A stretch of DNA of 64,000 nt from an uncultured Bacteroidales bacterium (GCA_964489545.1 CAZAZE010000009.1:3035-67034), one strand, 5' to 3'; counted from the stretch's first letter, positions 1 through 64,000 are shown. The notes: a model not told the origin generated them from the sequence alone. Translations and numbers: made by a program.

Positions 1-3000
1 TATTAACTGTTCGATCATTATTTTTAAGTTGATCCTTGTAAGACTTTTCTAAATTAGCAATCTTATTCATTTTGGATTTCGGAATCCGGATATATTTTTT
101 AGATAAGCCCTTCAATAAGTCTGTCACTTCAAGCTTAATAACGTCTTCTTTATCAGGATTAATATCTCTTTCCGAAATCTCAGTAAAATTATCCAATTCC
201 CTTACATAATCGATGATCTTATGCTTCAATACCGGAATTTCATCATCTGTAACCGTATCGATGTTTTTACCGAGAATTGCCTGACAAAGAGAATTTATCC
301 AGACTTTCTTATTATCCAATAAAGAAACTAAGCGTTTGAAGAAGACATTGTACTTTGGTTGAATCCGGTCTGTCTTAAGTTTTGCGAATCTGTGGCTGAA
401 GGCAGCTTTATTTTTCGGAAATACCAAATCCTCCCCAAAAATTTCAGTATTGATGTAAGTTTCAATATCTTCAATTAAAACATCTAAGGCACCATTTATC
501 TCCTGTACACACTCCTTGATTGAAATGGCAAAGTCCTCAATAGCTTCCTGTTTCTCAAGCAATTCAACAGTGTTGAAACCCAATGCATTAGGGAATTCCT
601 CGAAAAAGGTAATTTCAGGGTCAACAGCATTTGCAATGGCTTGCCTTAAGTTTATGGATTTTTCGGAAAGATTCTTTGTATTTATTGCATAAGCTGAGAG
701 GGATTTGTAAAAAATCACAAAAGGTTTAAAGGTTTCAATAAAGGATGCATTTGTAAATCTTTCCTGTTCAATCTGATTTAAGATTTCCCTGTATTTATTA
801 AACAACTCAAGCCTGGCCGGTGTCAGGTCAAACTTCTTAATATAGAAATCTTGCGGAATCTTATTAATCAAATCAAGAATCTCATCATTGAGATTGGGTA
901 AGAATGTTATTTGATTGTCTGGCCTTCCTCTTTGATAAAGAGCAAAGTCATTTTTATTGGCAATTAAAAAAACGGGGAGCCAAAAATCGACGAATCCCTG
1001 CTTTAGTTTATAAGGTCTTCGTTTCAAAAAATCAGAAAATTCCAAGAGTGATTTCCTCTCATCGCGGCAACTTTCCAGAAATTCCAGACTACCTAACCAT
1101 AATCGTTGAAAGGAGGGGGAAGAAGGGGCTGATAATTGCCATTTGCCGTCCCTGAAATTCCACATACCAGAGCCCTTAATTAATGATAGAAAAATTGATT
1201 TTTCGGGAGGAAACTTCTGATCATCAAAATTCAAGTTCTCCATCGGGGTTTCTTCCAACAAACCGGATATCAGATTTCTCCGTGCAATTGAAATAGATCC
1301 CGAAATTTTAGTCTTGTTTACAAGCTCATTCCTAAATACAGGGGTAGCGGAATAAACCTCGTAACAAATAAAGGTTAATAAATTATTGAATCCCTTCTGT
1401 TTAGCCACAGGTATTAAGTTTCCCTGAAAAAACCACTTAACAGTTTGATCATCTGAATACAATCCATCCAGAACATAGTGGTTTAGCAGATTCCTGTAGT
1501 GTGATTTAATATTTTCAAGCTCTTGGAGGGCAATTATGTCATCGGCATTATCCTCAATAACGCGTTTTATCTTTTCCAGTTCAAAGATCGTATCTTCTAT
1601 CTTGCTTGTATTAGTGAATAACCCATATAAAACAGCATCTTCCACATGTGAAGAATGCTCTTTAATTGTATTCTCGGTAATCTTATCATTAAATATCAAA
1701 TTAATATAACCGTCCAATTCATCTTCCGGCACTTCCTTAACTGGCTCATTACTAATTTTAAAGCTAAACATCCTTGGCGTTCCCGTCAAAAATGAAGCTG
1801 CTTTGGCCATTATTACGGGAAAATCAAAATAGTTATTCAGGTAAAAACTTGAGTCTTTTACACGTTCAATAAGATTACCGGCCTCATTGATTGCCAGTTC
1901 AAAATCAAGATCGGTTCCATGAAAAAGCTTATATCGGTTATCATACTGCGAATGCCTGACTATTTTGAATTTAACCAATTGATTTATAATCTCTTTAGGG
2001 TTATTAATTCCTAAAGAATATTTTCCATAGAGATTAATAAATTCATCGTCAATCGTCCCTCCCTTATTTGAAAAAATGTTAAGCAAGCCAATGGTTTTAA
2101 TCAATTTTCCAGCATCCATTGCCAGCTTTGGCATTCGCACTTCTATCCTGTCTAAAGCTGATCGTATTGAATTCCATTGGTTTAAATAAGGATTGTATTT
2201 GGTAGAAATGATAGAAAAATGATAATAGTTTAAATAATCATAAACACATGCAATATTGAAGAATGGGTTACTTTCTTTATTAAATCCATATAATCCAAAT
2301 TCTTCCTCAGTTTCAATGAAGGAGAAGAGTGACCTCTCATTTTGTCCATACTCTTGTAAAGCGAGGGTTAAGATTGAAGCTGATAATAAATCTAAGGGAT
2401 AGATTCGATTACTAAAATCAAGGGAATCAAATTCCTTCAAAGGATACAATTTTGCTTCACTGATGCTAGAATGAACTTTTTCCAGCTCTACAATTTCATT
2501 TATTACAAATCCATACTCCGCAATCTTCTCAGCAGCTAAAAATAATAGCTGCTCAACCGGTTCATTAAAATTTAATTCAACAAACCTTCCTTTAACCTTA
2601 TTCCATTCATCAATCTGGTTTTGTGTAAGTTCCAAGGAGTATGCGTTGAAATTTTTATGAAGGACCGTGATAAAAATTACCTCATGATTTTTTGAATTAA
2701 CGAACTCGGCCAATTGTTGGAGAAAGTACAATTCTTTCTCCGGATTATTCTTTGCAGCAAATTCAAGGAATTTGCCAAATTCATCAATTACAATAACTAA
2801 TCCTTTGTTTTTTAAATCCTTAAGATAATTTTTTAAACCTTCCAGTACTTTTCCTGTATCATTTGATTTCGAATCAAGCCTTAACAACTCACTGAAAGCC
2901 TGGATTATTGATTTATGCTCGCCGATAAGGTTAATAAACTGAAATTCATCAACATCCCTAAAAAGCCGAGCCCGCTTAAAGATATGGTTAGTTCCATTAA

Positions 3001-3199
3001 GCGATTGTTCTAATGCAACAATAAAACTTGATTTTCCTGATCCATAAGAACCAATAACAGAAAATGACCTACTACCCTTTTGATAGTTAGAAACTATTTG
3101 ATTATAAATGTTTTGGGCATTTGGAGTAGAGATATAATTTATCTCCTCATCAAAATCCCTTATTATATTAACCGAAGGAGTATAGGTTTTAATTTTCAT
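1..3199 (-). CDS. Large P-loop NTPase; N-terminus complete, C-terminus runs off the left window edge (>=1066 codons); SspC-like ATPase partner of the DUF4007 gene
   Basis: Absent from the supplied ORF track because it has no stop inside the window. My translation of the minus strand from the ATG at 3199 (MKIKTYTPSVNIIRDFDEE...) has no in-frame stop down to position 2. Walker A GSYGSGKS (aa 50-57, nt 3029-3052), Walker B LVIVIDE (aa 134-140), then a GQNERSLFSF motif. The ATG overlaps the stop of the upstream gene by 11 nt. Confidence 0.8.
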   Translation of the reverse strand, partial: MKIKTYTPSVNIIRDFDEEINYISTPNAQNIYNQIVSNYQKGSRSFSVIGSYGSGKSSFIVALEQSLNGTNHIFKRARLFRDVDEFQFINLIGEHKSIIQAFSELLRLDSKSNDTGKVLEGLKNYLKDLKNKGLVIVIDEFGKFLEFAAKNNPEKELYFLQQLAEFVNSKNHEVIFITVLHKNFNAYSLELTQNQIDEWNKVKGRFVELNFNEPVEQLLFLAAEKIAEYGFVINEIVELEKVHSSISEAKLYPLKEFDSLDFSNRIYPLDLLSASILTLALQEYGQNERSLFSFIETEEEFGLYGFNKESNPFFNIACVYDYLNYYHFSIISTKYNPYLNQWNSIRSALDRIEVRMPKLAMDAGKLIKTIGLLNIFSNKGGTIDDEFINLYGKYSLGINNPKEIINQLVKFKIVRHSQYDNRYKLFHGTDLDFELAINEAGNLIERVKDSSFYLNNYFDFPVIMAKAASFLTGTPRMFSFKISNEPVKEVPEDELDGYINLIFNDKITENTIKEHSSHVEDAVLYGLFTNTSKIEDTIFELEKIKRVIEDNADDIIALQELENIKSHYRNLLNHYVLDGLYSDDQTVKWFFQGNLIPVAKQKGFNNLLTFICYEVYSATPVFRNELVNKTKISGSISIARRNLISGLLEETPMENLNFDDQKFPPEKSIFLSLIKGSGMWNFRDGKWQLSAPSSPSFQRLWLGSLEFLESCRDERKSLLEFSDFLKRRPYKLKQGFVDFWLPVFLIANKNDFALYQRGRPDNQITFLPNLNDEILDLINKIPQDFYIKKFDLTPARLELFNKYREILNQIEQERFTNASFIETFKPFVIFYKSLSAYAINTKNLSEKSINLRQAIANAVDPEITFFEEFPNALGFNTVELLEKQEAIEDFAISIKECVQEINGALDVLIEDIETYINTEIFGEDLVFPKNKAAFSHRFAKLKTDRIQPKYNVFFKRLVSLLDNKKVWINSLCQAILGKNIDTVTDDEIPVLKHKIIDYVRELDNFTEISERDINPDKEDVIKLEVTDLLKGLSKKYIRIPKSKMNKIANLEKSYKDQLKNNDRTVN

Positions 3200-4073
3200 A
3201 ATAATTCCTGATCAACTGTAATGTGTCGGGAGCTTTATCGATATGCAATAAATAATTACCTGCAGTTTGAGAAAAAGTTACCTGAGGATATTTCGCAGCG
3301 ATTATTTCAATCTTTTCATAAATATCATCCTTACTTAAAAGAAACACGTTTCCAATCGAATTGTTATCCGAAAAAAGTTCATTCAAAGTAATATTGGCTT
3401 CCGTTCCATATTTATTAACGACCGCCCATAACAAGATCAAAGGTGGTAAAGAAGGTCGCTTCTTTTTTGACATAAGATAATATTCTTCTTTGGTAAGTTC
3501 ATCATCTGTCTTTACAACTCTTTCAATCAATTGCAGATCAATAAAAAGCGAAGCAAATTCTTCTTCAATATTGGCTTTTGCAGAAGCCCTGTTCGATGCC
3601 AGGTAACTTCTTAAAAAAACACTTACATCCGGCTCGAATGTTTTTTCCGAGTAAGAGTTAGGATTAAGGTTACCGGTGATCCTTTTCAAAAAACCAACGA
3701 GATGATTCTTGGTGAACTCATTCCTTTCTTTCAGAAACTGGTTAAAAAGCAGATTATACATTGACGCATAATTCTGTGTAACAAGCAAATAGTGCAAAAG
3801 CCAGCTAGTTCCAATATCCTCTAAATAAGGATCATAACCGCGATCTTCAAAAATCATCTTGGCCAATTCGGTCAAGTTGTCATTTTCATCAACTAATCCA
3901 AATGCCTTAAGCCAAAACCGGATTGAGGATACCATATTCTTGCCTACACCCAATTTAACAACGGCATCCTCATCATTGAAACTATTACCTCCTAGAAGAA
4001 ATTCAACACCTTTCTTTGGCCAAAATTGCTTACAGGTAAAGGTTTCGTGACCGGAAAATTTATATGATGTCAT
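3189..4073 (-). CDS. DUF4007-family protein (SspB-like)
   Basis: N-terminus MTSYKFSGHETFTCKQFWPKKG matches my recollection of the DUF4007 signature (F-x-GHE-x-F...W-x-KK). About 294 aa from the ATG at 4073; the track start at 4115 adds 14 unlikely residues. Confidence 0.75.
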   Translation of the reverse strand: MTSYKFSGHETFTCKQFWPKKGVEFLLGGNSFNDEDAVVKLGVGKNMVSSIRFWLKAFGLVDENDNLTELAKMIFEDRGYDPYLEDIGTSWLLHYLLVTQNYASMYNLLFNQFLKERNEFTKNHLVGFLKRITGNLNPNSYSEKTFEPDVSVFLRSYLASNRASAKANIEEEFASLFIDLQLIERVVKTDDELTKEEYYLMSKKKRPSLPPLILLWAVVNKYGTEANITLNELFSDNNSIGNVFLLSKDDIYEKIEIIAAKYPQVTFSQTAGNYLLHIDKAPDTLQLIRNYYEN

Positions 4074-4257
4074 TGAAGTTCTTAATGTATGCCACAATGG
4101 ATGTAAAATTATCAATAATCAGATGCTGATGATTCACATATTGGCAAGAGTTACCATGTTTTTTTTAACGGGTTTACTATAGATTCTTCATTTCCATGTC
4201 TGCCAGCTCACTTAGGGGATTTAGGGATTAAGTATTGGATTAAAATTGTAAAGATTA

Positions 4258-5157
4258 TTACACCACCTTTAAAAACCGCTCATACCGCCAATCCAGCCGC
4301 TCCCTATCCGGATAATCTCGTTTAGAGGATGGCAAAAGGATCTTTCGATTATTCAGTTCCTGGATGCCGTGCTTTAACATTGGGCCATCGATCTCATGAA
4401 GTATATCTTCGCGAATGTGGATGGTATAGTCAGGTGAAATGCCGATGATATTCACATCATAAGCTTTATGATGGATCTTACACAGAGTTAATCCATTTGG
4501 GACGATGGGATGTCCCAAAGGTTCAGTGTCTGGAATAATATGGGCCGCATCTAAAAGCTCTGAATGATTGAGCTTGCATAAACAGCATTGAGAATGATAC
4601 GCTGCCAAGACCCTGATTCGAAACGATTGCTGATGAGCTCTTTGCTCAACCAAGGTGGTAAAATATTTTCTTCGATAGTATTCAAGGGACGCATTCATTG
4701 GATCCGTTTCAATGGAGCCTCCAAGATATTTCTGATCATCCAGGGCTACAGTAAATTCCAGGGCGGTTTGATTGTCATGCAATATATAAGCTGGGAAGTT
4801 GGCTAAATAGTTCCCGGGAGAAATACTCATAAAATATATAAGAGGAGTCTGGCTTTTCCAGGCCATCCTTAGACCTACATTGTTGGGGTGATTGGGATCA
4901 GTTCCCCGATATTTGTAAGATAGAAAGCCATCTTCTGAAATAACATCATTATAAGGTCCTTTATATACCGTCGTTATGGATATGGGCATGAGCTCGAATT
5001 GCCTGGGCTTCCAAATGCCAGCAGGCCCAATTAAAGTAATCCTTTCGCCCTGGAAATCAAACCCGGCTTCGAGAACTATTCGAGATATGACTTCCCCATT
5101 TAGTTCAACCTGTCTTTTCAGCCAGTTAAAAGCCGCGAGTCTTATTTGCTCTTCCAT
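4258..5157 (-). CDS. HNH endonuclease (HNH_2/PF13391-like C-terminus) with an N-terminal putative modified-DNA reader domain; type IV restriction-like
   Basis: C-terminal motif CCLCKLNHSELLDAAHIIPDTEPLGHPIVPNGLTLCKIHHKAYD. The N-terminal ~190 aa carry GIWKP...YKYRGTDPNHPNNVGLRMAWKSQTPLIYF. Start set to the internal Met (MEEQIRLAAF, ATG at 5157) because the longer track ORF overlaps the opposite-strand gene and crosses the composition boundary. Confidence 0.7.
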   Translation of the reverse strand: MEEQIRLAAFNWLKRQVELNGEVISRIVLEAGFDFQGERITLIGPAGIWKPRQFELMPISITTVYKGPYNDVISEDGFLSYKYRGTDPNHPNNVGLRMAWKSQTPLIYFMSISPGNYLANFPAYILHDNQTALEFTVALDDQKYLGGSIETDPMNASLEYYRRKYFTTLVEQRAHQQSFRIRVLAAYHSQCCLCKLNHSELLDAAHIIPDTEPLGHPIVPNGLTLCKIHHKAYDVNIIGISPDYTIHIREDILHEIDGPMLKHGIQELNNRKILLPSSKRDYPDRERLDWRYERFLKVV

Positions 5158-5259
5158 TTTATTATCAATTGAGCGCCGTGCCAAGTCATTTTCAAAGTTA
5201 GCAAAGAATGAATGTGGTTCGTCATATGCTTTATTGAATATACCCCTATTTTTGTGATC

Positions 5260-5826
5260 ATGACCCACGAAATCTACCAACTCCACATCACACTGCTCGG
5301 TTCCAGGCCGAAGATCTGGCGCCGGCTTCGGGTACCGGCTGATATGAAACTGGCCAAAGTGCATAAAACCCTCCAGATCGCCTTTGGATGGACGGATTCG
5401 CACCTGCATCAATTCATTAAGGATGAAAAATTCTATACGGTGCGCTACCCTGATGATGACTTCTGGGATGATCTGAGACATGTGGATTACAAGGGAGCCA
5501 AAACCCGCATCTCCGATCTGCTGCAGTCGGAAAAGGAAGCTGTCGTGTATGAATACGACTTCGGCGATGGGTGGAGGCATGAGATCGTCCTGGAAAAGAT
5601 CCTGCCGCCGAACCCGGAACAAGCCCTGCCGCTGTGCCTCGACGGACGCCGCGCCGGCCCGCCGGAAGACTGCGGCGGAGTTTTTGGCTATGCCGAACTG
5701 CTCCGCATCCTGAAAAATCCGCGGCATAAAGAGTATGAAAGCTACCTCGAGTGGGTGGGAGGAAGGTTCGACCCGGAAGCGTTCGATATCGAAAAGGTCA
5801 ACGCCCGCCTCGCGCGGATGAGGTGA
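5260..5826 (+). CDS. Plasmid pRiA4b ORF-3-like (MM3350-like, PF07929-type) protein
   Basis: IYQLHITLLGSRPKIWRRLRVPADMKLAKVHKTLQIAFGWTDSHLHQF...YEYDFGDGWRHEIVLEKI...CLDGRRAGPPEDCGG is the typical signature of this family. ATG at 5260. Confidence 0.8.
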   Translation: MTHEIYQLHITLLGSRPKIWRRLRVPADMKLAKVHKTLQIAFGWTDSHLHQFIKDEKFYTVRYPDDDFWDDLRHVDYKGAKTRISDLLQSEKEAVVYEYDFGDGWRHEIVLEKILPPNPEQALPLCLDGRRAGPPEDCGGVFGYAELLRILKNPRHKEYESYLEWVGGRFDPEAFDIEKVNARLARMR

Positions 5827-5905
5827 TGCCTCCGCTCCTCCGTATTATTTTTAACCGCAGAGACGCAGAGACCGTTTGCCGTTTGCCTTTGCCCACCTTT
5901 ATTTC

Positions 5906-5978
5906 GCCACCAAAGCACCAATGCACAAAAGAGCACCAAAGGCTTTAGTGAATTTTGGTGTTTTCGTGTTTTTGTGGC
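5906..5978. repeat. GCCAC...GTGGC composite imperfect hairpin element (copy A)
   Basis: gccaccaaagcaccaatgcacaaaagagcaccaaagg / ctttagtgaattttggtgttttcgtgtttttgtggc. The arms are built from 8-10-nt sub-repeats. Confidence 0.7.
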
Positions 5979-6160
5979 TGAAATTCGCCGCAGAGACCGA
6001 TAGCCGTGTGCCGTTTCCAATGTCATCTTGCCTGATTCTTCTGCGGTTCACCAACACAAAAAAAAGAAAACCCCGCCGAAATTTTGATCATCGGATTTTT
6101 CTAACTTGCGCTGCCCCGCGAAACCCGCGGCATTTCCTGATCCTTAACAAACCAAAAACT

Positions 6161-8044
6161 ATGAAAACATTGAGCATGATGCTGTTGGCGCTCGCCCTCG
6201 CGCCGGTACTTTTAATCACCGCCCAGGACGCGCAGTTCGTCAAACAAACCTTTTTCGCCGATAAGAATATCGTGTTCTCGGGAATGACCCGGGGCGCCGA
6301 TGGCGGTATCCTGGTCTGCACCTCCAAGGAAAGCTTCCCGGACGACTTCAGTGGCGTAGCCATCCGCCGCCTGGCGATCAACGGCGACGTGAAAGACAAA
6401 ACGGACCTGAGACTGGATATGGTGCATAACTTCGCCCTCACGCCCGATGGCGGCTTTATCGTGCTGTTCAACTACGATATGTTCAGCGACGCGAAAGGCG
6501 TCAGGCTCGACTTCAGCAACAGCAGCGAATACTATATGGCCGAACGGGATTATGAAAACATGCCGGGGGTGGTCAAAGTGTCGAAGTACGGCAGCCTGGA
6601 ATGGGTGCTGGAACTGAAACCGGCCCAGTACTTCAGCGACGGCGACGAAAGCGCCCTCTTCGTGCTGCCGGATAACCGCTGCTGGATCGTGTTCAACTAC
6701 TCCGCCGAAGATACCACCAGCGAATTCGGCGCCCAGGACGACTTTACGCGCGCCCTGATGATCGCCGCCAACGGGACGGTCCTCTTCGAGAAAGACTTCA
6801 TCGACAACGACCACGGCGTGCTGCGTGCCCCGGTGCTGCTGGAAGACGGCCGCCTGCTGCTGTTCTCCGACACCCGGCACGCCGGCGGCGGACAGGCGCT
6901 CATGACCCTCGACACGCAGGGCAACCTTGTGCAAATGGCCGCCATCCCCGGCCTGGAAGGGGTGTTCCCGAACGATATCGTCGCCGCGGGGAACTTTGGC
7001 TTCGCATTCACCCATCACGAGAACCAGGTGAATTATGTGACGCTGATCGACCGCGCCGGGAAGACCGCCTGGAAACTCCCGGCCACCGGGAACATCCACG
7101 CGATGACCGCGGACGAAAGCGCCCTCTATGCCGTCTCCACCGAAAAAAGCCTGTATGGTGTCGCCGAAGGGACGCCGGTACGCTATACCATCACCCGCTA
7201 TGACTACAGCGGCGCCGTGACCCCGGTGATGACCCTCACCGCCGACGGGCCGGTGGATCCGAAGAAATTGATCCGGACGGAATACAGCTTCGTGATGGCC
7301 GGCAACATCAAGCAGCCAGGCGCGCAAGGGGTGGCTGTCCTGGTCACCGTGCCGGAGACCAACGCCGACATCTTCCGCAATATGAACGCCTACGACTACC
7401 GGGAATATGCCAAAGCGGTCGAAAACAACGACCTGGAACGGATCCGGGCATTGGCCGCCTTCGGGATCGACCCGGACTTCAAAGCGGGCAGTGCCGGCGA
7501 CCGCGAAACGGAAGCCGACAACCCGCTGCTCGTGGCCTTCAAGCTGGGTAAGTACGACCTCGCAGAAGAGCTGCTGAAAAGCGGCGCCGACCCCGACGCA
7601 GTCGACAAAGTTCCGGTGCGCTACTTCATCTACGAACGGGCGGAGATCTACAACCTCCCGGTCACCCCGCTGATGTACATCGCCCTGACGCCCGGCTTTT
7701 ACGACGCACCCAAATATGTAGAGCTGCTGAACAAGTACAACGCCGATTTCAAGCGCATCACGCGCGACGGAACGGCATTCCGTCAGGCGTTCCAGATGCA
7801 GAACACGGAATTCATGGACCTCTACAGCCAGTACGTTACCTTCAGCACCGACGACCTGAATAACTTATTCGCCCCGGCGTACGAGTTCAACCTCCCTCAA
7901 TCCCTGAAATGGATCCTGGACCGCGGCGCCAACGCCAACAGCACCGATTTCATGGGCGACAGCTACCTGGAAAAGGGCATGCAGTCGGACAGCAAAGAGA
8001 TCAAGGCGGTGCTGAAAGAGTGGCAGAAAACGCACAAACATTAG
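6161..8044 (+). CDS. Secreted protein with C-terminal ankyrin-like repeats
   Basis: Signal peptide MKTLSMMLLALALAPVLLITAQD at the ATG at 6161. C-terminal repeats such as NPLLVAFKLGKYDLAEELLKSGADPDAV. The upstream part of the track ORF (from 5876) is translated repeat DNA. Confidence 0.7.
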   Translation: MKTLSMMLLALALAPVLLITAQDAQFVKQTFFADKNIVFSGMTRGADGGILVCTSKESFPDDFSGVAIRRLAINGDVKDKTDLRLDMVHNFALTPDGGFIVLFNYDMFSDAKGVRLDFSNSSEYYMAERDYENMPGVVKVSKYGSLEWVLELKPAQYFSDGDESALFVLPDNRCWIVFNYSAEDTTSEFGAQDDFTRALMIAANGTVLFEKDFIDNDHGVLRAPVLLEDGRLLLFSDTRHAGGGQALMTLDTQGNLVQMAAIPGLEGVFPNDIVAAGNFGFAFTHHENQVNYVTLIDRAGKTAWKLPATGNIHAMTADESALYAVSTEKSLYGVAEGTPVRYTITRYDYSGAVTPVMTLTADGPVDPKKLIRTEYSFVMAGNIKQPGAQGVAVLVTVPETNADIFRNMNAYDYREYAKAVENNDLERIRALAAFGIDPDFKAGSAGDRETEADNPLLVAFKLGKYDLAEELLKSGADPDAVDKVPVRYFIYERAEIYNLPVTPLMYIALTPGFYDAPKYVELLNKYNADFKRITRDGTAFRQAFQMQNTEFMDLYSQYVTFSTDDLNNLFAPAYEFNLPQSLKWILDRGANANSTDFMGDSYLEKGMQSDSKEIKAVLKEWQKTHKH

Positions 8045-8051
8045 AAATTTT

Positions 8052-8075
8052 GAGGTTTAAGGTTTAAGGTTTAAG
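8052..8075. repeat. Heptamer tandem array AGGTTTA x 3
   Basis: gaggtttaaggtttaaggtttaag. The same unit recurs at 31531-31555 and, degenerate, at 26630-26650. Confidence 0.7.
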
Positions 8076-8086
8076 TTGGGGCGGCA

Positions 8087-8153
8087 CCAGTTTCCAGTTC
8101 GCAGTTCCCAGTTCCCAGTTTGCCCGAACCTGGAACTCTGGAACCCTGGAACC
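8087..8153. repeat. Hairpin made of opposed heptamer arrays (CCCAGTT x ~4 versus CTGGAAC x ~3)
   Basis: ccagtttccagttcgcagttcccagttcccagttt gcccg aacctggaactctggaaccctggaacc, directly downstream of the stop at 8044. Confidence 0.65.
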
Positions 8154-8160
8154 AACAATA

Positions 8161-8233
8161 GCCACTAAAGCACAAAAGCACAAAAGGGCACTAAAGGCTT
8201 TGGTGCATTTTAGTGTTTTCGTGTTTTTGTGGC
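8161..8233. repeat. GCCAC...GTGGC composite hairpin element (copy B), direct-repeat partner of copy A
   Basis: gccactaaagcacaaaagcacaaaagggcactaaagg / ctttggtgcattttagtgttttcgtgtttttgtggc. It shares an identical 20-mer, ttttcgtgtttttgtggctg, with copy A. Confidence 0.75.
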
Positions 8234-8287
8234 TGGAATTCACCGCCGAGGCGCAGAGTCGCAGAGCCTGTTAGCCGTTTCCATTTT

Positions 8288-8463
8288 CTTACAGTCCTAC
8301 AGTCCTGCTGTCTTACAGTCTTACAGTCCTACAGTCTTACAGTCCTAAAGTCTTACAGTCTTACCGTCCTACAGTCTTACAGTCTTACCGTCTTACCGTC
8401 TTACTGTCTTACCGTCTTACCGTCCCCGCTCCCCCGCTTCCCCGCTCCCCCGCTTCCCCGCAT
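8288..8463. repeat. Octamer tandem array, about 22 units (CTTACAGT-type grading into CCCCGCTY-type)
   Basis: Read directly. The period of 8 nt is maintained over about 176 nt upstream of the NuoE-like gene. Confidence 0.85.
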
Positions 8464-8549
8464 CTTTAGACTCCCTCCAAATTAGCGCCGGGCCGCTGGG
8501 AAACGGGAAGAAATTTTATTTTTACCACGCCAAAAAACACGGCAATCCT

Positions 8550-9077
8550 ATGCGCATTGAACGATTCATCCCCGCGGTGGGAGCTGAGGCGCAGGAAGAA
8601 ATCGACCTTTCCCTTCTCGACCGCCTCATCGAAAAATACAAGCACAAAAAAGGCAACCTCATCCCGCTGCTGCAGGGCACGCAGAATATCTACGGATTCC
8701 TGCCGCGCGTGGCTTTTGAGAAGATCGCCGCCGAGACGGGCCTCAGCCTGTCGGACATGTATGGCGTGGCCACCTTCTACGCCCAGTTCCGCCTGAAACC
8801 GGTGGGCAAACACATCATCAAAGTATGCCACGGTACGGCCTGCCACGTGCAGAACGCCAACACCATCACCGACTCGCTCCAGGAGTCGCTGAAGATCAAG
8901 GACGGCGAAACGACCGAAGACAGCCTGTTCACGCTCGAGTCGGTGGCCTGCCTGGGCTGCTGCTCCCTGGCGCCGGTGATGATGATCGGCGAGCAGACCT
9001 ACGGCAAACTCACCGGCAGCGAAGCGGTCCGGATCGTGAAGAATATCCGGATGGAAGAAGTGAAACAGAATAACTAA
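8550..9077 (+). CDS. NuoE/HoxE/HydC-like thioredoxin-fold [2Fe-2S] subunit
   Basis: KVCHGTACHV...CLGCCSLAPVMMI cysteine pattern and overall NuoE-like sequence. Confidence 0.85.
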   Translation: MRIERFIPAVGAEAQEEIDLSLLDRLIEKYKHKKGNLIPLLQGTQNIYGFLPRVAFEKIAAETGLSLSDMYGVATFYAQFRLKPVGKHIIKVCHGTACHVQNANTITDSLQESLKIKDGETTEDSLFTLESVACLGCCSLAPVMMIGEQTYGKLTGSEAVRIVKNIRMEEVKQNN

Positions 9078-9119
9078 TGTTTACAACCTCTTCCATTGAA
9101 TGTGGAGATATGAAAAGTT

Positions 9120-9229
9120 TTAACCGCAAAGGCGCACAAAGGACAACACGAAGGCACACAAAGGTCGCCATCGCGCTTATCAACCCTTAGTGCGCCTTAG
9201 TGAAGTACTTCGTGCGCCTTAGTGGTTAA
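9120..9229. repeat. TTAACCGC...GTGGTTAA composite hairpin element between the NuoE-like and NuoF-like genes
   Basis: Left arm of CACAAAGG-type sub-repeats, right arm of CCTTAGTG-type sub-repeats. Confidence 0.7.
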
Positions 9230-9263
9230 ATAAAGATGATAAATATCTCCGGATTTTTGGAGG

Positions 9264-11060
9264 ATGGAAATAAAATATGCAATGCAAAAAACAAAAGTAA
9301 TCGTCGGGCTGGGCAGCTGCGGGGTCGCGGCGGGCGCCGGCAAGGTGTACGATAAAATCAGGGCCATCCGGGAGGTGGAGCACCTCGATTTCGAGCTGAA
9401 GAAGACCTCCTGCGTCGGCATGTGCTACCGCGAGCCGCTGGTGGAGATCATCGACGAAACCGGCTCCTACCTCTACGGCGAGATCACCGAAGACCGGGCG
9501 GTGGAGCTCATCGAGAAGCACGTCAATTTGCACGACCCGGTGCGCGACTACCTCATCCAGAGCGACCTGTTCGAGACGCCGGACCGCACCTTCCTCGAGG
9601 CGCAGGTGAAGATCGTGCTGCGCAACTGCGGCTACATCGACCCGGAGCACATCGAAGAGTACGAGGCGCGCAAAGGCTACGAAGCCATACGCAGGATCGC
9701 CTCGGAGCGGATCGCCCGCACTGAGGTCATCCAGACGGTACTGAATTCCGGCATCCGCGGACGCGGCGGCGGCGGCTTCCCCACCGGCCTGAAGTGGAAG
9801 TTCGCCAACGACAACAAGTCGGACGAAAAGTACATCATCTGCAACGCCGACGAAGGCGACCCGGGCGCGTTCATGGACCGCTCGGTGCTGGAAGGCGACC
9901 CGCACTCGGTCATCGAAGGGATGATCATCGCCGCCTACGCCATCGAGGCCACCGGCGGGGTGATCTACTGCCGCGCCGAGTACCCGCTGGCCATCAAGCG
10001 CCTCAACATCGCGCTCGACCAGGCCCGGGCCAAGGGATACCTGGGGCAAGCGATCCTCGGCATTCCGGACTTCAACTTCGACATCTACATCAAGGAAGGC
10101 GCCGGCGCTTTCGTCTGCGGCGAGGAAACGGCCCTCATCGCCTCGGTGGAAGGCGAGCGCGGCATGCCCCGCAAACGCCCGCCCTTCCCGGCCGCCAGCG
10201 GCCTGTGGCGCAAGCCCACCAACATCAACAACGTGGAAACCTTCGCCAACATCCCCTGGATCATCCTCAACGGCGCGGCCGAATACGCCAAATACGGCAC
10301 CGAGAAGAGCAAGGGCACCAAGGTGTTCGCCCTGGCCGGCAAGATCAAGCGCTCGGGCCTGGTGGAGGTGCCCATGGGCATCACCATCCGCGACATCATC
10401 TTCAAGCTCGGCGGCGGCATCCAGAAAGACCGCAAGTTCAAGGCCGTGCAGATGGGCGGCCCCTCGGGCGGCTGCATCCCGGAATACATGGCCGACACCA
10501 TCGTCGACTACGACAGCGTGAACGCCACCGGCGCCATCATGGGCTCCGGCGGGATGGTCGTCATGGACGAAGACACCTGCATGGTCGACGTGGCCAAGTT
10601 CTTCCTCGACTTCACCCAGAAGGAGAGCTGCGGCAAATGCACCTTCTGCCGCGTGGGCACCAAGCGCATGCTGGAGATCCTGCAGCGCATCACCGAAGGC
10701 AGGGGCGAGGACGGCGACATCGAGCGCCTCGAGGAGCTGGCCTACCAGATCAAGGACAACTCCCTGTGCGGACTGGGCCAGACGGCGCCCAACCCGGTGC
10801 TGACCACCATCCGCTACTTCCGCCACGAGTACGAGGCGCACATCCGCGACAAGAAATGCCCGGCCAAGGCATGCAAGCAACTGCTCACCTACGAGGTCAT
10901 CGCGGAAAACTGCACCGGCTGCACCGTCTGCGCCAAGAACTGCCCGGTCGACGCCATCACCGGCAACCGCAAGGAGGTGCATTTCATCCTGCAGGACGTC
11001 TGCATCAAGTGCGGCATGTGTTACACGAAATGTAAATTCGAAGCGATAAAACTATCATGA
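9264..11060 (+). CDS. NuoF/HydB-like NADH-binding FMN/[4Fe-4S] subunit with an N-terminal 2Fe-2S-like domain and a C-terminal 2x[4Fe-4S] ferredoxin domain
   Basis: GRGGGGFPTGLKWKF (FMN), ICNADEGDPGAFMDR (NADH), ESCGKCTFCRVG, and C-terminal CTGCTVCAKNCP / CIKCGMCYTKC. Confidence 0.9.
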   Translation: MEIKYAMQKTKVIVGLGSCGVAAGAGKVYDKIRAIREVEHLDFELKKTSCVGMCYREPLVEIIDETGSYLYGEITEDRAVELIEKHVNLHDPVRDYLIQSDLFETPDRTFLEAQVKIVLRNCGYIDPEHIEEYEARKGYEAIRRIASERIARTEVIQTVLNSGIRGRGGGGFPTGLKWKFANDNKSDEKYIICNADEGDPGAFMDRSVLEGDPHSVIEGMIIAAYAIEATGGVIYCRAEYPLAIKRLNIALDQARAKGYLGQAILGIPDFNFDIYIKEGAGAFVCGEETALIASVEGERGMPRKRPPFPAASGLWRKPTNINNVETFANIPWIILNGAAEYAKYGTEKSKGTKVFALAGKIKRSGLVEVPMGITIRDIIFKLGGGIQKDRKFKAVQMGGPSGGCIPEYMADTIVDYDSVNATGAIMGSGGMVVMDEDTCMVDVAKFFLDFTQKESCGKCTFCRVGTKRMLEILQRITEGRGEDGDIERLEELAYQIKDNSLCGLGQTAPNPVLTTIRYFRHEYEAHIRDKKCPAKACKQLLTYEVIAENCTGCTVCAKNCPVDAITGNRKEVHFILQDVCIKCGMCYTKCKFEAIKLS

Positions 11061-11078
11061 CCCTTTTCTTTATATTAT

Positions 11079-11173
11079 TTAACCACAAAGGCGCACAAAG
11101 GATTTCACAAAGGCGCACAAAGGAGGATCTTCGCAGTACCACCTTCGTGTTCCTTCGTGTTCTTTCGTGGTAA
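11079..11173. repeat. TTAACCAC...GTGGTAA composite hairpin element between the NuoF-like and fusion genes
   Basis: Four CACAAAGG units face three CCTTCGTG/CTTTCGTG units. Confidence 0.7.
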
Positions 11174-11208
11174 AAAAGAATTAAAGCAAAGCACCAAAAA
11201 GGATAAAT

Positions 11209-14200
11209 ATGAGCGAAAAAGTAAATATAATCTTAAACGGCAGCATCGTCGGCGGCATCAAAGGAGAAACCATCCTGGAACTGGCCAGGCGCCATGGGAT
11301 CGAGATCCCGACCCTGTGCAACGATCCGCGGCTGGAGCCCTATACCTCCTGCTACGTCTGCGTGGTCGAGGTCGAAGGCATGCGCGGGCTGCAGCCTTCC
11401 TGCTCCACGAAGATCTCCGAGGGGATGCGCATCGAGACCGACAACGGCAAGATCCGCCAGGCGCGCAAGACCGCGCTCGACCTGCTGGTGAGCAACCATT
11501 ACGCCGATTGTATCGGGCCCTGCAAGCAGACCTGCCCGGCAGGCGTGGATGTGCAGGGCTACATCAGCCTGATCGAGAAAGGGCAGTACCACGAGGCCGT
11601 CGGGCTCATCAAGGAGACCAACCCGCTGCCGGCCATCTGCGGCCGCGTGTGCGTGCGCCCCTGCGAGGTGGCCTGCCGCCGCAACCTGCTCGACGAAGGC
11701 GCCCCCGTGGGCATCGACTACCTGAAGCGCTTCGCTTCCGACATCGACCTCGAATCGCCCGGCAAATGGAAACCCGTCATCAAGCCTTCCACCGGCAAAA
11801 AGGTCGCCGTGATCGGCGCCGGGCCCGCCGGGCTGTCGTGCGGCTTCTTCCTCCAGAAGGAAGGACACCAGGTCGATATCTTCGAGGCCAGCCCGAAAGC
11901 GGGCGGATGGCTGCGCTATGGCATCCCCGAATACCGGCTTCCGAATGACTTACTTCAGAAAGAAGTTGATAATATAACCGAGATGGGTGTGCGGATTTTC
12001 TTCAATCAGAAGTTCGGGAAAGACATCAGTTATAAGGATATTCAACAGAATTACGACGCCATGATCCTGGGCATCGGGTCGCAGAAAGGCACCCTGATCG
12101 GTTGCGACGGAGAGGATGCGGAAGGCGTTTTTTCCGGAATTGATTTCCTTAAGAACATGGAAATCACCGGAGAACGTTTTGATTTCCGCGGAAAAAAGGT
12201 CGCCGTGATCGGCGGCGGGAACACCGCCATGGACTGCTGCAGGACTTCCATCCGCTGCGGCGCCGACAAAGTGTATGTCATTTACCGCCGTACCGAAAAA
12301 GAAATGCCGGCCAATCCGATCGAGATACATGAGTCGAAACTGGAAGGAGTAGATTACATGTTTCTGACCCTTCCGGTCAAGGTAGTGAAGAGTGAACGGG
12401 GAGCGGTGAAGAGTATTATTTGCCAGAAGATGGCTCTGGGCGAACCGGATGCATCCGGGCGGAGAAGGCCCGTTCCGGTGGAAGGATCGGAATTTGAGGT
12501 GGAAGTCGATTTCATCCTGGCCGCCATCGGGCAGAAGACCGTGCCGGATTTCCTGGAGGATATCAAAGCCAGTGCCGACAACGGGGAGGTGAAAGCCAAC
12601 CGCTGGGGCGACCTCGAAGCCGATCCGGATACGTTGCAGACCGGCATCCCGTCGGTGTTCGCCGCCGGCGACGGCGTGACCGGACCGGCCACGCTCATAC
12701 AGGCCATCGCCCAGGGAAGGAAAGCTGCTCATAGCTGCGACCTCTACCTGAAAGGATTGCCGGTGGTGCCGGAACAGGCCGAATTCTTCAGCAAAAAAGA
12801 CAATTTCAAACCCCAGGTCATGGCCGACTACAAAGGCTATTTCCCGGAGCAGAAGCGCGAGGAGATGCCGACCCTCGACCCGGAGAAGCGGATGAACTTC
12901 GACGAGGTGGAGCTGGGCTACGCCTCTGAGGCCGTGGCCTTCCACGAGACGCAGCGCTGCCTGGAATGCGGCTGCACGGCCCTGTTCACCTGCGACCTGA
13001 AGAAATACTGCACCGAATACGAAGCCGACCAGAAGAAGCTGGCCGGGGAATTTAAAGAGTACCACATCGATTTCCGCCATCCCTACATCGAGATCGACAA
13101 CAACAAATGCATCCTGTGCAGCCGTTGCGTCCGCATCTGCCGCGAGGTCGTGGGCGCCAACGCCCTGGGCCTGGTGAACCGAGGGTTCGAGACCTACGTC
13201 GCGCCCAGCATGGGCAACGCCCTGCAGGACACCTATTGCGAGTCGTGCGGGCTGTGCATCACCACCTGTCCTACGGGCGCCATCACCGAGAACGTGCCGT
13301 TCAAACCCGGCCCCGTCCGGCTGGAGCCGGCAGAGACCATCTGCAACTACTGCTCGGTGGGCTGCGCCATCTCCCTCAACCACAAAAACGGCTTCGTGAT
13401 GCAGGTCACCGGCGCAGAAGGCCATGTGAACCCCGACGGCAACCTTTGCCGCTATGCCAAGTTCGGATACCATTACCTGAACGACCGGCGGCGGATCACC
13501 GCGCCCATGATGAAGGTCAACGGGAAGTTCGAAACGGTTTCCTGGGAGAAGGCATATGATGTGATCGCGCAGAAAATATCGGCCGTAAGTCCCGATGAGA
13601 ACGCCTTCTTTGCCGGCGCACGGCTCACGAACGAGGAGCAGTACCTGGTGCAAAAGCTGGCCAGGGCCGGGGCGAAGACCAACAACGTGACCAGCTTCCA
13701 TTACATGGCCCGGGGCGCCGGATACCGCGGAGACGCGATTGCCGCCACGCCCTTCAGCCAGGTCAAAGACGCCGGGAAGATCTACCTGGTCGGGTCGGAG
13801 ATCAACAGCGACAATGCGGTTTTAGGATTTAGGATTTACAATGTACAATTTGCAAAGGGGATACCGGTTTCGCTGGTAACGGACAAAACGGACAGTTCCA
13901 TGGCGCACAAGGTCGATGAGTTGATGGTGATCAAATCGTACTACCATTTCATCAAGGCCGTGAACCACTACCTGGCCTCTGCCGGGCTGCACAACGGGCT
14001 GTTCATCAAGGACAATTGCACCGGGTATGAGGAATACAAGGCCGCGCTGCTGCAGGAAAGTTTCGCGGAGCTGGTCAAACTTGCCGGTGTTTCGGAGCTG
14101 GACGTGATCGATTTCGCGAAGCGCTACAACGAAGAGCAGAACGCCATCATCGTGTTTTCGGAGAAAGAGCTTTCGTCGAACGCCTGCACCGAGCTGTTCA

Positions 14201-14931
14201 ACCTGGCTTTGCTCACCGGCAAGCTGGGCAAGACCGCCAGCGGGCTGATCGCCCTGAAGGAGAAGAACAACAGCCAGGGGCTGCACGATATGGGCATCTG
14301 CCGGAATTATGGCCCCGGAGGGGTAGCGATTGAGCATGAAGATTTACGGTCGAAGATCTCAGATCTATGGAAGATGGATTCTTTCCCTGACATGGGCAGG
14401 CCGGCCATCATTGAAGGATTGGAAGCGGGATCGCTGAAAAACCTGTTCATCTTCGGCGAGGACCCGGCCGGATGCGCCGCCGACAAGGCCCGGGTTGAGC
14501 AATGGTTTGACAAAGCCGGGTTCATCGTGGTGCAGGATTATTTCATGACTGCCACCGCCGCCCTGGCCGACTTGATCCTGCCGGCCTCATTCCCGGTGGA
14601 AACCGGAGGCAGCTTCACCAATACCCAGAAAGTGATCCAGGAGTTCGGGGCGGTATTGAAGCCTAAGGTGGAAAGGGACAACCTGCGGCAACTCGCCGAT
14701 TTGCTTGGGGCGAAGGGCGTAGGGCAAAGTGGAGATCGCAGCGACGTGATGTCGGAGCTCATCACCCTGCTGCCGGAGGCAAAGGAAAGGACCTATTCGT
14801 TTGCCCCGACGGAAGGCGACAACCCGAACCGGATGTTCCGCCACGGCTGCGACGACATCGTCCGCCGTTTTGACGAAGAATTTGCACAGGCGTTTAACCA
14901 TGTAAAAGCAGGACATTATGAAAGAGTTTAA
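11209..14931 (+). CDS. Fusion oxidoreductase: 2Fe-2S ferredoxin + GltD-like NAD(P)H FAD oxidoreductase + NuoG/FdhA-like 4Fe-4S and molybdopterin-oxidoreductase-like domain
   Basis: N-terminus CNDPRLEPYTSCYVCVVEV. GltD signatures CPAGVDVQGYI, NPLPAICGRVCVRPCEVAC, KKVAVIGAGPAGLSCG and VAVIGGGNTAMDCCRT. Then CILCSRCVRIC, CESCGLCITTCP and ICNYCSVGCAISL (MopB Fe4S4). Confidence 0.85.
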   Translation: MSEKVNIILNGSIVGGIKGETILELARRHGIEIPTLCNDPRLEPYTSCYVCVVEVEGMRGLQPSCSTKISEGMRIETDNGKIRQARKTALDLLVSNHYADCIGPCKQTCPAGVDVQGYISLIEKGQYHEAVGLIKETNPLPAICGRVCVRPCEVACRRNLLDEGAPVGIDYLKRFASDIDLESPGKWKPVIKPSTGKKVAVIGAGPAGLSCGFFLQKEGHQVDIFEASPKAGGWLRYGIPEYRLPNDLLQKEVDNITEMGVRIFFNQKFGKDISYKDIQQNYDAMILGIGSQKGTLIGCDGEDAEGVFSGIDFLKNMEITGERFDFRGKKVAVIGGGNTAMDCCRTSIRCGADKVYVIYRRTEKEMPANPIEIHESKLEGVDYMFLTLPVKVVKSERGAVKSIICQKMALGEPDASGRRRPVPVEGSEFEVEVDFILAAIGQKTVPDFLEDIKASADNGEVKANRWGDLEADPDTLQTGIPSVFAAGDGVTGPATLIQAIAQGRKAAHSCDLYLKGLPVVPEQAEFFSKKDNFKPQVMADYKGYFPEQKREEMPTLDPEKRMNFDEVELGYASEAVAFHETQRCLECGCTALFTCDLKKYCTEYEADQKKLAGEFKEYHIDFRHPYIEIDNNKCILCSRCVRICREVVGANALGLVNRGFETYVAPSMGNALQDTYCESCGLCITTCPTGAITENVPFKPGPVRLEPAETICNYCSVGCAISLNHKNGFVMQVTGAEGHVNPDGNLCRYAKFGYHYLNDRRRITAPMMKVNGKFETVSWEKAYDVIAQKISAVSPDENAFFAGARLTNEEQYLVQKLARAGAKTNNVTSFHYMARGAGYRGDAIAATPFSQVKDAGKIYLVGSEINSDNAVLGFRIYNVQFAKGIPVSLVTDKTDSSMAHKVDELMVIKSYYHFIKAVNHYLASAGLHNGLFIKDNCTGYEEYKAALLQESFAELVKLAGVSELDVIDFAKRYNEEQNAIIVFSEKELSSNACTELFNLALLTGKLGKTASGLIALKEKNNSQGLHDMGICRNYGPGGVAIEHEDLRSKISDLWKMDSFPDMGRPAIIEGLEAGSLKNLFIFGEDPAGCAADKARVEQWFDKAGFIVVQDYFMTATAALADLILPASFPVETGGSFTNTQKVIQEFGAVLKPKVERDNLRQLADLLGAKGVGQSGDRSDVMSELITLLPEAKERTYSFAPTEGDNPNRMFRHGCDDIVRRFDEEFAQAFNHVKAGHYERV

Positions 14932-15373
14932 GGATACCGATTCCATTCTGCTGTTCGCGATCGAGCAGGAACAGAAAGCGGTCGATTTTTATACCGATCT
15001 GGCCCGTGAGGCCCATTCGGAGGAGATGAAGCGCGTCTTCATCGAGTTCGCCGGCGAGGAGATCAAACACAAGCAGCGGCTGACGAAGATCCGGGAAGAG
15101 GGCGTGTTCACCATGCCCATGGAGCGGGTCGCCGATCTGAAGATCAGCGATTACGTGGTCGAGGTGAAGGCCGGCGGCAAGCTCAGCTACGAAGAGGCGC
15201 TGGTGCTGGCCATGAAGCGGGAGAAGGCCGCTTTCCGGTTGTACAGCAGCCTGGCGGAACGCGCGCCGAGCCCGGAGGTGAGAGATATCTTCCTGGCCCT
15301 GGCCCTGGAAGAATCGCGGCATAAGCTGCGGTTCGAGGTGGAGTACGACGAGTACGTGCTGCGGGAGAACTGA
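14918..15373 (+). CDS. Rubrerythrin-like ferritin-fold diiron protein (no rubredoxin domain)
   Basis: LLFAIEQEQKAVDFY...FAGEEIKHKQ...LALALEESRHK E-x-x-H type motifs. The start overlaps the upstream stop by 14 nt. Confidence 0.7.
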   Translation: MKEFKDTDSILLFAIEQEQKAVDFYTDLAREAHSEEMKRVFIEFAGEEIKHKQRLTKIREEGVFTMPMERVADLKISDYVVEVKAGGKLSYEEALVLAMKREKAAFRLYSSLAERAPSPEVRDIFLALALEESRHKLRFEVEYDEYVLREN

Positions 15374-15375
15374 GG

Positions 15376-15457
15376 CATTTCGCATTGCGCAGTGTGGATT
15401 TCGCATTTCGCAGTATCATTGAGAAATGAGAAATTTGTATTGCGAAATGAGCAATAG
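15376..15457 (+). terminator. Imperfect hairpin of opposed heptamer units (ATTTCGC versus GAGAAAT/GCGAAAT) after the rubrerythrin-like gene; possible terminator
   Basis: catttcgcattgcgcagtgtggatttcgcatttcgcag ... gagaaatgagaaatttgtattgcgaaatgagcaat begins 3 nt after the stop codon. Confidence 0.4.
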
Positions 15458-15496
15458 TTCATTATCTTTGTATCGAACTATTGCTTATTTTATATT

Positions 15497-16000
15497 ATGT
15501 CTCCACGGTTAAAAACATTCAGAAAAGTTCTAAGTCCGCCGCCTGTTAAGGGTTTTAAGCCTTATGGCCATAATGGTGATGCCAGGAACACAGAGCCCGT
15601 AAACCTTTTATTTGAAGAATACGAAGCATTGCGGTTGTGCGATTATGACCGGTGCAACCATCAGCAGGCGTCGATGATCATGCGGGTTTCCCGGCCGACA
15701 TTTACCCGGATATATGCTTCGGCCTTGCAGAAGATCTCCGCGGCCTTTGTCGAGGGGAGGCAGATCAGCATTGAAGGAGGTAAGGTTTATTTTGACAGCG
15801 ATTGGTATCGGTGTTCCTCCTGCAGCTGTTATTTTAACCATCCGGATAAGACCATTGAAATGAAAAATTGCCCCCTTTGCGGCGACGGGAATGTCCTTCC
15901 CTTTGATCTGACTTCAGTCGATGAAATATCGGATGAGGGTCAATGTCAGGGACCTCAGCGCAGGCAGTACAGAGGAGGTAGGAGAATCAGGAAATCATGA
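15497..16000 (+). CDS. DUF134 (UPF0251) putative DNA-binding protein with a C-terminal CxxC...CxxC zinc ribbon
   Basis: FKPYG...LLFEEYEALRLCDYDRCNHQQASMIMRVSRPTFTRIYASALQKISAAFVEGRQISIEGG, then CSSCSC...CPLCG. Confidence 0.8.
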   Translation: MSPRLKTFRKVLSPPPVKGFKPYGHNGDARNTEPVNLLFEEYEALRLCDYDRCNHQQASMIMRVSRPTFTRIYASALQKISAAFVEGRQISIEGGKVYFDSDWYRCSSCSCYFNHPDKTIEMKNCPLCGDGNVLPFDLTSVDEISDEGQCQGPQRRQYRGGRRIRKS

Positions 16001-16338
16001 AAGTCGCCATCACTTCAACGGGAAACTCGCCCGAATCGTTCCTGGACCGGCGTTTTGGCCGATGCGCCTGGTTCATCATTTACGACCCGCAGGACGGCTC
16101 CATGGAAATCATCCCCAATCCCAACAGGGATGCGGAAGAACAGGCCGGGCCGGCATCGGTGCATCTGATCGCGGGGAGGAATGCCGGGCGCATCATCTCC
16201 GGTGAATTTGGACTCAGGATCAAAGATCTGCTGGACAGCATGAAAATACAACTGATCGTCATCAAAGACCGAAAGATCAGGATATCGGAGATCATAGAAA
16301 TGTTAAATCGCAAAAACAAGAAAGATGCCCGGACTTAA
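15997..16338 (+). CDS. NifB/NifX-family (dinitrogenase Fe-Mo cofactor biosynthesis-like, PF02579-type) protein
   Basis: MKVAITSTGNSPESFLDRRFGRCAWFIIYD... is a typical N-terminus. ATGA overlap with DUF134. Confidence 0.8.
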   Translation: MKVAITSTGNSPESFLDRRFGRCAWFIIYDPQDGSMEIIPNPNRDAEEQAGPASVHLIAGRNAGRIISGEFGLRIKDLLDSMKIQLIVIKDRKIRISEIIEMLNRKNKKDART

Positions 16339-16528
16339 CGGAACAGGCCCTGAGGGCAAAGGAAGCCGCTCGGGGCGCGGGCTGGGGCGTTGCAGCGACG
16401 CTTCGCCGGAAGAAAAGATTGAGCAGCTGGGTAAGGGAATGGGCCGCAAGCGCCATTCCGGTAAAGGTAAGGGAAAGGGCCGGCGGTTGAAGAGCGGCCT
16501 CAAAAATGATAAACAAGCAAAGGAGTGA
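16325..16528 (+). CDS. DUF5320-family small protein (copy 1)
   Basis: MPGLNGTGPEGKGSRSGRGLGRC resembles the DUF5320 N-terminus (MPrgDGTGPmG.GP.TGRg.G.C). Confidence 0.6.
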   Translation: MPGLNGTGPEGKGSRSGRGLGRCSDASPEEKIEQLGKGMGRKRHSGKGKGKGRRLKSGLKNDKQAKE

Positions 16529-16786
16529 ATGATGCCTGGATTAAACAGACGCGGACCTATGGGGCAAGGCCCCATGACCGGCAGGAAAATGGGGCGGTGC
16601 ACGAATTTCGGTGAAGGCCGGAAAAAAGATGCATTGCCTGAAAAAAACGAGAACGACACCGAACTTCCGGATGATTTTCCCGGCCGGGGCTATGGATTTG
16701 GCCGTGGATTCCGGTTTGGACGAAGATGGGGATTTGGATTAGGTCGTGGAGGCCGGGGGCGAGGAATGGGAAGGAACGATGAATAA
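16529..16786 (+). CDS. DUF5320-family small protein (copy 2) with a Gly/Arg-rich tail
   Basis: MMPGLNRRGPMGQGPMTGRKMGRC, then GRGYGFGRGFRFGRRWGFGLGRGGRGRGMGRN. Confidence 0.6.
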   Translation: MMPGLNRRGPMGQGPMTGRKMGRCTNFGEGRKKDALPEKNENDTELPDDFPGRGYGFGRGFRFGRRWGFGLGRGGRGRGMGRNDE

Positions 16787-16823
16787 GAACAGCCGCATAT
16801 TATGAGGCTTTAATCAATGCCAG

Positions 16824-17267
16824 ATGGAAAAAATTAAAGTAGGAATCATTATCTGCGACCGATACCGTAGTTGCGCGGGGGGAAAGTGTTTCAGGTCGCT
16901 TCAAAACCGGGAAGGAGCCTTTGCCATATATAAGGGCAAAGAGGTTGAGATAGCAGGGTTTACAAGCTGCGGGGGCTGCCCGGGCGGCAATATTGAATAT
17001 GCACTGGAGGAAATGAAGAAAAATGGAGCGACACATGTTCACTTTGCCACCGGGTTCCTGGTCGGTTATCCGCCTTGCCCCTATATGGAGCATTTTGAAA
17101 AATTTATCCGGGAAAAATACGGGATGGAAGTCGTTTTTGGTACCCATCCCATACCCCAAAAGTATTATCTGACGCACACCCGGATGAATACGTGGGATTC
17201 GGAATTTCTGCAGCGAGCCATCCAGCCAACCCTGAATGATGAAAGGACGAGATTGAGTTATGACTGA
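16824..17267 (+). CDS. CGGC-domain protein
   Basis: GFTSCGGCPGGN motif, plus N-terminal IIICDRYRSCAGGKCF. Confidence 0.75.
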   Translation: MEKIKVGIIICDRYRSCAGGKCFRSLQNREGAFAIYKGKEVEIAGFTSCGGCPGGNIEYALEEMKKNGATHVHFATGFLVGYPPCPYMEHFEKFIREKYGMEVVFGTHPIPQKYYLTHTRMNTWDSEFLQRAIQPTLNDERTRLSYD

Positions 17268-18300
17268 TGGGAGGCCATTGAGGATTGCCATTGCCAGCGG
17301 CAAGGGAGGGACGGGGAAGACTTCCATCACGGCATCCCTGGCCATTTTAGCCGGCAAAGATGCGGTGATTGCCGATTGTGACGTGGATGCAGCCAATATG
17401 CACCTGCTGTTGAAACCCGATTATCTTTTTGATTATGAATTTTTCAGCGGCGTTCTCCCCTCAATTGACGAAGATTTATGCTCCAGGTGTGGTCGATGCG
17501 CTGAGGTATGCCGGTTTGATGCCATTCATCATTTTGACGGCCATTACAGAATCAATAATCTGGATTGTGAGGGATGCGGCTACTGTGCACTTGTATGCCC
17601 GGAACAGGCGATCAGCATGCACGAACGAAAAACAGGGCATGTTTATCTTTCGAAGACCCGGACTGGTCATTTTCTGGCGCATGCCCGGCTGGATCCTGGC
17701 GCTGAAAATTCAGGGAAACTGGTTGCCCGGGTCAGGAATGAATCGAAATCATTTGCTAAAGCTGAACATAAACAATATATCCTGGTAGATGGCTCTCCCG
17801 GGATAGTATGCCCGGTGGTCTCATCACTGTCGGGGGCTGACTATGTCATCCTGGTTACAGAGCCGTCTTTGTCGGGACTTCACGACCTCCGGCGGGCTTA
17901 TTCCCTGGTCAGCCGTTTTCGGATCAAGGCCGGATGTATCATCAATAAGAGTGACCTGAACCCGGCCATTACTGATGAAATTCATTCTTTTCTCCGGGAG
18001 ATGGACATCGAACACCTGGCTGATTTAGGCTATGATTCCGATTTTACCAAAGCGATGGTCGAAGGGAAAACAATCGTTGAATGGCAATCAACATACAGGG
18101 GCGCCGGGACCGCCACCGCCCAGAAACTTTCTGCCTTGAAGCCGGATGTGCTGATCACCGGAAATGGTCCCGGAGTATCTGCTTTTAGCGCGTTGAAACA
18201 AATGAATATCAAAATATATGTGGATGCGCATAATTTGACTGTGCGTGAAGCTTATGCACGCTACAAAGAAGGACGGCTTAGTGTCATGGCTGAACAATAA
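17260..18300 (+). CDS. MinD/Mrp-superfamily P-loop ATPase with inserted 2x[4Fe-4S] ferredoxin domain and a C-terminal NifX-like extension
   Basis: IAIASGKGGTGKTS deviant Walker A; CSRCGRCAEVC and CEGCGYCALVCP. The C-terminus (DVLITGNGPGVSAFSALKQMNIKIYVDAHNLTVREAYARYKEG) resembles the NifB/X/Y fold. Confidence 0.8.
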   Translation: MTDGRPLRIAIASGKGGTGKTSITASLAILAGKDAVIADCDVDAANMHLLLKPDYLFDYEFFSGVLPSIDEDLCSRCGRCAEVCRFDAIHHFDGHYRINNLDCEGCGYCALVCPEQAISMHERKTGHVYLSKTRTGHFLAHARLDPGAENSGKLVARVRNESKSFAKAEHKQYILVDGSPGIVCPVVSSLSGADYVILVTEPSLSGLHDLRRAYSLVSRFRIKAGCIINKSDLNPAITDEIHSFLREMDIEHLADLGYDSDFTKAMVEGKTIVEWQSTYRGAGTATAQKLSALKPDVLITGNGPGVSAFSALKQMNIKIYVDAHNLTVREAYARYKEGRLSVMAEQ

Positions 18301-18309
18301 AAAAACCTC

Positions 18310-19263
18310 ATGGAAAATATCATTTATGGACCGGTGCCTTCCCGAAGGTTAGGCAAAAGCCTGGGGGTGAACAATATACCTCCAAAGGTTTGTTCTTATA
18401 GCTGTAAATACTGCCAGGTAGGAATAACACGGAAACTGGAAATCAAGCGGCAAGACTTCTATTCTCCTTCAGAGATTGCCTTCCAGGTCAGGAAGAAGTT
18501 GATGACGCTGTCAAAAGAAGATGTTCCGGATGTCATTTCCATAGTTCCCGATGGCGAGCCGACATTGGATATTCATTTGGGGGAACTGATTGACAGGCTG
18601 GGTTCGTTTGGCCTTCCGGTGGCTGTATTTTCCAATAGTTCCCTTTTACACCTCAAAGACGTTCGCGACGAGTTGAAAAAGGCAGATCTTGTCTCATTAA
18701 AAGTTGATTCGGTGAACGGATTTACCTGGAAGAAGATCAACAGGCCCCATAAAGAACTGGAAATTAAATCAATCCTGGACGGGATCCGTGAATTTTCCGG
18801 AACATTTCGGGGGCACCTGATAACCGAAACGATGGTGATCGAGTATTTGAATGATTATTATGAAGAAATGGAATCGGTTGCCTGTTTTTTACAGGATATC
18901 CGGCCGGAGAAGGCCTATATCGCGATACCCACGCGTCCGCCTGCCGTGGAAGGCATCAGGGGAGCCCATGAGTCTTCGATCATGCTGGCCTATGAAATAT
19001 TCCTTCAACATCAGCTGGATACCGAGCTCCTTACTGGTTATGAAGGCAACGCCTTTGCCGCTTCCGGAAATTTTCAGGAAGATATTTTAAGCATCACCGC
19101 CGTGCACCCCATGAGGAAGGATGCTGTCATGGAATTGATGAAGCGATCGATGGCTGCGGAGGATAGTCTTAATGCGCTGATTGATAATGGATTATTGGTT
19201 AAAGTGAATTATGGCCCCAACGAGTATTATTTACGGCGGTTCAGTGAACAACACATTGCCTGA
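18310..19263 (+). CDS. Radical SAM protein
   Basis: GPVPSRRLGKSLGVNNIPPKVCSYSCKYCQVG contains CxxxCxxC. Confidence 0.8.
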   Translation: MENIIYGPVPSRRLGKSLGVNNIPPKVCSYSCKYCQVGITRKLEIKRQDFYSPSEIAFQVRKKLMTLSKEDVPDVISIVPDGEPTLDIHLGELIDRLGSFGLPVAVFSNSSLLHLKDVRDELKKADLVSLKVDSVNGFTWKKINRPHKELEIKSILDGIREFSGTFRGHLITETMVIEYLNDYYEEMESVACFLQDIRPEKAYIAIPTRPPAVEGIRGAHESSIMLAYEIFLQHQLDTELLTGYEGNAFAASGNFQEDILSITAVHPMRKDAVMELMKRSMAAEDSLNALIDNGLLVKVNYGPNEYYLRRFSEQHIA

Positions 19264-19319
19264 GTGATATGGTCCCCGATTTTTCCATAAATAACTCCGA
19301 CTCCGGGCAACCGGGACCA

Positions 19320-19829
19320 ATGGGATATACCCATGTGTATACCGGCAATGGCAAAGGAAAAACGACCGCGGCCCTGGGCCTGGCACTGAGGGCTGCAGGT
19401 TCCGGAATGAAAGTCTTCATTGCCCAGTTTGTCAAGGGGATGCATTATGGGGAACTGGATTCCATTCAGCACATTCCCAATATCACCCTGAAACAATACG
19501 GACGGGACTGTTTTATTCACCAGGCGCCTGAGCCCGAGGATGTTGAAGCGGCAAGGGCGGGACTGCAGGAGGTCAGTGAGCGGATTAAAAATCATGATGA
19601 TGACCTGGTGATCCTGGATGAAGTGTGTATCGCCCTTTATTTTCATCTTTTTGAAACAGTTGAGGTTATTGAGCTCATCCGGTCGAAGCCCCGTGCAATG
19701 GAGCTCGTCCTGACCGGGAGATACGCACCCGTGGAAATCATTGAAATAGCCGACCTGGTCACGGAGATGAAAGAAGTCAGGCATTATTTCAGCAAGGGGA
19801 TTATGGCCCGAAAGGGCATAGATTATTAA
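19320..19829 (+). CDS. CobA/CobO/BtuR-type ATP:corrinoid adenosyltransferase-like P-loop protein
   Basis: GYTHVYTGNGKGKTTAALGLALRAAGSGMKVFIAQFVKG...LVILDE...LVLTGR. An alternative upstream start exists at 19269. Confidence 0.8.
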   Translation: MGYTHVYTGNGKGKTTAALGLALRAAGSGMKVFIAQFVKGMHYGELDSIQHIPNITLKQYGRDCFIHQAPEPEDVEAARAGLQEVSERIKNHDDDLVILDEVCIALYFHLFETVEVIELIRSKPRAMELVLTGRYAPVEIIEIADLVTEMKEVRHYFSKGIMARKGIDY

Positions 19830-19843
19830 TAAAATCAAACACA

Positions 19844-21028
19844 ATGAACACGAAAGACAAGGGGATCAACACAAAACTGATCCATGCGGGCGCGTTTGAA
19901 GATGAGTTTGGCAGCGCAACTGTGCCTATTTATCAGACATCCACCTTTAAATTTAAAAGTGCCCAACATGGGGCGGATTGCTTTTCCGGGAAAAGCGACG
20001 GGTATATTTACACACGTATTGCCAACCCTACTATCAGGGCATTTGAGCAGAATGTTGCCGAACTGGAAAATGGTTACGATGGCATTGCAACCAGTTCGGG
20101 CATGGCAGCCATCAGCAGTGTTTTTATGGCATTGCTTGGCGGAGGCAGCCATATGATCAGCTCTGATGCTGTATATGGCCCGGTGAGGGGGCTGATTGAG
20201 CAGGATTTTTCGCGGTTTCATGTTGCGGCGACCTTTGTGAATACTTCAAACATCGACGAGATCATTGGGGCACTGCGCCCGGAGACCAAACTGCTTTATG
20301 TTGAAACGCCGGCTAACCCGACGATGAACCTGACGGACCTGGCCGCCTGCCATCGGGTTGCCCGGGAGCATCATTTACTCCTGGTGGTGGACAACACATT
20401 CTGTTCCCCTTATTTGCAAAAACCCCTCGATCTGGGGGCGGATGTCGTGTTGCATTCCATCACCAAGTTCATCAACGGTCATGCCGATATCGTCGGGGGC
20501 ATCGTTGTTGCAAAAGAACGGGAACTTAATCAAAAGATACGGCATTCGATGGTATATCTCGGATGCAATATGGACCCCACGCAGGCTTTCATGGTATTGC
20601 GCGGGATCAAGACCCTGGGGATCCGCATTGAAAGGGCGCAGGAAAATGCCCAGGCCATTGCCCATTTTCTGGAAAAACATCCAAAAGTGGCCTGGATCAA
20701 ATACCCGGGGCTGAAATCTCATCCTCAGCATGAGCTGGTCAAGAAACAAATGCGCGGACCGGGTTCCATGATGAGCTTTGGTTTGAAAGGCGGTTATGAA
20801 GCCGGGCGCGCGCTGATGGATAATGTGCACCTGGCGTTACTGGCCGTATCCCTCGGCGGAGTCGAAACCCTGATCCAGCATCCGGCGTCGATGACCCATG
20901 TGGCGATCAGTAAAGAGAACAAGCTGGCTGCTGGCATCACCGACGACCTGGTCAGGTTTTCCGTTGGCATTGAAGACGTTGAAGATATTATTCATGATCT
21001 GGAACAAGCTTTAAATAAAATTAATTAA
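19844..21028 (+). CDS. Cys/Met-metabolism PLP enzyme, methionine gamma-lyase-like
   Basis: TKLIHAG...TVPIYQTSTF...SITKFINGHADIVGG (PLP lysine). Length 394 aa. Confidence 0.85.
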   Translation: MNTKDKGINTKLIHAGAFEDEFGSATVPIYQTSTFKFKSAQHGADCFSGKSDGYIYTRIANPTIRAFEQNVAELENGYDGIATSSGMAAISSVFMALLGGGSHMISSDAVYGPVRGLIEQDFSRFHVAATFVNTSNIDEIIGALRPETKLLYVETPANPTMNLTDLAACHRVAREHHLLLVVDNTFCSPYLQKPLDLGADVVLHSITKFINGHADIVGGIVVAKERELNQKIRHSMVYLGCNMDPTQAFMVLRGIKTLGIRIERAQENAQAIAHFLEKHPKVAWIKYPGLKSHPQHELVKKQMRGPGSMMSFGLKGGYEAGRALMDNVHLALLAVSLGGVETLIQHPASMTHVAISKENKLAAGITDDLVRFSVGIEDVEDIIHDLEQALNKIN

Positions 21029-21031
21029 GAA

Positions 21032-22393
21032 ATGAAAAACACAGATGTTTTAATTATTGGCGGAAGTGCAGCCGGAATGGTCACTGCATTGACCGGGAAA
21101 ATGCATTGGCCCGGGAAGGACTTTATTTTGGTAAAAAAAGTTAAGGATGTCATGGTTCCGTGCGGCATTCCTTATATTTTCGGTACACTGGGCGACAGCG
21201 GAAAGAACATCATGCCTGTGGACAAGATGATGGAAAGCAATGGTATCTTTTCACTGCTTGATGAAGCTGTGAAAATTGAAACGGATCGTAAGGTGGTAAG
21301 CTTTGCCAGCGGTGAGGAAATTGCCTACCATAAGCTGGTCATTGCGACCGGTTCAACGCCGGTGAAGCCAAGATGGTTGGCAGGCGCAGAGCTGGATAAT
21401 GTTTTTGTGATACCGAAAGACAGGGATTATCTTGATGATATGTTCGGGAAACTGGAGGGGGTTAAAAACATTGTTGTAATTGGCGCCGGCTTCATCGGCG
21501 TGGAATTATCAGATGAACTGAATAAGAAAGGATATCATGTTACCCTGATCGAGAAATTGCCCCATATCCTGAATCTTGCATTTGATGTTGAATTGTCTGA
21601 AATCATTCATGATATGCTGGTGAAACGTGGGGTGAATATTATTACCGGGATAGGGATCAAAAAAGTTTTGGGAAAAGAAAAAGTAGAGTCGATAGAGTTA
21701 GAAAATGGTCAAAGGCTTGAAATGGATGCCGTAGTGCTATCTGTCGGATATAAGCCTAACTCTGAACTGGCAAGGATTTCTGGAATTTATGTTGATGAGG
21801 ACAATTTCATTGCCGTGGATGAGTATATGCGAACGCATGTCCCGGATGTTTTTGCTGTGGGGGATTGCGCACAGAAGCGCGATTTTGTCACCAGAAAAAG
21901 AGTGCCCACCATGCTGGCATCAACAGCATGCGCAGAAGCCCGTATTGCCGGCATGAATCTGTTTAATCTGCATGTGGTTAAAACATTCAGCGGCACCATC
22001 GCCATCTATTCGACAGCGATTGGGGATACGGGTTTCGGCACTGCCGGGGTTACGGAAATCAGAGCCAAAGAGGAGGGAATTGATACTATTACAGGTTTGT
22101 TTGAAGGGGTGGACCGCCATCCGGGCAATCTTCCAAATACGCATAAGCAAATTGTTAAGCTGATTGCAGCTAGAAATTCCGGTGTGATCATCGGTGGTGA
22201 AGTGCTTGGTGGGTTCGAAGCAGGTGAGCTGACCAATGTGATCGGTTTGGCGATTCAAAATCGCATGTCGGTCAATTCTTTCCTGACCATGCAGATTGGC
22301 ACTCATCCTTGCCTGACGGCTTCTCCCGCTGCCTATCCGTTAATCAAGGCGGCTGAAAAAATTGCTATTGATATTTACAGGAGAATGAATTGA
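21032..22393 (+). CDS. FAD-dependent pyridine nucleotide-disulfide oxidoreductase (NADH oxidase / CoA-disulfide reductase family)
   Basis: DVLIIGGSAAGM, single Cys in VPCGIPYIFG, IVVIGAGFIGVE, FAVGDCA. Confidence 0.85.
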   Translation: MKNTDVLIIGGSAAGMVTALTGKMHWPGKDFILVKKVKDVMVPCGIPYIFGTLGDSGKNIMPVDKMMESNGIFSLLDEAVKIETDRKVVSFASGEEIAYHKLVIATGSTPVKPRWLAGAELDNVFVIPKDRDYLDDMFGKLEGVKNIVVIGAGFIGVELSDELNKKGYHVTLIEKLPHILNLAFDVELSEIIHDMLVKRGVNIITGIGIKKVLGKEKVESIELENGQRLEMDAVVLSVGYKPNSELARISGIYVDEDNFIAVDEYMRTHVPDVFAVGDCAQKRDFVTRKRVPTMLASTACAEARIAGMNLFNLHVVKTFSGTIAIYSTAIGDTGFGTAGVTEIRAKEEGIDTITGLFEGVDRHPGNLPNTHKQIVKLIAARNSGVIIGGEVLGGFEAGELTNVIGLAIQNRMSVNSFLTMQIGTHPCLTASPAAYPLIKAAEKIAIDIYRRMN

Positions 22394-22400
22394 AAGGATA

Positions 22401-22437
22401 CAGGGGGCTTTGCATCGTAGTGCTGAAAAGTCCCCTG
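22401..22437. terminator. Hairpin between convergent genes (possible bidirectional terminator)
   Basis: cagggggcttt - 15 nt - aaagtcccctg (one mismatch). Confidence 0.45.
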
Positions 22438-22439
22438 GT

Positions 22440-23048
22440 TTATTTTTTTAAGATTTTACCTGAAAACAGGGTCTGGACTTCATTACTCACCCTGAAATAA
22501 TATAGTCCTGAGGACAGTGCATCTCCCTGGATGATGAATTCCTGGCCGGTGGTAGACATTTCTATGACTAAATTGCCTGAAACTCCTGCTATCATCAGGT
22601 TGTGTTCTGATTTTTCCGGGTTATCAAATTTTAGACGGGTAGATTCATCAAATGGATTGGGGGCCAGCAGGTAGCCTTGTTGGTTATATTGTATGTACTC
22701 CACCATTTTCGCAGAGGTAAATCCATATTGGCCGAGCTGCAGGCGGTAATAAGTTGTCCGGTTGGGAAGGGGCAGCGAATCGCGGAACTCGTAGGTGATG
22801 GATTCGCTGGGGCTGCCGCAGATGCCGCCGATGAGCCCGATCCGCTGAAAACCCCCATCAGGGCGCTCCGACCGCTCGACGTAGGTATCCTGGCAGGTAT
22901 TCCCCGCGGTGATGGTCCACCGCAGGAACACGGTTTCCTCCAGTGGTGTGGCGATAAACTGCGACAGGATGACGTCGGCTTCCTGCGCCGGGGCGGCGAG
23001 GGAAAGAAACAGGGAGCAGGATAGTATGGCGAGTCGTTGATGGACCAT
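22440..23048 (-). CDS. Small secreted protein with a T9SS C-terminal sorting domain
   Basis: Signal peptide MVHQRLAILSCSLFLSLAAPAQE (ATG at 23048). C-terminus LAPNPFDESTRLKF...GLYYFRVSNEVQTLFSGKILKK. Confidence 0.7.
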   Translation of the reverse strand: MVHQRLAILSCSLFLSLAAPAQEADVILSQFIATPLEETVFLRWTITAGNTCQDTYVERSERPDGGFQRIGLIGGICGSPSESITYEFRDSLPLPNRTTYYRLQLGQYGFTSAKMVEYIQYNQQGYLLAPNPFDESTRLKFDNPEKSEHNLMIAGVSGNLVIEMSTTGQEFIIQGDALSSGLYYFRVSNEVQTLFSGKILKK

Positions 23049-23088
23049 GGCACTTAAACAAATGAACAAAGAAAATGTTTTGACCAGC

Positions 23089-23196
23089 AGGGACTCCAAC
23101 AGGGACTCCGTCCCTGTCGGTAATTTATTAATTATCAACTCTCTTAAAATTAGATATTCAAGGGACGGAGTCCCTTATCAAAAGGACGGAGTCCCT
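23089..23196. promoter_or_regulatory. Three copies plus one half-site of the 15-bp palindrome AGGGAC-GGA-GTCCCT in a divergent promoter region
   Basis: agggactccgtccct 23101-23115 (inverted centre), agggacggagtccct 23161-23175, aggacggagtccct 23183-23196, half-site agggactcc 23089-23097. Confidence 0.55.
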
Positions 23197-23245
23197 TTCA
23201 CCAACTTTTTTCTTAAATTTGCTTTATAGATCTAACGAATTCCCC

Positions 23246-26224
23246 ATGCCCTTCTCCAATATCGCCTACCGCGCGCCAAAGTATTATTTCAGCGACACCT
23301 CCTTCCAGAAGCTGATGCGCCGCAGGATCTACCATGTCCTGCTCATATCCAGCGCCTATGACGCGTTCGTGCTCGAAGACGACGGCCGCATCGACGAGCA
23401 GATCTTCATCGAATACGTCAGCCTCAACCTGCGCTACCCGCCGCAGTTCATCCTCGCTTCTTCCGAGAAAAAGGCATTCGACATCCTCCATGATGAAAAG
23501 ATCGACCTCATCATCGTCATGCTCAGCTCGGAAGAGATGGATACTTTCAGCCTCGCCGAGAAGATCAAGGGGAAATACCCGGCTATCCCGATCGTGGTGC
23601 TGACGCCGTTTTCGCGCGAGGTGACCGTGAAGCTGAACGACTCCAGCAAGAGCGTCATCGATTACGTGTTCAGCTGGCTGGGCAACGCCGACCTGCTGCT
23701 GGCCATCATCAAACTGATCGAAGACAAAATGAATGTCGACCATGACATCCGCGAGGTCGGGGTTCAGGCTATACTGCTGGTGGAGGACTCCATCCGGTTT
23801 TATTCCAGCTATCTGCCCAACATCTACAAGATCATTTTCAAGCACTCCAAGGACTTCATGACGGAAGGCCTCAACGAGCACCAGATGATGCTGCGCATGC
23901 GCGGCCGGCCGAAAATCCTGCTGGCCACGACCTATGAGGAGGCGCTGGGACTTTATGAGAAATACAAGCGCAACCTGCTGGGCATCATTACCGACATGAG
24001 CTATCCGCGCAACGGCAAACAGGAAAAATACGCCGGCGTCAAGCTCTGCGAAAAAGTGCAGCGCGACGATCCGTTCATGCCCATCCTGCTGCAGTCGTCC
24101 GACAAGGAGGGCGAGGACCTGGCTGCAAGGTTGAAGGTTGGATTCATCAACAAAAACTCCAAGACCATTTCGGTCGAGTTGAAGAACTATATCCGGGAGT
24201 ATTTCGCCTTTGGCGATTTCGTGTTCATCGATCCGGAAACCGGCGATGAGATCGCCCGGGCCACCGACCTGAAGAGCCTGCAGGAACTGCTCTTCCAGGT
24301 TCCGGACGAGGCGCTGCGGTACCATCTGAGTCTCAATCAGTTGTCGAAATGGCTCCGCGCCAGGGCCTTGTTCCCCCTGGCCGAAATGCTGGTCGACATC
24401 ACACTGGACGACTTCAACGACCTCGATGAAGTCCGCCGCTACCTGTTCGATTCCATCGCCAGTTTCCGCATCAGCAAATCCCGGGGTGTCATCGCCCAGT
24501 TCCGCCGCGAACGCTTCGACGAGTACCTCACCTTCACCCGCATCGGCGAAGGATCCATCGGCGGCAAGGCCCGCGGCCTGGCTTTTCTGGATATGCTGAT
24601 CAAAAGGAACCGAATCCTGGAGAAATGGCCGGGCGTATACATCACCATTCCCCGCACGGTCGTCCTGTGCACGGATGTCTTCGCCGAGTTCATGGAGGAA
24701 AACAACCTCTACGAGATCGCCCTATCAGACCGCAGCGACGAGGAGATCCTGAAGGAGTTCGTCCATGCCCGGCTTCCGTTCCGGATCCATGAGGACCTCT
24801 ACACCCTGATCTCATATGTACGGAACCCCATCGCGGTGCGATCGTCCAGTCAGCTGGAAGACTCTCATTATCAGCCATTTGCTGGTATTTATTCGACCTA
24901 CATGGTGCCTTATGTGATGGATAACGAACGGTTGATGATGGAGATGCTGAGCAACGCCATAAAGAGCGTGTACGCCTCCACGTATTTCAAGGCCAGCAAG
25001 GCATACATGACCGCCACATCCAATATTATCGACGAGGAAAAGATGGGCATCGTGATGCAGACCGTCGCCGGGACGAAATACGGCCACCGGTTTTATCCGT
25101 CGATCTCCGGGGTCGCGCGGTCGATCAACTTCTACCCGCTGGATCCGGAAAAGCCGGAGGATGGCGTGGCCAGCGTGGCGCTCGGGCTCGGGAAATACAT
25201 CGTCGACGGCGGGCTGGCCCTGCATTTCAGCCCGAAGTACCCGAAAAGGGTGTTGCAGACGTATTCCCCGGAAGCCGCGCTTCGGGAAACGCAAAAGTAT
25301 TTCTACGCGCTGGATATGCATCCCGAGACCTTCAAGCCGGATATCGACGACGGGATCAACATCCTGAAACTACCCGTCCGCGAAGCGGAAGCGGACGGCT
25401 CCCTCAAATGGGTGGCTTCCACCTATGACCTGCAGAACGGCGTGCTCCGCGACGGGGTGAATTACGACGGAAAGAAGCTCATCACATTTTCGAATATTTT
25501 AAAGCATAATGTGTTTCCCCTGGCTGAGATCCTCCAGACCATCCTGGAGATCGGGCAGAAGGAGATGGGAAAGCCCGTAGAGATCGAATTTGCGGTCGAC
25601 CTGAACCGGCCGGCGAACGATCCGAAGATCTTTTATTGTCTCCAGATCCGGCCGATCGTCGACAACAAGGAGACCATCAGCGACGACCTGGAGAAGGTTG
25701 ATCCTAAAGACACGATCATCTATTCCAAATCAGCGTTGGGCAACGGTATCATTTCCGATCTGTGCGACCTGGTGTACGTTAAACCCGAATCATTCAACCC
25801 GGCGAAGAACACCGAGCTGGCCGAGCGGATGGGGGTGATCAACGAGCAGTTCCGGCAGCAGAATAAGAATTACATCCTGATCGGCCCGGGACGCTGGGGC
25901 AGCCAGGATCCCTGGCTCGGCATCCCGGTCAAATGGCCCCAAATCTCAGCGGCGCGTGTGATCGTGGAATCGGGGCTGGAGAACTACCGAATCGACCCCA
26001 GCCAGGGGACGCATTTCTTCCAGAACCTGACTTCGTTCAGGGTGGGCTATTTCACAGTCAACCCCTACATGAACGACGGATATTACGACCTGGAATACCT
26101 CAAGGCGCAACCTGCCGTTTATGAGGACGAATTCATCCGCCACATCCGGTTCGAAAAGCCTTTGATGGTGGAGATTGACGGGCGCAAAAACCTGGGCGTT
26201 ATTTTCAAAATCCAGGATCAATAA
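23246..26224 (+). CDS. Degenerate receiver + receiver + PEP/pyruvate-binding (PPDK_N, ATP-grasp) domain protein
   Basis: ILLVEDS...LLGIITDMSYP...PILLQSS (REC-like); GGKARGLAFL and IAVRSSSQLEDSHYQPFAGIYSTY (PPDK_N). No phosphohistidine swivel motif seen. Confidence 0.8.
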   Translation: MPFSNIAYRAPKYYFSDTSFQKLMRRRIYHVLLISSAYDAFVLEDDGRIDEQIFIEYVSLNLRYPPQFILASSEKKAFDILHDEKIDLIIVMLSSEEMDTFSLAEKIKGKYPAIPIVVLTPFSREVTVKLNDSSKSVIDYVFSWLGNADLLLAIIKLIEDKMNVDHDIREVGVQAILLVEDSIRFYSSYLPNIYKIIFKHSKDFMTEGLNEHQMMLRMRGRPKILLATTYEEALGLYEKYKRNLLGIITDMSYPRNGKQEKYAGVKLCEKVQRDDPFMPILLQSSDKEGEDLAARLKVGFINKNSKTISVELKNYIREYFAFGDFVFIDPETGDEIARATDLKSLQELLFQVPDEALRYHLSLNQLSKWLRARALFPLAEMLVDITLDDFNDLDEVRRYLFDSIASFRISKSRGVIAQFRRERFDEYLTFTRIGEGSIGGKARGLAFLDMLIKRNRILEKWPGVYITIPRTVVLCTDVFAEFMEENNLYEIALSDRSDEEILKEFVHARLPFRIHEDLYTLISYVRNPIAVRSSSQLEDSHYQPFAGIYSTYMVPYVMDNERLMMEMLSNAIKSVYASTYFKASKAYMTATSNIIDEEKMGIVMQTVAGTKYGHRFYPSISGVARSINFYPLDPEKPEDGVASVALGLGKYIVDGGLALHFSPKYPKRVLQTYSPEAALRETQKYFYALDMHPETFKPDIDDGINILKLPVREAEADGSLKWVASTYDLQNGVLRDGVNYDGKKLITFSNILKHNVFPLAEILQTILEIGQKEMGKPVEIEFAVDLNRPANDPKIFYCLQIRPIVDNKETISDDLEKVDPKDTIIYSKSALGNGIISDLCDLVYVKPESFNPAKNTELAERMGVINEQFRQQNKNYILIGPGRWGSQDPWLGIPVKWPQISAARVIVESGLENYRIDPSQGTHFFQNLTSFRVGYFTVNPYMNDGYYDLEYLKAQPAVYEDEFIRHIRFEKPLMVEIDGRKNLGVIFKIQDQ

Positions 26225-26260
26225 TTCATTCAGGCATTGTTAAGGAATAAATATTCTTAA

Positions 26261-26354
26261 GCCACAAAAGCACAAAATCACTAAGGAACACAAAACGGTT
26301 GTAATTAGTTAAATTAGAAGTAAATGCGATTTGGTGTTTTTGTGTTTTGGTGGC
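26261..26354. repeat. GCCAC...GTGGC composite hairpin element (copy E)
   Basis: gccacaaaagcacaaaatcactaagg...gatttggtgtttttgtgttttggtggc. Confidence 0.6.
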
Positions 26355-26421
26355 AAGAATAAGACTTATAATACGCCCTACTGACGATGAACAATCAGTG
26401 GTTCCCCTTGCAACATTTAAA

Positions 26422-26625
26422 TCATTTCGTTTTGCAGGTTTTGATGCCAAATATGGCATACAGCGGGCAGAAATTCACCAGGCTGGTCAGGATGAAAATC
26501 GCAGCCAGTGCCAGCAGAATGTAACCGAAAACAACCGGTACGGCATTGAAAACGAAGAGGAGGATGAAAATTGCGGCCAGCAGCAGGCGGACCACTTTGT
26601 CGACGGAACCCATGTTTTTCTTCAT
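26422..26625 (-). CDS. DUF2892 (YgaP-like) small membrane protein
   Basis: MGSVDKVVRLLLAAIFILLF...NFCPLYAIFGIKTC is typical of the family. Confidence 0.7.
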   Translation of the reverse strand: MKKNMGSVDKVVRLLLAAIFILLFVFNAVPVVFGYILLALAAIFILTSLVNFCPLYAIFGIKTCKTK

Positions 26626-26699
26626 TGTTTTAAGATTTGAGGTTTAACGTTACGATAAAAATATGGCGACAAAATTAAATGGCCCCATCGCCTCAAAAA

Positions 26700-26715
26700 G
26701 GTGACCTTAGTCACC
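26700..26715. promoter_or_regulatory. Candidate Crp/Fnr-family binding site GGTGA-CCTTAG-TCACC
   Basis: Perfect 5-N6-5 palindrome straddling the crp-like stop codon, centred about 82 nt upstream of the DUF2892 start codon. Confidence 0.45.
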
Positions 26716-27348
26716 GGAAGCCAAAATTTCTATTCCGTTGGCCTGTTGCCGTATCTTTCCTTCTTTTTCCAGCTTTTTCAGCAGGCGGGTAATGACTTCG
26801 CGTGCTGTGCCTAATTCATTAGCGATCTGTTTATGGCGGATATTGATCGTTTTTTCGCCTTTGAGCCGGCTTTTTTCGATCAGGTAATCCATGATCCGCT
26901 TGTCGAGTTTATGGTACAGGAGATACTTGATGGTATCGAGTAACTCCGCGTACCTGATGTTGTATTGCTGGTAGAAGAGTGTATTGATGCCCGGGTATTG
27001 CCGGATCCATTCCGAAACGCGGTCGACCGGAAGCAGTAGGGCACGGGTGTCTTCTTCCGTGACGGCGAAGATGCGGCTGGGTTCGTTTTTCAGGCTGGCG
27101 GAGAATGACATGATGCAGCTCTGGAACGGCTCGATGTAATACAGCAGCAGTTCTTTATCCTCATAACGGCTGTACACTTTGATCAGGCCATCCAGTACCA
27201 CCGGGATGACCCGGATGTACTGTCCCTCCTGAAGGATCTCCGTCTGACCCGGGATATCCTTTATCAGGCAGTGCCGGAGCACTTCATCCAGCAGCTCGGG
27301 CCCTAGGAAGTGGAGGTGTTTTCTGATCCGCAGTTTGTCGTGATCCAT
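26707..27348 (-). CDS. Crp/Fnr-family transcriptional regulator
   Basis: cNMP-binding-like N-terminus and C-terminal HTH NIRHKQIANELGTAREVITRLLKKLEKEGKI. Confidence 0.85.
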   Translation of the reverse strand: MDHDKLRIRKHLHFLGPELLDEVLRHCLIKDIPGQTEILQEGQYIRVIPVVLDGLIKVYSRYEDKELLLYYIEPFQSCIMSFSASLKNEPSRIFAVTEEDTRALLLPVDRVSEWIRQYPGINTLFYQQYNIRYAELLDTIKYLLYHKLDKRIMDYLIEKSRLKGEKTINIRHKQIANELGTAREVITRLLKKLEKEGKIRQQANGIEILASGD

Positions 27349-27496
27349 TGGTTCTGATGATTTTTCCGGATCGATCTGTTAAATAAATGTTAAATCATTT
27401 CAAATATCGGAATAAAAAAATTACTGGGCAAGTTAAGCAATGCGTTGAATAATAATGAGATAATCATAAGATCACTTGCATTTATGCATTAGAAGA

Positions 27497-27523
27497 TGTA
27501 ACTTTAGTCACCTTTAAGGGTGA
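27497..27523. promoter_or_regulatory. Candidate Crp/Fnr-family site TGTAA-CTTTAG-TCACC overlapping a second palindrome TCACC-TTTAAG-GGTGA
   Basis: Shares ACYTTAGTCACC with the 26700 site and is centred about 77 nt upstream of the CxxCH-protein start. Confidence 0.45.
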
Positions 27524-27581
27524 ATGGGCCTGATAATTTAGCCGATAGAAATTCGCATCATTAACCATAAATACATTGATT

Positions 27582-28397
27582 ATGAAGAGCAGAGGTTTAC
27601 TTTATTTTGTGCTGGCCGCGGCCATTTTTCCGCTTGCATCCTGGGTTTTGTCTCCGGGGGGATCACCGGGCGGCAAGACCGGATCGCCGGGCGACGGCGG
27701 CGCCACGTGCATCCAGTGCCATAGCGGCGCAAACCAGCAGGCTTCCGGCTGGATCACATCCAATATTCCCGGCACCGGATACATTCCGGGCCAGACATAC
27801 ACGATCACGGCGTCGGCGACCCACAGCGGGGCTCTGCGTTACGGTTTTGAGTTAACCGCCGAAGATGCTGCTTCGGCCAAGAAAGGCACCTTCGTTATCA
27901 CCAACGCCGCAGAGACGAAACTGGTGAACAACGCAAAGGCGGTGACCCACACTTCCGGTGGGACGACCCCTTCGGGAAGCGGCAAAACCTGGTCGTTCGA
28001 CTGGACAGCGCCAGTAACCGGCACCGGCCCGGTCACCTTCTACGGGGCGTTCAATGCCGCCAACGGCAACGGAAGCACCAGCGGCGATGTGATCTACGTT
28101 TCGAGCCTGCAGGCCGATGAGTTTTCGACGGGCATCACGGACAACACTGCCGATGCAGTGGGTTTAAAGGCTTATCCCAATCCCTTCTCGGATCACCTTT
28201 CTTTATCCATGGAGCGTGGAAAAGACGTCAGCGAGGTGCGGCTGGTATCTGCCTCAGGCGCCAGGGTATGGTCATCAAAAGAGTACTTGCACGGCTCCTT
28301 ACAGATTGAAGCCAGCGCTATTCCGGCGGGGGTTTATCAGTTGGTGGTACTGTTTTCCGACGGGTCTATGGCTAACAGGATGGTTGTCAGGAGGTAA
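27582..28397 (+). CDS. Secreted protein with one CxxCH motif, a Reeler/DOMON-like beta-sandwich region and a T9SS C-terminal sorting domain
   Basis: Signal peptide MKSRGLLYFVLAAAIF; GATCIQCHSG; C-terminus LKAYPNPFSDHLSLSM...GVYQLVVLFSDGSMANRMVVRR. Confidence 0.7.
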   Translation: MKSRGLLYFVLAAAIFPLASWVLSPGGSPGGKTGSPGDGGATCIQCHSGANQQASGWITSNIPGTGYIPGQTYTITASATHSGALRYGFELTAEDAASAKKGTFVITNAAETKLVNNAKAVTHTSGGTTPSGSGKTWSFDWTAPVTGTGPVTFYGAFNAANGNGSTSGDVIYVSSLQADEFSTGITDNTADAVGLKAYPNPFSDHLSLSMERGKDVSEVRLVSASGARVWSSKEYLHGSLQIEASAIPAGVYQLVVLFSDGSMANRMVVRR

Positions 28398-28405
28398 TGG
28401 GCTAT

Positions 28406-28516
28406 GAGATGACATCTCGCATGATTTTAGCATTTTTTAAATCATTGTTAATCAACATGTAAAATATCAATGTAAGTCGCATATGTGGCTGAAATGTGCC
28501 TGCGAGATGTCATCTC
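28406..28516. repeat. 16-bp perfect inverted repeat (GAGATGACATCTCGCA / TGCGAGATGTCATCTC) with a 79-nt spacer
   Basis: Arms at 28406-28421 and 28501-28516. Each arm also contains the internal palindrome GAGATG-N-CATCTC. Confidence 0.8.
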
Positions 28517-28555
28517 GTGATAATCTTTACCTTTATACGCTCCAAATCTACCCGT

Positions 28556-29101
28556 ATGAACATCAGGATTATTCCACGGCTTACGCTTGCTTTTTTAATA
28601 AGCCTTATGCTGACAGCCTGCGCCACACAGGACAAACAGCACGAAACGCTGGCCTCCAAAATCCAGTATGACGTCCCCATCGTCAGTAACGACCCGCAGC
28701 TTGACTGGTGGATCAACAACATCGAAGGGTCGCGAAGGGAGCCGTTCCTGCAAAGGATCATGGAAGCGGCCGAAAAAGGGGAAGTACGGGTGTACGACTA
28801 TTTCAATAAACCGTTATCCCCGCAACAGGTCCGGGCCATGGGCTCTGACACGGTCTACATGACGCTCATGCGGGAGTATCCACCGTATGAGGAATACGAC
28901 ACCATGGTCGTGCATACGGTTTCTTGGCGCGAGATCACCAAGATCCGGTTCCTGGAAGAATGGACCTGGATCCCGGGAAGCCTGGAGATCTCAAAAAGGC
29001 TGATCGGGCTGGGACCGGTGATCCAGCGGGAAATGGCCGGGGAACAATACAACCAGTTGCTGTTCTGGATCTATCCCGGCCCGGATTCCCCTCAGCCCTG
29101 A
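28556..29101 (+). CDS. Hypothetical lipoprotein
   Basis: MNIRIIPRLTLAFLISLMLTAC lipobox. No recognisable domain. Confidence 0.55.
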   Translation: MNIRIIPRLTLAFLISLMLTACATQDKQHETLASKIQYDVPIVSNDPQLDWWINNIEGSRREPFLQRIMEAAEKGEVRVYDYFNKPLSPQQVRAMGSDTVYMTLMREYPPYEEYDTMVVHTVSWREITKIRFLEEWTWIPGSLEISKRLIGLGPVIQREMAGEQYNQLLFWIYPGPDSPQP

Positions 29102-29139
29102 AGCTTTCTTAGCTATCTTTGCGCTTCATTTTCGCCTTG

Positions 29140-30369
29140 ATGGAATTTCAAACCGCACAGCTGAACAATGGCATCCGCCTGCTGCATCTCCCGGCGCCGG
29201 GCCCCGTGGCCCACGTCGCGGTCTATATCAATGCCGGAACCCGTGATGAACCGGAACACCAGAGCGGCCTGGCCCACTTTATCGAACATACCCTCTTTAA
29301 GGGTACGAAAAAGAGAAAAGCCTATCATGTGCTCACCCGGCTGGAAAATGTGGGCGGCGACCTGAACGCCTTCACCACCAAGGAGGAGACCTGCATTTTC
29401 GCCACGGTGCTTGATGAGCATTTTGCCCGGGCTTTCGAGCTCCTCGCCGATATCATCACGAACCCGACCTTCCCTGAGAAAGAGCTGAAGAAAGAGAAGG
29501 ATGTCATCCTGGAAGAGATCAACGCTTACAAAGACAGCCCTTCTGAGGAGATCTACGATATGCTCGAGGAAAATGTGTACCGAGGGCATGCCATGGGCCG
29601 CAACATCCTGGGCAATCCGGAGCATATATTGAAATTCACCCGCACGGAGGTGCTTGATTTTATCGGGCGGTTTTACCGCGGCGGGAATATGGTGCTGGCT
29701 ACCTCCGGAAACCTTCCGTTCAACCGGGTCAAACGCCTTGCAGAACGGTATTTCGAGGGCGTGGCCGGCGGGCAGGCTGCGGCCCGGCGTATCCCTTTTC
29801 CGGGATACCAGCCTTTTTTCCTCGATCTTCAAAAGAACACCTTCCAGACACATTGCATGCTGGCCAACGTGGCCTACGACCGCCGGGACCCCCGCCGGTA
29901 TCCCCTGTTCCTGCTCAACAACATCCTGGGCGGCCCGGCCATGAATTCCCGGCTCAACCTGGCCGTCAGGGAGCGCCACGGATATGCCTACGCAGTGGAA
30001 TCGGCCTACCTTCCGTACACGGATACCGGGATCTTCAGCATTTACCTGGGCACCGATAACGGAAACCTGCAGCGGTCGCTCCGGCTGATCCGCAAAGAGA
30101 TGGACCGTTTGATGACCGATGCACTGAGCCAGAAGCAGATTTCGCAGGCCCGCCGGCAGCTGTTCGGACAGATCGAGATCGCCAACGAATCGAACCTGAA
30201 TTATCTCACCGCGGCAGGCAAGGCGTATTTGCACGACGACCGGCTCGACAGCCCGGAGGAGATCCGGCAGAAAGTCGATTCCATCACCGCCGGCCAGCTC
30301 GTTGAAACCGCCAGGGAAATCTTCGATCCGGCAAGGATCAGCACCCTGGTATTCCAGAACAAAGCATGA
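29140..30369 (+). CDS. M16-family (pitrilysin/insulinase-like) zinc peptidase
   Basis: Inverted zinc motif in GLAHFIEHTLFKGT (HxxEH). Confidence 0.85.
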   Translation: MEFQTAQLNNGIRLLHLPAPGPVAHVAVYINAGTRDEPEHQSGLAHFIEHTLFKGTKKRKAYHVLTRLENVGGDLNAFTTKEETCIFATVLDEHFARAFELLADIITNPTFPEKELKKEKDVILEEINAYKDSPSEEIYDMLEENVYRGHAMGRNILGNPEHILKFTRTEVLDFIGRFYRGGNMVLATSGNLPFNRVKRLAERYFEGVAGGQAAARRIPFPGYQPFFLDLQKNTFQTHCMLANVAYDRRDPRRYPLFLLNNILGGPAMNSRLNLAVRERHGYAYAVESAYLPYTDTGIFSIYLGTDNGNLQRSLRLIRKEMDRLMTDALSQKQISQARRQLFGQIEIANESNLNYLTAAGKAYLHDDRLDSPEEIRQKVDSITAGQLVETAREIFDPARISTLVFQNKA

Positions 30370-30935
30370 TGATCCCGAAAGACATAGAAGAGTATATTCT
30401 GGTGCATACTTCCCCGGAGCCGCCTTTGCTGCGGGAATTGCACCGCAAAACCTTTCTGCACACCCCTTACCCCAGGATGATGTCGGGTCCGGTTCAGGGC
30501 CGGTTGTTATCACTGATCAGCCACATGGTACGCCCCGCCCGGATCCTGGAGATCGGGACCTTTACCGGTTATTCCGCCCTGTGCCTTTCGGAAGGGCTTG
30601 CTCCCGGAGGCATTATCCACACCATCGAGGCCGATCCTGTCTATGCCGCCATCGCGCAGGAGTTCTTCGCCAGGTCGGGCATCCCCGGCCGGATCATACT
30701 GCATTCCGGTGATGCCCTGTCGATCATTCCCGGGCTCAATGAGATCTTTGACCTGGTGTTCATCGACGCGGCCAAGGAGCAGTATGTCGATTATTATGAA
30801 TCGATTTTTGAAAAAGTCAGGCACGGAGGCTTCATCCTGGCCGACAACACCTTATGGGACGGAAAAGTACTCGAAGGGCCTGATGCGAACGACCCGGAAA
30901 CCCGGGGCATCATCCGGTTCAATGAAATGATTTAG
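30366..30935 (+). CDS. Class I SAM-dependent O-methyltransferase (caffeoyl-CoA OMT-like)
   Basis: ILEIGTFTGYSALCL, FDLVFIDAAKEQY. ATGA overlap with the M16 gene. Confidence 0.8.
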   Translation: MMIPKDIEEYILVHTSPEPPLLRELHRKTFLHTPYPRMMSGPVQGRLLSLISHMVRPARILEIGTFTGYSALCLSEGLAPGGIIHTIEADPVYAAIAQEFFARSGIPGRIILHSGDALSIIPGLNEIFDLVFIDAAKEQYVDYYESIFEKVRHGGFILADNTLWDGKVLEGPDANDPETRGIIRFNEMI

Positions 30936-31012
30936 GCGGATCAGCGGGTGGAAAATGTCCTGCTGGCTGTAAGGGACGGGCTGATGGTGGCGCGGAAGAT
31001 CTGAGCCTGCAG

Positions 31013-31516
31013 CTACACCTTGTACTCAAACTTCACCTTAGCCAGTTCTTCGTTGGCCTTAATGATCTTCTCCTTCAGTTCGTCCTTGAACCTTATCATC
31101 TTTTCCATCAGATCTTTGTCGCCTGTGGCGATGATCTGTGCGGCGAGGATTCCGGCGTTGCGGGCGCCGTTGATGGCCACGGTGGCCACCGGGATCCCCG
31201 GGGGCATCTGGACGATGGCCAGCAGTGAGTCGAGCCCGTCGAGCGACGCTTTGATCGGCACACCGATGACCGGGAGCGGGGTCATTGCGGCGATTACGCC
31301 CGGCAGGTGGGCCGCCATGCCCGCTCCTGCTATGATCACCTTCACGCCCCGGTAGGCCGCCGACCTGGCGAACTCTTCTACTTTGTCCGGCGTGCGGTGT
31401 GCCGACAGGGCGTTGATTTCAAAAGGTATATGCAATTCGTTCAATACTTTGGCCGCCTCTTCCATGACCGGAAGATCGGAAGTGGAACCCATAATGATGC
31501 TTACGAGTGGAACCAT
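31013..31516 (-). CDS. purE: 5-(carboxyamino)imidazole ribonucleotide mutase
   Basis: [14 protein letters not shown]...SAHRTP...[28 protein letters not shown]. Confidence 0.9.
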
Positions 31517-31530
31517 GCTTTTTTCAGTGT

Positions 31531-31633
31531 TAAGGTTTGAGGTTTAAGGTTTAAGTTCAATTTTCAGTATTCTAAGCTCTAAGCTCCAAGCTCTAAGCCC
31601 TAAGCTCTGAGCTCTAAGCCCTAAGCCCTGAGG
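31531..31633. repeat. Heptamer arrays AGGTTTA (x3) and CTAAGCT (x~9) in the purE/hpt divergent spacer
   Basis: taaggtttgaggtttaaggtttaag; ctaagctctaagctccaagctctaagccctaagctctgagctctaagccctaagccctgagg. Confidence 0.85.
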
Positions 31634-31711
31634 ATTAGTTTCAGGCTATGTCGGCAAATTTAACTCTTTTCCTTAATTTTGGCTGTTCAGCGTTCCCAAA
31701 AGCCAAACCGA

Positions 31712-32245
31712 ATGAAAACTGTATCAGTTAAGGATAAAGACTTCCGCCTTTCCATTCCCGCTTCGGATCTGGAGGCGGCCATAGACCGGATCGCCGGGGA
31801 GATCAACCGCGACCTCGACGGGACAAAACCGGTGTTCCTCGTAGTCCTGAACGGCGCGTTCATTTTCGCCGCCGATCTGTACCGGAAGATCACCATCGAG
31901 AGCGAGATCAGTTTCGTCAAACTGGCTTCTTATTCCGGCACCCAGTCCACTTCTTCAGTGAAAGAACTGATTGGTTTAAACGAAAAACTGAAGGGGCGGA
32001 CGGTTGTTATCCTCGAGGATATCATCGACACGGGCACCACCATGCAATTCCTGATGAACAAACTGGAATACCTGGGCGCCGCCAGGGTATACCTGGCTGC
32101 GTTGTTGTTCAAGCCTTCCGCTTTTCGTGAAAACTTCCGGATCGATTACCTTGGCCTGGAGATCCCCAACGAATTCATCGTGGGATACGGGCTCGATTAT
32201 GATGGTTATGGAAGGAATTACGCGGATATTTACAAGATCATCTAG
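31712..32245 (+). CDS. hpt: Hypoxanthine(-guanine) phosphoribosyltransferase
   Basis: VVILEDIIDTGTTM PRPP motif and typical length from the ATG at 31712. Confidence 0.85.
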   Translation: MKTVSVKDKDFRLSIPASDLEAAIDRIAGEINRDLDGTKPVFLVVLNGAFIFAADLYRKITIESEISFVKLASYSGTQSTSSVKELIGLNEKLKGRTVVILEDIIDTGTTMQFLMNKLEYLGAARVYLAALLFKPSAFRENFRIDYLGLEIPNEFIVGYGLDYDGYGRNYADIYKII

Positions 32246-32311
32246 CCCGAACGTAGTAGAGCAAAGTATGAACTATTGAGACGTCAACGGGTTCACCCGT
32301 TGGTAAATAAT

Positions 32312-32343
32312 AAAAAAGGGCGCTCCCGATTCGGGAAGCGCCC
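32312..32343 (-). terminator. Rho-independent terminator (GC-rich stem followed by a U-run on the minus strand)
   Basis: Minus strand reads GGGCGCTTCCCGAATCGGGAGCGCCC TTTTTT, 24 nt after the stop of the giant gene. It also lies downstream of hpt. Confidence 0.8.
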
Positions 32344-33428
32344 TTTGCTTTGAAGCATGATTTCGGTTACCGGGTGACGATGATCTTCCGCATGACCTGG
32401 CTCTGGCCGGTGCGGATGGTCAGGGTGTAGATGCCTTTGGGCACGTTGCCCAGGTCGATGTCGAGCCGGCCCTGTCCGCTGATGACCACGTCGGCCTTTT
32501 CGTAGATGCGGATACCAAGGTGGTTCACCACTTCGGCCTGGTAGGTGGTTTCTGTCTTATTGACAAAGGCCACGGTGAACTTCCCGCTGTTGGGTATGGG
32601 GAAGATATTCAGGCTGGTGCCGGGCAGTTCGTCGATCCCCACGAAGATGACCTCCACGTGGTTGGATTCCTGTGAGGAGCAACCGTTGAGGGTGACGATG
32701 GTCCAGTAGAAGCCTTCCTCTTCGGCCTGGTGGGTCTGCCCGGTGGCGCCTTCGATGGGGTTACCGTTGAAGTACCACTGGTTTCCGTCGGGTGCGCTGC
32801 TGGTGAGCAGGTAGTCGCCGTCGACGGTCACGACCGGTGCGGGCGGGATGGGGTTGACGGTGACGAAGAAGGCGGGCGAGGCCGGTCCGTTACCGCAGTT
32901 GTTGACTGCGGCCACGGTGATGTTGCCGGAGCTGGCGCCGGGTCCGAAGAAGACCTTGATGGCGGGTGTTCCTTCGCCTTCGAAGATGGTGGCGCCGGCG
33001 GGCACGGTCCAGTCGTAGGAGAGGGCTCCGGCGACGGGCGCCACGCTGTAGCTGGCGTTTTGGCCCATGCAGAGTTCGTCAACGCCGGTGATGGCGCCGG
33101 GTGCCACGGGCACGCCCATGACGGTGACGGCGAAGCTGGCCGGTGTTGCGGCGGGGCATCCGGAAGCGTTGTCATAATTGACCGTGACGGTCTTGCTGCC
33201 CGGGGTGGTCCAGTTGACTTCGATCTGGTAGGTTCCCTGGCCGGAGACGATGGTGCCGCCGGTGGAGACGGTCCAGGAATAGTCGCTGAATCCCTGCTCG
33301 GTGGTGTAGACGAACAGGCCGGAGTTGGCGCACATCATATTCGATCCGGAGATGGTCGGCGAAGGCAGCCCGCTGACCTGGACGGGCATCACGGCGGGCG
33401 CGGCGGCGGGGCAGCCGGCGGCGCTGGT
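32312..33428. repeat. 1117-bp block identical to 39015-40131 (copy 1)
   Basis: Identical C-terminal 354 codons. Antisense-frame track ORFs are also identical (32828..33175 versus 39531..39878, both 115 aa), and spot checks of the DNA lines agree. The first difference is at 33429 (g) versus 40132 (a). Confidence 0.85.
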
Positions 33429-36400
33429 GTACGTCACGCTGAGCGACTGGGCGCCCGTGCTGTTCCACTGCACGTCGACCGTGGCGGTTCCTGCGCCGGC
33501 AATGATCTGGCCTCCGGCAGATACGGTCCAGACATACGATGACATTCCGGCTTCGGTGCTGTAGGTGTAGATGGACCCCAGGCAGGCCGGGTCGGCGCCG
33601 GTGATGGTGGGCACCGGCAGCGGGTTCACGGCGACGGCCAGGCTGCTTTGGGCGCCATTGCCGCAATTGCTGGAGCCGTAAACCGTAATGTCGCCAGAAA
33701 CCGACGTTTCATCAAAACTGACCGTGATGCTGTTAGTGCCTGCACCGGCGGTGATGGTCGCTCCTGCGGGAACGGTCCACACATAGGTTGTTGCATCCTG
33801 GATGGGAGCAACGGTATACACATTGCCCGCGCTGGGCTTGCAGATATTCTGCGGGCCGGTAATGGGCCCTGCGGCCGCCGGCGGCGGGCAGTAAGTGTTG
33901 AACATCTGGTCGGCGCCATAAGTGGTCCCCTCGGCGTTGGTACCGACGCAACGGAAATGGTATTCGGTATTGTCCAGCAGGCCCGCTATCTGGGCACTGA
34001 CTGCGGTTGGGCTCATGCCGTTGACCGTCAGCGGTGTGGCATTGGCAACATTGCCATACGCAGGAGTAAGACCCCATTCGAAGGTGACCGTGGTTTCCTG
34101 GTTGTTGGCTGTTACCGTTCCGTTCAGTTGTGCCGTGCTGATGAGCACGTTGCTGGCCGGGTTGGTCACCACCACCGGCAGTTCACCCAGTGTGGTAAAG
34201 GTCATATCGCTGCCGTATGAGGTTCCGCCGCTGTTGGTGGCATAGACGCGGTAGTGATACGTCGAGAAGATTTCCAGGCCGGAAAGGTCGACGGTGACGG
34301 CGACATCGGTGCTGCCGCTGACCTGTGCCGGTACCGCTGGCACGACCGTTCCGTAGCTGTCGGTCGGGCCGTATTCGAAGTAGACCATGGTATTGGAGTT
34401 GTTGGCGTTGACCAGCCCGTTGAGCGTTGCCCCGGTCGAAGTGATCCCGGTAGCCGCCTGGGTGGTCACCGTTGGCGGGGGAACCGTTTCGAAGGTCATG
34501 TCGTCGCCATAGATGATCAGACCGCCCGCACCGATGACACGTGCACGGAAGTGGTATACCGCGGAGGTAGTCAGCCCGGCCAGGTCGGCCGAATAGGCTG
34601 TCGGGCTGTTTCCGGTAACCGATGAAGGTACCCCGGCAACGCTATTACCGTAATTGGTATCAAATCCGTAATCGAAGTAGGTGGACACGTTCTGGCCAAC
34701 CGGGTTCACCGAAGCGTTCAATGTGGCCGAAACGGGGGTCACGCTGGTGGCCGGCATGGTCATGAGGTCAGGATCGTTCCCGAATTCGTAAGCGCCCATA
34801 TCCGGAGGACTGGTGCGGTTCTGGCCGGTAAAGTCCTTGGGCACATCCGGCAGGTAAACGCCCTGGTTGTTCAGCATGGTGTTCGTTGGCAGCGGGTTGG
34901 TCGGTGAAACGAAATTCGGGTTCATGTTTTCCGAGTTGAAATCCTGTCCTGTGGCTGCTTTCCATGCAGTGAAATCGGCTACCTCGGCTCCGTAATACCC
35001 GAAAGCGCTTCCGGTGGTATAATAATCATTGTAGTCGATGGCAGCAAAAGTGGTCGTCGAGGGTGTATAAACCGTATATGCTCTCGGATCAACCCCTGTA
35101 CGCGTGTTGGAGAAGATGTTGTTGCGAACGTCAATATTGCTGGTTGCCGTCGAAATGAACAGGCAGTGAGAATAAACACCGGCGGTGGTGCTTCCGAACG
35201 CACCGGTCAGGCTGATGGTGTTGTGCCACACTTTGTACCCGTTGCCGCCGACGATACGGATCCCGATGGGGCCATAGAAGTTCGACGTGCTGCCGTACAT
35301 ATCCAGGTCATAGATCAGGTTATTAGATACCTGGTTATTAACGGTGCCTGTCGTTGTAGCGAAATACATGGCGATGCAATAGTAGCTTGCCGTAGTATTG
35401 GTCTGGCCCATAGCATGGATATGGTTGTTGTGGAAGAGCGAATTGGCAATGGTGGTTCCGGTGTACAAACCATACTTGCTGCCGTTGTAGATCATATTAT
35501 AGATCTCGTTGTCGCTGACGACGGCGCCGTTGATGCTCTGGAACCGCATTCCGTACCCGGTGATGTAATCGGTATCGACGTCGGCGCCGATGGTGTTGTT
35601 TTTTACGACCAGGTTATCCAATTCCCCGACCGCCGGCAGACCATGGGCGATCAGGCCGTAATAAGCCCTGGAGATCCGGTTGTTTTCAATGGTGATCCCG
35701 TCGTTGTCCGCACCGGTGCCACTGGTGCTGATCGAGGTTCCGCCGACGAAGATGCCGATCTGGGATGTTACGGTATTGCTGCCGCCCTTGATGTGGCAGT
35801 TTTTGATGGTATTGTTGGAGGACCCCTGTTCCACGCCCAGGCTTGAGATCCAGATGGTGGCCGTGGAAGTGGAGGTGGCCGTGTTTTCGATCGTCAGGTT
35901 CCGGGTGGTGCCGCCGGGCACATTCGAGCCGTCGAAGACATAGTATTGTCCGCCTTCAAACTTAATGATGGAAGTCCCGGACCCGGTGATTGTGGGTGAT
36001 GCGCCGCTGGCCGGCCGGATGGTGATGGTGTTGGCGCTGCTGGCCCCGGCGACGGGCAACAGGACAATGGGCACGGTTTCGGCGTCGTAGGTGGCATCCG
36101 TCAGCTCAAACACGACCGGGCAGGTCACTTCGTAATTGACCAGGTCGGCTATGGCTGCGGTGAGCGTGGCATAGTCGCCGCCGGTACCCACCTGGAATGT
36201 ACCGCAGAGGGGCAGCAGGATGGTGTACGTCAGCGGCGGGTCAGGCGGGGTTGAGCAGGCCGGCGGGTTGCTGGTATAACCGCTGGCGCCCGCGGCGGGC
36301 ATTGCGCCGATATTCAAAGGATCGGCTTCGTCCTGTGCCACCAGGTAATAGGAAACCACATCTCCCACGGCAACCCCGGCGCCCAGGGTGAAGGAATACT

Positions 36401-38807
36401 GGTCGGTGCCGAGGTAGGTGGCTTGAACAGCGGTATATGCCCCGTTATTGATCTTCCAGTAGAGCATGGGTAAACCGGACCCGGCCGTGGGCACTCCGGA
36501 AGCATCGGTAATGGTGGTCACCAATGTTCTTTGGGTGAGTGATGCAGTATTGGGAAGTTGCGTAAACTGAATGGAGGGCGCCGTCAGGTCGGAGCCCAGG
36601 CCTCCGAATTCATCCGCGCCGATATCCGGGGCGGTAGGCGGGAAGGAGGCATTGACAGGATATCCTGCATTGGGATAACGGGCATCTCCGTCAAAGTCAG
36701 TCAGAATGTCCACAGGCGTTGACACGGTGATCCCGCCGCTTTCCAGCTGGGATGGGACATTGGTCCGCATGTGCAGATTGTAAGGGGCCGCGGTCTTGTT
36801 CTGGAAGGCAGGGTTCACGGCGACGGAAGCGGCGTCAGCGGGCGATACGAGCGCCTTGTAATCCATCAGGGTCTCGGCATTGTTGGTGCCGTCGGAGTAG
36901 ATCAGCCTGCTGGGGCCCGGGGTGCCTGCATAGAAGTTATTGTTATTCGATGTCGTCGCATAGGTCCCTATGGTGGTGGAACTGCGGCGGTAGGCAATGG
37001 TCGTGCCGTTGACCCCGGGGGTGGAAACATTGACAATGATGTTGTTCTTCAGTTCCAGAATCGGGGTGGTGGAGGCATAAAGACCAATCGTTCCGAAGTC
37101 ATCGCTGCTGGAGCTCGCATCCAGGTAAATCGTGTTGTTGTAAGCCCCATGTGATGTACCTCCGGAGAAATAGATGCCGTAGATAGAGGTGGCCAGCGTG
37201 GAAGCAGGCGCATATAATTCGGAAATAAAGTTGTTGTAGAGATAAACATTCGTTCCCGTCGAAACATAGATGCCATAAAGTGTTCCGGTTGCGGAAACCT
37301 TGTTCGCGTTCTTAATTTCATTGCCGTAAAAATTAACGGTGGTGCCGCCTGAAAGATAAGTGCTATACAAGGTTCCGTTTCCGTTAAACAGATTCTTCAC
37401 GGTGTTGCCGTAAATGTTTTTGGTCACGGCTGAATTGGTGACATACAATCCGTAAGTCGTACCCGAGGAGGCAATGTTGATGTTGTCCACAATATTATCG
37501 TGGCACTCCAGAATCGTTCCGCTTCCGGGGACATAGAATAAGTAATTGGCCCCGCCGCCGACCACGCTTTGCCGCCTGGAGTTGTTGGTTACGGTGTTGT
37601 TGTAAACCTGCGTTGTGCCGGCGGTGCTTGGCGAGCTGGAGAAATAGCAGTAGTAGATCGATCCGGTGGAAGTCGACGTCCCTGAACCAATTTCATTTCC
37701 TGAAACGGTATTGTTGTGGAAATAGGCCGTTACTCCGCCCGTGGAAATATACATCAGGTATACGGTACCGCTGGTGTGATTGGGAAGTTGATTGTTGATG
37801 ACGCTGTTGTTGTTATAATTTACGGTGTTTGTTGTGCCTGACGAACCCATGCCGGAATTGTAGATCCCGTAAAATGAGCCGGTCCCGTTATAGGTCATGC
37901 TGATGGTATTGTTGTATACCTCGACATTGGCATTGGTACTGGTCATCAGGTACATATTGTACAGCGAGGCAGAGCCCAGGTCGGCGGTGCCGGTGAAGTT
38001 ATTATTGGCGATCTTGATGTTATTCTGGTAATAACAATAGAGGCCGTAGCAGGCGGTGGTTCCGCCGCTGTTGCCCAGGCCGTTCACCACGTTGGTCCCT
38101 TCGACGCCCAGTTCGTTGTTCTGATCGTAAAAATCGTACGGAGCGGCGTCAGCCCGCCCGTAAATATAGAATGCATGATAGCAGTTGCTGACATTCAGGC
38201 TGAAGAATCTATTGTATGAATTGGTACCTGCAATGTCAGTAATGACCAGCTGTGTGGTCGAAGCTGTAGTGTGGTTGTTGGAGTAAATCGCCCGGGAGCT
38301 GGTATTGGCCGGGTTCAGGGAGATGGAAGAGTTTTTGATCACATTGTTCTGCGAGCCGTTGGTTTCGGATGCTTTGAGGATGGCGAAGGCCCATTCCATT
38401 TGCATCGCGCTGGTGGTGTTGGCCGCATTTTCCTGGATGTCGATCCCGTCGAACGTGACGTAATCGGCTCCGGAGAGGCAGATGACATAGTCCATGGTAC
38501 CGCTGCCGGGCGTGGCCGCCGTGATCAGCGGGTTGGCGCCCGCGCCGCTTTTCTGGAAGAAGATGGGGCTGGTCGACGAACCGGTCGTGGTGGTGATCAG
38601 ACCTGCGGTTGGAACGGAGAATGTCTCCGTATGGCCGGCTGCGACGCTGAATGTAACTCCGCCCGAGCCGGCGCCCTGGGCGTTCAAGGCGGTGATGGCC
38701 GCCTCGATCGTTGCGTAATCGCCGGGAATGGTCTTGGTACCGGTAAGCTGCCCAAAGACAATCTGGACGGCAATTACACATGAAATCAATAGTAGAAATC
38801 TTTTCAT
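32367..38807 (-). CDS. Giant (2146 aa) secreted surface protein: parallel beta-helix-like repeats, three FN3-like modules, four Cys-containing Ig/PKD-like modules, T9SS C-terminal domain
   Basis: Signal peptide MKRFLLLISCVIAVQIVFGQ; recurring NN-x-I/V turns; repeated Y-x-WT-V-P/S-x-G module; C-terminus LNIFPIPNSGKFTVAF...GIYTLTIRTGQSQVMRKIIVTR. Confidence 0.85.
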   Translation of the reverse strand: MKRFLLLISCVIAVQIVFGQLTGTKTIPGDYATIEAAITALNAQGAGSGGVTFSVAAGHTETFSVPTAGLITTTTGSSTSPIFFQKSGAGANPLITAATPGSGTMDYVICLSGADYVTFDGIDIQENAANTTSAMQMEWAFAILKASETNGSQNNVIKNSSISLNPANTSSRAIYSNNHTTASTTQLVITDIAGTNSYNRFFSLNVSNCYHAFYIYGRADAAPYDFYDQNNELGVEGTNVVNGLGNSGGTTACYGLYCYYQNNIKIANNNFTGTADLGSASLYNMYLMTSTNANVEVYNNTISMTYNGTGSFYGIYNSGMGSSGTTNTVNYNNNSVINNQLPNHTSGTVYLMYISTGGVTAYFHNNTVSGNEIGSGTSTSTGSIYYCYFSSSPSTAGTTQVYNNTVTNNSRRQSVVGGGANYLFYVPGSGTILECHDNIVDNINIASSGTTYGLYVTNSAVTKNIYGNTVKNLFNGNGTLYSTYLSGGTTVNFYGNEIKNANKVSATGTLYGIYVSTGTNVYLYNNFISELYAPASTLATSIYGIYFSGGTSHGAYNNTIYLDASSSSDDFGTIGLYASTTPILELKNNIIVNVSTPGVNGTTIAYRRSSTTIGTYATTSNNNNFYAGTPGPSRLIYSDGTNNAETLMDYKALVSPADAASVAVNPAFQNKTAAPYNLHMRTNVPSQLESGGITVSTPVDILTDFDGDARYPNAGYPVNASFPPTAPDIGADEFGGLGSDLTAPSIQFTQLPNTASLTQRTLVTTITDASGVPTAGSGLPMLYWKINNGAYTAVQATYLGTDQYSFTLGAGVAVGDVVSYYLVAQDEADPLNIGAMPAAGASGYTSNPPACSTPPDPPLTYTILLPLCGTFQVGTGGDYATLTAAIADLVNYEVTCPVVFELTDATYDAETVPIVLLPVAGASSANTITIRPASGASPTITGSGTSIIKFEGGQYYVFDGSNVPGGTTRNLTIENTATSTSTATIWISSLGVEQGSSNNTIKNCHIKGGSNTVTSQIGIFVGGTSISTSGTGADNDGITIENNRISRAYYGLIAHGLPAVGELDNLVVKNNTIGADVDTDYITGYGMRFQSINGAVVSDNEIYNMIYNGSKYGLYTGTTIANSLFHNNHIHAMGQTNTTASYYCIAMYFATTTGTVNNQVSNNLIYDLDMYGSTSNFYGPIGIRIVGGNGYKVWHNTISLTGAFGSTTAGVYSHCLFISTATSNIDVRNNIFSNTRTGVDPRAYTVYTPSTTTFAAIDYNDYYTTGSAFGYYGAEVADFTAWKAATGQDFNSENMNPNFVSPTNPLPTNTMLNNQGVYLPDVPKDFTGQNRTSPPDMGAYEFGNDPDLMTMPATSVTPVSATLNASVNPVGQNVSTYFDYGFDTNYGNSVAGVPSSVTGNSPTAYSADLAGLTTSAVYHFRARVIGAGGLIIYGDDMTFETVPPPTVTTQAATGITSTGATLNGLVNANNSNTMVYFEYGPTDSYGTVVPAVPAQVSGSTDVAVTVDLSGLEIFSTYHYRVYATNSGGTSYGSDMTFTTLGELPVVVTNPASNVLISTAQLNGTVTANNQETTVTFEWGLTPAYGNVANATPLTVNGMSPTAVSAQIAGLLDNTEYHFRCVGTNAEGTTYGADQMFNTYCPPPAAAGPITGPQNICKPSAGNVYTVAPIQDATTYVWTVPAGATITAGAGTNSITVSFDETSVSGDITVYGSSNCGNGAQSSLAVAVNPLPVPTITGADPACLGSIYTYSTEAGMSSYVWTVSAGGQIIAGAGTATVDVQWNSTGAQSLSVTYTSAAGCPAAAPAVMPVQVSGLPSPTISGSNMMCANSGLFVYTTEQGFSDYSWTVSTGGTIVSGQGTYQIEVNWTTPGSKTVTVNYDNASGCPAATPASFAVTVMGVPVAPGAITGVDELCMGQNASYSVAPVAGALSYDWTVPAGATIFEGEGTPAIKVFFGPGASSGNITVAAVNNCGNGPASPAFFVTVNPIPPAPVVTVDGDYLLTSSAPDGNQWYFNGNPIEGATGQTHQAEEEGFYWTIVTLNGCSSQESNHVEVIFVGIDELPGTSLNIFPIPNSGKFTVAFVNKTETTYQAEVVNHLGIRIYEKADVVISGQGRLDIDLGNVPKGIYTLTIRTGQSQVMRKIIVTR

Positions 38808-38912
38808 GCTTGATAGATTTAAGTTAATTTTAGAATTTATTGAGGTGTAAATATTTAATTATCAATATTTAAAATAGTCATAGATAATTTGTCCTGCTAA
38901 AAATATGAATTA

Positions 38913-38930
38913 TTGACTAATTAAAGTCAA
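38913..38930. promoter_or_regulatory. Palindrome TTGACT-aattaa-AGTCAA upstream of giant gene 1
   Basis: Perfect 6-N6-6 inverted repeat about 106-123 nt upstream of the start at 38807. Confidence 0.25.
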
Positions 38931-39014
38931 AATGAAATGTTAAATTTTAATGGAATTACTAGTTAGCGGATGATTAATGTCGGCTGATTCAGAATTTGAA
39001 ACAAGAAATGAATG

Positions 39015-39046
39015 AAAAAAGGGCGCTCCCGATTCGGGAAGCGCCC
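39015..39046 (-). terminator. Identical copy of the terminator at 32312-32343
   Basis: Same sequence, at an offset of 6703 nt. Confidence 0.8.
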
Positions 39047-40131
39047 TTTGCTTTGAAGCATGATTTCGGTTACCGGGTGACGATGATCTTCCGCATGACC
39101 TGGCTCTGGCCGGTGCGGATGGTCAGGGTGTAGATGCCTTTGGGCACGTTGCCCAGGTCGATGTCGAGCCGGCCCTGTCCGCTGATGACCACGTCGGCCT
39201 TTTCGTAGATGCGGATACCAAGGTGGTTCACCACTTCGGCCTGGTAGGTGGTTTCTGTCTTATTGACAAAGGCCACGGTGAACTTCCCGCTGTTGGGTAT
39301 GGGGAAGATATTCAGGCTGGTGCCGGGCAGTTCGTCGATCCCCACGAAGATGACCTCCACGTGGTTGGATTCCTGTGAGGAGCAACCGTTGAGGGTGACG
39401 ATGGTCCAGTAGAAGCCTTCCTCTTCGGCCTGGTGGGTCTGCCCGGTGGCGCCTTCGATGGGGTTACCGTTGAAGTACCACTGGTTTCCGTCGGGTGCGC
39501 TGCTGGTGAGCAGGTAGTCGCCGTCGACGGTCACGACCGGTGCGGGCGGGATGGGGTTGACGGTGACGAAGAAGGCGGGCGAGGCCGGTCCGTTACCGCA
39601 GTTGTTGACTGCGGCCACGGTGATGTTGCCGGAGCTGGCGCCGGGTCCGAAGAAGACCTTGATGGCGGGTGTTCCTTCGCCTTCGAAGATGGTGGCGCCG
39701 GCGGGCACGGTCCAGTCGTAGGAGAGGGCTCCGGCGACGGGCGCCACGCTGTAGCTGGCGTTTTGGCCCATGCAGAGTTCGTCAACGCCGGTGATGGCGC
39801 CGGGTGCCACGGGCACGCCCATGACGGTGACGGCGAAGCTGGCCGGTGTTGCGGCGGGGCATCCGGAAGCGTTGTCATAATTGACCGTGACGGTCTTGCT
39901 GCCCGGGGTGGTCCAGTTGACTTCGATCTGGTAGGTTCCCTGGCCGGAGACGATGGTGCCGCCGGTGGAGACGGTCCAGGAATAGTCGCTGAATCCCTGC
40001 TCGGTGGTGTAGACGAACAGGCCGGAGTTGGCGCACATCATATTCGATCCGGAGATGGTCGGCGAAGGCAGCCCGCTGACCTGGACGGGCATCACGGCGG
40101 GCGCGGCGGCGGGGCAGCCGGCGGCGCTGGT
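39015..40131. repeat. 1117-bp block identical to 32312-33428 (copy 2)
   Basis: As for copy 1. Confidence 0.85.
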
Positions 40132-43100
40132 ATACGTCACGCTGATGCTCTGGGAGCCGAGGCTGTTCCACTGTACGGTAACGGAAGCCGTTCCGGCTCC
40201 GGCAGTGATCTGTCCGCCTGCCGAGACGGTCCAGGCATATCCGGTCATACCCGATTCAGTGGTATAGGTATAGCTGGAACCGATACAGCCAATGGTGGCG
40301 CCTGTTATAGACGGCACCGGCAGAGGGTTCACGGTGACTGCCAGGTTGCTTGCAGCGCCGTTGCCGCAGACACTGGTGCCATATACAGATACATTTCCTG
40401 AAACGGCCTGAGCGCCGAAGTCAACCGTGATGGAATTGGTGTTCGCCCCGGCCACGATGGTTGCTCCTGTGGGAACAGTCCATGCATATCCGGTGGCATA
40501 GGTGATCGGCGCCACCGTATATACCTGTCCGGGTGTGGACTGGCACAAGGCGGTGGGTCCGGTAATGGCTCCTGCCGTTTCCGGGATCGGGCATGCTGTA
40601 GTAAACATCATGTCCTGGCCGTAGGTTGTCCCGGCTGGATTCTGAGCGACGCAGCGGAAATGATAGGAGGTATTGTAGCTCAGGCCGGAAAGGTTAGCCA
40701 GGACCGGTGTTGTGACATCTCCCGAGACGCTGGCCGGAACACCGGGGGCGGTGCTGCCGTAACCGTTGGTCAGGCCCCATTCGAACCAGACCGTCGTGAG
40801 CTGGTTGTTGGCATTGACCGTGCCGTTGAGGGTAGCGGTGAAGTTACCGATCCCCGACGCCGGGTTGGTCACAACAGTGGGCGGGTTAGCACCGGTGGTG
40901 AAGGTCGCATCTGCGCCGTAGGTCGTTCCTGCCGTGCTTGTGGCCACAACGCGGTAATGATAGACCTGGCCGGTCAGCAGGCCGGTAAGATCAAAGCTCA
41001 CGGGGGTCAGGACGCCTCCCGAGATCGGGCTTTCTGCCGCTGTGACCATTGTGCCGTAGGCAGGAGAGGTGCCATATTCAAATGATACGGTTGCAGTCTC
41101 GCAATTGGCATTGACTGTTCCGTTCATGGTGGCAGAATTCGTGCCGATATTGCTGGCGTTGTTGGTTACTGCAGTTGGCGCGGCGGTTGCGTCGGTCATG
41201 AACATCATGTCCCCGCCATAAGAAGTCACATTGTCGGCCGTGATCACGCGGATCCTGAAATGATACGTCGTTGCAGGATCAAGACTGGCAATACTGGCCG
41301 TGACATTTACAGGCGTGTTGCCCGTCACCTGCGCTGGCGTACCGGCGATGGTGCTGCCGTATGCATTGGTCAGACCGTAGTCGAAGTAGGTGTTAACAGT
41401 ATTGCCGTTGGCCATGACCGTTCCGTTTATTACTGCGCTTTCGCATGTAATATTACTGGCAGCTGTTGTGGTAATCTGCGGGTTATTACCAAATTCCAGT
41501 GCGCCCATGTCAGGTGGGTTGGTCCGTGTGATACCAGCCTGGTCTTTGGGAACGGTGGCCAGGTAATATCCCAGGTTATCCAGCGCGGTATTGGTCGGGT
41601 GCAGGTCGGAGGGGCTTGCAAAGGATGGATTGATGTTCTTCGAGTAGATATCCTTTCCTGTGGCAGCCTGCCAGTCGGCCAGCGTCAGCTTGTCTGAACC
41701 CATGTAACCGATAAACGGACTGATTCCATCAACATAATAGTTGTTGTAATCGATATCCGTGAATTGTGTATTGGTGCCGGCAGTTAAAACAGCGTATGTT
41801 TTATGTGCCATTGAACCCGAAATGGGCTGAAGAGAATTCTTCAGGATGTTGTCGCGGATATCCAGCAAAGTGACACTGCTCAGCGCTGTGATACAGCCTG
41901 TCCAGCTGCTGTATGAAGACGAGAGCACATTGCCTTCCAGGTTGATGGTGTTGTGATAGATCTTCATATTCCCGCCGGCCCCGATATAAATTCCATGCGG
42001 GTTGAGAGAACTGACGCTGGCGGAATATCCGTCGGCTTTGATATTGTAAATGGAATTATTGATGATCTCGGTGACTGTCGTGGCATCGGCTGAAATATAA
42101 ATGCCGTATTGCCCCCAGCCGCCGGTCCCGGTGTAATACCAGTCGTGGATGTTGTTGCTGTGTATTTTCGTGTTGGTAGATCCGGTTATCATGTAGATTC
42201 CGGCCTGGGAGTAATTCGCATTGCCCAGCGGAGCCCCCATGATTTCGTTGTCCCTGATCAGCGTATTGTCGGCATAACTCACAACAATGCCCCGGTACTG
42301 GATGGCTTCCGCGTCGACAGAGGAACCGATGATGTTGTTGGTGACCTGTCCGTTGGTGGCCACAGAGCCGGCGACACCGGCGAACTGGATCCCGTACCGG
42401 GCGTGGCTGATGGTATTGTTGTGGATCACAATATTGTCATATCCGCCGCCGGATGCATTTAAAATAATGGCATATGTGCTGTTGGTCACCTGCGGAGTTG
42501 CCTTTATAGTGCAATTCTTAATGGTGCAATTGCTGGCAGGATTGCCTCCACTGTTAAAGACGCCTATGGTGTAGGAACTGGAAGTGGTACTGGTATTCTC
42601 CCAGGTCAGGCTTTTATCATCGCCGCCGCTGTTCGATCCGTCAATAGTAAGGTAATCAACACCATACAGTACAATTATGCCGGTTGTGGAACTTCCGGTG
42701 ACTGTGGCGGTTACGCCGGCTTTGGGCTTGATGGTGACTGGCCTCGACGGATCTTCGCCCAGGTACGGAATTACGATCAGCGGGAAGGTTTCTCCGGCCG
42801 AGTAGCTGGCATCCCACAACTCAAACGTCACGGGCCCGATCACATCCTTCAGGTTGAGATCGGCTATTGCGGCGGTAAGGGTAGGATAGGTCTGGCCGGC
42901 GCCAACCGCATAGGTTCCCGAAAGGGTCCCGACGATCACATAACTGGCGGGCGTGGTGGGCGGTGTACTGCAGGCCGGTGGATTTGCCGTAAATCCGGCA
43001 GCGCCTCCCGAAGGATTGGCCCCGATATTGGGCGTGGGGGCGACATTATCCTGTGCAACGATGTAATAGGAAACCTCATCATTCAAAACAACCCCTGTAC

Positions 43101-45747
43101 CAAAGGTAAAGCTGTAATCGTTACCGCCGAGATATGCCGCCTGTACCCCGGTATAGGCGCCGGCGTTGATCTTCCAGTAGAGCATCGGAAGCCCTGTTCC
43201 AACGGTCGGTACCCCTGAAGCATCAGTGATGGTGGCTGTCAGGGTGCGTGCTCCTGTGCCGGAAGTGTTGCTCAGCGGGGTGTATACAATATTCGGGGGC
43301 GTCAGGTCGATCGGAATGCCCGTAAATTCGTCCGCTCCGACATCGGGAGTGCTGCCGTTGCGTGCCTGGCCGTCGAAGTCGTCAGTGATACCGGCAACGG
43401 GCGTCCCGCCGCTTTCGATCTGCGTGGCTATGGCTTCATTGATGTGCAGGAAATCTGCACTTGTGCCGGTCAGGCTCTTGAAATTGGGATCTTCGGTAAA
43501 GGAGGAACCCTCAGCAGGCGCCACCAGGGCCTTATAATCACCAATACCCTGCGCCAGGTTGGTTCCGTCGTAAAAAACGAGACGTGTGGCACCGGGCGTA
43601 CCTGCATAGTAAAGGTTGTTGTTGGAGGCTGACGCGAAGTTGGTAAGCGATGTGCTGGAACGCTGATAGGCCACAGTGTAACCGGTTCCCGCCGGGGTGG
43701 ATTTGTTGACGATGACGTTGTTTTTCAGCGTGAGCGCAGCCGTGGTTGCAGTCGTGGAGGTAGTGACATACAATCCTGCAGTGGCAAAGTTCGCTCCGGT
43801 ACTGCTGGCGCTGAGGTAAACAGAGTTAAATGAAATATTGATCGCAGTAGTCGTGCTGGTGGTGGTCACATTGATCCCCCGGACCGATGGGGCGGTGGGA
43901 CCCGTGGAACTGGCGGCCGGGGCCCTGAGGTCGCCGATCAGGTTGTTGTAAATGCTGGCAACACCTGATGTTCCCAGGCTGCCCTGGAGGATACCAGATA
44001 CGGTGGGCGCGCCCGTAGAAGTGCTCTGAATGTTCCAGATCTTGTTCTTGAAGATGTTCGGGGAACTGCTCGCCATATTGATCCCGGCAATTGTAGTCCC
44101 CGCGCCGGTAATGTTGTATATCTGGTTTAAGCTGACCGTGCGTGTGCCGGTGGTAGTGAAGGCATACAAGCCGTATACGGTTCCGGTGCCGTTGTGGGTC
44201 AGGTTCCTGATAACGTTGTCGTTGTAATTTTCATTCGTCGGGGAACTGATATTGTACATTCCGTATAAGGCACTGGTCCCGGTGGTCTTGATGCAGCTTA
44301 GGTTCTCTATAATGTTGTTGTTAGCCACGACAGTGGTCCCCGAAGTCTGGATCCCGTAAAGCGTGCTCGTCGATCCTGTGCCGTCAATACTAAGGTTAGA
44401 CACCGAATTGTTGCTTACGGTCTGGGTAGTTCCGCTGGAAACATAAATGCCAATGGTCGTTCCGCCCGTAGTGCCGGTCCGGAAATGATTGGAAACAGTG
44501 TTATCGGTGACATTCACTGCCGTCGCCGACCCGGAGTTGTAGAGCAGGTAATTCACCCCGGACCCGGCCAGCGACACTGCACTGTAATTCGTATTGGATA
44601 CAGTGTTGTCGTTGATGTTGACTGTTGCCGCCGATGCTGAACTCCATATTCCGTAAAACACCCCGGTAGTGGCAGTAAGATATTCCCCGGTCAGGACATT
44701 ATTGTTGATATTCACGGTATTGCCTGCTGCGGTAGAACCGATGACATTCTCGATCATCGCCACCTGCGAGGTGGTGCCGCCGCCTTTAATCGTGATATTA
44801 TTGTAATTAATGCTGGCATTGGCACTGGTACCGGCCTGCGCATAGATGCCCCGCAGAGTGGAGGGATGGTTAACACCTGCCCCGTTGTTGTTGTTGATGG
44901 TGTTGTAAGAGATGTTCACATCCCAGACATTGTTTACCCGGATTCCGGCAGAAGGGTTGGTGGACCCGGTTCCACCCCCGAAATTAAGAATGGTGTTGCC
45001 GGTGGTGGGTGAGGATCCCCCGATATCATTGCCGGTGTCGCCCAGCGTGAACGGTGTGGCTGCGGCATACCCGTTGATCACAATACCATAGTTACAGTTC
45101 TGCAAAGTGTTGGAATAAAACATGTTGAAAGAGTTGGTTCCATTTGCCGAGGTTGGGGTCAGTGCTGTGGTTTGCGCGGCGGCGGTCGCGTTGATCACAT
45201 TGATCGCCTTGGAACCTTCCACTGAAGGGCCGCTTCCGGATGCGAAGTTCTGCCTGTTGAGCGTCACCACGCAGTTCTTGATGGTGTTGTACTGGCAGCC
45301 ATTGTCGGCGTCGGCCTTGAAGAAGGCAAACCCGTACTCCATCATGGCATTGCCGCTGGCATTGGGATCGACCAGCTCGATACCATCGATGGTTACGTAA
45401 TCCGAACCGGCCAGGTTCCAGATCCCGTCCTGCACGGCCGAGTTGGGCGCGTTGGCTCCGGCATAAGCGGTGATCAGCGGAAGAGCGCCCGCCCCGCTTT
45501 TCTGGAAGATGATGGGATTGGCGGCCGTACCTGTGGCGGTCACTGATAAGGGCGCCGTGATGAGCTCAGTGTAGCCGGAGGCAATGTTAAACGTGACTCC
45601 GCCGGCACCCACGCCCTGGGCGTTGAGCGCGGTGATGGCGGCCTCAACGGTCGCATAGTCGCCCGGAATCGTTTTGACGCCGGATAACTGCCCGAAGGAT
45701 AGCTGGAAAGCTGCCAGGGCAAAAGTAAAAAGAAGCAGTTTTTTCAT
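39070..45747 (-). CDS. Giant (about 2225 aa) paralog of the adjacent surface protein; the last 354 codons are identical
   Basis: Signal peptide MKKLLLFTFALAAFQLSFGQ (ATG at 45747; track start 45768). Same architecture as 32367..38807. Confidence 0.85.
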   Translation of the reverse strand: MKKLLLFTFALAAFQLSFGQLSGVKTIPGDYATVEAAITALNAQGVGAGGVTFNIASGYTELITAPLSVTATGTAANPIIFQKSGAGALPLITAYAGANAPNSAVQDGIWNLAGSDYVTIDGIELVDPNASGNAMMEYGFAFFKADADNGCQYNTIKNCVVTLNRQNFASGSGPSVEGSKAINVINATAAAQTTALTPTSANGTNSFNMFYSNTLQNCNYGIVINGYAAATPFTLGDTGNDIGGSSPTTGNTILNFGGGTGSTNPSAGIRVNNVWDVNISYNTINNNNGAGVNHPSTLRGIYAQAGTSANASINYNNITIKGGGTTSQVAMIENVIGSTAAGNTVNINNNVLTGEYLTATTGVFYGIWSSASAATVNINDNTVSNTNYSAVSLAGSGVNYLLYNSGSATAVNVTDNTVSNHFRTGTTGGTTIGIYVSSGTTQTVSNNSVSNLSIDGTGSTSTLYGIQTSGTTVVANNNIIENLSCIKTTGTSALYGMYNISSPTNENYNDNVIRNLTHNGTGTVYGLYAFTTTGTRTVSLNQIYNITGAGTTIAGINMASSSPNIFKNKIWNIQSTSTGAPTVSGILQGSLGTSGVASIYNNLIGDLRAPAASSTGPTAPSVRGINVTTTSTTTAINISFNSVYLSASSTGANFATAGLYVTTSTTATTAALTLKNNVIVNKSTPAGTGYTVAYQRSSTSLTNFASASNNNLYYAGTPGATRLVFYDGTNLAQGIGDYKALVAPAEGSSFTEDPNFKSLTGTSADFLHINEAIATQIESGGTPVAGITDDFDGQARNGSTPDVGADEFTGIPIDLTPPNIVYTPLSNTSGTGARTLTATITDASGVPTVGTGLPMLYWKINAGAYTGVQAAYLGGNDYSFTFGTGVVLNDEVSYYIVAQDNVAPTPNIGANPSGGAAGFTANPPACSTPPTTPASYVIVGTLSGTYAVGAGQTYPTLTAAIADLNLKDVIGPVTFELWDASYSAGETFPLIVIPYLGEDPSRPVTIKPKAGVTATVTGSSTTGIIVLYGVDYLTIDGSNSGGDDKSLTWENTSTTSSSYTIGVFNSGGNPASNCTIKNCTIKATPQVTNSTYAIILNASGGGYDNIVIHNNTISHARYGIQFAGVAGSVATNGQVTNNIIGSSVDAEAIQYRGIVVSYADNTLIRDNEIMGAPLGNANYSQAGIYMITGSTNTKIHSNNIHDWYYTGTGGWGQYGIYISADATTVTEIINNSIYNIKADGYSASVSSLNPHGIYIGAGGNMKIYHNTINLEGNVLSSSYSSWTGCITALSSVTLLDIRDNILKNSLQPISGSMAHKTYAVLTAGTNTQFTDIDYNNYYVDGISPFIGYMGSDKLTLADWQAATGKDIYSKNINPSFASPSDLHPTNTALDNLGYYLATVPKDQAGITRTNPPDMGALEFGNNPQITTTAASNITCESAVINGTVMANGNTVNTYFDYGLTNAYGSTIAGTPAQVTGNTPVNVTASIASLDPATTYHFRIRVITADNVTSYGGDMMFMTDATAAPTAVTNNASNIGTNSATMNGTVNANCETATVSFEYGTSPAYGTMVTAAESPISGGVLTPVSFDLTGLLTGQVYHYRVVATSTAGTTYGADATFTTGANPPTVVTNPASGIGNFTATLNGTVNANNQLTTVWFEWGLTNGYGSTAPGVPASVSGDVTTPVLANLSGLSYNTSYHFRCVAQNPAGTTYGQDMMFTTACPIPETAGAITGPTALCQSTPGQVYTVAPITYATGYAWTVPTGATIVAGANTNSITVDFGAQAVSGNVSVYGTSVCGNGAASNLAVTVNPLPVPSITGATIGCIGSSYTYTTESGMTGYAWTVSAGGQITAGAGTASVTVQWNSLGSQSISVTYTSAAGCPAAAPAVMPVQVSGLPSPTISGSNMMCANSGLFVYTTEQGFSDYSWTVSTGGTIVSGQGTYQIEVNWTTPGSKTVTVNYDNASGCPAATPASFAVTVMGVPVAPGAITGVDELCMGQNASYSVAPVAGALSYDWTVPAGATIFEGEGTPAIKVFFGPGASSGNITVAAVNNCGNGPASPAFFVTVNPIPPAPVVTVDGDYLLTSSAPDGNQWYFNGNPIEGATGQTHQAEEEGFYWTIVTLNGCSSQESNHVEVIFVGIDELPGTSLNIFPIPNSGKFTVAFVNKTETTYQAEVVNHLGIRIYEKADVVISGQGRLDIDLGNVPKGIYTLTIRTGQSQVMRKIIVTR

Positions 45748-46030
45748 GATTTTAGGATTAAAGTTCATATGAAGACTTAAAAAATCATTACATGATTATT
45801 ACAAAATCAACAAAATCAAAAACGAGAAACTGGAAGAATTTTGAGAGAACCCGGGAAAGAAATATGAGTATAAAGTTACGAAATAACCTTTCGAAATATT
45901 AAGCTATGTGTTAAAAAAATGATGATTTCGATCACTTTTTGAATACAGATCTGATAAGGAGCACAGGGTGGCCTGATTTCAGGTTGACCGGGATTCTGAT
46001 TATCTTTGCCCTTCATTAAACAGTTCAACC

Positions 46031-47035
46031 ATGTCTGTCCCCAATTTCGTCGATTATGTCAAGATCCACTGCCGCAGCGGCAAGGGCGGTGCGGGCTCGG
46101 CGCACCTGCACCGGGCGAAGTACATCCCAAAGGGCGGCCCCGATGGGGGCGACGGGGGGCGCGGCGGCCACATCATCCTGAAAGGAAACCGACAACTCTG
46201 GACCCTGCTCCATCTGAAATACACCAAACACATCAAGGCCGGTAACGGCGAGCCAGGAGGGCCGTCGCTCAGCACCGGCGCCAGCGGGGACGACAAGATC
46301 ATCGAGGTGCCCCTGGGCACCGTGGCCCGGTTGGATGAAACCGGGGAAACGCTGTTTGAGATCACCGAACACGACGAAACCCGAATCCTGCTGCCCGGCG
46401 GCAGGGGCGGCCTCGGCAACGACCATTTCAAATCGGCCACCAACCAGACCCCGCGCTTTGCCCAGCCCGGCGAACCGGCACAGGAAGCCTGGATCATCCT
46501 GGAACTGAAACTGCTGGCCGACGTCGGACTGGTGGGCTTTCCCAACGCCGGGAAATCCACCCTGCTGTCCGTCGTCAGTGCCGCCAAACCCGAAATCGCC
46601 GATTATCCGTTCACGACGCTTACACCAAACCTTGGAATTGTTTCTTATCGCGACGGGACCTCGTTTATCATGGCCGATATCCCCGGGATCATAGAAGGCG
46701 CACACGAAGGCCGCGGCCTGGGACTTCGCTTCCTGCGTCATATCGAACGAAATTCACTGCTGTTGTTCATGATCCCGGTCGATGCGGACGATATCAGGAA
46801 AGAATTTGAGATCCTGCTCAATGAATTGAAGCAGTATAACCCCGAACTCCTTGACAAGCCCCGCCTGCTGGCCCTGACCAAAACCGATATGATCGACGAA
46901 CAGATGAAGGAGGAAATGCGCCGCGAACTGCCGCCCGTGCCTTACGTGTTTATTTCGTCAATAACCGGCGACGGCATCATGAAACTGAAGGACATGATCT
47001 GGAAAGAACTGAACCGCAGCCATTCATTCGACTGA
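46031..47035 (+). CDS. obg: GTPase Obg
   Basis: [53 protein letters not shown]. Confidence 0.92.
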
Positions 47036-47037
47036 TC

Positions 47038-47616
47038 ATGCTCGAAACCCTGAATAATATTGATACCAGCGTCTTCCTCGCTGTCAATGGCGCCCACAAC
47101 GCGTTTTTCGACACGGTCATGTTCTGGGTTTCCGACAAATGGATCTGGATCCCGTTGTATGTGTTCCTGGCCTACCTGGTCATCAGGCATTACGGGCGTA
47201 AAAGCTGGATTTTCCTGGCCATGGCCGGCCTCGTTGTCGTATTCACCGACCAGACTTCGGTGAACCTGTTTAAATTCGTTTTTCTCCGCCCCAGGCCCTG
47301 CCACGAGCCGGAACTGGCCGGCCTCGTCCACCTGGTCAATGGAAAATGCGGCGGTCCGTATGGTTTTATTTCCTCGCACGCGGCGAATTCCTTCGGGATC
47401 GCAGCCTACCTGGCGCTGGTTCTGGGAAAGAAGATCCGGTTTTTCACCCCGGCCATCCTGCTCTGGGCCGCCTTGCTATCCTACAGCCGGGTTTACCTGG
47501 GCGTGCACTACCCCGGCGACATCCTCGCCGGCGCCCTCTGGGGTTCCGCCCTCGGCGCCGCCGTTTTCATCCTCACAATAAAAATACCCCCCCCAACATC
47601 AATCACTAAACCTTAA
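47038..47616 (+). CDS. PAP2-family lipid phosphatase
   Basis: FISSHAANSF and YSRVYLGVHYPGDILAG motifs. Confidence 0.8.
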   Translation: MLETLNNIDTSVFLAVNGAHNAFFDTVMFWVSDKWIWIPLYVFLAYLVIRHYGRKSWIFLAMAGLVVVFTDQTSVNLFKFVFLRPRPCHEPELAGLVHLVNGKCGGPYGFISSHAANSFGIAAYLALVLGKKIRFFTPAILLWAALLSYSRVYLGVHYPGDILAGALWGSALGAAVFILTIKIPPPTSITKP

Positions 47617-47696
47617 TAATTAAGCATTAATAATTAAGCACTAATAATTAAACATTAAACATTAAACATTAAACATTAAACATTAAACACTAAACA
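47617..47696. repeat. AT-rich tandem arrays (TAATAATTAAGCAY x ~2.5, then TTAAACA heptamer x ~7) filling a convergent spacer
   Basis: Runs from the TAA of the PAP2 gene (47614-47616) to the TAA of the minus-strand gene (47697-47699). Confidence 0.85.
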
Positions 47697-48158
47697 TTAG
47701 TACCCATACGCCCTTCCTTCCATCCTGTCAATCTTTACCCGCATCACCATCACATCCCGCACCGCCGGTCCGCTGTAATCAAACTCCCGCGGCGAGTATT
47801 GTTTCATGACTACATTCAGGCACCGGATCTTCTCCTCCGGCGATTCGATGAATTCCGCCCGGCCGTAAACATTCACGCTCCGGTACCGCATGCCCCAGCT
47901 GCAGGCCACCTCTTCGTTGACATACCGGAGTTCATGGTCCGTGCTGAAGTTGATGCAGACTTCCGCATTCTTCAGCAGCGCGTCGACTTTTTTCCCCTTC
48001 TGCGCGCCGTGGAAATAAACATATTCCCCGTCGTAGCCGAAATTCATCGGGAGCACATAGGGCTTTCCCTCTGCATCGATCATCCCGACGGAACAAAACT
48101 GGCACCGGGCGATGATGCCATCTAATTCGGGCTTAAAGGTTAAGGCGCGGCTTTTCAT
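47697..48158 (-). CDS. Pyridoxamine 5'-phosphate oxidase-like flavin-binding protein
   Basis: CSVGMIDAEGKPYVLPMNFGYDGEYVYFHGAQKGKK is a split-barrel-type sequence. ATG at 48158. Confidence 0.65.
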   Translation of the reverse strand: MKSRALTFKPELDGIIARCQFCSVGMIDAEGKPYVLPMNFGYDGEYVYFHGAQKGKKVDALLKNAEVCINFSTDHELRYVNEEVACSWGMRYRSVNVYGRAEFIESPEEKIRCLNVVMKQYSPREFDYSGPAVRDVMVMRVKIDRMEGRAYGY

Positions 48159-48514
48159 GGCTCTTCCCTTCTGACAATGGTGGTGGAACTGGTGCCGAAC
48201 AAAGAGGCGATGATGCTCAGGATCACGCTGAACAGCAGGGCCCACCAGAAGCCGTCGACGGTAAATCCGGGCACGATCCTGCCGATCAGCACAATGATGA
48301 ACGCGTTGATCACAAGCAGGAACAGCCCAAGAGTGATCACCGTAACGGGGATCGTCAGGAAGATCAGGATGGGCCGGATAAAGGTGTTGATGATGGCCAG
48401 GGCGATCGCCACCATCAGTGCGGTGACGAACTTGTCGATGTGCACGCCGGGCAGCAGCCAGGCCGTCAGCAGCACCGCGCCGGTATAGATCAGCAAACGA
48501 AGGATAACTTTCAT
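48155..48514 (-). CDS. DUF360 / phage-holin-4_2-family membrane protein
   Basis: Four hydrophobic spans and a typical family sequence (LLTAWLLPGVHIDKFVTALMVAIALAIINTFIRPIL). ATGA overlap with the downstream gene. Confidence 0.7.
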   Translation of the reverse strand: MKVILRLLIYTGAVLLTAWLLPGVHIDKFVTALMVAIALAIINTFIRPILIFLTIPVTVITLGLFLLVINAFIIVLIGRIVPGFTVDGFWWALLFSVILSIIASLFGTSSTTIVRREEP

Positions 48515-48585
48515 CGAATTAGATTAAGTATTACAAATATAGTTCTTTTAAAGCCGGGATGAAAAGAGGATGGCTCAAATGTATA

Positions 48586-48689
48586 TAACCACAGAGAAAT
48601 CAGAGTATTCACAGAGGGAGCAGAGAGTTGAGTGTCTTTTAAATAACCCTCTGTTAACTCTGCGTATCCTCTAATACCTCCGTGGTTAA
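48586..48689. repeat. TAACCAC...GTGGTTA composite hairpin element (CAGAG-type sub-repeats)
   Basis: taaccacagagaaatcagagtattcacagagggagcagagag ... ccctctgttaactctgcgtatcctctaatacctccgtggttaa. Confidence 0.65.
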
Positions 48690-48744
48690 CAGAAAATGGG
48701 CTATTGAGAAAACCGTCCCGCGCCTCCGCGGTGAAAAGAAGTGC

Positions 48745-51582
48745 TTAATAAATCCCCTCCAGGTTCAACCGGTAGAGGAATTCAAAAACGACATCATTTT
48801 CCCCGGGAAGGTACACTGTGCGCAATCCCGCCTCCAGCGGGGCGAACAGCCGGAATAAGTGAAAGTCAAAACTTACGTCCAGCCCGATGGAGTTATAATG
48901 TTGAAAGGGTGAAGCATCGAAAGAAGTCAGGTGGTCGAAGAAGAGCCCCGCCTTGATGCGTTTCAGGTAGAAGACCGGTCCTGCGTTCCAGTCGGGATAG
49001 AACAAGGGCAGCACATATCCGGCCGAAAAACTGACAGCCCGGTCGGCAGAGATGCCGCCGTAGCCCCTGGGCGCGTTGATCAGCCCGCCATAGCGGTAAT
49101 AAGCGCTGAAGCGGTCCTGGTACCCTGCATATAGCCGCAAACCGTGGTGACGGGCCAGGCCGGGCAGGTAAAAGAGGGCCTCGGCGGCGAAGATGGAGCT
49201 GATGGAGTCTCCTTCCCCGGGAGTGAACCGGTAATTGAACTCGAGTACCTGTCCCCATCGGGGCTGCAGGTCGCGTTGCGCCATGCGCGACTGGGCGTAT
49301 CCAAAGATGCGGTTCTCTGAGGAATGGATGCGGTCTTTCCTGAATTCCAGCTCTTCGCCTTCCGCCATCTTCAGGCGCTTGTAAGCATAACCCGCATAGG
49401 GCTGAAACCCCATAAACCAGCTGCGGACGTTCCAGTTCAGCGGGATGCGGACGCCGCCGCCCACATTGAATTCATGATACCGGAACTCATCCACCTGGCC
49501 GTGCCCCAGGTCTTTGGTCCCGCGGCGCAGGCTGTAGTCCGTGAAAAGATTGAATGCCGGGTATAATCCTTCGTAGCTGTAATCCAGGTAATACCTTCCG
49601 GTTTCCTCATAGAGGTCATATTCATACCCGAGCGTCATGTAGCTGGTCCCCAGGAGGTTTTGCGACAAAAGCGTCACGCCGGGGTTGGCGTCCATATTGT
49701 CCAGGTCGACCGCCAGCGGCGCCCAGCTGTGGAGATTGAACAGTGTACCGGCTTTCCGGTAAGGTTTGATCGCATAGGCCGAATCGGGGACCGCTTCGGC
49801 ATCGAAGATGAAGTTTTCCTGGCCGGCCAGCTTTTCTGCCAGCGGGAAAACGGGCTCTGTCAGGGGATCCGCCGGGATCCATTGCGAGCGGATCAGCGGC
49901 GTGCGCACGATCCGGTACCCCGATGCGGTGTAGTCGGAATAATAAAGCAGGTCTTGTGCCGGATCGGGTGCGGCATCGGTGGCGCCGAAGCGGGCTTCGG
50001 TCACCTGGTACAGTTTCCGGCTGTCGCGATGGAGTGCGAAGATGTTGTCGGTCCCGGTGTAGGCGCCGGTAAAGAGGATGAATTCTCCGTAGAATGCGGG
50101 TTTTGAGATTTCCGTATTTGAAAAAGGCAGAAGATGATGGAATTCCCCGGTCTCCGCATCGGCCAGGGCGAGTGTTTTTCCCTCATCCCGCGTCATGATG
50201 AGCGCAATCGTCCGCCCGTCGTCCGCCCAGGCGGGATAGCTCAGGAAGTACTGCTCCGGGGCCGGGTGCCGGTGGATGACCCTGGCCGAATCCACATTGA
50301 TAATGACCAGGAATGACTCACCGGTTATCCTGACTTCGATGGCGGCGATCCTGCTGCCATCCCGGCTGATATCGGGGGAGAAGTATCTGCTTTTTCCGGT
50401 GATCCGCCGGATCTGGCCGGTTTCAGTGTCGAGCATTTTGATCACGGTATGATTGCGCAGGTCCCAGCGCGGATCGGGCGCCAGCTCGGCCCAGCACACC
50501 CATCTGCCCCTTCCGCCCAGGCCTTCGTCGATCATGCTGCCGGGCGTGGTCACGATCTGCTCATTCCCCGCGCTGTCGATCGATACGATCCTGGCGATGT
50601 CCCCGATCGAAGTGCGGCGGGCGATGACGGCGCCGGCGCCTGCGACAACGGCCTGGGTGCGGCTGGTATAGAGCTTGTCGGTTTTTTGCAACAGCGGGGT
50701 CAGCAAAGTAAGATCTTTTGAGGCGTCATCGGCCTTCCACTCAGCCATCATATCCTGGGTGATATCGCGGTACAGCCTGGCTTTGCCGAAGCCGGTTTCC
50801 CTGTAAAGCGTATTGCTGAACGGCACCATCATCAGCGGAACGTTTCCTGTTTTGCGCAGTGCCCGCTCCCAGGTTTTACTCCCGAATTCCGTGCGGGTGC
50901 GCCCGACGAGCTGGTACCCGAGTTCGTAGCGGTTGGGAGTGAAGTCTTTGAAGGATTCGTTGACGGCTTTGTCATACGAGTAAATGCCCTTTTCGAGGAA
51001 CTGGGCGCGGAGCCTCATTTCAAAGGAAGGCAGCCGGCCCCGGCCGGTCTGGCTGTTGGCCGTTTCGATGGCGACGGCGTCGCCTTCGATGAACCAGAGC
51101 GGGACGAACAGGCCGATGACGGCTGGCACGGCCTGCTGGCCAAAGAGCACCGAAAACGCCCTGGTCATGCCCCGGTTGATGGCCGTGTATTGCGCCACAT
51201 GCCGGAATTCATGGATGATCAGCCCGTCGGTCCACGACTGGGCATGATTGTCCTGGGGTGGGGTGGTCAGGATCTCCACCCTTTTGGGCGCGTACGGGAC
51301 AAAGGCATTGGAGATGAGCGTCCGGTTGTGCAGGATCACCGGCCATTTCCGGGTTTGCACGCCCAGCGACGCCGATCCTGCCTCCCGGAAGTACTCCAGC
51401 GCATTGGCCATGTAAACCGCCTGGCTGTCCAGCTCCCTGGGATATATGATCTTAAAATGCTCCGTTTTAATCTTGTCCCATCTGACCGATGCCGGGTCCG
51501 TGCCGATGGTAAAGTACTGCCCGAAGAGGGCGATGGGCAGGGTGAATATTCCGATGAGCGCCGTGCGCAGGAAACCGGGCAT
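48745..51582 (-). CDS. 945-aa exported protein with an N-terminal HExxH motif, a TolB-like propeller-like middle and a beta-rich C-terminus
   Basis: Signal peptide MPGFLRTALIGIFTLPIALFGQ; LIIHEFRHVAQ; repeated Y/F-SPD-x-S-x-DG-like strands (YFSPDISRDGSRIA). Confidence 0.65.
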   Translation of the reverse strand: MPGFLRTALIGIFTLPIALFGQYFTIGTDPASVRWDKIKTEHFKIIYPRELDSQAVYMANALEYFREAGSASLGVQTRKWPVILHNRTLISNAFVPYAPKRVEILTTPPQDNHAQSWTDGLIIHEFRHVAQYTAINRGMTRAFSVLFGQQAVPAVIGLFVPLWFIEGDAVAIETANSQTGRGRLPSFEMRLRAQFLEKGIYSYDKAVNESFKDFTPNRYELGYQLVGRTRTEFGSKTWERALRKTGNVPLMMVPFSNTLYRETGFGKARLYRDITQDMMAEWKADDASKDLTLLTPLLQKTDKLYTSRTQAVVAGAGAVIARRTSIGDIARIVSIDSAGNEQIVTTPGSMIDEGLGGRGRWVCWAELAPDPRWDLRNHTVIKMLDTETGQIRRITGKSRYFSPDISRDGSRIAAIEVRITGESFLVIINVDSARVIHRHPAPEQYFLSYPAWADDGRTIALIMTRDEGKTLALADAETGEFHHLLPFSNTEISKPAFYGEFILFTGAYTGTDNIFALHRDSRKLYQVTEARFGATDAAPDPAQDLLYYSDYTASGYRIVRTPLIRSQWIPADPLTEPVFPLAEKLAGQENFIFDAEAVPDSAYAIKPYRKAGTLFNLHSWAPLAVDLDNMDANPGVTLLSQNLLGTSYMTLGYEYDLYEETGRYYLDYSYEGLYPAFNLFTDYSLRRGTKDLGHGQVDEFRYHEFNVGGGVRIPLNWNVRSWFMGFQPYAGYAYKRLKMAEGEELEFRKDRIHSSENRIFGYAQSRMAQRDLQPRWGQVLEFNYRFTPGEGDSISSIFAAEALFYLPGLARHHGLRLYAGYQDRFSAYYRYGGLINAPRGYGGISADRAVSFSAGYVLPLFYPDWNAGPVFYLKRIKAGLFFDHLTSFDASPFQHYNSIGLDVSFDFHLFRLFAPLEAGLRTVYLPGENDVVFEFLYRLNLEGIY

Positions 51583-51620
51583 TGCGGGGAATTTTTTTTA
51601 CGAATTTAGCGAAGAATGGC

Positions 51621-51731
51621 GAATGTACTATGTAGTAATTACTATGTTCTAATTTCTAAGTAATGCATTCTCTATTTTCTTCCCCGCTTCCCTTAGAACA
51701 TAGAACATAGTAATTACTACATAGTACATTC
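51621..51731. repeat. 31-bp perfect inverted repeat with a 49-nt spacer
   Basis: gaatgtactatgtagtaattactatgttcta (51621-51651) and its exact reverse complement (51701-51731). The right arm begins 1 nt from the stop codon of the 51732..52196 gene. The left arm ends 39 nt from the start at 51582. Confidence 0.9.
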
Positions 51732-52196
51732 TCAGATTTTCTCCGGATCCTGCGTGAGATCCCGGATGCCCTTGTAAAGCTCTATAAGGAGGGTGATGAT
51801 GGTTATACCAAACAGCACCAGCAGGCCGATCTTGATCCACTTCGTCCAGGTTTCATCGAAGTTGAACGGAAAGATGACGTAGGTCATGATCAGGGAGAGC
51901 GCCCCGAAGACATTGGTGACGGCCTGGGCCAGGTGTTTGAACCAGCGGTTGTCGTAGAAGATGAACAGGGCCTGGGCGATGATGGAGGCGTAGATGGACA
52001 GTTCGATGTAGAACAGCGCTTTGTCCCAGTCTTCGTTCAGGAAATTCACCCCCCAGTCCTGCAGGTTGCGCAGCACCCAGATAAAGGCGATCATGAACAG
52101 GATGGCGGCGATATAGCCAATGCGGCGGGCGGGACCTGCAGATTTCCCGGAAGATCTTTTCCCGGAAGCAGGTTTCTTTTTGGGTTTGGATTGCAT
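51732..52196 (-). CDS. Hypothetical membrane protein with a Lys-rich N-terminus
   Basis: MQSKPKKKPASGKRSSGKS followed by four hydrophobic segments. ATG at 52196. Confidence 0.5.
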   Translation of the reverse strand: MQSKPKKKPASGKRSSGKSAGPARRIGYIAAILFMIAFIWVLRNLQDWGVNFLNEDWDKALFYIELSIYASIIAQALFIFYDNRWFKHLAQAVTNVFGALSLIMTYVIFPFNFDETWTKWIKIGLLVLFGITIITLLIELYKGIRDLTQDPEKI

Positions 52197-52273
52197 GGTT
52201 GAAATTTTTCGGAAAGTTAAAAAAAACCTGTGAGGTCCATAGGGCCTCACAGGTTTATTATGGTTGGCAAGCG

Positions 52274-55200
52274 CTATGGATTGAGCACTTCCAGCCTGGC
52301 GCCCGGCAGGACGTTGACGGTTTTTCCGGTTTCAATCCTCAATCCGAAGCAGGTCGCTGTTCCGGCGGGAACCTCAGGCAGCAGTGGCCCCGGGTGGCTG
52401 GAGGGAATGATGGCTATACAAGTTGCATCGGGCACGGCGCCACGGTCCCAGTTGCCCGCATCGAACCACGAAGCACTGCTGCCCAGTCCCGTCCAGTAAT
52501 ACAATGCCTGTACCCTGATATCATCCACAACAAGATAAAACATATTGGCGTTGCTGTAACCATGCCATCCGACATAATAATCGCCGGCCGATGTGACGGT
52601 GATGGTCCCTGTGCCCTCGGCGTAGGTTGCGTTGGTGATGTAATTGTTGTCAAAGACGGGGCCGTTGGTCATACCTGCGGCAGAAGGGGCTGAACCCCAT
52701 TTGACTTCGAGTTTTTCGGGGAAAGTAATGCCCGATCCTCTGTACCAGAAGCTTACCCAGTAGTTGCCGGGAGTCATGCTGAGCGCAGGGGTGAAAAACC
52801 AGTCATTCATGGGCAGGGTAGAATTGTACCCGACATACATACTATTGGGGCTGGATTTTGGATATGAAGCTGATGTTTTCCAGGTAACTGCGTCGCTATT
52901 GTGATCATTTACAGTCATGCAGAGCGGAATCTGTGGCGCAGTCACCCCGTCGAAGTTCTGCACATAGGGTATTGGGAATGCCCCGCAGGCGGTTGTAAAT
53001 GTCGCGGGGCCTCCCCAGTCGCTCATGCTTTCCTTGGGCAGGCATTCATGGACGATGAGGCCTCCGGGCATGCCGGGCAGCCAGTAGGTCAGCAGCGGCG
53101 ATCCGGCCGGGGGTGAAGCAGGGACCTGTTCAATGATGATGTTCTCTCCCCACAGGTCGACCGATACCCATTCGGGATTGTATTCCGGGACGATGAAATA
53201 CAGTTCAACCCATTGCGGGGTGTTTGGAGAGATATCCAGCGGGCCATTGGTGGGCGATCTCCTCACAAAGGCCTCGTTGGCGGGCAAAGGGAATCCCGTA
53301 CCCTGCCATGAACTGTCGCTCCAGTTGATCACATAGTAAAGCGTTCCCGGATTGAGCGGGTTATAAGTGTTGATCCAGAATCCCATCCTGATCTTCTTGA
53401 TGCGGGTAGTGTCGGGCGGATCGTTGTAGAACCAGATGTTCCACCACTGCCGGCCTCCCGGGGCGTTGGGGTACAGATACCAGGTTCCGTTTTCCCCCTG
53501 CTCCGGTTCATCGATCGTCCCGCCGCTGAGTGCGGGATCAAGGCCGCCCAGGGTGGGCATGGCCATCCAGAAATTGTCCACTTTAGGCGTTTCAAAACCG
53601 CAGTCGGTCCTGACGTTCCAGGAGTATTCAGTAGATGGTTCCAGGCCTGAAATGACCAATGGCGGTTCGGGAACGCCAAACAGTCGGGTGCCGTCTTCTT
53701 CAGGATCTCCGCCGACAGGCATGTAGAACACATCGAAGAAGGAATCCGGCCATGACTCCCAGTCGAGCGTGGCGGAGCTGCCGGTGATATCCGACGCCTG
53801 CAGGCTGGTGGGCGCCGGGCATGCCGGAAGTGCACACATCACTGTGCCCGTATATAATACCTCTCCAACATTTCCTGAGCCGACAGGGACCTGGTAATAT
53901 AATTGGTTGAGAAAAGCATCCAGGATTTCCAGGCCACATTCAGCTGGCCATGAACCGCCATTGCTCCAGAATACTGAGAAATCAATGCCGTCGCAAAGCA
54001 TAACGATTTCTTGATCAGTTTCACCATCAGTAAATCCTGTGCCCAGGGTAGCGACAACAGAGCCGTTTTGAAGCACCTGCATACTCGCCCCGTTCCAGCC
54101 GTCACCATATGTGTCAATGAGGTTAAAGGTATATGCGCACTGATCTTCCGGATCACACAAAGATGTGGTGAAGCTGGCTTTGGCCGACCAGTCGCTGAAC
54201 TCACGGCTGGCTCCGCAATCCGCTCTGACATACCAGTCGTAAGTAGTGACGGGATTCAGGAGGTTCAGGGTATAAGGTTTTGCTGTGACCCCGCTGATCA
54301 GCGTGCCCTCAGTGGCCGGATCGAAGCCTTCTGCTCCATAGATGATATCCCATGTAGCAGCATCTCCGATTTGGGTCCAGTTGAGATCAGCGGCGGTCGC
54401 TGTAATATTTTCAGTAATCAGATCTATAGGTGCCGGGCAGGAGGGCGGCAGAGCCAGTTCCAGATCATCGAATGAGCAAAAATCCGGATCGAATGTGGCG
54501 GTGACATGAATGCCGATATAATACTCTCCGCTTACGGCAGGTGTAAGGTAAGCCGTATATTGCTGATAGGTTGTATTGATGGGGTTGACAAGGGCCGCTC
54601 CAAATGATTCTGTCATGGCGTTTACCGATTGAAAAGCACCATATTTTGTTTCGATTGTCCAGGGTGTGGCGCCATCCATGATATACCAGAAGCTGAATGC
54701 ATAAGTCTGACCTCCGGTCAGGTTAAAGCCGCCGGTGATCAGCCAGTCATCAGCAGAGTAATAAGTATAGATATAATTCGTTCCTGAATGTGGCGAACGG
54801 TTATAGGTAGCGGATTCATTGTGCGTTGTCCAGTCGCCAATCTCCAGCATACATTCGGGTATGATCCCTGAACCGACCTCGCTGAGGGATTCAAAACCTT
54901 CAGCCCAGGGGATAGAATAAGGAGCACATAAGGTCGTGAAATTGCCAGGGCCGGCCCACGCGCTGGTTTCCCGCGCAGCTCCGCAGTCCGTGCGCACATA
55001 CCAGTCATAAGAGGTGGAAGGATTCAGGGGAGGATCTAAAGTGTACGGGTGTGCGGAGATTCCCTGGATCAGAGTTCCGGATGTATTGGGATCGAAACCG
55101 GTAGGACCGTAAATGACCTCCCAGAGGGTTTCGTTTCCCACAGGGGTCCATTCAAGGACGGCTGAGTGGCTGTTAATACCGGAGGTATTCAGTGCATAGG

Positions 55201-58200
55201 GCTGAGGGCAGCTTGGCGGCGTTTGTATGATCACATTGTTGACCATCAGGTCATTGTCAGCGTTTTCAACAGTGGATTCAGCGTAAAATCCGATCTTCAC
55301 CACACCGGAATAGGCCGATAGATCAAGGATGATCTTTTCCCCGTTTGGGTTGATGTTGTTGTATACATAGGGTGAACCGGCATTATCCCATAGCCGTAAA
55401 GTATTGGCCGCAGTCCAGGTGGTTCCGCCGTCGGTGCTGATGACCACGGCGAATTTATCATCCGTCCCTGTCGTCTCAGGAGGACTGGAGGTGCCATATT
55501 CATTGAGGGTGAGTTCGAATTCCAGCTGGTATGCTCCGGTTCCCAGATCGACGGCGGGTGTGACCAGCCAATGTTTCACTGCCGTACTCCACACATTAAT
55601 TTTTGCAGCCCTGTCAACAGGACTCGTCACGTTCCGCCAGTCGTCCTGATACCAATTTAATGTAGAGGGCAATAAGGTGCTTGGACTGGCAAGAAATCCT
55701 GTTAATCGTGACCAGCATGGTGGCGGAAATTGGCTGGCTTCGAAATCCTGCTCATAAGGAAGTGCGTAAATGTCGCAAAAAGTGGTGTCGTTGGCCATTA
55801 TGCCGGTAGTGGAGTAAATGGTAGCCGCATCTACCGACCAGGCTTTGTAATAATAAATAGTTCCCCAGTTGAGCGCTGTATGTGAGAAAGCAGTAGCAGG
55901 CCCGTTGTAAATGACGGTACCGGCGGTCGGCAGGGAATTGCCTGTGCTGTATGTGGTTCCATTGGCCGGTTGACCGAAGGAATTACTGCTGTTGTATGCG
56001 ATAATGACATTGTGGCCGGATGCGTTTTGCGTCCAGGAAAGATCAATCTGAGTCGGGCTGATGCCTGTTGCAGTCAGGGATAAAGGAGCAGGTACTGCCG
56101 GAGCGGTTTGAGTGTTAACCCCGGTGGAGTAATTGTTCGTCCCATCAATCGACCAGGCACTGTAGTAATATGTTACGCCAAACGTCAGGCCGGTGTGGGT
56201 AACCGGCGATGTGGTTCCGTTGTAGAGCAGTGTTCCCCCGGCAAAGGGCTCACCCACGGCCGGTGGTGCGCCGCTGGGCGCATCGAAGGTGCCCAGATTA
56301 TTCCACACGATAACTACATTGTTCACCGGGTCGCCCGTGGGTGTGAAGGTGATTTGATTTGCGGTTGAACTGTAAGGGGCGGCTGAGAATCCTGTTGGTG
56401 GCAGCAGGGATAATGCGGTGAATTCACCTTCATCAGCTCCGATATCCGGTGCGCTGCCGGTCCCCATATAACCCGTTTCGCCCTGCCGGATATCCCCGTC
56501 AATATCATCTGCAACGGCCACCGGCGTGGTGATGCGAGCGCCGCCGCTTTCGATGAAGGTTATCACATCAGGATCGATGTGCAGGTCTGTCAGGCTTTGA
56601 AATGGAGCGTCTTCAGTGACGGCAAGAGCATCTCTCGGACTTACCCTTGCCTGGTATGCAATTAGCGTCTGATCTGAATTTGTGCCGTCATAAAAGATTA
56701 AATTTTTGGTCCCGGGGGTGCCGGCATAATAAAGATTGTTGTTTGTATTGGCTCCGATATTGGTCAGCGATGTGGTGGTTTTATAAAACGCTACAGCCCT
56801 CATGCCTGTGGCCACATTGGCTTTATTGATAAAAATGTTGTTCCGCAGATCTACAGTGGAAGGTCCGGCGGTGACATAGAGGGCGGCGCTTTGGTTTGAT
56901 GTAGATGTGGAAACATAATCCACCAGAACGGAATTATTGAAAATATTATTCGTCGTTCCGCCAGAGAGGTTTAGCGCCCTGACGCCCGGCGTGCCGGTGG
57001 ATCCGGGGGCTTTAATATCACTGATGAAGTTGTTGTACACATTATTTGTGGTCCCTCCGGTAATGGCCATGCCGTAAGCGATATAGCTTGAAGTGCCGGT
57101 ATAATGGACTGAATATATTTTGTTTTTGTATATGTTATTCGTGCTGCCAGAAGAGACATGAAGTCCAAAAACACTGTAGGCAGCGGTAATATTGTGAATC
57201 TTATTCAGATAGATGTTATGCGCTGATCCTGCGGTAATGTTAATACCATAAATAGCAGAGGAGGTCGAGGTCCCTGTTATTGAGTGAATGTCATTGGAGT
57301 GATAAGTGACCGTGTTGCTGCTGCCCAGGTTCTCATATATGCCAAACATGGCTGTAGCCGCCGTCAGGTTGCTGATGGTGGTATTGGCGATCGTCAGGTT
57401 GGTCTGGTAAGCAATATAAATACCGTAAACCGTGCTTACTAAATTGTTTCCGATATCTGTGATCACACTCGACCCGCCCCCTTCCGTGTTCACTTCATTG
57501 CCATTATCAGGATAACTGATGGAGCCATAAAAATAATAGCCATTGTATGCCTCCCTGATGGTGTTGTTGTAAAACTTGTTATTCGCGTTGGTCGTTCCTG
57601 AGCTGGACGCAAGCGAGTAAAGGTATACGCCTCTGCTGTTGGTGTTGGATTTGGTCAGATCGATGATGCAGTTCCGTATCGTGTTGTTCTGGCAACCGTC
57701 AGACGAGCTGCCTGCAAGGTAGAAACCAAACTCAACATAATCTGACGACGCCGTTCCGGCATCGCGGATATCCAGTCCGTTGAAAGTCAAATAGTCACAT
57801 CGATCAAGTTTGAAGCAGGCATTTGTACCGAGGGCCGTACCTGTGAAATTGATGACCGGCTTTGTGCCGGCACCGGATTGCTGGAAAATGATCGGATTGC
57901 TTGAAGTCCCGGTTGCCGTTATGGTTATTTCTGTTTCATTGAACGTAGCGCCGTCGGCAACAAGAAATGTTACGCCCCCGGTTCCTGGTCCATTTAAGTT
58001 AAGGCTTGACACCGCTGCCGCAAACGTGGTGAAGTTGTTGCTGCCGCTTCCGTTGGGATCGATCGTATAAGTGCCGGTCATCGGGACGGGGGTGAAAGAG
58101 ATCAGCGAAATATTGTCGATAGCAGCAGGGGGTTGTGTGCCTGCCGAGTTGTCATTCCGCCAGCTGAACACTAGACGCTGCGTGGTCCCGGCTGCACTGC

Positions 58201-58684
58201 CGGGTATGGTTATTGATTCGGATGTATAAGAAGTTTGCTGATTATAATATGTCAATCCCAATTGCCCCGTTGTGAGTTGGGTCCCGGCAACAGGAGTGGT
58301 GGTCGTAGGCACGAGGAACACCCTGAGGTAATCATAAGTGGATTCACCGAAGCCTTTCCAGTCAAATGACAGCGTAATGGCCGTCTCTCCGGAAGGAAAT
58401 GTCACATCCCGATAAAAATGCGAAACCTGCGAAGTAGTAATTGTGTAAGCATTGCTTGCACCGGCATCGTTGGAAACATAGGCGCCATTTACGCCTCCAT
58501 TGCTCGTGGCGGTCCCTATCGCCCAGATATTCGTCGTGTGGTTCACAACAGTCCAGCCATTGGCCGGGAATGTGCTGCCATTTTCAAATCCCCCATCGCC
58601 CGAAGGGGAGATCAGGGTGGTCTGTCCCAGGATCATCCCTGGAACACTGAGCAGTAAAACGATAAGCGTTGATGTCCTTTTCAT
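52274..58684 (-). CDS. Giant (2136 aa) secreted protein: MAM/cleaved-adhesin-like modules, beta-helix-like repeats related to the other two giants, FN3-like modules; no T9SS CTD at the end
   Basis: Signal peptide MKRTSTLIVLLLSVPGMILGQ (ATG at 58684). TGTYTIDPNGSGSNNFTTFAAAVSSLNLNGPGTGGVTF parallels the N-termini of the other giants. Ends in WTGLGSSASWFDAGNWDRG... Confidence 0.85.
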   Translation of the reverse strand: MKRTSTLIVLLLSVPGMILGQTTLISPSGDGGFENGSTFPANGWTVVNHTTNIWAIGTATSNGGVNGAYVSNDAGASNAYTITTSQVSHFYRDVTFPSGETAITLSFDWKGFGESTYDYLRVFLVPTTTTPVAGTQLTTGQLGLTYYNQQTSYTSESITIPGSAAGTTQRLVFSWRNDNSAGTQPPAAIDNISLISFTPVPMTGTYTIDPNGSGSNNFTTFAAAVSSLNLNGPGTGGVTFLVADGATFNETEITITATGTSSNPIIFQQSGAGTKPVINFTGTALGTNACFKLDRCDYLTFNGLDIRDAGTASSDYVEFGFYLAGSSSDGCQNNTIRNCIIDLTKSNTNSRGVYLYSLASSSGTTNANNKFYNNTIREAYNGYYFYGSISYPDNGNEVNTEGGGSSVITDIGNNLVSTVYGIYIAYQTNLTIANTTISNLTAATAMFGIYENLGSSNTVTYHSNDIHSITGTSTSSAIYGINITAGSAHNIYLNKIHNITAAYSVFGLHVSSGSTNNIYKNKIYSVHYTGTSSYIAYGMAITGGTTNNVYNNFISDIKAPGSTGTPGVRALNLSGGTTNNIFNNSVLVDYVSTSTSNQSAALYVTAGPSTVDLRNNIFINKANVATGMRAVAFYKTTTSLTNIGANTNNNLYYAGTPGTKNLIFYDGTNSDQTLIAYQARVSPRDALAVTEDAPFQSLTDLHIDPDVITFIESGGARITTPVAVADDIDGDIRQGETGYMGTGSAPDIGADEGEFTALSLLPPTGFSAAPYSSTANQITFTPTGDPVNNVVIVWNNLGTFDAPSGAPPAVGEPFAGGTLLYNGTTSPVTHTGLTFGVTYYYSAWSIDGTNNYSTGVNTQTAPAVPAPLSLTATGISPTQIDLSWTQNASGHNVIIAYNSSNSFGQPANGTTYSTGNSLPTAGTVIYNGPATAFSHTALNWGTIYYYKAWSVDAATIYSTTGIMANDTTFCDIYALPYEQDFEASQFPPPCWSRLTGFLASPSTLLPSTLNWYQDDWRNVTSPVDRAAKINVWSTAVKHWLVTPAVDLGTGAYQLEFELTLNEYGTSSPPETTGTDDKFAVVISTDGGTTWTAANTLRLWDNAGSPYVYNNINPNGEKIILDLSAYSGVVKIGFYAESTVENADNDLMVNNVIIQTPPSCPQPYALNTSGINSHSAVLEWTPVGNETLWEVIYGPTGFDPNTSGTLIQGISAHPYTLDPPLNPSTSYDWYVRTDCGAARETSAWAGPGNFTTLCAPYSIPWAEGFESLSEVGSGIIPECMLEIGDWTTHNESATYNRSPHSGTNYIYTYYSADDWLITGGFNLTGGQTYAFSFWYIMDGATPWTIETKYGAFQSVNAMTESFGAALVNPINTTYQQYTAYLTPAVSGEYYIGIHVTATFDPDFCSFDDLELALPPSCPAPIDLITENITATAADLNWTQIGDAATWDIIYGAEGFDPATEGTLISGVTAKPYTLNLLNPVTTYDWYVRADCGASREFSDWSAKASFTTSLCDPEDQCAYTFNLIDTYGDGWNGASMQVLQNGSVVATLGTGFTDGETDQEIVMLCDGIDFSVFWSNGGSWPAECGLEILDAFLNQLYYQVPVGSGNVGEVLYTGTVMCALPACPAPTSLQASDITGSSATLDWESWPDSFFDVFYMPVGGDPEEDGTRLFGVPEPPLVISGLEPSTEYSWNVRTDCGFETPKVDNFWMAMPTLGGLDPALSGGTIDEPEQGENGTWYLYPNAPGGRQWWNIWFYNDPPDTTRIKKIRMGFWINTYNPLNPGTLYYVINWSDSSWQGTGFPLPANEAFVRRSPTNGPLDISPNTPQWVELYFIVPEYNPEWVSVDLWGENIIIEQVPASPPAGSPLLTYWLPGMPGGLIVHECLPKESMSDWGGPATFTTACGAFPIPYVQNFDGVTAPQIPLCMTVNDHNSDAVTWKTSASYPKSSPNSMYVGYNSTLPMNDWFFTPALSMTPGNYWVSFWYRGSGITFPEKLEVKWGSAPSAAGMTNGPVFDNNYITNATYAEGTGTITVTSAGDYYVGWHGYSNANMFYLVVDDIRVQALYYWTGLGSSASWFDAGNWDRGAVPDATCIAIIPSSHPGPLLPEVPAGTATCFGLRIETGKTVNVLPGARLEVLNP

Positions 58685-58921
58685 GATATTGGCGTTGGTT
58701 AAGATTTTTCGTTGAAGGAACTGTGATCGAAAGCAAGGCGGTAATCCTGCCTTGCCATTAAGCGAAGACAACCCAGGCCCGGAAATGCGTAAAGTAATAA
58801 AGAGGAGTCATGGCTTGGTCTTTTTCCAGGAATGAGTAAATATAGAAAAAGATCAAATACTAATTGAACAGAGGATCTCCTGATCAATAATTTAGAATGA
58901 TTATTAGCAACGACGAGTGCC

Positions 58922-59902
58922 CTATTTCGCCTCGCTCAGGTCCCGGAACAACTTCATCAGCACCAGCGTCAGCGGAACGCCCAGCACCGCACCCGGCATG
59001 CCCAGGATCCACCCCCAGACGATCAGCGACATAAAAGTGGTCAGCAATGAAATATTCAGGCTCTCCTTCATGAAGATCGGCCGGACAACGTTCTCCACCA
59101 CCGCGTTGATCAGCCAGAAGCCGATGAACACGGCCAGGGCCTGCCAGCCGCCCAGCATCAGCAGGGCGATAAGCATCGGCGGAATGAATGAGATGATGAA
59201 CCCGATGTTGGGGATGAAATTCATCAGGAACGAGAGAAAGGCCCAGAGGAACGGGAAATCGACCCCGAGGATCAGCAGCAGGAAGAAATTAAGCACTGCC
59301 GTGATCACACCCGTGAGCGCCGTGATGTTCACGTACTTCCTCAGGTCGCCGCCCATGCCGGTCAGCCATTTGAGGTGCGTTGCCTCATCGCGTTTTCCCT
59401 TCCGCATATCGACCTGGTAACTGATGATCTCGATGACCATGAAGGCGATCAGCATCGCGATGATGAACGACGAACTGATGATATTGGTCAGCCCGCCGAA
59501 TATCTTACCGGCGTAGCCCAGGATCTTTTCCGGGCTGATGTTCACCTTGTGCAGCAGATCGGAGATATCCACATTGTTCAGCGCGGCGAATTCCTGGAGA
59601 TCATTGTAAAAAACAGTAAGCTTTTCTTCATACACCGGCAGTTTCTCCACGATGCTGGCGATGGAGTTGGCCAGCAGCAGGGTGATCAGAAATCCGCCCA
59701 CCAGGATCACGACCAGTGCAATGCCGATCGAGAGCCCTTTTGGCACGCCTTTCCGGTTCAGCCAGTCGGGCAGGGGCGTGATGCACATGGTCAGCAGGAA
59801 GGCCAGCAGGATCTGGTTGATGATCCCGGCGCCCAGTTTCAATCCGGCAATGATGACGACCACAGCCGCGGCGCCGACTAAATATTGCACAATGGGTTTC
59901 AT
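58922..59902 (-). CDS. AI-2E (PerM/UPF0118) family transporter
   Basis: Multi-span membrane protein with family-typical sequence (NFIPNIGFIISFIPPMLIALL). Confidence 0.75.
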   Translation of the reverse strand: MKPIVQYLVGAAAVVVIIAGLKLGAGIINQILLAFLLTMCITPLPDWLNRKGVPKGLSIGIALVVILVGGFLITLLLANSIASIVEKLPVYEEKLTVFYNDLQEFAALNNVDISDLLHKVNISPEKILGYAGKIFGGLTNIISSSFIIAMLIAFMVIEIISYQVDMRKGKRDEATHLKWLTGMGGDLRKYVNITALTGVITAVLNFFLLLILGVDFPFLWAFLSFLMNFIPNIGFIISFIPPMLIALLMLGGWQALAVFIGFWLINAVVENVVRPIFMKESLNISLLTTFMSLIVWGWILGMPGAVLGVPLTLVLMKLFRDLSEAK

Positions 59903-59980
59903 AAGGTGAAGAATTTGGCGGCCGAAAGTTACTGATTTCCCCGCCTCAAAAACCAGAAATAATTTCGCACCCCGAAAATC

Positions 59981-60092
59981 AGAATTCAGAACTCAGAACT
60001 CAGAACTCAGAACTCAGAACTCAGAACTCAGAACTCAGAACTCATAACTCAGAACTCAGAACTCAGAACTCAGAACTCAGAACTCAGAACAC
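59981..60092. repeat. Heptamer tandem array AGAACTC x ~16
   Basis: Read directly. Variants are agaattc (first unit) and ataactc (one internal unit). It overlaps the last 6 codons and the stop of the RluA-family gene. Confidence 0.9.
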
Positions 60093-60774
60093 TCCAAACC
60101 TTCTCCTCCGGAACCGGCGCCGTAACGCTGATGAACGCCCCGCTCACCGGGTGCGTGAATTCCAGGAGCCGGGCGTGCAGGTGGATGGAGCCGTCAGGGT
60201 TGGAACGGGGATAGCCGTATTTCAGATCGCCGCGAATGGCGAACCCGACAGCCGAAAGCTGCGCCCGGATCTGGTGGTGCCGCCCGGTGAGCAGTTCCAC
60301 TTCCAGCAGGCTGTACCGGTCGCCCGTGGCGAGGATCCGGTATTTCAGCTCCGCTCTCAGGCGACCCGGGCCGGGCAGATCGTAAACGTATGACTTATTT
60401 TGCGATTCGTTCTTTTTGAGGTAGTGGGTCAGGTGGTTCCAGGTTCCAGGTTCCAGGGTTCCAGGTTCCTGATGCCGACTGCACACCGCCCAATACACCT
60501 TCCTGATCTCCCGTTTCTGCAGCATCGCATTCATCCGGGCCAGCGCCTTGCTGGTCCGCGCGAAGATGACCGCCCCGCTGACGGGCCGGTCGAGGCGGTG
60601 CACCACGCCCAGGAAGACATTCCCGGGTTTCTGATATTTCTCTTTCAGGTATCGCTTTACCGCTTCCCCTAATGGCTCATCTCCGGTCTTATCCCCCTGC
60701 GTGATCTCCCCTGGCCGCTTGTTCACAACCAGCAGGTGATTGTCTTCGTAAATTATACGGTCACGGACCATCAA
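60070..60774 (-). CDS. RluA-family pseudouridine synthase
   Basis: VVHRLDRPVSG catalytic-Asp motif and GRHHQIRAQL. Confidence 0.85.
   Translation of the reverse strand: MMVRDRIIYEDNHLLVVNKRPGEITQGDKTGDEPLGEAVKRYLKEKYQKPGNVFLGVVHRLDRPVSGAVIFARTSKALARMNAMLQKREIRKVYWAVCSRHQEPGTLEPGTWNHLTHYLKKNESQNKSYVYDLPGPGRLRAELKYRILATGDRYSLLEVELLTGRHHQIRAQLSAVGFAIRGDLKYGYPRSNPDGSIHLHARLLEFTHPVSGAFISVTAPVPEEKVWSVLSSEF
60435..60469. repeat. Heptamer array GGTTCCA x ~5 inside the RluA-family coding sequence
   Basis: ggttccaggttccaggttccagggttccaggttcc encodes ...QEPGTLEPGTWNH... in frame on the minus strand. Confidence 0.85.
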
Positions 60775-61593
60775 TCAGTACTGCTCGCGTTCGTTCGGGA
60801 AATCCACCGATTTCACATCATCGATGTAGGCCTGCACCGAGCCTTTGATCTCTTCGTTGAGGTTGTGGTAGCGGCGCAGGAAACGCGGGGAGAACTTCTG
60901 ATTGATGCCGAGCATGTCGTGCAGTACGAGCACCTGCCCGTCGACGTGCGGACCGGCCCCGATGCCGATCGTTGGGATCTTGACGCTGCCGGTCACCTCA
61001 TTGGCCAGCCGGGCGGGGATCTTTTCGAGCACAATGGCGAAACATCCGGCATTTTCCAGCAGTCCGGCGTCTTCCTTGAGCTTTTCGGCCTCCATATCTT
61101 CGGTGGCCCGGACGACATAGGTCCCGAATTTGTTGATCGACTGAGGGGTGAGGCCCAGGTGTCCCATCACGGGGATGCCGGCCGAAAGGATCCGGTCGAT
61201 CGACTCCAGGATTTCCTTGCCTCCTTCCATTTTCACTGCGTTGGCGCCGGATTCCTTCATGATCCGTATGGCCGAATACAACGCTTCCTTGCTGTTGCCC
61301 TGGTAGGTTCCGAAAGGCAGATCGACCACCACCAGCGCCCTTTTGACCCCGCGCATGACCGATGAAGCATGGTAGATCATCTGTTCGAGCGTAATGGGCA
61401 GGGTGGTCGTGTGCCCGGCCATCACGTTCGAAGCGGAATCGCCGACCAGGATGACGTCTATGCCGGCATCGTCAAGAATCGTGGCGAACGAAAAATCATA
61501 CGCCGTCAGCATCGCGATCTTTTCACCCTTGAGTTTCATCTCCTGCAGTACGTGCGTGGTGATCTTGGCATATTTTCTGGAATCAGGCTGCAT
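60775..61593 (-). CDS. panB: 3-methyl-2-oxobutanoate hydroxymethyltransferase
   Basis: [36 protein letters not shown]..., KMEGG. Confidence 0.9.
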
Positions 61594-61800
61594 TATTTTT
61601 CAGTTTTTGGCGTTATATACTGCAAAGTTAACAACAAATAATTCGAACCGCCGGCTAATTTATGGGTTAATAACCTAATTTTGCCCCCGCTGCAGACCAA
61701 TACATCAATCTGGGAGCATAGCCCATGATTTTAATGAAATATAAAATGCTGATAAGAATTTTTGGGAAACTCCGCTCCCGTATTTTCTCTCTTTTGCAAA

Positions 61801-61822
61801 CTGCCAACTGCCAACTGCCAAG
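61801..61822. repeat. Heptamer array CTGCCAA x 3
   Basis: ctgccaactgccaactgccaag, just upstream of the likely lipoprotein start. Confidence 0.7.
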
Positions 61823-61841
61823 TGTTTCCGGCCGACAGCTC

Positions 61842-62828
61842 ATGCTCGTGCCCCTGCTCATGCTGCTTCTGTTCGCCCCGGGCTGCGAAGAGGATTTCGA
61901 CATCACGGCGCCCTACCAGGACATTACCGTAGTCTTCGGCCTGGTCGACCCGGGCGAAGATTCTATCTTCGTCAAGATCAATAAAGCGTTCCTTGGTGAC
62001 GGTGACATTCTGGAGATGGCCAGAATAGAGGATTCCAGCAATTATGTCACTGCACTCCAGGCCGTGATCGAAGAATGGGAAAACGGCAGCATGGCCCGGT
62101 CTTACACCCTCGACACCATTACAATCAAGAACAAGGAGGAAGGCGTTTTTTACAATCCCTACCAGGTGGTATATTATGCCCCGTACGAGCCGGCGACGAC
62201 CCGCGAATACCGGCTGAAGATCAATGTGAACAACCGGGAGATCACCGCCAGTACGCCCCTGGTCAGGAATTTCAATATTGAAAAACCCAGCGCCGGTACC
62301 CGGTTTATCCAGTTCAAACCGGAGACCACAGGGGAAGTCGCCTGGGTTTCCGCAAAAAACGGCCGCCGCTATGAAGTGGTGATCCGTTTTAACTACAAGG
62401 AACTGTTCATCGGCAACCCGGATACCGTTTATCGCTCTATCGACTGGGCGATGGGGACCCGGAAATCCGTCAATACAAACGGGGGCGAGGAAATGAGCAT
62501 TTCCTACAGCAATGATGGCTTCTATACCCTGCTGGCCAACAAGGTCCCCTATTCTGATCCTGCCATGGAAGCCAGCGTCGCGGAGCGGTTTACCAATAAT
62601 GTCGACGTGTTCGTCGCCGTAGCCGTAGAAGAACTCAACACCTACATGGAGGTTAACGAGCCCTCCAGCAGCATCGTACAGGATAAGCCCGAATATACCA
62701 ACATCTCCGGCGGCACCGGGATCTTCTCCAGCCGTTTCCGGAACACCCGGAACAAAAAGGTCCACCCCGAAACCGTTGAATTCATCCAGACCCGGGAGGA
62801 AACCAGGGACCTGAAGTTCGTCTTCTGA
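61842..62828 (+). CDS. Hypothetical lipoprotein
   Basis: MLVPLLMLLLFAPGC lipobox. The start is uncertain: the track starts at 61725, upstream of a heptamer array. Confidence 0.5.
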   Translation: MLVPLLMLLLFAPGCEEDFDITAPYQDITVVFGLVDPGEDSIFVKINKAFLGDGDILEMARIEDSSNYVTALQAVIEEWENGSMARSYTLDTITIKNKEEGVFYNPYQVVYYAPYEPATTREYRLKINVNNREITASTPLVRNFNIEKPSAGTRFIQFKPETTGEVAWVSAKNGRRYEVVIRFNYKELFIGNPDTVYRSIDWAMGTRKSVNTNGGEEMSISYSNDGFYTLLANKVPYSDPAMEASVAERFTNNVDVFVAVAVEELNTYMEVNEPSSSIVQDKPEYTNISGGTGIFSSRFRNTRNKKVHPETVEFIQTREETRDLKFVF

Positions 62829-62944
62829 CCCTGCCTTTATGCCTTTCTGACGTTTTGTCACTTTATGTCAGTTTTCAGCGATTGGCATAATCATTGACGA
62901 TGATCGGTCATTTAAAGGAATAATCATCGTAAAAAATCTGATAT

Positions 62945-64000
62945 ATGGGAAAGATTATAGGCATTGACCTGGGAACGACCAACTCCTGCGTGGCCGTTAT
63001 GGAAGGCAACGAACCCGTGGTGATCCCCAACAGCGAAGGAAGAAGGACCACGCCTTCCATCGTGGCATTCACGGACAATAACGAGCGGAAAGTGGGCGAT
63101 CCGGCCAAACGGCAGGCCATCACCAACCCGAAACGGACGGTTTCCTCGATCAAGAGGATGATGGGTGAGCCCTACGACCGCATCACCACCGAACTGAACC
63201 GGGTGACTTACGAAGTGATTCGCGGCGACAACAACACCCCGAGGGTGAAGATCGACGACCGTTTTTATTCTCCGCAGGAGATCTCCGCCATGGTGCTTCA
63301 AAAGATGAAGAAGACCGCGGAGGATTACCTGGGCACCACGGTTAGCGAAGCGGTCATCACCGTACCGGCGTATTTCAGCGATTCGCAGCGGCAGGCCACC
63401 AAGGAAGCCGGCGAGATCGCGGGACTGAAGGTCCGCCGCATCATCAACGAACCCACCGCGGCCGCGCTGGCCTATGGGCTCGATAAAAAGAACAAAGACA
63501 TCAAAGTGGCCGTGTTCGACCTGGGCGGCGGCACCTTCGACATCTCCATCCTCGAACTGGGCGACGGCGTGTTTGAAGTGAAGTCGACCAATGGCAATAC
63601 GCACCTGGGCGGCGACGATTTTGACCAGACCGTGATCGACTGGCTGGCGGAGGAGTTTAAAAGCGATGAGGGCCTGGACCTGCGCAAGGACGCCATGGCC
63701 ATGCAGCGCCTGAAGGAAGCCGCCGAAAAGGCCAAGATCGAACTCTCCAGCTCCACGGAAACCGAGATCAACCTGCCGTACATCATGCCGGTCGACGGCG
63801 TGCCGAAGCACCTGGTGCGCAAACTCACACGCGCCAGGTTCGAACAGCTTATCGACAAGTATGTGCGCATGACGATAGACCCCTGCCGCCAGGCCCTCAA
63901 GGATGCCGGAATGAAGCCCGAAGAGGTTGACGAGGTCATCCTCGTCGGAGGGTCCACCCGCATCCCGGTGATCCAGCAGGTGGTTAAGGATTTCTTCGGA
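62945..64000 (+). CDS. dnaK: Chaperone DnaK (Hsp70), N-terminal 352 codons; continues beyond the right edge
   Basis: Not in the ORF track (no stop in the window). My translation from the ATG at 62945: [29 protein letters not shown]... Confidence 0.95.

Follow-up and report, generated by a model that had tools for sequence, protein, structure and literature searches.

Gene conversion as the very probable cause of an identical 1.1-kb 3' end in two old tandem T9SS cargo genes of an uncultured Bacteroidales bacterium

Two adjacent giant genes, A and B, found in a 64,000-nucleotide stretch of DNA from an uncultured Bacteroidales bacterium (the whole stretch is referred to here as the window), end in the same 1.1 kb, letter for letter. 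Our comparisons make it very probable that this terminal segment is kept identical by gene conversion between old tandem paralogues. The heads of the two proteins are only 41% identical while their tails are 100% identical, which bears out the view of the first-pass annotation that one and the same tail module is carried under two different heads.

Architecture of the tandem genes

Both ORFs are intact, and the window is free of N. The product of gene A combines a signal peptide, two beta-helix-type regions, FN3/PhoD_N-like domains, four PKD_6 repeats, an Ig_7-like domain and a T9SS C-terminal sorting domain (CTD), and gene B has the same architecture, with a Beta_helix/NosD-like second helix. 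The N-termini of both are hydrophobic, the signal peptide being called by eye, and for gene B the second Met, at 45747, is the more probable start. The CTDs of A and B score 38 bits against PF18962 (cut-off 27) and 27.7 bits against TIGR04183 (cut-off 23); with these matches and the putative signal peptide, both proteins are predicted to be T9SS type A cargo. The two genes and the elements around them are as follows:

32367..38807, minus strand, gene A, 2146 aa (ORF list; Pfam and NCBIfam matches)
39070..45768, minus strand, gene B, 2232 aa (ORF list; Pfam and NCBIfam matches)
32315..32346, minus strand, terminator of A, 13-bp stem and 6-nt loop followed by six T (terminator scan; RNA fold)
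39018..39049, minus strand, terminator of B, identical hairpin (terminator scan)
38808..39014, minus strand, unique, AT-rich intergenic sequence with no counterpart downstream of A

The terminator hairpin of A folds with -28.6 kcal/mol (z = -5.3; RNA fold). The terminator of B is predicted to set B apart from A as a separate transcription unit, and A's own promoter is presumed to lie within 38808-39014. An Rfam scan of the window returned no match. The window also holds a GldN-like gene at 28496-29101, and hpt lies downstream of the tail and terminator of gene A.

The identical block and its boundaries

Positions 32312-33428 of the window equal 39015-40131 over 1117 nt, at a constant offset of 6703. 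The run is maximal, with a mismatch on either side, and each copy has unique sequence on both flanks. Identity and offset had been given in the first-pass annotation, and the exact match recovers both. Its assignment of the block to a 3' end was also right, with the correction that both genes lie on the minus strand and the block is the 3' end of each; of the 354 codons plus stop that it had counted, the stop stands, but the sense codons number 353. The block and the segments of A's tail are:

32312..33428, minus strand, block copy 1: last 353 codons of gene A, stop and 55-nt 3' UTR with terminator
39015..40131, minus strand, block copy 2: last 353 codons of gene B, stop and 55-nt 3' UTR with terminator
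33429..33668, minus strand, zone directly 5' of the block, PKD_6 repeats 1-2, ~77% nucleotide identity to 40132-40371, slightly higher than the 55-65% found farther upstream
33399..33617, minus strand, PKD_6 repeat 2 of A (per-repeat Pfam scan, coordinates verified by translation)
33144-33359, minus strand, PKD_6 repeat 3 of A (per-repeat Pfam scan), wholly in the block
32877-33110, minus strand, PKD_6 repeat 4 of A (per-repeat Pfam scan), wholly in the block
32628..32852, minus strand, 75-aa Cys-containing domain that weakly resembles Ig_7 (CHU_C-associated Ig-like), with a Pfam E of 0.024 that misses the curated cut-off
32376..32606, minus strand, T9SS type A C-terminal sorting domain (Por_Secre_tail; PF18962 and TIGR04183)

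The small Cys-containing domain and the T9SS CTD thus lie in the block as had been proposed, the former only weakly Ig_7-like and the latter of type A. Where two and a half Ig/PKD-like repeats had been described, we found two complete PKD_6 repeats, and of the third only its last ~10-18 residues. The 55 nt past the stop were likewise confirmed to include the whole terminator hairpin, with its 13-bp stem and T-run; the identity stops exactly at the terminator's last T, at 32312, and downstream of it the similarity between A and B is ~25%, the random level.

At the other end, the codon-aligned profile showed an abrupt switch rather than a gradual decay, third positions included, as the first reading of the sequence had suggested. 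Inside the block, A and B are 100% identical both over all nucleotides and at third positions, as against 74% and 57%, respectively, in the 30 adjoining codons and 49-73% and 33-60% farther upstream. The ~74% just outside the block corresponds to the baseline of the gene family, and the first mismatch is a synonymous TAC/TAT difference at 33429-33431. Chance is excluded as the source of the 1117-nt identity: a matching run of this length at 77% per-site identity has a log10 P of about -127, and 353 identical third positions at 57% a log10 P of about -86. The boundary at 33428/33429 cuts PKD_6 repeat 2 of A internally, away from the domain borders, and a step inside a PKD_6 repeat indicates a recombination endpoint rather than a domain-shuffling joint.

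Age of the duplication and related arrays

Orthologues of both genes were recovered in other genomes and metagenome contigs, designated here by L numbers, with g1 and g2 for the genes of an array. Gene A is 69% identical to L020 g2, 67% to L005 g2 and 66% to L019, and its head shares 69% identity with the heads of L020 g2 and L005 g2 and 63% with that of L006. Residues 3-994 of B are 71% identical to L020 g1, which holds the same upstream position, and B is 58% identical to L023 over its full length. L020, a related metagenome contig, carries a B-type and then an A-type gene in tandem, in the same order as in the window, and outside the tract a head is closer to heads of its own type in other genomes than to the other head in its own genome. 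As judged from these alignments, the A/B duplication is old, older than the separation from the L020 lineage.

The tails of the L020 pair have diverged, their CTDs being only 48% identical to each other at the amino acid level, and this pair holds an older internal tract (79-91% nucleotide identity) that spans A residues 1734-2003. Within the tract of the window, A and B are 100% identical to each other, as against 58-62% (PKD part) and 35-43% (CTD) amino acid identity to L020 g1/g2 and L005 g2. An old duplication together with diverged L020 tails points to gene conversion as the origin of the identity and argues against selection or a duplication of recent date.

All three other tandem arrays that we recovered (L005, L017 and L020) have 3'-region tracts of their own, which differ in their ends and ages. 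In L005, g1 and g2 share a near-identical 3' block of 473 nt with an exact run of 379 nt, which ends 7 nt before the stop, and their terminators differ from each other. In the L017 array, the last 165 codons and 36 nt are ~90-93% identical. The CTD is the most divergent segment of the tail between genomes (34-53% amino acid identity), whereas within genomes it reaches 100% (window), 99% (L005) and ~90% (L017); the most conserved segment between genomes is the 75-aa Cys domain (64-83%). Moreover, the CTD of the neighbouring T9SS cargo protein showed no detectable similarity to that of A and B, and the sameness of A and B is thus not functionally forced.

The tail finds its best matches in GTDB representative genomes and JGI metagenomes at 60-67% identity. 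A protein search of Logan contigs with A residues 1201-1803 gave nothing above 62%, in a list swamped by FN3/PKD repeat proteins. Neither protein A nor protein B gave a hit in exact look-ups, and a full-length product of either gene is missing from the record because short-read contigs break at the block.

Alternative explanations

A perfect identity of more than 1 kb can be produced by polishing with multi-mapping reads, and an assembler or polisher might have duplicated a single tail or homogenised two diverged ones. The unique flanks of each copy, the two intact ORFs and the absence of N speak against such an artefact, and so do the short-read graphs, which branch exactly at the block edge, contrary to the single-copy case that the first-pass annotation had named as a refutation. 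Logan contigs derive from k=31 graphs in which each 31-mer is present once (PMC12424806). One of them, L042 (SRR12489243; same strain, 100% identical), comes from the head of B and ends at 40102, k-1 = 30 nt into the B copy, and a stop at this depth means that a second sequence context joins at that very base in the reads. The samples that are 100% identical possibly belong to the project that produced the window assembly, in which case the assembler is independent and the DNA perhaps not. Another contig, L049, from a 97.3% identical strain in a different study, begins at position 33428, covers tail and terminator and reaches into hpt, although strain mixture in the ~97% samples could also generate graph branches. 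Three unrelated assemblies also contain tails of comparable near-identity, and polishing could remove a handful of differences at most and cannot make a step from 74% to 100%. Taken together, the short-read contig graphs indicate that the repeat is present in the genome, and we regard an artefact as very improbable.

Explanations that dispense with exchange between the genes fare still worse. The tail contains a secretion signal and a stalk that must stay functional, and strong purifying selection might in principle preserve it; alternatively, the whole gene might have been duplicated recently, with only the heads diverging rapidly thereafter. However, all 353 of the 353 third positions and the 55 non-coding nt are identical, and identity at synonymous and non-coding sites cannot be caused by selection at the protein level. 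The CTD, moreover, diverges fastest between genomes, and the T9SS cargo next door does with an unrelated one, while the clustering of heads by type and not by genome contradicts a recent duplication. Either scenario is scarcely credible. A more serious competitor, though still an improbable one, is a single recent event, which could be a conversion or else a replacement facilitated by homology at one end only, with the shared boundary explained as an allele spread by recombination between strains. Such an event would account for the single clean step without nested older tracts just upstream; the distal end, which has no flanking homology past the T-run, would also fit template switching at the hairpin or an illegitimate recombination facilitated by homology on one side. 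The ~97% strains, represented in samples SRR27603622/23, SRR27676595/99 and SRR35272826, argue otherwise. Their terminator and A-specific flank junction are the same as in the window save for two substitutions and one T, and, as judged from this junction and the contig ends at 33428, both ends of the block are common to these strains. The block of L049 nevertheless differs from that of the window at 10 of 1116 sites, whereas the window's own pair of copies shows 0 differences in 1117 (Poisson P(0|10) = 4.5e-5), bearing in mind that consensus polishing could have wiped out a few true differences between the copies. Since both block ends are found in the ~97% strains, the block would predate the strain split and have been re-homogenised since, and the 10 differences between strains against none between copies point to repeated homogenisation limited to the block. 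The presence of tracts of several ages in the gene family is also at odds with a one-off event. Of the recent gene conversion named in the first-pass annotation, the conversion is upheld, while the word recent calls for a qualification, the block ends being already present in the ~97% strains.

Several other routes to the block were considered and rejected. A diversity-generating retroelement or an RNA-templated 3' replacement found no RT domain among the scanned ORFs of the window to rely on, and the 1117-nt repeats are identical, without an A-to-N pattern. A mobile cassette or site-specific insertion does not agree with genes whose reading frame and alignment register continue across the joint, inside one PKD_6 repeat and at ~77% identity, and no other repeats flank the block. 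For an out-of-register exchange of PKD_6 repeats, self-BLASTN of the window gave no off-diagonal DNA similarity between repeats. RNA-templated conversion, hinted at by the block's end at the terminator's last U and by nothing else, is very unlikely even on the most generous estimate.

Proposed mechanism, donor direction and base composition

Gene conversion between the old tandem paralogues could have proceeded as follows. In a founding conversion, one tail would have been copied over the other. The conserved terminator, up to which the homology of the ancestral duplication extends, would probably have anchored the distal end of the tract. Later exchanges of the RecA type would readily start within the perfectly identical block and abort at the drop to ~75% identity, such that the interior would be re-homogenised repeatedly and the boundary would stay fixed. 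GC-biased repair of heteroduplexes may, in addition, have lifted the GC3 of the tract.

The evidence on the donor points both ways. L041, the nearest B-type fragment, matches B at ~85% on either side of the boundary, while its identity to A changes from 66% to 84%, and this continuity favours B as the putative donor. Continuity of GC3, together with a slightly closer match of the CTD to that of L020 g2, would favour A. GC3 is 0.86 in the block, as compared with 0.63 (B) and 0.74 (A) just upstream. Relative to L041, strong and weak substitutions stand at 79:46 in the tail and 14:28 upstream (Fisher p = 0.001), an asymmetry that is a hint only, the substitutions being unpolarised. The GC3 excess is mildly present in single-copy relatives too, and it could come from codon-usage selection instead of biased repair. 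GC-biased gene conversion in bacteria was reportedly described by Lassalle et al. 2015 for allelic recombination between strains; the raised GC3 of our tract and its excess of strong bases where it differs from its nearest relative resemble that process, whereas the exchange here would take place between paralogues within one genome.

Discussion

Homogenisation of paralogues by recombination is familiar from tufA/tufB and the rRNA operons, where the ends of tracts are set by the loss of identity and whole genes are homogenised under strong selection for sameness. In A and B, by contrast, only the 3' sixth is homogenised, and the heads stay at ~41%. A closer parallel is offered by the outer-membrane adhesin paralogues babA/babB and homA/homB of H. 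pylori. Their 3' segments evolve in concert, being strongly alike within a strain through RecA-dependent intragenomic gene conversion, and their 5' and middle segments diverge, those of one type clustering together whichever strain they come from (PMC3960876, citing Pride & Blaser 2002). As in A and B, a C-terminal export or anchoring module is homogenised there and the functional head is variable. The H. pylori genes, however, are ~2 kb beta-barrel OMP genes at dispersed loci, while A and B, T9SS cargo genes from the Bacteroidales, are 6.5 kb long, lie side by side and include the terminator in their block. Within the Bacteroidales, the C-terminal repeats of rgpA/kgp/hagA in P. gingivalis are identical within and between genes, break short-read assembly and underlie modular domain rearrangement (PMC5266723). 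These are likewise T9SS surface proteins with shared C-terminal repeats, but their units are haemagglutinin/cleaved-adhesin domains at dispersed loci that are shuffled as whole modules, whereas A and B, lying in tandem, share PKD_6 repeats, a small Ig-like domain, CTD and terminator in a unit whose boundary falls inside a domain.

Module sharing of this kind was thus known before, from the gingipains and adhesins of P. gingivalis and, in another phylum, from the adhesins of H. pylori. The present case is no new mechanism but a clean and ordinary instance of concerted evolution; it is partial and well resolved, with an orthologous unconverted pair, three more arrays whose tracts differ in age, and a boundary that comparisons between strains fix to the nucleotide. 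A wider reading, which we consider rather unlikely, would see in the tail (PKD_6, Ig-like domain, CTD and at times the terminator) a homogenisation unit that perpetuates itself across the giant T9SS cargo family. Conversion would be confined to the block, the sorting domain would evolve fastest between species yet be identical within a genome, GC-biased repair would drive composition, and deletion, amplification and head exchange would take hold at the blocks, so that the head displayed would vary within a population.

For the organism, the arrangement means two different heads on one identical stalk and sorting signal, and two 1.1-kb direct repeats 5.6 kb apart through which A could easily be deleted or amplified. 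The head swapping and 6.7-kb deletion raised by the first-pass annotation would be plausible consequences; the one observation in their favour is that of mosaic heads in the family, such as that of L002, which joins A-type and B-type segments. Short-read assemblies come apart at identical blocks of this kind, which can also distort orthology calls, dN/dS estimates and domain phylogenies of these proteins and from which variation in copy number and heads between strains is predicted. For the family, the finding means that tandem T9SS cargo genes of environmental Bacteroidales can share stalk and sorting modules by recombination.

An exact 3′ block shared by two giant paralogues

Genes A and B, neighbouring giant surface-protein genes, share an identical 3′ part (the tail), the remainder of each gene being termed its head.

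32367-38807, minus strand, gene A (2146 aa)
39070-45768, minus strand, gene B (2232 aa)

Positions 32312-33428 (copy 1, in A) and 39015-40131 (copy 2, in B) agree at 1117 of 1117 nucleotides, a maximal run at a constant offset of 6703 that bears out the identical 3′ block reported by the first-pass annotation. Self-BLASTN of the window found no further copy, and a chance origin of the identity is ruled out with a margin of over 80 orders of magnitude. The block forms the 3′ end of both genes; as annotated, it includes the stop codon and 55 nt containing the terminator, but we counted 353 sense codons rather than 354. The terminator is strong (13-bp stem followed by T6, fold energy −28.6 kcal/mol, z = −5.3), and its last T is exactly the distal edge of the block, past which the flanks of the two copies are unrelated: one consists of the last part of a convergent phosphoribosyltransferase (hpt-like) gene, the other of a 207-nt AT-rich spacer preceding gene A. 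At the head-side edge, the first mismatch is synonymous (TAC/TAT), and the previously described abrupt switch of identity was confirmed as a one-step drop from 100% to 74% nucleotide identity in the adjacent 30 codons (100% to 57% at third positions), with 49-73% farther upstream and ~41% amino acid identity between the heads.

Proteins A and B have a common architecture, comprising a signal-peptide-like N-terminus, two long beta-helix-type regions, FN3/PhoD_N-like domains, four PKD_6 repeats, a 75-aa Cys-containing domain with a weak Ig_7 match, and a type A T9SS sorting domain (CTD) scoring above the curated cut-offs. Since the head-side boundary falls within PKD_6 repeat 2, the block encodes the final strand(s) of that repeat, followed by two whole repeats, the small domain and the CTD.

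The genes nearby are housekeeping genes (purE, hpt-like, obg, PAP2), and a third, more distant paralogue lies at 52274-58771, its tail not in common with A and B. On the minus strand of 48745-58771, this giant paralogue (2165 aa, beta-helix and FN3) ends without a T9SS CTD and is followed on the same strand by two ORFs (172 and 945 aa) without a Pfam match; possibly the gene is split or degenerate, or its product is exported by another route. Elsewhere in the window, a low-GC island (2-5727, minus strand, 33-45% GC versus ~55% elsewhere) encodes SspC (PADLOC, 1222 bits), whose ORF runs past the first base of the window, together with SspB/DUF4007 and a protein with an HNH domain; it has the look of a phosphorothioate-type (Ssp) defence island and was probably gained horizontally. 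An imperfectly palindromic ~90-nt repeat (5906-5995, 8161-8250, and 9145-9233 inverted relative to 11075-11161; copies 88% identical) borders an ankyrin-repeat ORF and is itself located upstream of a NADH-dehydrogenase/formate-dehydrogenase-like cluster. The repeat matches no Rfam family and resembles a REP or MITE element.

The repeat in short-read contigs

The window is free of N, and neither ORF is interrupted. Exact look-ups with the Obg and PurE proteins encoded nearby yielded Logan short-read contigs, which come from de Bruijn graphs built at k=31 and holding each 31-mer once (PMC12424806). Contig L042 (SRR12489243) matches window 40102-47674 at 100%, running from B's head and ending exactly 30 nt (k-1) into the block. 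A stop at this distance is what a graph node boundary looks like when a second context joins at the block edge. L049 (SRR27603623) belongs to a strain with 97.3% identity in the flank. Its first base corresponds to 33428, and it spans the whole tail and terminator, on into the hpt-like gene and purE. L045 and L047 end 30 nt beyond a variant site at 32356. The contig ends thus show the repeat and its head-side boundary in raw data put through another assembler, and in a second strain as well. Both features appear genuine at the level of short-read contigs.

An old duplication with probably homogenised tails

Relatives were sought with the tail in GTDB representative genomes and JGI metagenomes, and the matches were uncultured Bacteroidales, the source genome not among them. 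A 132-kb metagenome contig (L020) has two tandem genes arranged like B and A: the upstream one (g1) is of B type, with 71% identity to B residues 3-994, and the downstream one (g2) of A type, with 69% identity across A's full length. Likewise, A's head is 69% identical to that of L005 g2 and 63% to that of L006, versus only 41% to B. This matching of heads by type across these relatives indicates that the A/B duplication is older than the split of these lineages. The L020 tails are not identical (CTDs 48% at the amino acid level) and retain an older internal tract of 79-91% nucleotide identity at roughly A residues 1734-2003. Identical paralogue tails within a genome, together with heads grouping by type across genomes, are the classical signature of gene conversion, in support of the conversion or recombination originally proposed.

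The proposed conversion is supported, with a refinement of how recent it is. Both block ends, at 33428 and at the junction of the terminator with A's flank, are common to the ~97% strains, the latter differing only by two substitutions (window 32356 and 32331) and one T (T5 for T6). Just downstream of A's terminator (window ~32283-32312), these strains (L045, L048, L049) also carry a 23-nt tandem duplication. Within the block they differ from the window at 10 of 1116 sites, compared with 0 of 1117 between the window's two copies. Had the copies been independent since a single conversion older than the strains, ~10 differences between them would be expected (Poisson P(0|10) = 4.5e-5). The simplest reading, based on the A-side tail of the ~97% strains, is repeated re-homogenisation within the block; branching of the graph could also stem from a mixture of strains in one sample. 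Homologous recombination depends, in general, on sequence identity; exchange would therefore start readily in the perfectly identical block and abort in the ~75% zone, the boundary thereby perpetuating itself.

As to direction, the nearest relative, a 1.5-kb JGI fragment (L041) that is B-type upstream of the boundary, has ~85% nucleotide identity to B on either side of it, but 66% identity to A upstream and 84% downstream. This comparison favours B as the donor whose tail replaced A's. Two other observations favour A: GC3 is 0.86 in the block and runs in more smoothly from A (0.74-0.80 upstream) than from B (0.60-0.66), and the block's CTD is slightly nearer to A-type L020 g2. This GC3 of the shared tail (32370-33428/39073-40131) exceeds the values immediately upstream (0.63-0.74) and in neighbouring housekeeping genes (0.66-0.75), and strong/weak asymmetry against L041 is 79:46 for the tail versus 14:28 upstream (Fisher p = 0.001), with the G/C skew only inside the tract. 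Both features would be compatible with GC-biased conversion.

Recurrence in other tandem arrays

A 3′-region tract was present in all three other tandem arrays recovered (L005, L017, L020), with different ends each time. The L005 pair (g1/g2) shares a 473-nt near-identical block, including a 379-nt exact run, that stops 7 nt short of the stop codon, the terminators being unlike; in L017, the last 165 codons plus 36 nt are ~90-93% identical. No part of the tail diverges more across genomes than the CTD (34-53% amino acid identity); within genomes, the CTD is 100% (window), 99% (L005) and ~90% (L017) identical. Such identity is not demanded by the T9SS: the Reeler-domain cargo protein next door carries a CTD without detectable similarity to that of A and B.

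The single-copy homologue at L002 5036-11530 is a mosaic, A-type at residues ~67-680 (first helix) and B-type at residues ~836-1300 (second helix), implying that past recombination between paralogue types also reshaped heads. L019 and L020 g2 come from separate metagenome samples. They match at 100% across ~90 codons of the PKD region (A residues ~1884-1973) but at only 56-82% around it, a pattern suggestive of exchange of tail segments between strains or species. A distant relative's locus (L037) contains a 707-nt tandem direct repeat (19412-20118 and 20144-20850, 96% identical).

The closest parallels are babA/babB and homA/homB of H. pylori, in which 3′ segments evolve in concert within strains and the 5′ and middle segments cluster according to type (PMC3960876), and rgpA/kgp/hagA of P. 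gingivalis, T9SS cargo with identical, assembly-breaking C-terminal adhesin repeats and modular recombination (PMC5266723). Unlike these cases, A and B are tandem genes, the terminator is included, and the boundary lies inside a domain. Outside P. gingivalis, our literature searches turned up no account of T9SS tails evolving in concert. Overall, the evidence supports homogenisation of the A and B tails as an ongoing process and not a one-off recent conversion; the phenomenon is of an ordinary type and is documented here in unusual detail.
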